Positions 1 through 32,144 of a DNA stretch of 32,144 bases are shown here, one piece after another. The DNA comes from Spirulina sp. (GTDB taxonomy: Bacteria; Cyanobacteriota; Cyanobacteriia; Phormidesmidales; Phormidesmidaceae), in contig JBIPSI010000045.1 in assembly GCA_044070495.1 (NCBI GenBank), positions 1 through 32,144 on the forward strand, written 5' to 3'. Position 1 is the first letter of the stretch; every line of letters starts with the position of its first letter. The position numbers and the translations under genes are program-made. Below the pieces are notes generated by a model. That model saw nothing but the letters and a program-made list of their open reading frames with translations. It was not told the DNA's origin and searched no databases.

Positions 1-935
1 GTGCGTTTGGGCCTTACCGTTTTTAACCGTACTCGCGCCGTCAGAGCGCTACAACCAACAGCAAGGGCGACGGCACAAAGCGTTAACCGATTGGGCGAGA
101 CAAATGCTGGTTCAAGTCCGACGCTGGCTAGGCCATCGGCCCATGGTGGTGGTGGCCGACAGCAGCTTCGCGGCGCTAGACTTTTTGGCCTCGGTGAGCC
201 ATTTACCGAATCCGATTCACGTCGTCACTCGACTGCGCTTAGATGCCGCCCTTTATGAACCCCCTCCGCCCCGCGACGCCCACACCATCGGTCGTCCTCG
301 CAAAGTCGGGCTACGCTTACCCACCCTAAACACGCGATTGGAGGATGCCACCACCCGCTGGCCGTCCCTGACCCTGGAGGGTTGGTATGGTCAGCAAACC
401 TACACCTTAGAATGGGTTTCCCAAACAGCGGTGTGGTACCACACGGGACGTCCCCCTGTCCCGATTCGTTGGGTCTTAGTCCGGGACCCGCTGGGCCAGT
501 TGGAGCCGCAGGCCTTTCTCTGTACTGATTTAGAGGTCACACCCGCCCAAATCTTGCTCTGGTTTCGGCAACGCTGGCAAGTTGAAGTCACCTTCCAGGA
601 GGTGCGGGCTCATTTGGGTGTCGAAACCCAGCGACAGTGGTCTGACTTAGCAATCCTACGCACTACACCTGCCCTGCTCTCACTCTTCTCCCTCGTCGTG
701 CTCCTCACCCAGCGCCTGCACCCCCAATTTACCTTCCCCCTACCTCATACCGCCTGGTACATCAAGCAACACCCGACCTTTGCGGATGCCTTGGCCTTTG
801 TCCGTCGCTATCTATGGGCTTCTCGGCTTTTTCAGACATCGCAAGATGACCTTGAGTACGTTAAAGTCCCTCGCCCTATCTTTGACACCTGGACCGAGTT
901 ACTCTGCCATGCCGCCTGATTGGATAAAGTCGAGC
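1..935 (+). mobile_element. IS701-like insertion sequence, right part
   Basis: The transposase stop is followed by a short terminus GGATAAAGTCGAGC and then TTAG (936-939), which matches the YTAR-type target of this family. The left end is outside the window. Confidence 0.7.
2..919 (+). CDS. IS701-like (DDE superfamily) transposase, 5'-truncated by the window edge
   Basis: Frame 2 is open from base 2 (CVWALPFLTVLAPSERY...HKALTDWARQML) into ORF 104..919. Motifs VADSSFA, QAFLCTD, RWQVEVTFQEVRAHLG and TAWY..K.HPTFAD are typical of IS701/IS4-like DDE transposases. Confidence 0.88.
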   Translation, partial: CVWALPFLTVLAPSERYNQQQGRRHKALTDWARQMLVQVRRWLGHRPMVVVADSSFAALDFLASVSHLPNPIHVVTRLRLDAALYEPPPPRDAHTIGRPRKVGLRLPTLNTRLEDATTRWPSLTLEGWYGQQTYTLEWVSQTAVWYHTGRPPVPIRWVLVRDPLGQLEPQAFLCTDLEVTPAQILLWFRQRWQVEVTFQEVRAHLGVETQRQWSDLAILRTTPALLSLFSLVVLLTQRLHPQFTFPLPHTAWYIKQHPTFADALAFVRRYLWASRLFQTSQDDLEYVKVPRPIFDTWTELLCHAA

Positions 936-938
936 TTA

Positions 939-1069
939 GAGGGCGTTTGAAAAGGGTTGCCTCAGGTACGATTGGTCGCTAGATCGGTGCAAATCTACGG
1001 GATTTTTGACGACTGAGGCTGACCTCATCGGTATAACTTGGGACAAGCTTCGGCTTTTCAAACGTCCTC
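939..1069. mobile_element. 131-bp MITE with 16-bp TIRs and TTA target duplication
   Basis: GAGGGCGTTTGAAAAG (939-954) and CTTTTCAAACGTCCTC (1054-1069) are 15/16 complementary. TTA lies on both flanks (936-938 and 1070-1072). Confidence 0.8.
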
Positions 1070-1105
1070 TTAGAGATGGGGCAGATGATTAGGGTTTCCT
1101 GTCCT

Positions 1106-3058
1106 TTATGTCCCATCCAGCCGTTCTGCAAGATCCATCCAGCGTTCGGTGGCGGCGTCAATTTTGGCAGAGAGAGTGGCCAGTTGCTCCGAGAGGCGGG
1201 TCACTTCTTCGTAGTCGCTGGGGGCATCACCGTAGAGGCATTTTTCGATGGCTTCCTTTTCCGCTTCTAACTCTGGAATTTGGGTTTCCAGTTGTTCGTA
1301 CTCGCGTTTTTCTTTGTAGGATAGCTTTTTGCCCTGGGTGCCGTTAGTGTTGGTTTTTTCCGGGGCTGATACATTCGAGGATGCGCTAGATTGAGCCACT
1401 TTGCTATCGGCTTTAGCGGCTTCCCGTTGGCGTTCTTCTTCCCGTTCTTTCTCAGCTTTTTTATAATCTATATAAACGGAATAGTTGCCGGGATATTGGC
1501 GCAGAAGACCGTTTCCTTCAAAGGAAAAGATGGTGTTGACGGTGCGGTCTAGAAAATAACGGTCGTGGGAAACCACAATTACGCAGCCGTTAAATTCCTC
1601 TAGGTATTCCTCTAGAACGCCCAGGGTTTGTACGTCTAGATCATTGGTAGGTTCGTCTAGAATCAGCAAATTCGGGGCCGACATCAGCACTTGCAACAAA
1701 AAGAGCCGTCGCCGCTCGCCACCAGACAGCTTTTGCAGCGGGGCGTATTGCTGATTGGGGGTAAACAAAAAGCGTTCCAGCATTTGGGAGGCGGTGATGG
1801 TGCTGCCGTCGGCGGTGGTAACCAGTTCGGCGGTTTCCTTGAGGTATTCAATCACCCGTTGCTCAGGATTTTTGAACAGGTCTTCGGAATGCTGGTCAAA
1901 ATAGCCGACATGGATGGTAGTGCCCATTTCCACGGTGCCTTCGTCGGGTTCTAGGCGTCCGGTAATCACGTTCATCAGGGTAGATTTGCCGACGCCATTA
2001 GGGCCAATGATACCCACCCGATCATCGGGGGCAAAGGCATAGGTAAAGTCCTTAAACAGCGTCCGTCCTTCGTAGCCCTTAGCCACGTTTTCGAGTTCGA
2101 TCACCTTTTTGCCAATGCGGCGGCCAGCGGTGGAAATATCCACTTTGCCAAGGGATTGCTTGAACTCGCGGTTCTGCATGTCGCCAATGCGATCAATGCG
2201 GGCTTTTTGCTTGGTGCTGCGGGCCTTGGGGCCACGCTTTAGCCATTCCAGTTCTCGCCGTAGCACTCCGGCATGTTTTTTTTGGGAACTGACTTCCGAG
2301 GCTTCGGACAACGCTTTTTTCTCTAGGTAGTAGGCGTAGTTTCCGGCGTAGCTGTAGAGGTCGCCTCGGTCGATTTCTAAAATGCGGTTAGTGACTTGAT
2401 CCAAAAAGTAGCGGTCGTGGGTAATCAACAGCAAGGCCCCCCGAAAGCCGCTGAGGTAGCTTTGCAGCCATTCCACCGATTCCGCATCCAAATGGTTGGT
2501 GGGTTCGTCCATTAATAGGGCATCGGGGTCGGACAATAGCGCCGCCGCAATGGCCACCCGTTTGCGATAGCCGCCCGATAGATCGCCCACCTTGGCATCA
2601 AAATCCTCAATACCCAGCTTGCTGAGGATCACCTTGGCGTTGGTTTCCAAATCCCAGGCATCGGCGGCGGAAATTTTTTCTGTCACCGCCGAGAGTTGGG
2701 CCATGAGTCGGTCAGGATTCCCCGTGCCCTGGGCTAGGTGGTGCGAAAGGTCTTCGTATTCGCGGATTAGGGCCATAGATTCCCCGGCATCGGCAAACAC
2801 CTGTTCTAAAACGGTGTGGTCGGCCTCAAAGTCGGGCTGCTGCGGTAGATAGACTACCTTAGCCCCAGGGTTGAGCCAAAATTCGCCGCTATCAAAGGGT
2901 TCTAGCCCTGCGATCATCTTCAGCAGGGTAGATTTGCCGGATCCGTTGGTGCCAATCAGCCCTACCTTATCGCCCTCATCGAGGCTAAAGCTGGCATCGC
3001 GCAGGATTTCCTTAATGCCAAAGTCTTTGTGAACGGAGCGCAGGGTAAAGAGGGCCAT
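1106..3058 (-). CDS. uup: ABC-F family ATPase (Uup/YfmR-like)
   Basis: Two NBDs (GTNGSGKST, LSGG, DEPTNHLD; GPNGVGKST, LSGGE, DEPTNDLD). Linker RELEWLKRGPKARSTKQKARI, C-terminal coiled coil KLSYKEKREYEQLE...ERWMDL, and no TM segments. Confidence 0.9.
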   Translation of the reverse strand: MALFTLRSVHKDFGIKEILRDASFSLDEGDKVGLIGTNGSGKSTLLKMIAGLEPFDSGEFWLNPGAKVVYLPQQPDFEADHTVLEQVFADAGESMALIREYEDLSHHLAQGTGNPDRLMAQLSAVTEKISAADAWDLETNAKVILSKLGIEDFDAKVGDLSGGYRKRVAIAAALLSDPDALLMDEPTNHLDAESVEWLQSYLSGFRGALLLITHDRYFLDQVTNRILEIDRGDLYSYAGNYAYYLEKKALSEASEVSSQKKHAGVLRRELEWLKRGPKARSTKQKARIDRIGDMQNREFKQSLGKVDISTAGRRIGKKVIELENVAKGYEGRTLFKDFTYAFAPDDRVGIIGPNGVGKSTLMNVITGRLEPDEGTVEMGTTIHVGYFDQHSEDLFKNPEQRVIEYLKETAELVTTADGSTITASQMLERFLFTPNQQYAPLQKLSGGERRRLFLLQVLMSAPNLLILDEPTNDLDVQTLGVLEEYLEEFNGCVIVVSHDRYFLDRTVNTIFSFEGNGLLRQYPGNYSVYIDYKKAEKEREEERQREAAKADSKVAQSSASSNVSAPEKTNTNGTQGKKLSYKEKREYEQLETQIPELEAEKEAIEKCLYGDAPSDYEEVTRLSEQLATLSAKIDAATERWMDLAERLDGT

Positions 3059-3372
3059 AGAACCAGAGGGAATTAACAGAAGTGGGAAAGCGGCGGTGGA
3101 GAATGAACGTTTCTAGCTGACAACGTCCTTAGTCATTATCAGTGTGAACCATTCCTGACCGGATAGACGACGGTAGACGAGGTTGAAGGGGCTTCAGGGC
3201 ATCCATTCATGTCTAGGGTGCATCCGCAAAGCAATGCCCCATCCAGAGCTAGGATGGCCCACTGTCCTACAAATTTCTTAGGATTACGGCCTAGAGTACT
3301 GTGGGACAATCTGCAAGGTTTTGTCCCCTACCATTCACCCCCTCGCCCCCTATTCCCCTGGAGAAATGCACC

Positions 3373-4050
3373 ATGAGCGATAGCCCGATTCAAGTGATTG
3401 TGGCCGCCTTTAATAGCCCCGACGAAGCTGGCCTAGTGATGGACGAGATTAAGCAGGGCAAACGGGAGGGCCTGATTGGGATCCTCGATGCCGCCGTGGT
3501 GGTGAAAAACGCCGAGGGTAAGCTCAAGATTACCGATGCCAAACGCCGCAGCCGCAAGGGGTTGATCACGGGTGGCGTGGTCGGTGGCCTGATTGGCTTG
3601 GTGCTGGCTCCGCCGGTGGCGGCGGTGGCCGTGGGCGGCGGGGCTATTGGGGCACTGGTGGGCAAGCTGCGTAGTGCGCCCCTCAAGGCGGAAATGAAAG
3701 ACCTCGGAACGGCCCTTCAGCCGAATACCTCGGCCATTATCGCCGTGATTGAGCACACCTGGGTTGAGAAGCTGGAAGCCGCCCTCGCCGAGGCAGGTGC
3801 CCAGTTGATCCGTGAGGTGATTAAGGCCGACATTGCCGAACAACTTGAGGCTGGGGGTAACGTTCTCTATACCGCCGGGGCCAGCAACGAAGCCCTAGGG
3901 GCCGCCCGTGTCGCCCAAGCCGGAGACAGCCTCAGCATCGGCGGCGTAGCCATGACCGACGAGGGACTCTTTTTGGAAAGCGCCGAAATTCTCCTGACCG
4001 GCGATGAAGTAGAGGCCGACGGGGAAGAGACCCCTTCCTCCGCCGTTTAG
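3373..4050 (+). CDS. DUF1269-like membrane protein
   Basis: ILDAAVVVKNAEGKLKI, glycine-zipper GGVVGGLIGLVL...GGGAIGALVG and LQPNTSAIIAV. The ATG at 3373 is preferred over the GTG at 3301. Confidence 0.75.
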   Translation: MSDSPIQVIVAAFNSPDEAGLVMDEIKQGKREGLIGILDAAVVVKNAEGKLKITDAKRRSRKGLITGGVVGGLIGLVLAPPVAAVAVGGGAIGALVGKLRSAPLKAEMKDLGTALQPNTSAIIAVIEHTWVEKLEAALAEAGAQLIREVIKADIAEQLEAGGNVLYTAGASNEALGAARVAQAGDSLSIGGVAMTDEGLFLESAEILLTGDEVEADGEETPSSAV

Positions 4051-4068
4051 CCACCCTGGGCCATCGAA

Positions 4069-4172
4069 CCGGGCGCGACAACCGCGCCCCTACGGCATGG
4101 GGATCATGTAGGGGTCAGGTCTCCTGACCCTTTGACGGATCTGAGTTTTAGCCAATGTTGTCGGCCAACCAG
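4069..4172. repeat. REP-doublet element, degenerate copy of 10988-11117 in the opposite orientation
   Basis: CCGGGCGCGACAACCGCGCCCCTAC, 14 nt, then GTAGGGGTCAGGTCTCCTGACCC, followed by ...TGTCGGCCAACCAG. Aligns over about 100 bp with the reverse complement of 10988-11090. Confidence 0.8.
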
Positions 4173-4236
4173 GCGCTCACCTATCCTGGGTTTGGTTGTA
4201 TGGTTAACTCGTTCTGTATCCCTTATCCCTCTGCCC

Positions 4237-6399
4237 ATGACTCCTTCGGCTTCGTCTCCGGCCTCGATGATTGCCAACGAGTTAAATCTTCGCGACGCCC
4301 AAGTCAATGCCGCCCTGGCCCTCTTTGCCGAAGGCGCGACGGTGCCCTTTGTGGCCCGCTATCGAAAAGAGCGCACGGGCAATTTGGATGAAGTCCAACT
4401 GCGGCAAATTGCGGAACGCTACGAGTATTTGACCGAGCTGGAAGACCGCCGCCAAACGGTGCTGACGGAAATTGAATCCCAAGGCAAGCTCACCCCAGAC
4501 CTGAAGGCCGCCATCCTGGCCTGTCAGCAAAAGACGGAACTGGAGGATCTCTACCTGCCCTATCGCCCCAAGCGCCGCACCCGCGCCACCATGGCCAAGG
4601 GAAAGGGGTTAGAGCCGTTGGCCCAGCACATTGAGGCCAGTAATCAGTCGGGTCAGCGACTTAACCTAATCCAGATCGCCCAGGGGTTCGTCAACGCTGA
4701 CAAGGGGGTGGCAACGGTGGAAGATGCCCTGCAAGGGGCGGCGGATATTTTGGCCGAGCAGGTGGCGGAACGGGCCAATTTTCGCGGCTATGTGCGGGAT
4801 CAACTGCTGAAGCAGGGGCAGATTACCGCCAGCGTCAAAAAAGATCATCCCGAAGGCAGCACCAAGTACGAAATGTATCGGGCCTATCAGAATCCGGTGC
4901 GCTCCATCGCCTCCCACAACCTGCTGGCCCTGCTGCGGGGCGAACGGGAGGGGGTGCTGAGGGTGAGTCTTGACCTTGAGGCCGAGCCAATCCTGAATAC
5001 CTTGGCCAAACGCACGGTGAAAACCTCGGTGCCGGAGCTGCGCCAGTTCTATCAAACCCTAATCCAAGACGCCTACAGCCGTCTGATGAAGCCGTCCCTC
5101 ACCAGCGAAGTGATAGCCGAGAAAAAAGCCTGGGCCGATGAGGTGTCGATCCAAACCTTTGAGGCCAATTTGAAAAACCTGCTGCTGTCGCCCCCGGCGG
5201 GGATGAAGCCGACGCTAGGTGTCGATCCGGGCTTTCGCACGGGCTGCAAGGTGGCGGCGGTGGATGGTACGGGCAAATTTTTGGAGTACCAGGCAATTTT
5301 TCCGCACCAGTCGGCCCAGCAGCGGCAGCGGGCGGCGGAAACCCTAGCGGCGATGATCCGCAAACACAAGATCGAACTGATCGCCATTGGCAACGGCACC
5401 GCCAGCCGCGAAACCGATGCCTTTGTGGGGGAAGTCCTCAAAAACCTGAGCAACCCACCCGTGAAAGTTTTTGTCAACGAATCCGGGGCATCTATCTATT
5501 CGGCCAGTGAAGTGGCGGCGGCGGAATTCCCTGACCTAGACCTCACCGTGCGGGGGGCGATTAGCATTGCCCGACGGCTGCAAGACCCTCTGGCGGAACT
5601 GGTGAAAATTGATCCCAAATCCATCGGCGTGGGGCAATATCAGCATGATGTCGATCAAAAGCGGCTGAAGCAAAAGCTGGATGACACCATCGAAAGCTGC
5701 GTGAATTACGTCGGGGTAGACCTGAATATGGCCTCCCGTGAGTTGTTGACCTACGTATCTGGCATTACCCCAGCGGTGGCCAACAACATTGTGGAGTATC
5801 GCGACACCAACGGTGCATTTCAGTCCCGCAAAGAATTGCTAAAGGTAAAAAAACTTGGCCCTAAAGCCTTTGAACAGGCGGCAGGTTTTTTACGTATTCG
5901 CGACGGCAAAAATCCCTTAGACAATACAGCCGTCCACCCCGAAAGCTACGCCATTGTGGATAAAATTGCCGCTGATTTAGGCATTCCCCTGACCCAAATT
6001 TCCCAGGTGGCTGACCGTTTTAAGCGCCTCGATATTCGCCAATACACCACCGAAACAGCGGGAGAACTCACCCTCAAAGACATTCTGCAAGAGCTAGAAA
6101 AACCTGGCCGCGACCCCCGTGAGCAGTTCACCTACGCCCGCTTCCAAGAAGGCATCAACGAAATTACCGATCTCAAATCGGGGATGGTTCTAGAAGGCAC
6201 CGTCACCAACGTTACCAACTTTGGGGCCTTTGTAGATGTGGGGGTACATCAAGACGGCCTGGTTCACATTTCCCAACTGGCCAACCGTTTTGTCAGCGAC
6301 CCCAACGACATTGTCAAAGTGGGGCAGGTAGTCAAAGTACGGGTGATGGAAGTAGACACCAAACTCAAACGCATTGGCCTATCGATGAAACAAGCCTAG
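4237..6399 (+). CDS. tex: Tex/YhgF RNA-binding transcriptional accessory protein
   Basis: EGATVPFVARYRKERTG, LEDLYLPYRPKRRTRA, YqgF-like GVDPGFRTGCKVA, HhH region and C-terminal S1 domain (GTVTNVTNFGAFVDVGVHQDGLVHISQL). The ATG at 4237 is preferred because the longer ORF starts inside a repeat. Confidence 0.95.
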   Translation: MTPSASSPASMIANELNLRDAQVNAALALFAEGATVPFVARYRKERTGNLDEVQLRQIAERYEYLTELEDRRQTVLTEIESQGKLTPDLKAAILACQQKTELEDLYLPYRPKRRTRATMAKGKGLEPLAQHIEASNQSGQRLNLIQIAQGFVNADKGVATVEDALQGAADILAEQVAERANFRGYVRDQLLKQGQITASVKKDHPEGSTKYEMYRAYQNPVRSIASHNLLALLRGEREGVLRVSLDLEAEPILNTLAKRTVKTSVPELRQFYQTLIQDAYSRLMKPSLTSEVIAEKKAWADEVSIQTFEANLKNLLLSPPAGMKPTLGVDPGFRTGCKVAAVDGTGKFLEYQAIFPHQSAQQRQRAAETLAAMIRKHKIELIAIGNGTASRETDAFVGEVLKNLSNPPVKVFVNESGASIYSASEVAAAEFPDLDLTVRGAISIARRLQDPLAELVKIDPKSIGVGQYQHDVDQKRLKQKLDDTIESCVNYVGVDLNMASRELLTYVSGITPAVANNIVEYRDTNGAFQSRKELLKVKKLGPKAFEQAAGFLRIRDGKNPLDNTAVHPESYAIVDKIAADLGIPLTQISQVADRFKRLDIRQYTTETAGELTLKDILQELEKPGRDPREQFTYARFQEGINEITDLKSGMVLEGTVTNVTNFGAFVDVGVHQDGLVHISQLANRFVSDPNDIVKVGQVVKVRVMEVDTKLKRIGLSMKQA

Positions 6400-6415
6400 G
6401 TCACGGCTTGGTCAT

Positions 6416-6485
6416 TCTCCAAAGGCGAGTGTTGGGTTCCGCTTCGCTGCACCCAACCTACTTTGGAGATGTGTCAGGCAATCAG
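6416..6485. repeat. GTAG-type REP hairpin with TIR-like end, near-identical to 24563-24623
   Basis: The reverse complement of 6424-6485 (CTGATTGCCTGACACATCTCCAAAGTAGGTTGGGTGCAGCGAAGCGGAACCCAACACTCGCC) matches 24563-24623 except for about 2 nt. An outer stem TCTCCAAAG/CTTTGGAGA is also present. Confidence 0.85.
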
Positions 6486-6615
6486 GGGGCAATGTCTTAA
6501 CCAGACTGGCTGCGGCTATAGCTGGGGGCAACGCTGATCTTCCATGGAAGTTTTATCTACCCCATCGCTATCGTGCGATCATGGATTGTTCGCGAGCACC
6601 GGGATGGGACAAACG

Positions 6616-6723
6616 ATGGAATCAAGCGTAGTGATGGATGCCCTATTGGGGGGATTGGCCCTAGCGATTTTGCTGGGTGGGTTGTGGATGTTGTTGAGTG
6701 GCGTAGGCGATATGAATCGCTGA
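6616..6723 (+). CDS. Small single-pass membrane protein (35 aa), below the ORF-track cutoff
   Basis: MESSVVMDALLGGLALAILLGGLWMLLSGVGDMNR*, with a purine-rich GGGA upstream and one clean hydrophobic helix. Alternative ATG at 6604. Confidence 0.55.
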   Translation: MESSVVMDALLGGLALAILLGGLWMLLSGVGDMNR

Positions 6724-7305
6724 GGTGGATGGAGGCCGTTCCGATAAACTTGCCCGCCCGGTGACGTAGGCGTAGAGTTTCACGACTCCGTAGGCGAGGG
6801 TAATGGCCAGTAACAGGCTGGCGATGATCAGGCGACCGAGGTTCTGCCACCAGAGCAGCGCTAAACCCAGGGCCACCAGATCAACGGCAATCACCCCCAG
6901 GCGGTGACGGGGGCCTGCCGGTTGAAAAACCTCTCCGTCAAAACGGCCATTGGCTCCCAGATTAAACCCCAGCAGGCTGAGCAAAATCAGCACCATGCCG
7001 AATCCCGGATCGCCAGCGGCAGCCAGATAAAATCCGCAGATTTCACCAACAATGGTGAGCGCCAAGACCGCTGTAAATCGACGCAGCCGGGGCGTTGTAC
7101 CTAGGTGACGCGCCGCCAGTACCCGCTGCACATCCACCCGCGCCATGTGGGCCTGTTCCAAGAGCATCAGCCCTAGGGCGAGGGCTAGCAACCGCTGCGG
7201 CAGGGGCAAGGGGGCGATTCCCTGGCTGAGTAATCCTAGGGCGGCGGGCAAGAAGCAAAGGCCTACCGCCATCGGTATCGGGGAGGTGGATCGACCGTGG
7301 GCCAT
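6661..7305 (-). CDS. Hypothetical multi-pass membrane protein coupled to sigG
   Basis: About 6 hydrophobic segments. Its ATG directly abuts the sigG stop (TAAATG on the minus strand). Confidence 0.75.
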   Translation of the reverse strand: MAHGRSTSPIPMAVGLCFLPAALGLLSQGIAPLPLPQRLLALALGLMLLEQAHMARVDVQRVLAARHLGTTPRLRRFTAVLALTIVGEICGFYLAAAGDPGFGMVLILLSLLGFNLGANGRFDGEVFQPAGPRHRLGVIAVDLVALGLALLWWQNLGRLIIASLLLAITLAYGVVKLYAYVTGRASLSERPPSTSAIHIAYATQQHPQPTQQNR

Positions 7306-7962
7306 TTATTCGTGGCCTAGGTAGGGGTTTAGATCGCCCTGGAGGCGCTGGCGGGCGCGGGCAATGCGAGACTTTACGGTGCCTAGGGAGACGCCGGTGA
7401 TATCGGCAATTTCCTCGTAGGCTAGACCTTGGATTTCCCGCAGCACAATGGCGGTGCGGAACACCTCCGGCAGATCGGCAATGGCGCGGTGCAGGTGGGC
7501 ATAGAACTCTTGGGTCATCAAGGCGTCCACGGGGCCAGGATCGGAGGCGGGAACATCCCACTCGATGGATCCGTCCTCTAGGTTGAGGGGCGCATCCAGG
7601 GATAGGGTGGTGCGGCCACGCTTGCGACGGCGCAGTTCGTCGTAGAACAGGTTGGTGGTAATGCGGCTCAGCCAGCCTTTAAACTTAGCGGGTTCGTTCA
7701 GTCGTCGAATGTTGCGGTAGACCCGAATCCAGACCTCTTGGGAGAGATCGGCTCGGTCGGGCCAGTCGGGGGCGAGGTGGTAGAGCAGTTTATCAACATG
7801 GCCCTGGTAGCGTCGCAGCAACTCTGCAAAGATGGCCCGGTCAGGGCGTAGTCGCTGCTGACAGAGAACCACTAGTTCTGAGTTGGTTAACTCACTGGGG
7901 TTAACCGATGGCTTGGGAACTCTGAGGGGGACAGACCAAGTAGAGAACATAGGATGACTCAT
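7306..7962 (-). CDS. sigG: ECF (group 4) sigma factor, cyanobacterial SigG type
   Basis: LLYHLAPDWPDRADLSQEVWIRVYRNI, FKGWLSRITTNLFYDELRRRKR and LPEVFRTAIVLREIQGLAYEEIADITGVSLGTVKSRIARAR. Start taken at ATG 7962 (alternative GTG 7986). Confidence 0.9.
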   Translation of the reverse strand: MSHPMFSTWSVPLRVPKPSVNPSELTNSELVVLCQQRLRPDRAIFAELLRRYQGHVDKLLYHLAPDWPDRADLSQEVWIRVYRNIRRLNEPAKFKGWLSRITTNLFYDELRRRKRGRTTLSLDAPLNLEDGSIEWDVPASDPGPVDALMTQEFYAHLHRAIADLPEVFRTAIVLREIQGLAYEEIADITGVSLGTVKSRIARARQRLQGDLNPYLGHE

Positions 7963-8088
7963 TTTTTCTAGGGGTACGCCGTTCACTCAGCGCCGTTCGT
8001 ACATAGCAGGGATAGCTGTAGACCGTTGCAACAACGTGGCTCCTTGACAGGCCCTCACAGGCTTGTCCGTATTGTGCCCGTCTCCCCT

Positions 8089-8148
8089 TGAAACCATGCT
8101 CTCCCATGTGCCTGTGCTTGGGTTGGCACATGGGAGAGCATGGTTTCA
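8089..8148. repeat. Perfect 24-bp inverted repeat with 12-nt loop upstream of sigG
   Basis: TGAAACCATGCTCTCCCATGTGCC (8089-8112) and GGCACATGGGAGAGCATGGTTTCA (8125-8148). Confidence 0.9.
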
Positions 8149-8150
8149 TC

Positions 8151-8219
8151 AAAAAAGTCCCTTTCTCCCCGTTAGGTCGAGCGCCTTGGGCCGACTGGTA
8201 CAGCGGGGAGCAAAGGGAC
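8151..8219 (-). terminator. Probable intrinsic terminator of the FAD oxidoreductase gene
   Basis: Imperfect stem GTCCCTTT-CTCCCCG / CGGGGAGCAAAGGGAC, followed on the minus strand by T6 (A6 at 8151-8156). It lies about 40 nt after the stop. Confidence 0.6.
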
Positions 8220-8261
8220 ATTGATCGGGGCTATGGGCCGATTCAGGGATTGGCCTACGGG

Positions 8262-10364
8262 TTACCAGGGCTTCCAGGCATCCCACTCTTCATTGAAGAT
8301 GGAGGTGTCTGGGAACTGGGTGGGGTTGCCGCTGGCCTCCAGTTCCATCCGCAGGGCGTGGAGCAGGGGGCTGTGGTTGGGCAGATTTTCCACCAGTTCG
8401 TAGGGCAGAACGCCGTTCCGCAGGGAAAAGTCGATGGAATGGGCGGCGGCGGCCCCCACCGACCACTCGAAGGAATGCACCCGATAGGCGGCGGCAGCGA
8501 TATTGCTGGCGGCAATGCTCTTACTGGCCACCAGCATGTTGTCCACCCGCTGGGGAATCATCGCCCGCAGGGGAATTTGGGCCGGGAAGGCTTGGCCGTG
8601 GGCTTGGCGCACTCCGGGCCGCTCGATGTTGCCGGGGGCTTCCGGCGGGTAGTCGCGCATACAGGGGTGGAAGTCGATGGCGTACTGGGCGATGCCCACC
8701 GAGTCGGGGTACATGCGAGAGCGCCCCCGCACATGGAAGTCATCGGGGTTGGCGTCGGGCATAAAGGTATCCACCGTCTCTAGCCCCGCCAGGAACCGCC
8801 GCATGGAGGTGAAGGTGCTGCGGTCGAGGTTGTCTTGGTAGAACTCGGAGGTGAAATCGTTCCAGGAAAAATCAATTTCGCTGATCATAAAGCCGTTGTC
8901 GTAGCCGTAGGAGGGACGGCCAATGATGCGGCGAGCTTCGCGGATGTAGGGATATTTAGATAGACCGTGCTCCGTACCCATGGGGGAATCTAGCCCGCTC
9001 AAGTAGCGGTTGTAGGGTTCCGGCTCTTTCCAGGAATCATCCAGTTGGGAATCCGTGGTTCCGGTGGTCAGCCAGTAGAAGAAGCCAATGGCGTTTTCTT
9101 CACCCCGGCGCAGGGTTTCAGTCCGCAAGCCGCCCAACCAGCCGCCCGGAGCCAACTGTCCGCTGGCTTGCAGTTGGTCATGGGTGAGGATCAAATTATC
9201 GCGGGCGGTGCCGGGGCGGTAGTCGTTGCCCCAGGTCCAGTTCTGCATGGAAATATCGCCAGGGGTGGGGCGGGGGGCACCAAAGATGCGCTCATCCACC
9301 CGACGGGGGCCAGCACTCCACAGGCGGCGGTAGGTGAAGACAAAGTCAAAGTGATCCTGGGGAGTAAGCAGTTGGGGACGCTCTTTTTCCCAACTGTAGT
9401 AGGGTTCGTAGATCGAGTAGAAGTCTGGCACCTCAAAGGTTTGGGCTTCAGCGGTGCGCTCCATGGCAAAGGTGTAGGTGAAGCCCTGGGTGCAGTAGGC
9501 ATCCCGTTCGGCCACGGGGGACGAGGGATTGAGGGGCGAACGCGGATCCAGCCCCACCTCGTAGGGCACATCGGCTAGGGCGATGATTTCCCCGGTTTCC
9601 GTGGCCTCCACCACAAACCAATCCACCCGATCCGGGTCGGCATTGGGGAATCGTTCGGTATCAATGCCTGCGGGCACAAACTGAATGATTTCCTTCGACA
9701 GTCGGGCCGAATCTTGGTAGGTGTAGGCGTCTTCGATGATCTCCGACAGAAAATCCGTATTCAAAGGAGCCGTCCCTGGTGCGGGGCTGTGGCGAATGGC
9801 GGTCATGGTGGTGATGTGGCTGCGGTCGGCGTTAAAGCCCACCTCTTTGATCACCGTGTTGGGGAACCACTTCAGTTCGCCGCCCCCCTCCCGTTCGGCC
9901 TCCGCCAGCATCTCCATCAAAATGGCGTTGGCATCGGCGGGCATAAAGCAAGACACACTCACCCAGCACTGGCCAGGGTTTAGTTCGCCATACTTGGCCT
10001 CCACCCGTTCCCGCAGGTCGTTGTAGCCCCGCGAGTAAAACAGCCGCCGCCGCTGTTCTCGCGATTCATCCAGCGCCGTGGTGCCCTGGGAGGAAATTTG
10101 CCCCCCTATCCAGTCGGTCAACTCCGTCATACAAACGGTGTGGCCCATCCGCAGGCTCTCGTAGGCCGCCGCCGTTCCGGCCAGACCACCGCCCACAATC
10201 AACAATTCACACTCCACCACCTGATCCGGCGTGGGCATACCCTGGGCCAACTGGGGCGTTACCGACTGCTGGGCTTGGGCATTGCCGATGGGCAGGGGCA
10301 CAGACCCTGTCGCTACGGCAGCGGCTAGCAGAGGCGTGGTGAGGCTACGAAAGATTCGATTCAT
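8262..10364 (-). CDS. Secreted FAD-dependent oxidoreductase (FAD_oxidored-like, conserved in cyanobacteria)
   Basis: N-terminal signal-like segment (AQA), Rossmann motif LLIVGGGLAGTAAA, WIGGQISSQG, YPYIREARRIIG and QIPLRAMIP..NMLVASKSIA.S.IAAAAYRVH. Confidence 0.85.
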   Translation of the reverse strand: MNRIFRSLTTPLLAAAVATGSVPLPIGNAQAQQSVTPQLAQGMPTPDQVVECELLIVGGGLAGTAAAYESLRMGHTVCMTELTDWIGGQISSQGTTALDESREQRRRLFYSRGYNDLRERVEAKYGELNPGQCWVSVSCFMPADANAILMEMLAEAEREGGGELKWFPNTVIKEVGFNADRSHITTMTAIRHSPAPGTAPLNTDFLSEIIEDAYTYQDSARLSKEIIQFVPAGIDTERFPNADPDRVDWFVVEATETGEIIALADVPYEVGLDPRSPLNPSSPVAERDAYCTQGFTYTFAMERTAEAQTFEVPDFYSIYEPYYSWEKERPQLLTPQDHFDFVFTYRRLWSAGPRRVDERIFGAPRPTPGDISMQNWTWGNDYRPGTARDNLILTHDQLQASGQLAPGGWLGGLRTETLRRGEENAIGFFYWLTTGTTDSQLDDSWKEPEPYNRYLSGLDSPMGTEHGLSKYPYIREARRIIGRPSYGYDNGFMISEIDFSWNDFTSEFYQDNLDRSTFTSMRRFLAGLETVDTFMPDANPDDFHVRGRSRMYPDSVGIAQYAIDFHPCMRDYPPEAPGNIERPGVRQAHGQAFPAQIPLRAMIPQRVDNMLVASKSIAASNIAAAAYRVHSFEWSVGAAAAHSIDFSLRNGVLPYELVENLPNHSPLLHALRMELEASGNPTQFPDTSIFNEEWDAWKPW

Positions 10365-10776
10365 GGCAATGCTGAAAGGATTAGGGGCAATGGACTGGAT
10401 TGTAGAGGGCCAATGCTAGAAGTAGCAATCCGCTGTCAAAATTATCGCCCTCGCCGCTGTTAATCGGGCAAAAGTTTGTAAACGTTTAAGAGCTGGCACC
10501 GGGGTTTGGGCAGCAACAGGTCAGAGCCATGGAATGGCATTAGGGTTACCAGACCAAACTACTATCAGGGATTTTGCAAGGATTTTTGGGGGGTTCAACC
10601 ATCTTGGCTTTGCCGTTTTGTCGCGAGAAGATTCATGAGGACGTTGGCGGTTTACTGAGCCTGTTGAGGCTATTTTAGAACAATCTGATTGGGCTAGAAA
10701 AGCCAAGCCAGGGGGCAGGGTGCTGGGTAGGGCTGCTAAATTTTAAGCATAGGAACATAGGGGCAAGCAGCATAGG

Positions 10777-10947
10777 ATTAAGAGTCTCCCCGTTGTGAGC
10801 ATTTCTCCTGATGTTATGGGCAGAACTCCGGTTTTCGTAGGTACTAGGGTTCCTGTACAAACGCTTCTCGATTATCTGAAGGCAGGGGAATCTATTGATA
10901 ATTTGGTAGTGGATTATCGTCAAGGACATAATAGAAAAACAAGGTAG
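10777..10947 (+). pseudogene. DUF433 (VapB45-like antitoxin) remnant
   Basis: IKSLPVVSISPDVMGRTPVFVGTRVPVQTLLDYLKAGESIDNL is the DUF433 signature. There is no in-frame upstream ATG, the C-terminus diverges, and no toxin gene follows. Confidence 0.75.
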
Positions 10948-10987
10948 CGCTGTCGCATTCGTAGATTTTTGGGGAGTAGGCTCTAGG

Positions 10988-11117
10988 CTGGTTGACTGGC
11001 AAAACTTGCGAGAACCCAGATCCGCCAAAGGGTCAGGAGACCTGACCCCTACATTATCCAAATCTTGTAGGGGCGCGGTTTCCGCGTCCGGCGCAGGATC
11101 TTTTGTCAGTCAACCAG
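10988..11117. mobile_element. 130-bp TIR-bounded element containing two divergent GTAG REP hairpins
   Basis: CTGGTTGACTGGCAAAA (10988-11004) and TTTTGTCAGTCAACCAG (11101-11117) are 16/17 complementary. Internal hairpins are GGGTCAGGAGACCTGACCCCTAC and GTAGGGGCGCGGTTTCCGCGTCC. Confidence 0.75.
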
Positions 11118-11161
11118 GGCCGTAAGTGTTGAGTATCGTTAATGAAACTTAGGTCGTAGGA

Positions 11162-11479
11162 TTGAGCAGCGATGTGCCCTACACCACGCTGCTCAATCAC
11201 CTGGTGCAGCGGCTATAGCTCAACGGCCTACAGGATGAGACCAATCTACCCCTTTCCCTGGCGTTGCGGCGCTTAATTGTGCCGCCCGATGCAGCCTTGC
11301 CCGATGCGGCGAAGTTGGTGTTGGTTCAGGCTAACGAGCAAAGCGAGTCGGCCTTTCAAGCCATCCCCAGTAGCCTGGAAGCTATACTAATCAGCAGGTT
11401 TCCCCAATTCACTACCGAGAAGATTCCGGCTACGCTAGATCTCACGCGGATGGGGCGGCCTTGGCGGATTGGCGGTTGA
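11162..11479 (+). pseudogene. Rpn-family/DUF2887 nuclease remnant (C-terminal half)
   Basis: LSSDVPYTTLLNHLVQRL*LNGLQDETNLPLSLALRRLIV...LEAILISRFPQFTTEKIPATLDL resembles DUF2887 (VQRLYL...IETILVYKFPQLSREEI.AML). It has an in-frame TAG and lacks the N-terminus. Confidence 0.6.
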
Positions 11480-11611
11480 CGCCTCCGGTGACGGGGGAGC
11501 GAGGCTAGGGTGGTGCAACGAATCGTAATGATTTTTGTGAAGGCAGAATGAAGCAAGTTGGGCAGAATGGGGATAGTTGCTCCCTAATGTTCTTGTAACT
11601 AAGCCCGCCCC

Positions 11612-11740
11612 ATGTCGGATACGGTTATCCAGGTCGAAAATCTTGGCAAAAAATACATCCTGGGCCACCAGCAGGAGGGGCATTCGCGCTATGGGTGGCA
11701 GGATGTGATTTTGGGCTGTTCATTCTGTCGGGTTAGATGA
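11612..11740 (+). pseudogene. Orphan 5' stub of wzt
   Basis: MSDTVIQVENLGKKYILGHQQEGHSRYGWQDVI versus MGDTVIQVENLGKRYILGHQQEGNSRYVALRDVI at 12819 (69/81 nt identical over 27 codons). Its TGA overlaps the epimerase ATG (ATGA). Confidence 0.85.
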
Positions 11741-12735
11741 AGGTACTGGTTACAGGAATTGCAGGCTTCATTGGCCATGCGTTAGCTACTCGATTGTTAG
11801 CTGATGGCATGACAGTATACGGTATTGACAATCTAAACGAATACTACGATATTCGGCTTAAGCAGGCTCGTCTAAAGCGGCTGATCCAGCATGAGCGATG
11901 TACATTTTCAAAGATTGATGTTTTTGACCGCGACGAGATTTTTAGGGTTTTTCAATACAACCAGTTTGACTATGTCATTCACCTGGCAGCTCAGGCTGGA
12001 GTTCGCTATTCTTTAGATAATCCATCGGCCTATAACGATAGTAACTTGGCTGGTTTTTTGAATATTTTAGAGGGATGCCGCCACTTCTCACCTAAGCATT
12101 TTGTTTTTGCTTCATCCAGTTCTATCTATGGTGCAAATATTAAAATACCTTTTTCAACACATGATTTTACCGATCATCCCATTTCCCTCTACGCAGCGAC
12201 TAAGAAAGCGAATGAGTTGATGGCTCATGCCTATAGTCATCTTTATCAAATTCCAACGACTGGACTTAGATTTTTTACGATCTATGGCCCCTGGGGTAGA
12301 CCTGATATGGCCTATTTTAAATTCGTTGATGCCATCGCTAATGATCGTCCCATTGAGGTATTTAATGATGGCAAAATGAGGCGAGACTTTACCTACATTG
12401 ATGATGCGGTTGAGGGCATTATCAGAGTGATGGATAAGCTTCCTAGCCAGGTGAATGTGGATTACCAAAGTCGGAGTGAAGCGCCATACAAAATTTATAA
12501 TATTGGCAATTGCAGACCTGTGGAGATTTTGCGTTTTATTGAGGTGATTGAAGAGGCAATGGAGAAAAAAGCGCAAATTGTGATGAGGCCGATGCAGCCA
12601 GGAGATGTGGTGGAAACCTATGCCGATGTTAGCGATCTGGAGAAAAATACAGGTTTTTCACCGAGTACATCTATAGAAACGGGGATTAAGAATTTTGTGA
12701 AATGGTATCGGGAGGAATGGTGCCCGATACCATAG
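11737..12735 (+). CDS. NAD-dependent epimerase (UDP-glucuronate 4-epimerase type)
   Basis: TGIAGFIG, HLAAQAGVRYS, ASSSSIYG, YAATKKANELMAH, RFFTIYGPWGRPDMA and QPGDV. Confidence 0.92.
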   Translation: MKVLVTGIAGFIGHALATRLLADGMTVYGIDNLNEYYDIRLKQARLKRLIQHERCTFSKIDVFDRDEIFRVFQYNQFDYVIHLAAQAGVRYSLDNPSAYNDSNLAGFLNILEGCRHFSPKHFVFASSSSIYGANIKIPFSTHDFTDHPISLYAATKKANELMAHAYSHLYQIPTTGLRFFTIYGPWGRPDMAYFKFVDAIANDRPIEVFNDGKMRRDFTYIDDAVEGIIRVMDKLPSQVNVDYQSRSEAPYKIYNIGNCRPVEILRFIEVIEEAMEKKAQIVMRPMQPGDVVETYADVSDLEKNTGFSPSTSIETGIKNFVKWYREEWCPIP

Positions 12736-12818
12736 AGAGATGATCTATTTTCCAAAAGGGCTTACCCTTAAATGGCTTGATGATGACTTGGTTTTGAACG
12801 ATGGCTTCGGGTGTGATC

Positions 12819-14105
12819 ATGGGTGATACGGTTATCCAGGTTGAAAATCTTGGCAAGCGATATATCCTGGGCCACCAGCAGGAGGGTAACTCTCGCTATG
12901 TGGCATTGCGGGATGTGATTTCTGATGGGGCAAGGTCTGTGGTGCGGCGGCTGCGGCATCCGGGGAAGCGCCTGCCTAGGCCCAACCAGGAGGAGTTTTG
13001 GGCGCTGAAGGATGTTTCTTTTGAGGTGAAGCAGGGTGAAGTGGTGGGAATTATTGGCCGCAATGGGGCGGGCAAGTCTACGCTACTCAAGATCCTCAGC
13101 CGGATTACGGAGCCGACGGAGGGCCGGATTAAGCTGCGTGGTCGGGTGGCGAGTTTGTTGGAGGTGGGCACGGGGTTTCACCCAGAGCTTACGGGGCGAG
13201 AAAACATTTTTCTCAATGGAGCCATCCTGGGGATGAGCCGGGCGGAGATTAACCGCAAGTTTGATGAAATTGTAGAGTTTGCAGAGGTATCTCGTTTTTT
13301 GGATACGCCTGTGAAGCGGTATTCCAGCGGCATGTATGTGCGGCTGGCCTTTGCGGTAGCGGCCCATCTAGAACCAGAAATTTTGGTGGTGGATGAGGTA
13401 TTAGCGGTAGGGGATGCAGCATTTCAAAAGAAATGTATGGGAAAAATGGGAAATGTTGCACAAGAAGGCCGCACTATTTTATTTGTTAGTCATAATATGA
13501 GCATTCTTCAGGAGCTAGTACAAAAAGGCATTTGGCTAGATGATGGACAGATTCGATTTAGTGGAGATATTAAGACCGCAATTTCAAACTACTTAGCTTC
13601 AGGATTAAATTTTTCCGACTATAATGTCGATCTCAATAATCATCGAAATCGATTGCCAGGAATGCGAAAAATCTTGAAATCGATTTGTCTTAAAAGTAGA
13701 GATGGCTTGTTAACGCAAGAATTTGGTCAGTCTGATGAGATCTGTATTGAAATAGAGTATGCCGCTTCACAGGAAGTATCACTATCAGGAGCGGGTTTTA
13801 TTATCTCTAGTATTGAAGGGGTGAGAGTAGCCAGCTTCAATACCTATATGGAGAAACAGCAACCATGGAAAATTCCATCAGCAGGTAGAATATTTTTCTC
13901 TGTGCCAGCGTGTCAATTCACACCAGGAAATTACTTCATTACGTTTTCTTTGGGATCTCACCCACTCAAGTTAGAGGATAAAATAGAAAACTGCATTAGT
14001 TTTTCAATTGTATCAACAGATATCTATAAAACAGGCTATTTATTAACAAAGTCAGACGGGGTGGCAGCGATTACTGCAAGGTCAGAAATCATTTCTAAGG
14101 TATAG
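12819..14105 (+). CDS. wzt: Polysaccharide ABC exporter ATP-binding subunit with C-terminal Wzt_C binding module
   Basis: FWALKDVSF, GRNGAGKSTLLK, LLEVGTGFHPELTGREN, YSSGMYVRLAF and VDEVLAVGD, plus a ~170-aa beta-rich C-terminal extension (..PGNYFITFSL). Confidence 0.92.
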   Translation: MGDTVIQVENLGKRYILGHQQEGNSRYVALRDVISDGARSVVRRLRHPGKRLPRPNQEEFWALKDVSFEVKQGEVVGIIGRNGAGKSTLLKILSRITEPTEGRIKLRGRVASLLEVGTGFHPELTGRENIFLNGAILGMSRAEINRKFDEIVEFAEVSRFLDTPVKRYSSGMYVRLAFAVAAHLEPEILVVDEVLAVGDAAFQKKCMGKMGNVAQEGRTILFVSHNMSILQELVQKGIWLDDGQIRFSGDIKTAISNYLASGLNFSDYNVDLNNHRNRLPGMRKILKSICLKSRDGLLTQEFGQSDEICIEIEYAASQEVSLSGAGFIISSIEGVRVASFNTYMEKQQPWKIPSAGRIFFSVPACQFTPGNYFITFSLGSHPLKLEDKIENCISFSIVSTDIYKTGYLLTKSDGVAAITARSEIISKV

Positions 14106-14109
14106 AATA

Positions 14110-15357
14110 ATGAGGTTAGATAAACCAAATCCTAGAATTTTGCTTGGGCAATTTAAACATCGCCTTATGTTAAGAGTAAAGCACTTTTATTCGCCGCATC
14201 AATTAAATAAATTTGAGTCGGACTTGAAGAGAATTTCAAGTCAACCAGACTTTGGGATTTCAAAAATTATCGAATCAGCAATTGACTACACTGAGAAGCT
14301 AAGGTATCGGCAGAAGCCCTATGGCCAGTACTTATATAAACAATCTGGCAAGCGACCAATTCTTTATGCGTCCGTATTTGCGGCTCTTTTTCGTCATCTT
14401 GTAAATGACTTAACAAGAGTTAGCAATGCGCAACGTGAAGAATGGGCTAATTATATTAGAAGTTACCAATGTGCAGATGGCCTATTTCGTGATCCATTAG
14501 TTGCAAATGATATTGCTGAGGTGGAGGATTGGTGGGGTTGGCGGCATTTAACTGTTCTATCTCTGATGGCCCTAAATGCTCTTGACTCATATCCAAACTA
14601 CTCCCTCAATTTCCTCGAGCCTTTTGATAATCCGTCAAAGGTTTCACATTTCATAGACGACCTGGATTGGGGTAAGTCTGTTTCTTTCACAAGCAACAAA
14701 GTTCAAAATTATGTTGCATCACTACAATACGCCAGGGATTTCTTAGGATATCAAAGCTTGGACAAGTCAGTAAAAGAGTTCTTAAATCAAATCTCTTCAA
14801 GAGCCAATCCTGAAAATGGGCTGTGGGGTTCAGGATTAGAAGATAAAGACTGTGCTTTGTCTGAAGGGATTCAAGCTGGATACCATTTTTGGTTATTATT
14901 CTGGTATGAAGGCATTGAAATTCCTTATCAGGATAAAGTATTTTCTTCTCTCCTTCGCTCACAAAATAAGTATGGTGGATTCAACTTAAAGTCACCTTAC
15001 GCATCAGCATGTGAGGATATTGACTCTTTGTATCCAATGATAGAAATCTCTCTTAGAAACGTTCATTTTCGCGATGCCAGTTTATCTTCAGCGAAATTAG
15101 CGATTCCGTTCATACTAACTAATTTTAATCGAGATGGTGGAGCATGTTTTGTGAGAGGAAAAGAGTTTGTGTATGGACATCCATTGATGAAGTCTTCTAT
15201 AAGTCAAAGCTCTATATTTGCTACGTGGTTCAGGACTCTTAGTCTGTCATATTGTATTAACTTAATAAGTATATGTGAAGGCAAGAAAAATCCATTTAAC
15301 TTCAGATACTTAGCATGTCCTGGATATCAATTAAAATTGAGTAATTACAATACTTGA
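14110..15357 (+). CDS. Hypothetical protein with prenyltransferase/squalene-cyclase-like repeats
   Basis: Periodic QxxDGxF-like motifs after helices: IRSYQCADGLF, RANPENGLW, LLRSQNKYGGF and ILTNFNRDGGA. AT-rich and only 4 nt after the wzt stop. Confidence 0.6.
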   Translation: MRLDKPNPRILLGQFKHRLMLRVKHFYSPHQLNKFESDLKRISSQPDFGISKIIESAIDYTEKLRYRQKPYGQYLYKQSGKRPILYASVFAALFRHLVNDLTRVSNAQREEWANYIRSYQCADGLFRDPLVANDIAEVEDWWGWRHLTVLSLMALNALDSYPNYSLNFLEPFDNPSKVSHFIDDLDWGKSVSFTSNKVQNYVASLQYARDFLGYQSLDKSVKEFLNQISSRANPENGLWGSGLEDKDCALSEGIQAGYHFWLLFWYEGIEIPYQDKVFSSLLRSQNKYGGFNLKSPYASACEDIDSLYPMIEISLRNVHFRDASLSSAKLAIPFILTNFNRDGGACFVRGKEFVYGHPLMKSSISQSSIFATWFRTLSLSYCINLISICEGKKNPFNFRYLACPGYQLKLSNYNT

Positions 15358-15389
15358 AAAATGAAGCCAGCAAGAGAGCTTAAAGTACA

Positions 15390-16961
15390 TTGATTAACTT
15401 TGAGGAGAAACTTGTGAATTCCCAAAAAATGGATTCCTTTTTATCTATCAAAACCCACATGACAAGTGCGGAACTTTTGCTTCTTAAGGATTTAGTTAGT
15501 AATTTTAATTTCGAGTCAAATGTTGTTGAGATTGGCAGCTATCTAGGTGCTAGTACTTGCTCTTTAGCTAAAGGAGTTAAGCGACAAGGTGGAAAAGTCT
15601 ATGCTGTTGACACATGGACAAATATGGCAATGAGTGAAGGAGTAATAGATACATTTGATCAGTTTTTAGAAAATATTGAGCCTTATAAAGACATAATTCA
15701 TCCCTTAAAAGGTTTGTCAGAAGAGATAGCAAAGAATTTCGATGTGCCGATTGATCTACTTTTTATTGATGGAGATCATTCCTATGAGGGTGCATATTCT
15801 GATCTCAAGAACTGGTTGCCTAAAGTAAAAGATCTTGGGATAGTAGTTTGTCATGATTTTAATTGGGCAGAGGGCGTAAGAAGAGCTATTAGAGAATTAC
15901 TTGCTCCTTTGCAGATCGATGGAGGACGAACTTTAGATGGGTTATATTGGACGCGAATTCTGAATAAAAAAGAAAATATAGACCCGCCTATTAGTGTTTC
16001 AATTGCCATTCCTACGTATCAAAGATCTGATCTTTTGATCGAGGCTATTGATAGTATATTGCGGCAATTTGAGGATAAGAGCTTTGAAATTTTAGTGATG
16101 GATAATGATTGTGATCCTAAAGTTGCAGAAAAAATAAGTAATCAGTTTGGAAGCTTGGCAGATCAAGTTAAGTATGTACCTGTACCTAACCTGGGCCTTC
16201 ATTATGGGCGAAACCAAGCAGCAATTGAAAGTAAAGGGAATATTATTGTTTTTATTGATGACGATGTTATTGTTCCGCCAGGTTGGCTAAAAGCCATCTG
16301 TGCCCCCTTTGATAACCCTCAAGTTGGTGCCGTTGGTGGCAAAACCCTACCTCAATGGGATGCCCCACCACCTGACTGGTTAGAAGCTGTACCGAAAGAT
16401 TATTTTAGTCTTTTAGACCTAGGCGACATTCAGCGAGAGATGCAATGGCCAGAAACGCCCTACGGCTGCAACATGGCCTATCGTCGAGAACTCATCCTAA
16501 CCCTTGGTGGATTTCCCCCTGATGGGGTTGGTGGTGGATGGATTGAATGGTGGCGAGGTGATGGCGAAACTGGCTTTGCAAAACGTGTGTACGACGAAGG
16601 CTTCAAAATTATCTACAGCCCTGAAGCATGGCTTTATCATCGCATACCTGCCAAACGTCAAACCTTAGAGTTCGTGCGGCGGCGAGCTATTAAAGGTGCG
16701 ATTAGCAGTGCCTATAGCGAACTTAAGTATAGCCCTGAGAGAAAGTTTTTACTGCCAATTCACATTTTCAAGCATGTTGTAAAAGCTGCCATTGCCGGAT
16801 CTAAGCGCCTAGTTACTACACCTAAAGGCATTCAGTCTTGGCTCAAGCATGATACTCTTTGCGTCCATCATCTTATTTCTGCCCTTTACAAAACCCGGTT
16901 TCTCATTGATCCTCAGCTTAGAAAATGGGTTTACAACACGCAGCATTGGGATAAGCCATAA
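15390..16961 (+). CDS. Class I SAM methyltransferase (Methyltransf_24)-GT2 fusion
   Basis: VVEIGSYLGAST, YAVDTW and DLLFIDGDHSYEG, then SIAIPTYQR, FIDDDV and GCNMAYRR. Start uncertain (TTG 15390, GTG 15414 or ATG 15429). Confidence 0.85.
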   Translation: MINFEEKLVNSQKMDSFLSIKTHMTSAELLLLKDLVSNFNFESNVVEIGSYLGASTCSLAKGVKRQGGKVYAVDTWTNMAMSEGVIDTFDQFLENIEPYKDIIHPLKGLSEEIAKNFDVPIDLLFIDGDHSYEGAYSDLKNWLPKVKDLGIVVCHDFNWAEGVRRAIRELLAPLQIDGGRTLDGLYWTRILNKKENIDPPISVSIAIPTYQRSDLLIEAIDSILRQFEDKSFEILVMDNDCDPKVAEKISNQFGSLADQVKYVPVPNLGLHYGRNQAAIESKGNIIVFIDDDVIVPPGWLKAICAPFDNPQVGAVGGKTLPQWDAPPPDWLEAVPKDYFSLLDLGDIQREMQWPETPYGCNMAYRRELILTLGGFPPDGVGGGWIEWWRGDGETGFAKRVYDEGFKIIYSPEAWLYHRIPAKRQTLEFVRRRAIKGAISSAYSELKYSPERKFLLPIHIFKHVVKAAIAGSKRLVTTPKGIQSWLKHDTLCVHHLISALYKTRFLIDPQLRKWVYNTQHWDKP

Positions 16962-16982
16962 CATTCATAGAACCTAAGCAAC

Positions 16983-17885
16983 ATGTCTCTGAAGCAGCGA
17001 CTAACTCCTTGGATGCCACCAAAACTACTCAACCTTGGCGAAGCCATGGTCGGTAAAAATTCCTGGTTAGCTGTTCAAGGCTATCTCAAGGGAGGCCAAA
17101 CTCCTTGGAGTCGTGGTTATACACCCTACAAAAAGCAGTTTATAGGGCAGGCTCTTCAAAACCCTGAACTATTAGAAATTTTTAGCCAAGGCAAGCCTCT
17201 ACCCCAAAGCTACGGCTATGCCTTAGATGAGCGCTGCGTTGAATATCCATGGCTCTTCACCCATTTACCTGAAGCCGCTAAAACCATTCTAGATGCCGGA
17301 TCTATTCTCAACTTTCCCTATCTTTTAGATCAACCTTATTTTACAGATCGGCAACTGCATATCGTAACGCTTGCTCCTGAAGAAGAATCTTTTTGGGAAA
17401 GGGAAATTTCCTATATTTTTGCCGATCTACGAGAGCTGCCGCTTAGGGAAAACTACTACGATACCGTTCTTTGCCTATCAACCCTAGAACACGTCGGATT
17501 AGATAATCGGCTATACACCCGTGACAATCGCTATCATGAGTCTAGCGCAGAAGACTATAAGCTTGCTATGGAAGAACTGAGTCGTGTTCTCAAGCCTGGT
17601 GGTTCTCTTTTTATCAGTGTACCTTTCGGAAAATACCAAAACTTTGCCGAATTTCAGCAATTTGATAGTGCATTACTAGAGAAGGCCATTCAAGCCTTTG
17701 GCCCCGCCGAGTCCGTTGACAAAACTTTCTTTCGATACACTGATCAGGGCTGGCAAATAGCCACAGAAACCGAATGCTCCAATTGTGAGTATATGCACTG
17801 GTTTCTGCCAACCCCAGAAAAGCCGGACGCTCCTGATAAAGCTGCCGCTGCCAGAGCCGTCGCTTGTGTTCATATCCGCCGCTAA
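16983..17885 (+). CDS. Class I SAM-dependent methyltransferase
   Basis: ERCVEYPW, ILDAGS, ADLRELP, YDTVLCLSTLEHVG and RVLKPGGSLFISVPFG. Confidence 0.85.
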   Translation: MSLKQRLTPWMPPKLLNLGEAMVGKNSWLAVQGYLKGGQTPWSRGYTPYKKQFIGQALQNPELLEIFSQGKPLPQSYGYALDERCVEYPWLFTHLPEAAKTILDAGSILNFPYLLDQPYFTDRQLHIVTLAPEEESFWEREISYIFADLRELPLRENYYDTVLCLSTLEHVGLDNRLYTRDNRYHESSAEDYKLAMEELSRVLKPGGSLFISVPFGKYQNFAEFQQFDSALLEKAIQAFGPAESVDKTFFRYTDQGWQIATETECSNCEYMHWFLPTPEKPDAPDKAAAARAVACVHIRR

Positions 17886-18374
17886 ATGCCGTTTGTAAGA
17901 GTTCCCGCTATGGTATCCGTCAATCCTACGACAACGCCTGCACCCGTCCAGCAAATCACTCACGATAACGAACTCCTAGCCCTGATTCTCTCCCACCGCT
18001 TTACCGAGCCAGGGATTCACTTCTTTACCCCCAACGAGCTATCCCAGCAGCTTGCCTATATGAAATACGATGTCGGAAAAACCATTCCGGCCCACGTCCA
18101 CAACCCCGTCCATCGGGACGTGTTCTATACCCAAGAAGTGCTATTCATCAAAAAAGGTAAACTGCGGGTCGATTTTTACAGCAAAACCCAGGATTATCTA
18201 GAGAGCCGCGTGCTGGAGGCTGGCGACGTGATTTTGCTCATCACCGGAGGCCATGGCTTTGAAGTGTTGGAAGACCTAGAGATGGTTGAAGTGAAACAAG
18301 GCCCCTACGTCGGCGACCAAGACAAAACCCGCTTTGAGGGCATTTCCGCAGACCAGGCCACCATCACAGACTAA
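17886..18374 (+). CDS. Cupin-fold sugar-nucleotide modification protein
   Basis: IPAHVHNPVHR..TQEVLFIKKGKLRVDFY and GDVILLITGGHGFEVLE..EVKQGPY. Start may be ATG 17910. Confidence 0.8.
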   Translation: MPFVRVPAMVSVNPTTTPAPVQQITHDNELLALILSHRFTEPGIHFFTPNELSQQLAYMKYDVGKTIPAHVHNPVHRDVFYTQEVLFIKKGKLRVDFYSKTQDYLESRVLEAGDVILLITGGHGFEVLEDLEMVEVKQGPYVGDQDKTRFEGISADQATITD

Positions 18375-18379
18375 CCCCC

Positions 18380-19495
18380 ATGGCATTTATCCCCGTCAAC
18401 GAGCCAGCCCTCAACGGCAACGAACGCCAATACCTGCTGGAATGTCTAGATACTGGCTGGATTTCCTCCGAAGGCCCCTTTGTAGAGCGGTTTGAGACGG
18501 AAATGGCCCAGCGGGTGGGGCGACAGTATGGTATCGCCGTGGCCAATGGATCGGCGGCTCTAGATGTAGCCGTTACGGCTCTGGGGCTGGGGCCAGGAGA
18601 TGAAGTCATTCTACCCACCTTCACGATCATTTCCTGTGCGGCGGCCATTGTGCGGGCCGGGGCCAAGCCCGTCGTCGTTGACGCCGACCCCATCACCTGG
18701 AACATGGATGTAGGTCAAATTGAGGCTCGCATTACCCCCCAAACCAAAGCCATCATGGTGGTGCATATCTATGGCCTTCCAGTAGATATGGATCCGCTGC
18801 TGGCCATCGCCCAGCGACACAACCTCGCCATTATCGAAGACGCTGCCGAAATGCACGGCCAAACCTACAAAGGCCAGCCCTGCGGCAGTTTTGGCAACAT
18901 CAGCACCTTCAGCTTTTACGCCAACAAACACATCACCACGGGCGAAGGGGGGATGGTACTCACGGACGACCCAAACCTGGCAGAGCAATGCCGTTCCCTG
19001 CGTAACCTTTGTTTTCAGCCTCAGCAGCGCTTTGTCCACCAAGAACTCGGATGGAACTTTCGCATGGGTAACCTACAAGCGGCCCTCGGCGTAGCGCAAC
19101 TTGAACAACTGGATCACTTCATTCAACGCAAACGCGACATGGGACAGCGTTACACCGAGGGTCTAGCCCATATCCCCGGATTACAGTTACCCCTCGCCGC
19201 CACCGATTACGCGGATAACGTCTACTGGGTCTACGGAATAATCCTCAAAGACGAGGTTCCCTTCGATGCTGCCGAAGCCATGCAGCGACTCAAGGCCAAA
19301 GGCATTGGCACCCGCCCCTTCTTCTGGCCCATGCACGAACAGCCTGTCTTTCACAAAATGGGCCTCTTTGAAGGTGAAAAATATCCCATTGCCGAGCGAT
19401 TGGCCCGCCGAGGATTTTACATTCCCAGCGGTCTGGGTTTGACCGATACCCAGATTGAGCAAGTTCTGATCGCAGTACAAGAGGTGATGGAATGA
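18380..19495 (+). CDS. DegT/DnrJ/EryC1/StrS aminotransferase (perosamine synthetase-like)
   Basis: GWISSEGPFV, ANGSAAL, VHIYGLPVDM, IIEDAAE, FSFYANKHITTGEGGM and GWNFRM. Confidence 0.92.
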   Translation: MAFIPVNEPALNGNERQYLLECLDTGWISSEGPFVERFETEMAQRVGRQYGIAVANGSAALDVAVTALGLGPGDEVILPTFTIISCAAAIVRAGAKPVVVDADPITWNMDVGQIEARITPQTKAIMVVHIYGLPVDMDPLLAIAQRHNLAIIEDAAEMHGQTYKGQPCGSFGNISTFSFYANKHITTGEGGMVLTDDPNLAEQCRSLRNLCFQPQQRFVHQELGWNFRMGNLQAALGVAQLEQLDHFIQRKRDMGQRYTEGLAHIPGLQLPLAATDYADNVYWVYGIILKDEVPFDAAEAMQRLKAKGIGTRPFFWPMHEQPVFHKMGLFEGEKYPIAERLARRGFYIPSGLGLTDTQIEQVLIAVQEVME

Positions 19496-20262
19496 CCGTC
19501 TTTGATGCCTACGCCCAGTACTACGATTTGCTCTATCAAGACAAAGACTATCAGGCAGAGGCCAACTTCGTCATTAGCTTAGTCAACGCCCATGCGCCGA
19601 AAGCCAAAACGATTTTAGAGCTAGGCTGTGGTACAGGACGCCACGCAGAATATTTTGTAGACGTAGGCTATCAAGTTTGGGGAGTCGAGAAAAGTCCTGA
19701 GATGATAGCTCAGTGTCAAAAGCGGTGGCTACAGCTTCCAAAAGATAAACAACAGGCTTTCAATCCGGTAGAAGGCGATCTTAGATTGATTAATCTAGAT
19801 CAGAAATTTGATGTCGTTATTGCTTTATTCCATGTTATCAGTTATCAAACAGCCAATCAGGATATTCGACGCGCATTTGATAATGTCCGAAATCACTTGA
19901 AGCCTGGAGGTCTTTTCATCTTTGACTTCTGGTACGGCCCAGCCGTTTTAAGCGAAAAGCCTGAAATTCGTGTCAAGCGCCTAGAAAATGATCGCCTCAA
20001 AGTCATTCGCATTGCTGAGTCAAATCTTTTATTCAATGAAAATATTGTCACTGTAAACTACGAAATTTTCGCTGAGGATAAAATTCAGTCAAATACCCAT
20101 GTTCTCCATGAATGCCATCGGATGCGATATTTCTTTCTGCCAGAACTAACAGCTTATCTAGAATCTGCCCAACTCTCACAGATTGAATACATGGCTTGGT
20201 TAACTGGAGAAATTCCCAGCTTAAGTACCTGGGGAGTATATGCGATAGCGAGATTACCATGA
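19492..20262 (+). CDS. Class I SAM methyltransferase (sugar N/O-methyltransferase type)
   Basis: YAQYYDLLYQDKDY..EA, LELGCGTGRHA, HLKPGGLFIFDFWYGPAV and HRMRYFF. ATGA overlap with the aminotransferase stop. Confidence 0.88.
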   Translation: MTVFDAYAQYYDLLYQDKDYQAEANFVISLVNAHAPKAKTILELGCGTGRHAEYFVDVGYQVWGVEKSPEMIAQCQKRWLQLPKDKQQAFNPVEGDLRLINLDQKFDVVIALFHVISYQTANQDIRRAFDNVRNHLKPGGLFIFDFWYGPAVLSEKPEIRVKRLENDRLKVIRIAESNLLFNENIVTVNYEIFAEDKIQSNTHVLHECHRMRYFFLPELTAYLESAQLSQIEYMAWLTGEIPSLSTWGVYAIARLP

Positions 20263-21398
20263 CGGTTAAGAAGGTTGCTTTTATACACTTCCCCCATAAT
20301 CCAAGTTCGGCACGATTAGAAACCATGCCGTTTGCTTTAAATACAGTCACCTCTCTAGAGAAGATTGGCTGGAAGATTGATTTGTTTCTGTGGGAAGGAC
20401 AAAGTCATCACTACGACAATCTATTTTCTGATGGCATCAAGGTCTATTATCAGAAACTTATTGGTGTCAGAAAGCTGCGCTACCTAGGGCCATCGCGCTT
20501 CTGGATGCAGTTTCGAGTTTTGCCGAGTCGCTATGACTACGTTTTCGGAGTCGGCCAGATTGGCGCATACATTGCTGCATTGATTGCACAATCTAGCCAT
20601 TGCCCCTGGATTTATATGAACGATGAGTTTGCTAGCTGCTGGGATGGTGAGAGCATCCATCGTGGCTGGGCTGCTCACGAAATTAATGCCGCTAAAAGTG
20701 CGGCCATCATTATTGCTCCTGATGAACAACGGATTCCCGAACTCAAAAAAGAGCTAGGCTTACCAGATAAAAAATATGTTGCTTTGCCAAATATTCCATC
20801 GCCACGATATCCTGTAAAAGAAATTAACTGGCGCAGCCTCCTAGGATTACCTGAAAATGTAATTCCGTTCCTCCACGCTGGCTCAGTAGCGGATTGGGCT
20901 CAAATTCCAGAACTGCTATCAAGTGTTCCCTACTGGCCTGAGAATACAGTTCTTATTATTCACAGTCGATCCAGTCAGGGGCTAGAAGATTACAAGCGTA
21001 GCCTTGCCCATTTAGATGTTCCAGGTCGTGTCTACTGGAGCATGAGTTCGCTAGATGAAGCTAGCCTTAATTCTTTAGTTTACTTCTGTGCAGGTTCATT
21101 TGCCCTATATCGAAACACTGGCCCCAACATTGATTTGGCTGGATTTTCTTCTGGGAAGCTAATGCGAAGTATTGCCTATGAAAGACCAGTGATTGCTTCT
21201 CGATTAACTTCCTTTAAGTTTATTGAAGATTTTGAGTTAGGAGTTCTAGTCGATCATCCTGCCGAAATTCCAGCAGCCATTGATAAAATTTCTACTAACC
21301 CTGCTATGTTTTCTCAAAACTGCTCTCATTTCTGCCGTTCAAAAGTTTCCTTTGAAAAGAGTTGGGCTGATTTCTTCATTAACCTGACAGCAATCTAA
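20259..21398 (+). CDS. GT-B fold (GT4-like) glycosyltransferase
   Basis: FLHAGSV, SSGKLMRSIAYERPVIAS and FIEDFELGVLV. The ATG at 20259 overlaps the upstream TGA. Confidence 0.7.
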   Translation: MTVKKVAFIHFPHNPSSARLETMPFALNTVTSLEKIGWKIDLFLWEGQSHHYDNLFSDGIKVYYQKLIGVRKLRYLGPSRFWMQFRVLPSRYDYVFGVGQIGAYIAALIAQSSHCPWIYMNDEFASCWDGESIHRGWAAHEINAAKSAAIIIAPDEQRIPELKKELGLPDKKYVALPNIPSPRYPVKEINWRSLLGLPENVIPFLHAGSVADWAQIPELLSSVPYWPENTVLIIHSRSSQGLEDYKRSLAHLDVPGRVYWSMSSLDEASLNSLVYFCAGSFALYRNTGPNIDLAGFSSGKLMRSIAYERPVIASRLTSFKFIEDFELGVLVDHPAEIPAAIDKISTNPAMFSQNCSHFCRSKVSFEKSWADFFINLTAI

Positions 21399-21423
21399 CC
21401 AGAAAGTCAGTATCACCCATAGC

Positions 21424-21481
<58 letters not shown>

Positions 21482-21483
<2 letters not shown>

Positions 21484-21604
21484 GACCCTATCGGTTTACA
21501 TCCTCATCCCCGTCCACAACCGCAGGGTCGTTACCTTGGCCTGCCTAGAGATTCTCCATCGCAATGACGACCTAAGCCTGTTGCATCAGTACAAGCAGAA
21601 ATAG
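21482..21604 (+). pseudogene. Orphan 5' stub of the GT2 gene at 22735
   Basis: MTLSVYILIPVHNRRVVTLACLEILHRNDDL versus MPPSVYILIPVHNRKAVTLTCLETLQRHGDL (75/93 nt identical). Homology stops at about 21574. Confidence 0.85.
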
Positions 21605-21812
21605 GCGTATCCATTCCCACTTTTATCGCCTCTCGCATCCCCGGTACCGACAACAGATAGAGCGTTTCTTGAATTGCTGATCAGTCGCTTTCAGAGAGTA
21701 GAACAGCTTTAGTATGCTCTCCAGCAATCAAAATCGGCTGATGAGACTGGTTAACCGTTTCAATGAGTCCCGATAAATTTTGGTGTGCTTCATTAACAGA
21801 TAGTGTAGCTAT
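21578..21812 (-). pseudogene. Phd/YefM antitoxin pseudogene
   Basis: (I)ATLSVNEAHQNLSGLIETVNQSHQPILIAGEHTKAVLLSESD*SAIQETLYLLSVPGMREAIKVG. The start appears as ATA and the conserved Trp as TGA, while the RBS AGGGGAG is intact. Confidence 0.85.
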
Positions 21813-21824
21813 GTCAGCTCCCCT

Positions 21825-22664
21825 TTATGGGCTGCTTTCTAGCCCTTCCACAGCGTCCGCATAGCTGTAGATTTCAATACCCAGCGCCTCTGCCACAGGC
21901 CGCGCCCGATCATCCACCATCGGCGAAATCACAATCTTGCGGCTAACAGGTCGTTGTTCGTGCTTTTCGTAGAAATCTACCTTGCGGCCAAAGCTATACA
22001 TTCCAGCCTTATCGATAGAAGACTTGATTTCGCAGGCAATGGTCATCCCGTTTTGGATAATCAAATCCAATTCCACCTGGTCAGGACGACCAAACACTTC
22101 TCCCCCATGGTCGTAAAGATTGAGGTTCAACACTTCTACCCCAAAAGACTCCGTCAGAATACCTGCTAGAGCATTGCGAAAACTTGCTTCAGAGGACAAC
22201 CCCCACCGAGATCCCAAAGCACCGATAGTACTCTCATATCGTTTATCTAAGCGTCGATTTTCGGCCTGTTGATCGTCCCACCGACGATTTTGGTCAGCTC
22301 TTTCCTCTTCCCACCGACGATTTTGGTCAGCTCTTTCTTCTTCCCACCGACGATTTTGGTTGGCTCTTTCTTCTTCCCACCGACGATTTTGGTCGGCTTT
22401 TTCCTCTTCCCACTTACGGTTCTGTTCATCCCACTTGCGATTTTGCTCATCCCACTTGCGGTTTTGTTCGTCCCACTTGCGGGCTTGCTCCTCCCGATCC
22501 CGCTGTAGTTCAGATAGGATGCGGTCAAATTTGATGTCGGCCTCCCGCCGCCCCATGTAAAAGTCGGAAACCGTTTGCAAGATAAATTCTCTCACCTGGG
22601 GTTCTTGGGCCATTAACCGGGGGAGTTCTTGCCGAATGATGGCAATGATTTCAGACTGCTCCAT
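21825..22664 (-). CDS. DUF3782-type PD-(D/E)XK nuclease-domain protein with repeat coiled coil
   Basis: IGALGSRWGLSSEASFR, VFGRPDQVELDLII...CEIKSS and KIVISPMVD. Start taken at MEQSEII (22664). Confidence 0.8.
   Translation of the reverse strand: MEQSEIIAIIRQELPRLMAQEPQVREFILQTVSDFYMGRREADIKFDRILSELQRDREEQARKWDEQNRKWDEQNRKWDEQNRKWEEEKADQNRRWEEERANQNRRWEEERADQNRRWEEERADQNRRWDDQQAENRRLDKRYESTIGALGSRWGLSSEASFRNALAGILTESFGVEVLNLNLYDHGGEVFGRPDQVELDLIIQNGMTIACEIKSSIDKAGMYSFGRKVDFYEKHEQRPVSRKIVISPMVDDRARPVAEALGIEIYSYADAVEGLESSP
22258..22494 (-). repeat. Intragenic tandem repeats: 21-bp (DEQNRKW) and 33-bp (EEERADQNRRW) units
   Basis: EEQARKW (DEQNRKW)3 (EEE[KR]A[DN]QNRRW)4 DDQQAENRRL. Confidence 0.9.
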
Positions 22665-22734
22665 CGTGGGCTGTACTGTGGGATGCTCACTATTATAGTC
22701 AGGATGGCTTACGCATCGAATCACCCAGCCGCCC

Positions 22735-23622
22735 ATGCCCCCATCGGTCTACATCCTCATCCCCGTCCACAACCGCAAGGCGGTCACACTCACCTGCCTA
22801 GAAACCCTTCAGCGCCATGGCGACCTAGACCGCTATCAAGTGGTGGTGATTGACGACGGCTCCACCGATGGCACCACCGAAGCAATTCAGGCCCGCTTTC
22901 CCCAGGTCACCCTTCTCAAAGGCGATGGCAACCTCTGGTGGACGGGGGCTATCGTCAAAGGGATGACTTACGCCTACGACCAAGGGGCCAACTTTTTTGT
23001 TTGGCTTAATGATGACACATTGCCTTTAGCCGGAACCCTGACAACGCTAGTTAATCACTGCGTTCAAGCTCCCAAACGCCTAGCTGCCGCCCAGTGCTAC
23101 GCCGACGAAGCCCTCACCCAACCTACCTATGGCGGCCAGCTTAAACACCCGCTCTCCATTGAATTAGTCGCCACCCCCCAGGGCCAAACCCGTCCCTGCG
23201 ACTGCATGAGCGGCAACCTTGTTTGCCTGCCGTGCTCCATCGTGGATGATATCGGCTATCCCCCTGCCGACCGCCTGCCCCACTGCCGTGCCGACATTGT
23301 CTATACCCTGACCGCCAAACGGGCTGGATACGAACTCTCGGTGCTAGGAAGTGCCGTCGCCCTGGCTGTCCTCAACCCCTTCGACCAAGGCTGGGCCTTC
23401 AGCGAGATTCCCATGGGCCAGCGGTGGCGACAGTTGAGCAGCCTTAAGTCCAACATCCACCCGCCCACCTACTGGGTATATTGCAAGGCTGTATTTGGCT
23501 GGCTTGGCCCCTTGCTCTTTGTTGCGGTTTATCTAAAATTATTGGGATTTACCATCGCTCGGTTCATCTTGCCCTTAGCCTGGTTAAAGCAACTCAAAAC
23601 CCTCAAGGATCGGGCACGATGA
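22735..23622 (+). CDS. GT2 glycosyltransferase
   Basis: ILIPVHNRK, VIDDGSTDGT, GDGNLWWTGA, WLNDD and MSGNLV. Confidence 0.9.
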   Translation: MPPSVYILIPVHNRKAVTLTCLETLQRHGDLDRYQVVVIDDGSTDGTTEAIQARFPQVTLLKGDGNLWWTGAIVKGMTYAYDQGANFFVWLNDDTLPLAGTLTTLVNHCVQAPKRLAAAQCYADEALTQPTYGGQLKHPLSIELVATPQGQTRPCDCMSGNLVCLPCSIVDDIGYPPADRLPHCRADIVYTLTAKRAGYELSVLGSAVALAVLNPFDQGWAFSEIPMGQRWRQLSSLKSNIHPPTYWVYCKAVFGWLGPLLFVAVYLKLLGFTIARFILPLAWLKQLKTLKDRAR

Positions 23623-23650
23623 ACCGAATGTTGATTCCCACTCTGCAACC

Positions 23651-24517
23651 ATGAGCGGCGTTTTTATCCTCATCCCCGTCCACAACCGCCGAGACACCAC
23701 CCTGCGGGGGCTAAGCCAGCTTTACCAAGATCCCACCGTGCAGCAATGGCCAGAGTTGCATGTGGTAGTAATTGACGACGGTTCCACCGACGGTACCGCC
23801 GAGGCCATCCAGCAAGCGTTTCCCCAGGTCAAAATTCTGTCAGGCGACGGCAATCTATGGTGGACAGGGGCAATGTGCTTCGGCATGGAATACGCCGTTC
23901 AGCAAGATTGTGAAGCGGTGATCTGGCTAAATGACGACTGCCCCCCCACCCCAGGCAGCCTAGCCGCCATGCACCGGGCCTCTCAGCAGCAGGGCAACGC
24001 CATCATCGGAGCCGCTTGCTACATCGCAGAAACCCACACCCTTAAACCCACCGGAGCCAAAGGCCGCACACCTATGTATGCTCAACCAGGGGACTTAGTG
24101 CCCGTCGATGAAATGAGCGGCCATTGTGTCTATATTCCAAGGGCCGTTATGGACAAAATTGGGTTTCCAAATGTCCGTCGTTTCCCCCACTACCACGGCG
24201 ACAGCAGCTACAGCCTACGTGCCACCCGCTCCGGCTTTTCCGCCTACCTATTAGGCGATGCCCAGGTGATGCATCCCGGCATGATTAAGGCTAAACCGGA
24301 GGATTTTGTTGACTTCAAGTCAGCTTCTCTGATCCAAACTTTTCATCAAGTTTTCCTGAGCCAGAAATCTCTTTACTATTGGCCTACCCAGTATTTTTAC
24401 AACGTCGAAAAATATGGCTATGGATTAGGCGTAGGAATCTTCCTCCTTAAACAAAGTCGATGGCTAGCTAAATGGCTATGGCTTACCTTATCCGTCCCCA
24501 AGGCGGTAGCCTCATGA
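23651..24517 (+). CDS. GT2 glycosyltransferase (paralog of 22735-23622)
   Basis: ILIPVHNRR, VIDDGSTDGT, GDGNLWWTGA, WLNDD and FPHYHGD. Confidence 0.9.
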   Translation: MSGVFILIPVHNRRDTTLRGLSQLYQDPTVQQWPELHVVVIDDGSTDGTAEAIQQAFPQVKILSGDGNLWWTGAMCFGMEYAVQQDCEAVIWLNDDCPPTPGSLAAMHRASQQQGNAIIGAACYIAETHTLKPTGAKGRTPMYAQPGDLVPVDEMSGHCVYIPRAVMDKIGFPNVRRFPHYHGDSSYSLRATRSGFSAYLLGDAQVMHPGMIKAKPEDFVDFKSASLIQTFHQVFLSQKSLYYWPTQYFYNVEKYGYGLGVGIFLLKQSRWLAKWLWLTLSVPKAVAS

Positions 24518-24562
24518 CTCAACCGTACTGGCTGAAATTGTTCGTGACCCACTGGCCAACTG

Positions 24563-24709
24563 CTGATTGCCTGCCCATCTCCAAAGTAGGTTGGGTGCAG
24601 CGAAGCGGAACCCAACACTCGCCGAGGATTTCAGACTTGTTGGGTTCTGCTATCGCACCGCCCAACCTACGAGAAATCAATGCTTTTCAGCGTTGTGTCA
24701 GTCAGCCAG
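24563..24709. mobile_element. TIR-bounded element carrying an inverted pair of GTAGGTTGGG REPs
   Basis: GTAGGTTGGGTGCAGCGAAGCGGAACCCAAC (24586-24616) and the inverted GTTGGGTTCTGCTATCGCACCGCCCAACCTAC (24639-24670). The ends are CTGATTGCCTG and TGTGTCAGTCAGCCAG. Confidence 0.7.
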
Positions 24710-24742
24710 GGCTAACTGACACACGAAAAGAAGTTCCCAGGG

Positions 24743-25825
24743 ATGAGTCAGGAGATGGGTAAGACGCTACTGGTCACGGGAGGCTCAGGGTTTATTGGTT
24801 CTGCGGTGGTGCGCTATCTCATCCAGCAAACGCCCCATACCGTCATCAATCTCGATAAGCTGACCTATGCGGGCCATCTCGAATCTGTGGAGATGGTGGC
24901 CAACCATCCCCGCTACCATTTTGAGCAGGTGGATATTTGCGATGGAGCCGCCCTCACTCGGATTTTTCAAACCTACCAACCTACGGCCATTTTACACCTG
25001 GCCGCCGAAACCCACGTGGATCGTTCTATCGATGGCCCTGCCGCCTTTATTCAAACCAACATCGTGGGTACCTACACCCTGCTAGAGGCTGCTCGCACCC
25101 ATTGGCAAACACTCGATGCCAAGGCCCGATCTCAGTTTCGGTTTCACCACATTTCCACCGACGAAGTCTTTGGCGATCTCGGCCAAGCAGGCGGCTACTT
25201 TACCGAAACTACCCCCTACGCCCCCAGTTCGCCCTACTCCGCCAGCAAGGCCAGCGCCGATCATCTAGTGCGAGCCTGGCACCGTACCTATGGTTTGCCC
25301 ATCCTGATTACTAACTGCTCCAACAACTACGGCCCCTACCACTTCCCAGAAAAGCTGATTCCCCTGATGATTCTCAACGCCCTGGAGGGCAAACCCCTGC
25401 CCGTCTATGGCCAAGGGGCACAAATCCGCGACTGGCTCTACGTGGAAGACCATGCCCGCGCCCTCCATACCGTGCTAACCCAGGGACAGCCAGGGGAAAC
25501 CTATCTGATCGGTGGCCATCAGGAAGTTCGCAACCTCGATGTGGTGATCGCCCTTTGCGACCTGTTAGAAGAACTTGCCCCCCAAAAGCCAGAGGGGGTA
25601 GCCCGCTATGCCGACCTGATTACCTTTGTCCCAGACCGTCCTGGTCACGACCAGCGCTACGCCATCGATGCCAGCAAAATTCAGCGGGAACTAGGCTGGC
25701 AACCGCAGGAAACCTTCGCCACTGGGCTGCGCAAAACCGTGGCCTGGTACCTGGCCCATCGCGGCTGGTGTGATCGGGCCTTGGCCAATACCTATAGTCG
25801 TCAACGATTGGGGCTAAACCCATGA
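24743..25825 (+). CDS. rfbB: dTDP-glucose 4,6-dehydratase
   Basis: [61 protein letters not shown] and [12 protein letters not shown]. Confidence 0.95.
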
Positions 25826-25914
25826 AAGGCATTATTCTATCGGGGGACTGGTACCCGCCTCCCTACGATCACCTAGGCATCCATAATCAATGGCTTCCCG
25901 TTTATGACAAATGA
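25822..25914 (+). pseudogene. rfbA: 5' stub of glucose-1-phosphate thymidylyltransferase
   Basis: ATGA-coupled to rfbB. MKGIILSG / shifted frame TGTRLPTIT / GIHNQWLPVYDK* matches RmlA MKGIILAGGSGTRLYP.T...SKQLLPVYDK. It ends at an ATGACAA direct repeat. Confidence 0.85.
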
Positions 25915-25942
25915 CAAAATGTTTTAATAAGGATCTCACCCC

Positions 25943-27124
25943 ATGAAGCAACCTCGCTGGTTGAAGATAATATCTGCTCGATGGTCTACGGATCCACTTA
26001 AGAAAGGATTAAAAAAGGCCTATTTAAGTCTGCAACCCTACGATGGGCCAACGCTATTTACCACTCGTGGGCCAAGCCGTTGCCAACTCATTTCGGAGGT
26101 GGCCAAAGCCGCAGGGGGCTATCACACCACCCTGAGAAAGGGCGATACCTATAGCTTTCCTCTACCTAAGTCGAATCATCCAGCCATTGCCGCTTTCTTT
26201 GCGCAGTATGCCAGCGGTGAATATCCTCCAATTACGGTCTCCGAAATCCCAGGTGGCCGCATCTATGCCAACGGTGTTGTGTTATCTCCCGATGGCACAA
26301 CCTTGGCCCGTGATCTATCCTTAGACTATACCCATCCCTTCGAGTCGCACTATTTACTAAACCGCCCGATTCACCGCAGTCAATCTCTCAAAGGCCGTGT
26401 CCTAAGTGTGGCCTCCTGGCAAACCCACAGCTATTACCATTGGCTTCTTGATGAATTACCGCGTTATTTGTTGTCCAACTTGCCCGACTATGACCAAGTG
26501 GTTTGCTCTAGAAAAACCAGCGCTTATCAAGCCGCCATTGAACACCTTGGTTTAGATAAAAAGCCCATTGTGTTTTTGGATCGCATCAAACACTATCAAT
26601 GTGATGTTCTGATTGTTCCGTCCTATGTCAGCACCACTGGGCAACCCAGTCCTTACCTGGTAGAGCGACTTACTCAGGCGGTTACTCCTCTTATTAAGGA
26701 CTCAGCCTCCTATCCTGAGAAAATTTTTATTTCTCGTCAATTAGCGGGATTGAGACGAATCGTAAACGAAGACGCCCTATTTCAAAACCTTGAACCCTAT
26801 GGATTTACTAGGGTTCGCCTTGAAGATTTCTCATGGCAAGACCAAATCAATCTTTTCTACCATGCCCGCGAGATTATATCTCCCCATGGGGCAGGACTTG
26901 CCAACCTAGTATTCTGTGCTCAAAAACCCTTGGTAATTGAGCTATTTAACGCCAACTATATGCATTGGTGTTTTTGGCAGTTAGCTACGTTAGTGGGCGC
27001 GAACTATCAACCCTTCGCTTTCCCTAGAGCAGGTAAGGTTCAGCAAATACCATCTGCGGGTGCCTTAGATATTGAGATTTCTGATATTTCTAGTTTTCTA
27101 GAGGCTTATCGGTACTTTTCCTAG
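25943..27124 (+). CDS. GT61/DUF563 glycosyltransferase
   Basis: SYYHWLLDELPR, KIFISR, RRIVNE, QINLF..AREIISPHGAGLANLVF and IELF. Confidence 0.85.
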   Translation: MKQPRWLKIISARWSTDPLKKGLKKAYLSLQPYDGPTLFTTRGPSRCQLISEVAKAAGGYHTTLRKGDTYSFPLPKSNHPAIAAFFAQYASGEYPPITVSEIPGGRIYANGVVLSPDGTTLARDLSLDYTHPFESHYLLNRPIHRSQSLKGRVLSVASWQTHSYYHWLLDELPRYLLSNLPDYDQVVCSRKTSAYQAAIEHLGLDKKPIVFLDRIKHYQCDVLIVPSYVSTTGQPSPYLVERLTQAVTPLIKDSASYPEKIFISRQLAGLRRIVNEDALFQNLEPYGFTRVRLEDFSWQDQINLFYHAREIISPHGAGLANLVFCAQKPLVIELFNANYMHWCFWQLATLVGANYQPFAFPRAGKVQQIPSAGALDIEISDISSFLEAYRYFS

Positions 27125-27935
27125 GTTTCAGGACAGAGTTATGCCCTACCATTCTATCGAATCCTAGCGTCAGCGATCCATCTTTATCACTAACAGAGTA
27201 GATATCATAAGCATCTGGGATCAGAGACAAAATCTCGTCATCTGTAAGACTAATATGCTCAAAGAAAATCATAGGACTGGCCAATTTAATTACCTCTTTA
27301 AGCCCTTTTAATACAGATATCTCATGACCTTCTGTGTCAATTTTTATGATTTGGGGGGCTGTTAAAATATCGTCTTTTATAAGCTGATCTCCTACCCGAC
27401 ACTCAATGGTTATCATCTTAGTCATTGTTGCTTCTGGAGAGGCTTCTAATGTTCCAGTAGCACTTCTCCCTTCGGGAATTGTGAGGGTTGCCGTTCTATT
27501 CTGATCTGACAAGGCATAGGGTAGGCCTTGAACCTTGGGAAAAGGCTGATTTGCCGTTTGTGCTAGGGCAAACATGGCTGGGTTTGGTTCAAAGAAATAT
27601 AGTGATTTGACAGGTGTTTCTTTAGCAATTTGATAGCTTAGAAGCCCACAGTTAGCTCCTACATCCCATAGAGTGGTGTCAGCCTGAATATGATTTGAAA
27701 TAGAAGCTAAAAGACCTTGTTCTTCAAAGTGATCTCCTAATAAATGATTGAGCCAGTAAAAAGCAGAAAGGTCTCGAAAGTCAAGATTAACTTCCTGTCC
27801 TTCGGGTAATTGAAGGGAAAAACTCTGAAGCCCTGGCAACCTAGGGGCAAGTAAACGAATAAGCAAGCCTGCCCCCTGAAGATGAAGGCGGCCATGCCAG
27901 ATTTTATAAAAAGCGATGAGAAGTTGAGAGAGCAT
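27090..27935 (-). CDS. FkbM family methyltransferase
   Basis: WDVGANCG, FFEPNP, YALSD, IIKIDTEGHEISVLKG and IFFE. Confidence 0.88.
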   Translation of the reverse strand: MLSQLLIAFYKIWHGRLHLQGAGLLIRLLAPRLPGLQSFSLQLPEGQEVNLDFRDLSAFYWLNHLLGDHFEEQGLLASISNHIQADTTLWDVGANCGLLSYQIAKETPVKSLYFFEPNPAMFALAQTANQPFPKVQGLPYALSDQNRTATLTIPEGRSATGTLEASPEATMTKMITIECRVGDQLIKDDILTAPQIIKIDTEGHEISVLKGLKEVIKLASPMIFFEHISLTDDEILSLIPDAYDIYSVSDKDGSLTLGFDRMVGHNSVLKPRKSTDKPLEN

Positions 27936-27962
27936 AATAAAGGAAACGAGAGTCCTTGATAA

Positions 27963-29171
27963 ATGAACCTCTTTTATACTTTAACCGCCTACCCGCCCTA
28001 TATTGGCGGTGCCCAGCTTCATCAGCACCTCCTGGCGCAGCAGTTGCAGGGGCGGCATTCCATCCAAGTGGCAACCTTTTGGAACCACAACCGCACCGAC
28101 TGGCTGCTGGGCACCACCCTCAAGGCCCATGCTCGGCCCTACAATTATGAGGTCGATGGGGTGCCTGTCCATCGGTTGGGGTTGGGTTGGGGAGCCAAAC
28201 TACGGATGGCCCCCTGGTTGCCGCTGTACTACCCCTGGATGGCGGCGGCGCTGCCCCCGATTGCGGCGGTGATTGCGGAATCCATCACGGAATTGGCCTA
28301 CAAAAGCGACCTCATCCACAACGTCCGCATTGGTCGGGAGGGATTGACCTACGCTAGTTGGCAGGTGGCGCGGCAGCGAGGGATTCCCTTTATTTTGACC
28401 CCGGTGCATCATCCTCGCTGGGTGGGCTGGCGCTATCGGGAATACATTAAACTCTATCAGCGGGCCGATGCGGTGATTGCCCTCACCCAGGCCGAGGCCA
28501 AGATTCTCCAGGGGCTGGGCGTTCAGGAAGACCACATTCATGTGACGGGCCATGGCCCTGTGCTGGCCTCCCATGCAGAACCAGAAGACTTTCGTCATCG
28601 CAACGGCATCGTTGGGCCGATGGTGTTGTTTTTAGGGCAGCACTATCCCTACAAGGGCTTTCGGCAGGTGTTGGAGGCCGCCAAGACCGTGTGGGCACAG
28701 CAGCCGGAGACCCAGTTTGTCTTCATTGGCCCAGCGGTGAAGGACTCCGAGCGGGCCTTTGCCGAGATGGCCGATCCGCGCATCCATCGGCTGGGGTCGG
28801 TGGATTTGCAAACCAAAACCAACGCCCTGGCCGCCTGCGATTTGCTCTGTGTGCCCTCTAGTCAAGAAAGTTTTGGCGGGGTGTATACCGAAGCCTGGAG
28901 CTTTGGCAAACCCGTCATTGGCTGCAAGATTCCGGCGGTGGCGGAGGTGGTGAGCGATGGGCAGGATGGCTATTTAGTAGAGCAATCGACTCCTGAAATC
29001 GCGGATCGGATTCTGGATTTGCTCAACCATCCCCACCAGGCGCACCAAATGGGGCAGGCGGGCTACCAAAAGGTGCAGGAACGCTATAGCTGGCCCAGCT
29101 TAGCCGCCAAGACTGAAGCGGTTTATCGGGGGCTGATGGGGTTAGAAACCTCAAACCAATCAGGCCCATGA
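27963..29171 (+). CDS. GT4 glycosyltransferase
   Basis: YPPYIGGA, FLGQHYPYKG, PSSQESFGGVYTEAWSFGKPVIG and EVVSDGQDGYLV. Confidence 0.9.
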   Translation: MNLFYTLTAYPPYIGGAQLHQHLLAQQLQGRHSIQVATFWNHNRTDWLLGTTLKAHARPYNYEVDGVPVHRLGLGWGAKLRMAPWLPLYYPWMAAALPPIAAVIAESITELAYKSDLIHNVRIGREGLTYASWQVARQRGIPFILTPVHHPRWVGWRYREYIKLYQRADAVIALTQAEAKILQGLGVQEDHIHVTGHGPVLASHAEPEDFRHRNGIVGPMVLFLGQHYPYKGFRQVLEAAKTVWAQQPETQFVFIGPAVKDSERAFAEMADPRIHRLGSVDLQTKTNALAACDLLCVPSSQESFGGVYTEAWSFGKPVIGCKIPAVAEVVSDGQDGYLVEQSTPEIADRILDLLNHPHQAHQMGQAGYQKVQERYSWPSLAAKTEAVYRGLMGLETSNQSGP

Positions 29172-29177
29172 TACCGC

Positions 29178-30068
29178 CTAGGGCTGGAGGGCTTCGGGAG
29201 AATCGGGATGGGCTGGATTAGCTGGATTGGCGGGCTGGGCAACGCCTGTGAGGTATTCCGGGTGTTGCAGTTCGCGCACCTTTAGCACAATCAGATATTC
29301 GTAGAAGGCTTGCAGAGTACACCACGCTAGGCCAGCCCGACCGTCCAGAATGCCGCCGAGGATAAACATCATATAAAACCAGCGCACCAGGGGACGGGCG
29401 GGCAGCCGTAGGGATAAATCCTTCAGGGCGCGGCGACGTTCTACCTCGGATCGGCCCCAAAGCAGGGCTTGCCAGTCTACGCTGCCGTCTTCGATCTGGC
29501 GCAGGGTTTCCTTGGCTTCGTCGGTAGAGTAGCGGTTGTGCTTGTCGATCCAGCGGCTGAGGCCCTTGCTGCAAGTGTAGTGGGGGTAGGTTTCCGTCAA
29601 AAACCCGGTGGGGCCGTCTACCACCTCCCGTTCGGTGTGGCCATAGTCGTCAAACCACACCCGATCTCGCTTCAGCAGGCGCAGTTGGTAGCGGGGAAAC
29701 TGGGTGCTGCGCCGAATCCAGCGGCCCATAAACATCACCCGTTCCGCCACATAGTAGGCCACGGGGTCGGGTTGGGTGATGGCCCTCAGGCATTCCTCAA
29801 ACAGGGCTGGGGTCATGCGCTCGTCGGCCTCTAGGATGTAGGCCCAGTCGTGCTGGTAGGGCACGTTTTGGAGCATCCAGGTGCGCTGCTGGCCGTGGCT
29901 GGCAAAGGGGTGCTCAATCACGCGGACGGGGTACTGGCGGGCGATGGCCTGGGTGCGGTCGTCGCTGCACGAGTCCACCACAATCACATCGTCGGACACC
30001 AGGGCCGACTCGATGCAGGCGGCAATGTCCCGTTCTTCGTTGTGGGTGAGGATAAAAATAGAGATCAT
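29178..30068 (-). CDS. GT2 glycosyltransferase (conserved cyanobacterial type)
   Basis: MISIFILTHNEE, VVDSCSDDRT, ILEADERMT, WIDKHNRYSTDEA and GILDGRAG. Start taken at ATG 30068. Confidence 0.88.
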   Translation of the reverse strand: MISIFILTHNEERDIAACIESALVSDDVIVVDSCSDDRTQAIARQYPVRVIEHPFASHGQQRTWMLQNVPYQHDWAYILEADERMTPALFEECLRAITQPDPVAYYVAERVMFMGRWIRRSTQFPRYQLRLLKRDRVWFDDYGHTEREVVDGPTGFLTETYPHYTCSKGLSRWIDKHNRYSTDEAKETLRQIEDGSVDWQALLWGRSEVERRRALKDLSLRLPARPLVRWFYMMFILGGILDGRAGLAWCTLQAFYEYLIVLKVRELQHPEYLTGVAQPANPANPAHPDSPEALQP

Positions 30069-30478
30069 GACGATGGTCAGAGGGTAAATGAAAGGGGGTG
30101 GCACTGAGCATGGGGACTGTCCACCGGGATCAACTCCGTGCGGTAGACCATCAATTGATGGAAGAGGCCTCTTCTAGCGGGGTGTTATCCTGTGACCACC
30201 CAGAGACTCAGATCCGTCTTTAGGGTACCCAGACCAGCCCGGTTATGACCCAAAATCAGCCGATCAGAAACACGCTCTTTTGCTGCGATCCAGCCTACCC
30301 ATAGGGGTAGCCTAGTCAAGACTTTGCGATCTACCCAGGATGAAGGGCTATAAACCCAGCTCATTCTTATCGATCCCTTATGTTTTCAATATAGGATTAA
30401 AGGTTGGTACATATCTTGGAAAGTCCTAGTTTTCATCCTTTTTCGTTCCTGAATCTTTGTTTTCGGTGACCGCTTCCC

Positions 30479-31870
30479 ATGTCTGATATTTTCCCTGTCG
30501 TTCAGGTTCAGCAGGTTCTTAACCGCTCTTTAACTCACTTGGAATCGATGATATTAGTGAGTTCATGGAAAGGAATTCGGTATAGAACCATGGCTAAAGA
30601 GTCGGGCTATGGCGAGGAATACCTAAAACAAATTGGGGCTAAACTTTGGGGGGATATTTCCCATAGTCTGGATCGGACAGTTACCAAGAAAAATCTTCGC
30701 CTAGTCTTACAAGAGGCGTTTCAGTCTTCGCCGCTGCTCCTGTCATCAAATCCCCTGTCTGGGCCAGGGAGTTCTCCGATGTCCTCTGATCCATCCTATG
30801 TGTTTCCCTCAGGGCCGCTACCGTCCGACTCCTCGCTCTATATCCATCGCCCCCCCGCCGAGGCCACAGCCTTTGCGGAGATTGATCAGCCGGGTTGCTT
30901 GCTGTGCATCCATGCGCCCCACCGCTACGGCAAAACCTCGCTGTTGCGGCAGGTGATGACCTACGCCAAAAACCAGGGCTACCGAGCCTGCTTGCTCGAT
31001 CTCCAGGAGGCCGACAGCCGTTTGCTGCGGCGAGCGGATCTGCTGCTGCCCTGGCTCTGTCGTCGCATGGCGGAAAGGTTGGGGCTTTCCCATGGGGAAA
31101 ACATGCCCTGGGATCCGCACCAGGGGATTAAGGTCAACTGCGGTCTGTATTTGCAGCGGGTAGTACTAGAACAGACGGAAACGCCCCTGGTGCTGGCCAT
31201 TCATGCCCTAGAGATGGGGCTGGGGCAAGCCTCGGTGGCCCAGGATTTGCTGTCTATGCTGCGGCTGTGGCACGAGCAGGCCCAGGGCACCCCCCTCTGG
31301 CAGCGTCTGCGCCTGGTGCTGGTCTACGCCAGCGATAGCCCCACGGTCTTTTCCACTCTCAATCCGCATCCGCTGCTATCGAGTGTTTCGCCCCTAAACC
31401 TGGGGCGGTCGCTGCGGTTACCGCCCCTCAGCCCCGACCAGTTTTTGGCCCTCGGTCGCCGCTACCAGTTGGACTCCTTTGAGGATGCCACCCAGCAATC
31501 GGCCATTCACGATCTCTATACCTTAATTGCGGGGCATCCCTACCTGGCTCACCTGATCTGCTATGCCCTGCAACAAGGTCAGCAGAGTTTACATGATGTG
31601 TTAGCCACGGCAACCACCCCCGACAGCGTCTTTTGGCACCACCTGCAAGAACGCCTAACCCGCCTCCAGTACTATCCCAAGGCTAAATCCGCCCTGCGCC
31701 GGGTGGTGCTCGGCAACGGCGTGCCGGTGGAGGGGCTGACCCTAGAACAGTTGATGAGCCTAGGGCTAGTTCAGGTAGAAGATGGCCTCGTGCATCCCCT
31801 AGGGGAGATCTACCGCCACTTTTTTGCCACCTATCTGACGGAGGACGAAACCGCCCCTATCGCCTCCTAA
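30479..31870 (+). CDS. AAA_35 (AAA-like) domain protein with N-terminal HTH-like region
   Basis: N-terminal W.G.RY..MA.ESGY...YLK..G.KLW..IS..L...VTKKN, then FPSGPLPSDSSLYIHRPP, APHRYGKTSL and GHPYL. Confidence 0.8.
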   Translation: MSDIFPVVQVQQVLNRSLTHLESMILVSSWKGIRYRTMAKESGYGEEYLKQIGAKLWGDISHSLDRTVTKKNLRLVLQEAFQSSPLLLSSNPLSGPGSSPMSSDPSYVFPSGPLPSDSSLYIHRPPAEATAFAEIDQPGCLLCIHAPHRYGKTSLLRQVMTYAKNQGYRACLLDLQEADSRLLRRADLLLPWLCRRMAERLGLSHGENMPWDPHQGIKVNCGLYLQRVVLEQTETPLVLAIHALEMGLGQASVAQDLLSMLRLWHEQAQGTPLWQRLRLVLVYASDSPTVFSTLNPHPLLSSVSPLNLGRSLRLPPLSPDQFLALGRRYQLDSFEDATQQSAIHDLYTLIAGHPYLAHLICYALQQGQQSLHDVLATATTPDSVFWHHLQERLTRLQYYPKAKSALRRVVLGNGVPVEGLTLEQLMSLGLVQVEDGLVHPLGEIYRHFFATYLTEDETAPIAS

Positions 31871-31912
31871 GAGTACTCCATAAAAACAACTATCCGTTAG
31901 CGATTGACCTCA

Positions 31913-31976
31913 CCCCTCACCCCTGCCCCTCTCCCAGAGGGCGAGGGGTTCTGAATCCGGCTCCCCTTCTCCCTAG
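31913..31976. repeat. Cyanobacterial CCCCTCACCCC-type palindromic repeat, interrupted by the following MITE
   Basis: Hairpin CCCCTCTCCC-AGA-GGGCGAGGGG. The second arm CTCCCCTTCTCCCTAG breaks off at the MITE. Confidence 0.6.
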
Positions 31977-31977
31977 G

Positions 31978-32144
31978 GCTACTAAGTACACACATCTTGC
32001 TTTCATGCCGCAAGTCCTTGGAGATCCCCCTAAATCCCCCTTAAAAAGGGGGACTTTGACTCCGGTTCCCCCCTTTTTAAGGGGGGCTAGGGGGGATCGA
32101 TTCCCTGTATCGTCTACGTTAAGGACTTATGTGTACTTAGTAGC
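31978..32144. mobile_element. ~167-bp MITE with 15-bp perfect TIRs and an internal long palindrome
   Basis: GCTACTAAGTACACA (31978-31992) and TGTGTACTTAGTAGC (32130-32144). The internal palindrome pairs 32023-32053 with 32067-32098. Confidence 0.8.

Follow-up and report, generated by a model that had tools for sequence, protein, structure and literature searches.

Displaced gene ends in a Spirulina surface-glycan cluster as probable scars of one-sided, homology-anchored gene capture

The surface-glycan (sugar-coat) gene cluster of a Spirulina strain contains broken gene beginnings that lie in front of unrelated genes. This poses the question how such displaced ends arise, and whether they are the product of a dedicated insertion system. 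The window analysed here comprises 32,144 nucleotides (Spirulina sp. GCA_044070495.1, contig JBIPSI010000045.1, positions 1-32,144, forward strand), with 11612..25914 in focus. The genome is 97% complete; its relatives are coded G0xx, and P0004 denotes a metagenome relative. Four 5' stubs are present in the window, derived from wzt (100 bp), GT2 (93 bp), rmlA (~90 bp) and GT61 (~55 bp). Three of them form direct repeats around an insert (wzt, 100 bp/1.1 kb; GT2, 93 bp/1.16 kb; GT61, ~55 bp/1.2 kb), and the repeats of wzt and GT2 occur in two genome copies each and are thus not multi-copy. Alignments to wzt, GT2 and the rmlA of G019 confirm the stubs that the initial annotation had placed at 11612, 21482 and 25822, and the one it held possible, at 24514, proved to be the 5' start of the GT61 gene at 25943. 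As it had also described, wzt and GT2 restart after 1.1-1.2 kb of unrelated cargo, no integrase is found in the 28 window ORFs (Pfam scan), and no inverted repeat bounds the wzt or GT2 cargo among the 25 longest of 345 repeat pairs. The sole transposase among the 28 scanned ORFs lies at 104-919.

The wzt locus comprises the following features:

11446..11611, + strand: region upstream of the resident wzt; colinear with G050's empty site (82% to G050:C1:2964810 onward, there leading into an intact wzt)
11612..11740, + strand: wzt 5' stub, an open 42-codon mini-ORF; homology extends to 11711, and its TGA overlaps the epimerase ATG (ATGA)
11737..12735, + strand: cargo, NAD-dependent epimerase/dehydratase (PF01370; ~40% GC; best metagenome relatives 64% identical)
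12819..14105, + strand: replacement wzt (ABC ATPase plus Wzt_C; Pfam), apparently foreign to at least nt 231
14110..21398, + strand: variable glycan-biosynthesis block with methyltransferases, GT2 and DegT aminotransferase (Pfam)

The stub (11612-11711) is 84.5% identical to the wzt at 12819 over 97 columns. In codons 1-27, 19 are identical, 5 differ synonymously and 3 non-synonymously; a decayed tail follows, in which 3 nt are lost. G050 has an intact wzt without an insert and hence represents the empty site. Over wzt nt 7-81 the stub matches it at 96% and the new start at 89%. Informative sites against G050 fall into 9 stub-like, 3 new-like and 1 common to stub and new copy; with G050 alone the 9:3 split is not significant (p=0.15), and G055 gives 6:5. 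A public contig also carries the empty site. It differs from the stub side at 1 position in 108 nt, whereas its wzt body and the new copy in the window disagree at 17 of 206 nt, out to 13049 (wzt nt 231). This empty allele is a single 314-nt contig of depth 2.7, and the two read runs look like one data set. Judged by these alleles, the wzt stub is the resident one and the restarted wzt is foreign. Since the stub side is near-identical to the empty allele while the body is not, the foreign tract appears to outrun the 100-bp stub, as read from this one low-depth contig. A dip in wzt identity at nt 81-180 was rejected as evidence of tract length, as other genome pairs show the same natural variability. 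The block at 14110..21398 was possibly acquired along with the new wzt. No near-identical piece is listed for it in the runs holding the empty allele, a weak observation given their patchy cover, and the absence of reads from runs X1 and X2 across 13.5-21.9 kb was not taken as proof of a foreign block. A metagenome search for a donor of the epimerase found none, the best match being 64%.

The same data bear on a true target duplication, in which both repeats would derive from the resident target (the 'long target duplication' reading). Published repeats of this kind measure 25-423 bp, many of them ~90-110, and often lie across start or stop codons (accessible text of PMC2853133); some remnants in our genome are 93-99% identical to their own gene, and the GT2 cargo is a PD-(D/E)XK nuclease-like gene, all of which would suit it. 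At wzt, however, stub and new copy have a single common difference against G050 and disagree at 12 sites, and it is the stub, rather than the new copy, that the empty allele matches. Moreover, most differences between stub and gene at wzt, MsbA-like, DUF3086 and HerA are synonymous. We consider a duplicated target decidedly unlikely.

The GT2 locus is organised in a similar manner, with cargo on the reverse strand:

21482..21574, + strand: GT2 5' stub, drifting; in canonical gene order with the upstream block
21575..21803, - strand: broken gene, presumably a Phd/YefM-like antitoxin; its end abuts the joint; 71 residues align at 63% identity with an 81-aa G019 ORF
21825..22664, - strand: cargo, DUF3782 / PD-(D/E)XK nuclease-like protein with coiled-coil repeats (PF12644, PF07788)
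22735..23622, + strand: full GT2; 81% over 511 nt to an unlinked G005 locus, covering the GT2 start and the 110 bp before it

The name Phd/YefM-like for 21575..21803 was drawn from reading its sequence and not from a library match; no toxin partner follows it. The stub (21482-21574) is 81% identical to the full copy at 22735 over 93 nt, so that the annotated stub-copy identity of 81-85% holds for both loci. The many synonymous changes annotated along with it are found at wzt and not at GT2, where 6 codons differ synonymously and 9 non-synonymously (for the stub against G050, 5 and 8, respectively). Nor do the sites mark the GT2 stub, as they do that of wzt, as the resident allele: informative sites against G050 are 6 stub-like and 9 new-like, and the unlinked G005 locus sides with the full GT2 at 14 sites and with the stub at 2. 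An apparent proximity of the stub to G050 (85 vs 81%) was rejected, the difference being due to unequal alignment lengths. The proposal that incoming DNA brought cargo and its own allele of the gene start, joined by homology downstream and by a break near the start of the resident gene, thus agrees with wzt, where the tract seems to extend beyond the stub, and draws no such agreement from the 6:9 split at GT2. A clean empty site turned up at wzt alone, and not at GT2 or GT61.

The right part of the cluster contains the two remaining stubs:

24514..24762, + strand: GT61 5' stub (~51-60 bp homology); an open 82-codon ORF runs through a MITE, and its stop overlaps the likely rmlB start (24755)
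24563..24718, no strand assigned: 147-bp MITE with 9-bp target duplication (156 nt, in frame), interrupting the GT61 stub at 24563
24755..25825, + strand: rmlB (dTDP-glucose 4,6-dehydratase; Pfam), 91% protein identity to G019; start set by the G019 orthologue
25822..25914, + strand: rmlA 5' stub, an open 30-codon ORF with 2+1-nt deletions; its stop lies 28 nt before the GT61 ATG
25943..27124, + strand: full GT61 gene (PF04577)
27090..27935, - strand: FkbM-type methyltransferase (PF05050), in the block replacing rmlA-C-D (G019 gene order)
27963..29171, + strand: conserved GT4 gene that closes the cluster on the right (73-89% DNA identity in 5/5 close relatives searched)

The GT61 stub matches the gene at 25943 in 8 of its first 16 residues and that of P0004 in 10 of 15, and at 3 sites it resembles another lineage's allele. 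No GT61 donor was identified (59 pattern matches in the genome contigs, none confirmed), and a search with the full GT61 gene did not find it in 52 other genomes of the genus. Of the 25 full-length MITE copies in the genome, 22 measure 148 nt, and the copy at 24563 is the sole one of 147 nt. The rmlA stub aligns over 25822-25911 with the intact rmlA of G019, with two small gaps (2+1 nt). Here there is no restart; the remainder of rmlA, together with rmlC and rmlD, has been replaced, and tblastn with the rmlA, rmlC and rmlD of G019 against the 97%-complete genome returned only paralogues of 28-37%. The conserved GT4 gene is a likely homology anchor. The suggestion that such entry leaves an operon intact does not hold throughout: an intact copy restarts at wzt and GT2, but rmlA was lost.

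To place these cases in their genomic context, we scanned the genome for local single-copy gene fragments. In the uncurated scan, 24 of 30 fragments lay at a gene terminus, and 20 of these 24 were displaced to the expected side (5' pieces upstream, 3' pieces downstream; binomial p=0.0015, uncurated rows). The terminal layout exceeds chance. Curation kept 2 of 8 rows with a 5' piece upstream (wzt and GT2); a second match of the GT2 stub, a ccmK/ccmO paralogue, an internal cas3 piece, two uninspected rows less than 130 bp apart and an uncertain 206-bp sulfatase row without a true start were dropped. Among rows with a 3' piece downstream, 8 of 12 were kept; those dropped were one on contig C14, an uncertain PTS row and two less than 200 bp apart. 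The GT61 and rmlA stubs, missed by the scan, and a stub on contig C35, classed only against an upstream paralogue, were added by hand, and the repeats of contig C54 were left out as part of a diversity-generating retroelement. This leaves 8 displaced 3' ends and 5 displaced starts.

The row on C14 was rejected as a displaced end because it is a 668-bp tandem duplication. That case, and the near-neutral pattern of the GT2 stub, speak for local tandem duplications that decayed while unrelated genes arrived between the copies later. Against this stand the wzt alleles, with a resident stub and a foreign restart, the other-lineage sites of the GT61 stub, and remnants that extend beyond the stop codon into the sequence of the former neighbour (in G005, G050, G067, G004 and G006). 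We agree with the initial annotation that the stubs are not decaying local duplications, an explanation we regard as highly improbable.

Stub and remnant lengths range from 43 to 218 bp with a median of 100. Ten of 20 fall within 93-118, a peak sharper than a uniform distribution (p=0.005), which is nevertheless compatible with a broad unimodal spread (p=0.08 for a lognormal, p=0.13 for a shifted exponential). Among 84 long local repeats, which by eye are intragenic repeats, whole paralogues and tandem blocks, no terminal remnant exceeds 210 bp. Within single genes, breaks occur at several positions: -51, -96, -100, -150 and -179 at uvrA, and -96, -108, -203 and -218/-219 (4-5 positions) at dnaE-N, compared across relatives. 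The joints are abrupt and often lie within ~30 nt of a cargo gene border; the donor searches for GT61 and the epimerase revealed no continuation beyond them. No motif common to the printed joints was apparent by eye, and HIP1 was rejected as a joint motif, as the window has no such site. The 41 flanking ORFs (Pfam) include XisH/XisI, UPF0175/DUF3368, RelE, DUF433/DUF5615, HEPN and Uma2, with 20 of 41 lacking a match; neither integrase nor transposase is found in these 41 (Pfam), nor an integrase in 105 ORFs around the genome's cases (NCBIfam).

The initial annotation had read a constant stub length as a hint of a dedicated cassette system that cuts ~90 bp into gene starts. Such a system would account for three of four window stubs at 90-100 bp, for the genome-wide peak and for joints close to cargo borders. 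Yet 3' remnants equal or exceed 5' stubs (8 vs 5), so the start-specific version is already largely refuted. A fixed length fares no better, given ~51-60 bp for the GT61 stub, the wide range of lengths and several breaks inside one gene. With neither a common joint motif nor a recombinase in the scanned cargo, and with a peak that fits a broad spread, we hold such a dedicated system to be very unlikely.

We instead propose, with fair confidence, that the stubs were left by gene capture of a one-sided kind, anchored by homology and closed by an illegitimate joint, with selection acting afterwards. DNA of a related strain would enter the cell, probably by natural transformation. ComEC and DprA are present in the genome; as 10 of 14 control genomes likewise have them, they are no proof of competence. 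RecA would then pair donor and recipient within a conserved gene common to both, leading to a crossover. As observed at wzt, the donor allele would replace the resident gene from the crossover to its terminus, carrying donor neighbour genes along. Finally, the free donor end would be joined without homology at a short, variable distance inside the resident gene; the joint's position is visible in the DNA, its enzymology is our proposal, and Ku was not found in the 97%-complete genome. The old terminus would thereby remain next to its former neighbour, forming a stub of 40-220 bp. Such a process would be symmetrical, leaving 5' stubs upstream or 3' remnants downstream, and repeated events would stack them, as at uvrA and dnaE-N. 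A joint further out would delete genes, as at rmlA-C-D. Termini would be favoured because inter-strain homology ends at gene borders and because joints that spare the anchor gene survive, and an upper length limit may arise since long repeats of near-identical sequence would be trimmed or lost by looping out. The route requires no recombinase encoded by an element. In laboratory experiments, homology-facilitated events mostly remove DNA from the recipient and seldom leave a repeat. One-sided capture leaves the length peak near 100 bp without account, and a foreign tract longer than the stub at wzt could also be obtained from two successive events.

A Campbell-type circle would offer another integrase-free route to the same layout and polarity. 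Here, cargo and one short copy of a gene terminus would loop out between the repeats in the donor, and a single RecA crossover would insert the circle into the same terminus of the recipient. Such a repeat-based cycle has been hypothesised for restriction-modification (RM) genes (PMC2853133, accessible text), and the same cassette with the same remnant length does recur in relatives (uvrA -179 in G000, G005 and G050; dnaE-N -108 in G000 and G067), although inheritance explains these shared lengths equally well. Under the circle, the foreign tract should not exceed the stub, whereas differences between wzt and the empty allele continue to nt 231; the circle is also unable to produce the rmlA replacement and leaves the first joint without account. 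We therefore consider it unlikely.

All four cargo-facing stubs are open mini-ORFs that end at or near the cargo start: an ATGA overlap at wzt, an 8-nt overlap at GT61, a stop 0-3 nt before the start on C35 and 28 nt before it at rmlA. In three window stubs, the indels sum to a multiple of three (3 nt at wzt, 2+1 nt at rmlA, the 147-nt MITE copy at GT61, whose length restores the frame). The GT2 stub, with its cargo on the reverse strand, shows free drift. We tentatively suggest that 5' stubs may be retained leader cistrons, in which the resident promoter, ribosome site and first 15-40 codons would pass ribosomes to the cargo by translational coupling. Together with the capture route, this might constitute a general, integrase-free plug-in into operons, although we rate it as rather doubtful. 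If it were true, foreign genes would be expressed immediately on landing in an operon. Our literature search, with most subscription papers outside its coverage, yielded no account of coupling stubs, nor of cyanobacteria in which toxin-antitoxin or glycan cargo sits in such a layout.

The layout as such has precedents, and nothing in the evidence calls for a dedicated machine. The origin of insertion with long target duplication has been open since its first description, and wzt indicates that one copy can be the resident allele and the other the donor's. A tract longer than the repeat, with two alleles, favours homologous capture from one side over a duplicated target. At the core genes uvrA and dnaE-N, as well as in the surface-glycan cluster, the scars also preserve the order in which genes were gained.

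Some integrative elements rebuild their target gene at its 5' or 3' end and so create a layout of stub, cargo and restored gene. Unlike such site-specific elements or integron-like cassettes, our cases have no integrase among the ORFs scanned in and around them, no fixed crossover site and several breaks per gene.

Closer is the 'insertion with long target duplication' of RM genes, for which Furuta, Abe & Kobayashi (2010) cite Nobusato et al. 2000. The layout is already in print there: the accessible text describes integrase-free inserts of <20 kb between direct repeats of >30 bp (25-423 bp), often across a start or stop site with the gene left intact, including operon insertions, a cyanobacterial case (Microcystis, 88 bp) and hosts that are mostly naturally competent (PMC2853133). 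Our cases are alike in repeat (>30 bp) and insert (<20 kb) size, in the absence of mobile-element genes from the inserts scanned and in the empty wzt site (G050, public contig). They differ in cargo, which consists of sugar enzymes, toxin-antitoxin-like pairs and DUF3782 and not of RM pairs; the three window inserts carry an epimerase, DUF3782 with a broken antitoxin, and rmlB. They further differ in that the copies are 77-99% identical and, at wzt, appear to be two alleles and not a duplicated target, that events are stacked at uvrA and dnaE-N, and that one event destroyed its target (rmlA).

In homology-facilitated illegitimate recombination, described in Acinetobacter, Pseudomonas stutzeri and pneumococcus, one homologous anchor and one non-homologous joint import foreign genes (accessible text of PMC2884548 and PMC5361080). 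The process depends on DNA uptake and RecA, and its joints frequently show microhomology of a few bases. The rmlA-C-D replacement corresponds to its insertion-deletion form, and the wzt foreign tract seems continuous with the anchor to at least nt 231 (one low-depth contig). In contrast, the joint here falls within the anchor gene, close to its end, and a repeat is left. The capture model that we favour has been proposed before for effector-immunity arrays in V. cholerae, where T6SS modules are displaced sequentially; Rhs/CDI orphan ends belong with them (PMC5361080, accessible text). As in the V. cholerae arrays described there, new modules lie beside a conserved anchor and older pieces are pushed outward, in order and without an integrase. 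Unlike in those arrays, housekeeping and glycan genes serve here as anchors, and their ends are swapped for equivalents at both 5' and 3' termini.

Contig C45, which forms the entire window, belongs to a 5.3 Mb genome that is 97% complete and whose cyanobacterial identity is shown by its phycobiliprotein and carboxysome genes. The GC content is 34-46% over much of the surface-glycan cluster versus 52-63% in most flanking DNA. Here, leftover 5' gene starts (stubs) lie upstream of inserted genes (cargo):

11.6-29.2 kb, surface-glycan cluster: epimerase, wzt, methyltransferases, GT2s, DegT aminotransferase, rmlB, GT61, FkbM, GT4
11612-11711, wzt stub; full wzt at 12819
21482-21574, GT2 stub; full GT2 at 22735
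24514, start of GT61 stub; full GT61 at 25943
25822-25911, rmlA stub

At wzt, stub and full gene are 84.5% identical over 97 columns; of codons 1-27, 19 are the same, 5 differ synonymously and 3 encode another residue. The relative G050 has an empty site: its sequence matches the stub and the 166 bp before it and runs on into an intact wzt. Over nt 7-81, identity to G050 is 96% for the stub and 89% for the new wzt start; 9 informative sites are stub-like, 3 are new-like and 1 is common to both copies (p=0.15 for the 9:3 split taken alone). The split against G055, another relative, is 6:5. Both listed public sequencing runs were compared with window 10500-28500. They hold the empty allele as one contig at depth 2.7, and the two runs resemble one data set. 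This 314-nt contig joins 11576-11683 to 12891-13096, skipping 1207 nt, with 1 difference in 108 nt on the stub side and 17 in 206 in the wzt body; the differences listed reach as far as 13049 (wzt nt 231). Five listed pieces from 22539 to 28438 have matches of at least 98.5% in these runs. A near-identical strain thus starts its functional wzt with the stub sequence, and the new wzt of the window is foreign well past the stub length. Two successive events are also a possibility for this longer tract. For the resident status of the stub, the run contig is stronger evidence than the G050 site counts. With a resident and a donor allele both present at wzt, a true duplication of the target is very unlikely, and a decayed duplication scarcely credible.

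Upstream of wzt, window 11140-11445 holds what is left of a broken member of a small gene family found at this position in several relatives. In some relatives wzm precedes wzt; in the window it does not adjoin it. A multi-copy hairpin repeat lies at 10988-11118, and a perfect 24-bp inverted repeat with a 12-nt loop at 8089-8148, between sigma-factor and FAD-oxidoreductase genes.

The two GT2 copies are 81% identical and differ synonymously at 6 codons and in the encoded residue at 9; either block could be the newcomer. Sites compared with G050 are 6 stub-like and 9 new-like, and the full GT2, together with the 110 bp before it, is similar to an unlinked locus in the relative G005 (14 sites versus 2). 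The stub continues the upstream block in the gene order usual among relatives. A TAAC/TATC tetranucleotide run (21419-21481) immediately precedes the stub. The DUF3782 gene contains 33-nt and 21-nt coding repeats (22240-22503) whose number differs between relatives, the proteins being 260-309 aa long. Beside the G005 GT2, only the first ~40 bp of DUF3782 are left before an unrelated gene (L109:11114-11222, G005:C228), possibly a further 5' stub.

The rmlA stub aligns with the intact rmlA of the relative G019, where the order is rmlB-rmlA-rmlC-rmlD-GT4. In the window, GT61 and FkbM occupy the place of rmlA, rmlC and rmlD, and the 97%-complete genome holds nothing beyond 28-37% paralogues of these three elsewhere, so that gene loss occasionally accompanies the exchange. 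The initial annotation's "possible" stub at 24514 proved real: its opening residues agree with those of the GT61 gene at 25943 (8/16) and of the metagenome relative P0004 (10/15). This fourth stub is shorter (~51-60 bp) and interrupted by a MITE with a 9-bp target duplication (24563-24718). The MITE belongs to a 148-bp family, distinct from the hairpin repeat, with 9-bp target duplications and 25 full copies; window 6424-6485 is grouped with these repeats. A first capture anchored in the conserved GT4 may have brought in rmlB-A-C-D, cut ~55 bp into the old GT61; a second with the same anchor would have brought the new GT61-FkbM, cut ~90 bp into rmlA. Two such captures would be one simple history for the cluster's right half, in the order that we infer here.

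Genome-wide, 2,973 genes of at least 600 nt were each compared with 6 kb on either side. The scan gave 387 hits (197 multi-copy repeats, 160 within another gene); of the 30 left, 12 were 3' fragments lying downstream of their gene and 8 were 5' fragments lying upstream, while 4 terminal fragments lay on the opposite side and 6 fragments were internal. Inspection retained eight 3' remnants (a TPR gene twice, selD, DUF3086, dnaE-N, HerA, an MsbA-like ABC gene and uvrA) and five 5' stubs, three of them added by hand and four in the window. Displaced ends thus occur at both gene termini, and 3' remnants are at least as common as stubs, which speaks against the targeting of gene starts initially proposed and makes a dedicated start-targeting system highly improbable. 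Most cargo for which the library gave a hit resembles toxin-antitoxin genes (XisH/XisI, UPF0175/DUF3368, RelE/RelN, DUF433/DUF5615).

Elsewhere in the genome, a conserved non-coding repeat of ~100 bp occurs three times around a polysaccharide export (wza/wzc) locus (C6:69362-69461, 70409-70508, 75605-75702). A decayed internal cas3' piece (C1:131949-132039) precedes an allophycocyanin/chlorophyll-binding gene block that is followed by intact cas3', and L056 (C54:7500-15000) carries a diversity-generating retroelement that comprises Avd, a reverse transcriptase and a template repeat; its two target genes are FGE-sulfatase-like.

Among 19 uvrA loci from relatives, picked partly for extra matches seen in an earlier search, four contain remnants (three in G050, two in G005, one each in G067 and G042), with breaks at -51/-52, -96, -100, -150 and -179 from the stop. 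At the uvrA 3' end (C44:4033-5204; L086-L088, L090), a hot spot, small gene cassettes are stacked in order, the newest adjoining uvrA, with 41-175 bp of old uvrA end left at each step. dnaE-N, a split intein gene, has displaced-end scars at its 3' end (C27:41258-43725; L174-L176, L184); a second 3' copy lies nearby in 6 of the 49 genus genomes with a match. Its breaks fall at -96, -108, -203, -218 and -219, the last two in two species. Several remnants extend beyond the stop into DNA directly 3' of the intact gene in other genomes, as a resident end that was pushed aside should do. Because one gene can be broken at several points, a site-specific crossover is ruled out. Integration of the cargo as a circle is unlikely.

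The 20 hand-curated break distances, which are partly non-independent, range from 43 to 218 bp around a median of 100, and 10 of them fall in 93-118. In post hoc tests they are tighter than uniform over 40-220 (p=0.005) and could have come from either a lognormal (0.08) or a shifted exponential (0.13) distribution. The preferred length of ~90 bp initially suggested therefore has some basis as a mode and fails as a constant. Many repeat lengths given in PMC2853133 also lie near 90-110.

The best-supported mechanism, and probably the correct one, is one-sided donor capture with a non-homologous joint inside the resident terminus. Donor DNA from a related strain would recombine in a conserved gene, the donor allele would replace the gene out to its terminus with donor neighbours attached, and the free donor end would be attached, with no homology at the joint, just inside the end of the resident gene. 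We infer the uptake route, the part of RecA, a joining enzyme and what limits the length; the genome encodes ComEC and DprA, and Ku was not found in the 97% recovered.

The 5' stubs might also act as coupling cistrons for their cargo, a tentative reading of open frames. The wzt stub has 42 open codons and runs into the start of the epimerase gene at an ATGA overlap, the GT61 stub has 82 with a stop overlapping the likely rmlB start, and the rmlA stub 30 with a stop 28 nt before GT61; a stub on contig C35 stops 0-3 nt before its cargo ORF. The indels are a loss of 3 nt in wzt, losses of 2 and 1 nt in rmlA and, in GT61, the only 147-nt MITE of the 25 copies; 22 are 148 nt, and 12 of these have the 9-bp duplication, which brings them to 157 nt and shifts the frame. 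Three frame-keeping sets would arise by chance at ~1/27 or less, in a small sample noticed post hoc. The GT2 stub, facing reverse-strand cargo, drifts (8 changed, 5 synonymous codons versus G050).

In the literature, of which our coverage is incomplete, we found no account of stubs as coupling cistrons or of glycan or toxin-antitoxin cargo with such a layout in cyanobacteria. Furuta, Abe and Kobayashi (2010; PMC2853133) report insertions that lack an integrase and are flanked by repeats of 25-423 bp. These repeats frequently extend across a start or stop site, the gene can stay intact, and one case comes from Microcystis. Homology-facilitated displacement has been proposed for ordered T6SS arrays (Kirchberger 2017, PMC5361080), and PMC2884548 summarises the one-anchor mechanism. 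Taken together, the displaced gene ends are real and well evidenced, and they are a variant of a known scar type, not a gene-start-targeted system.
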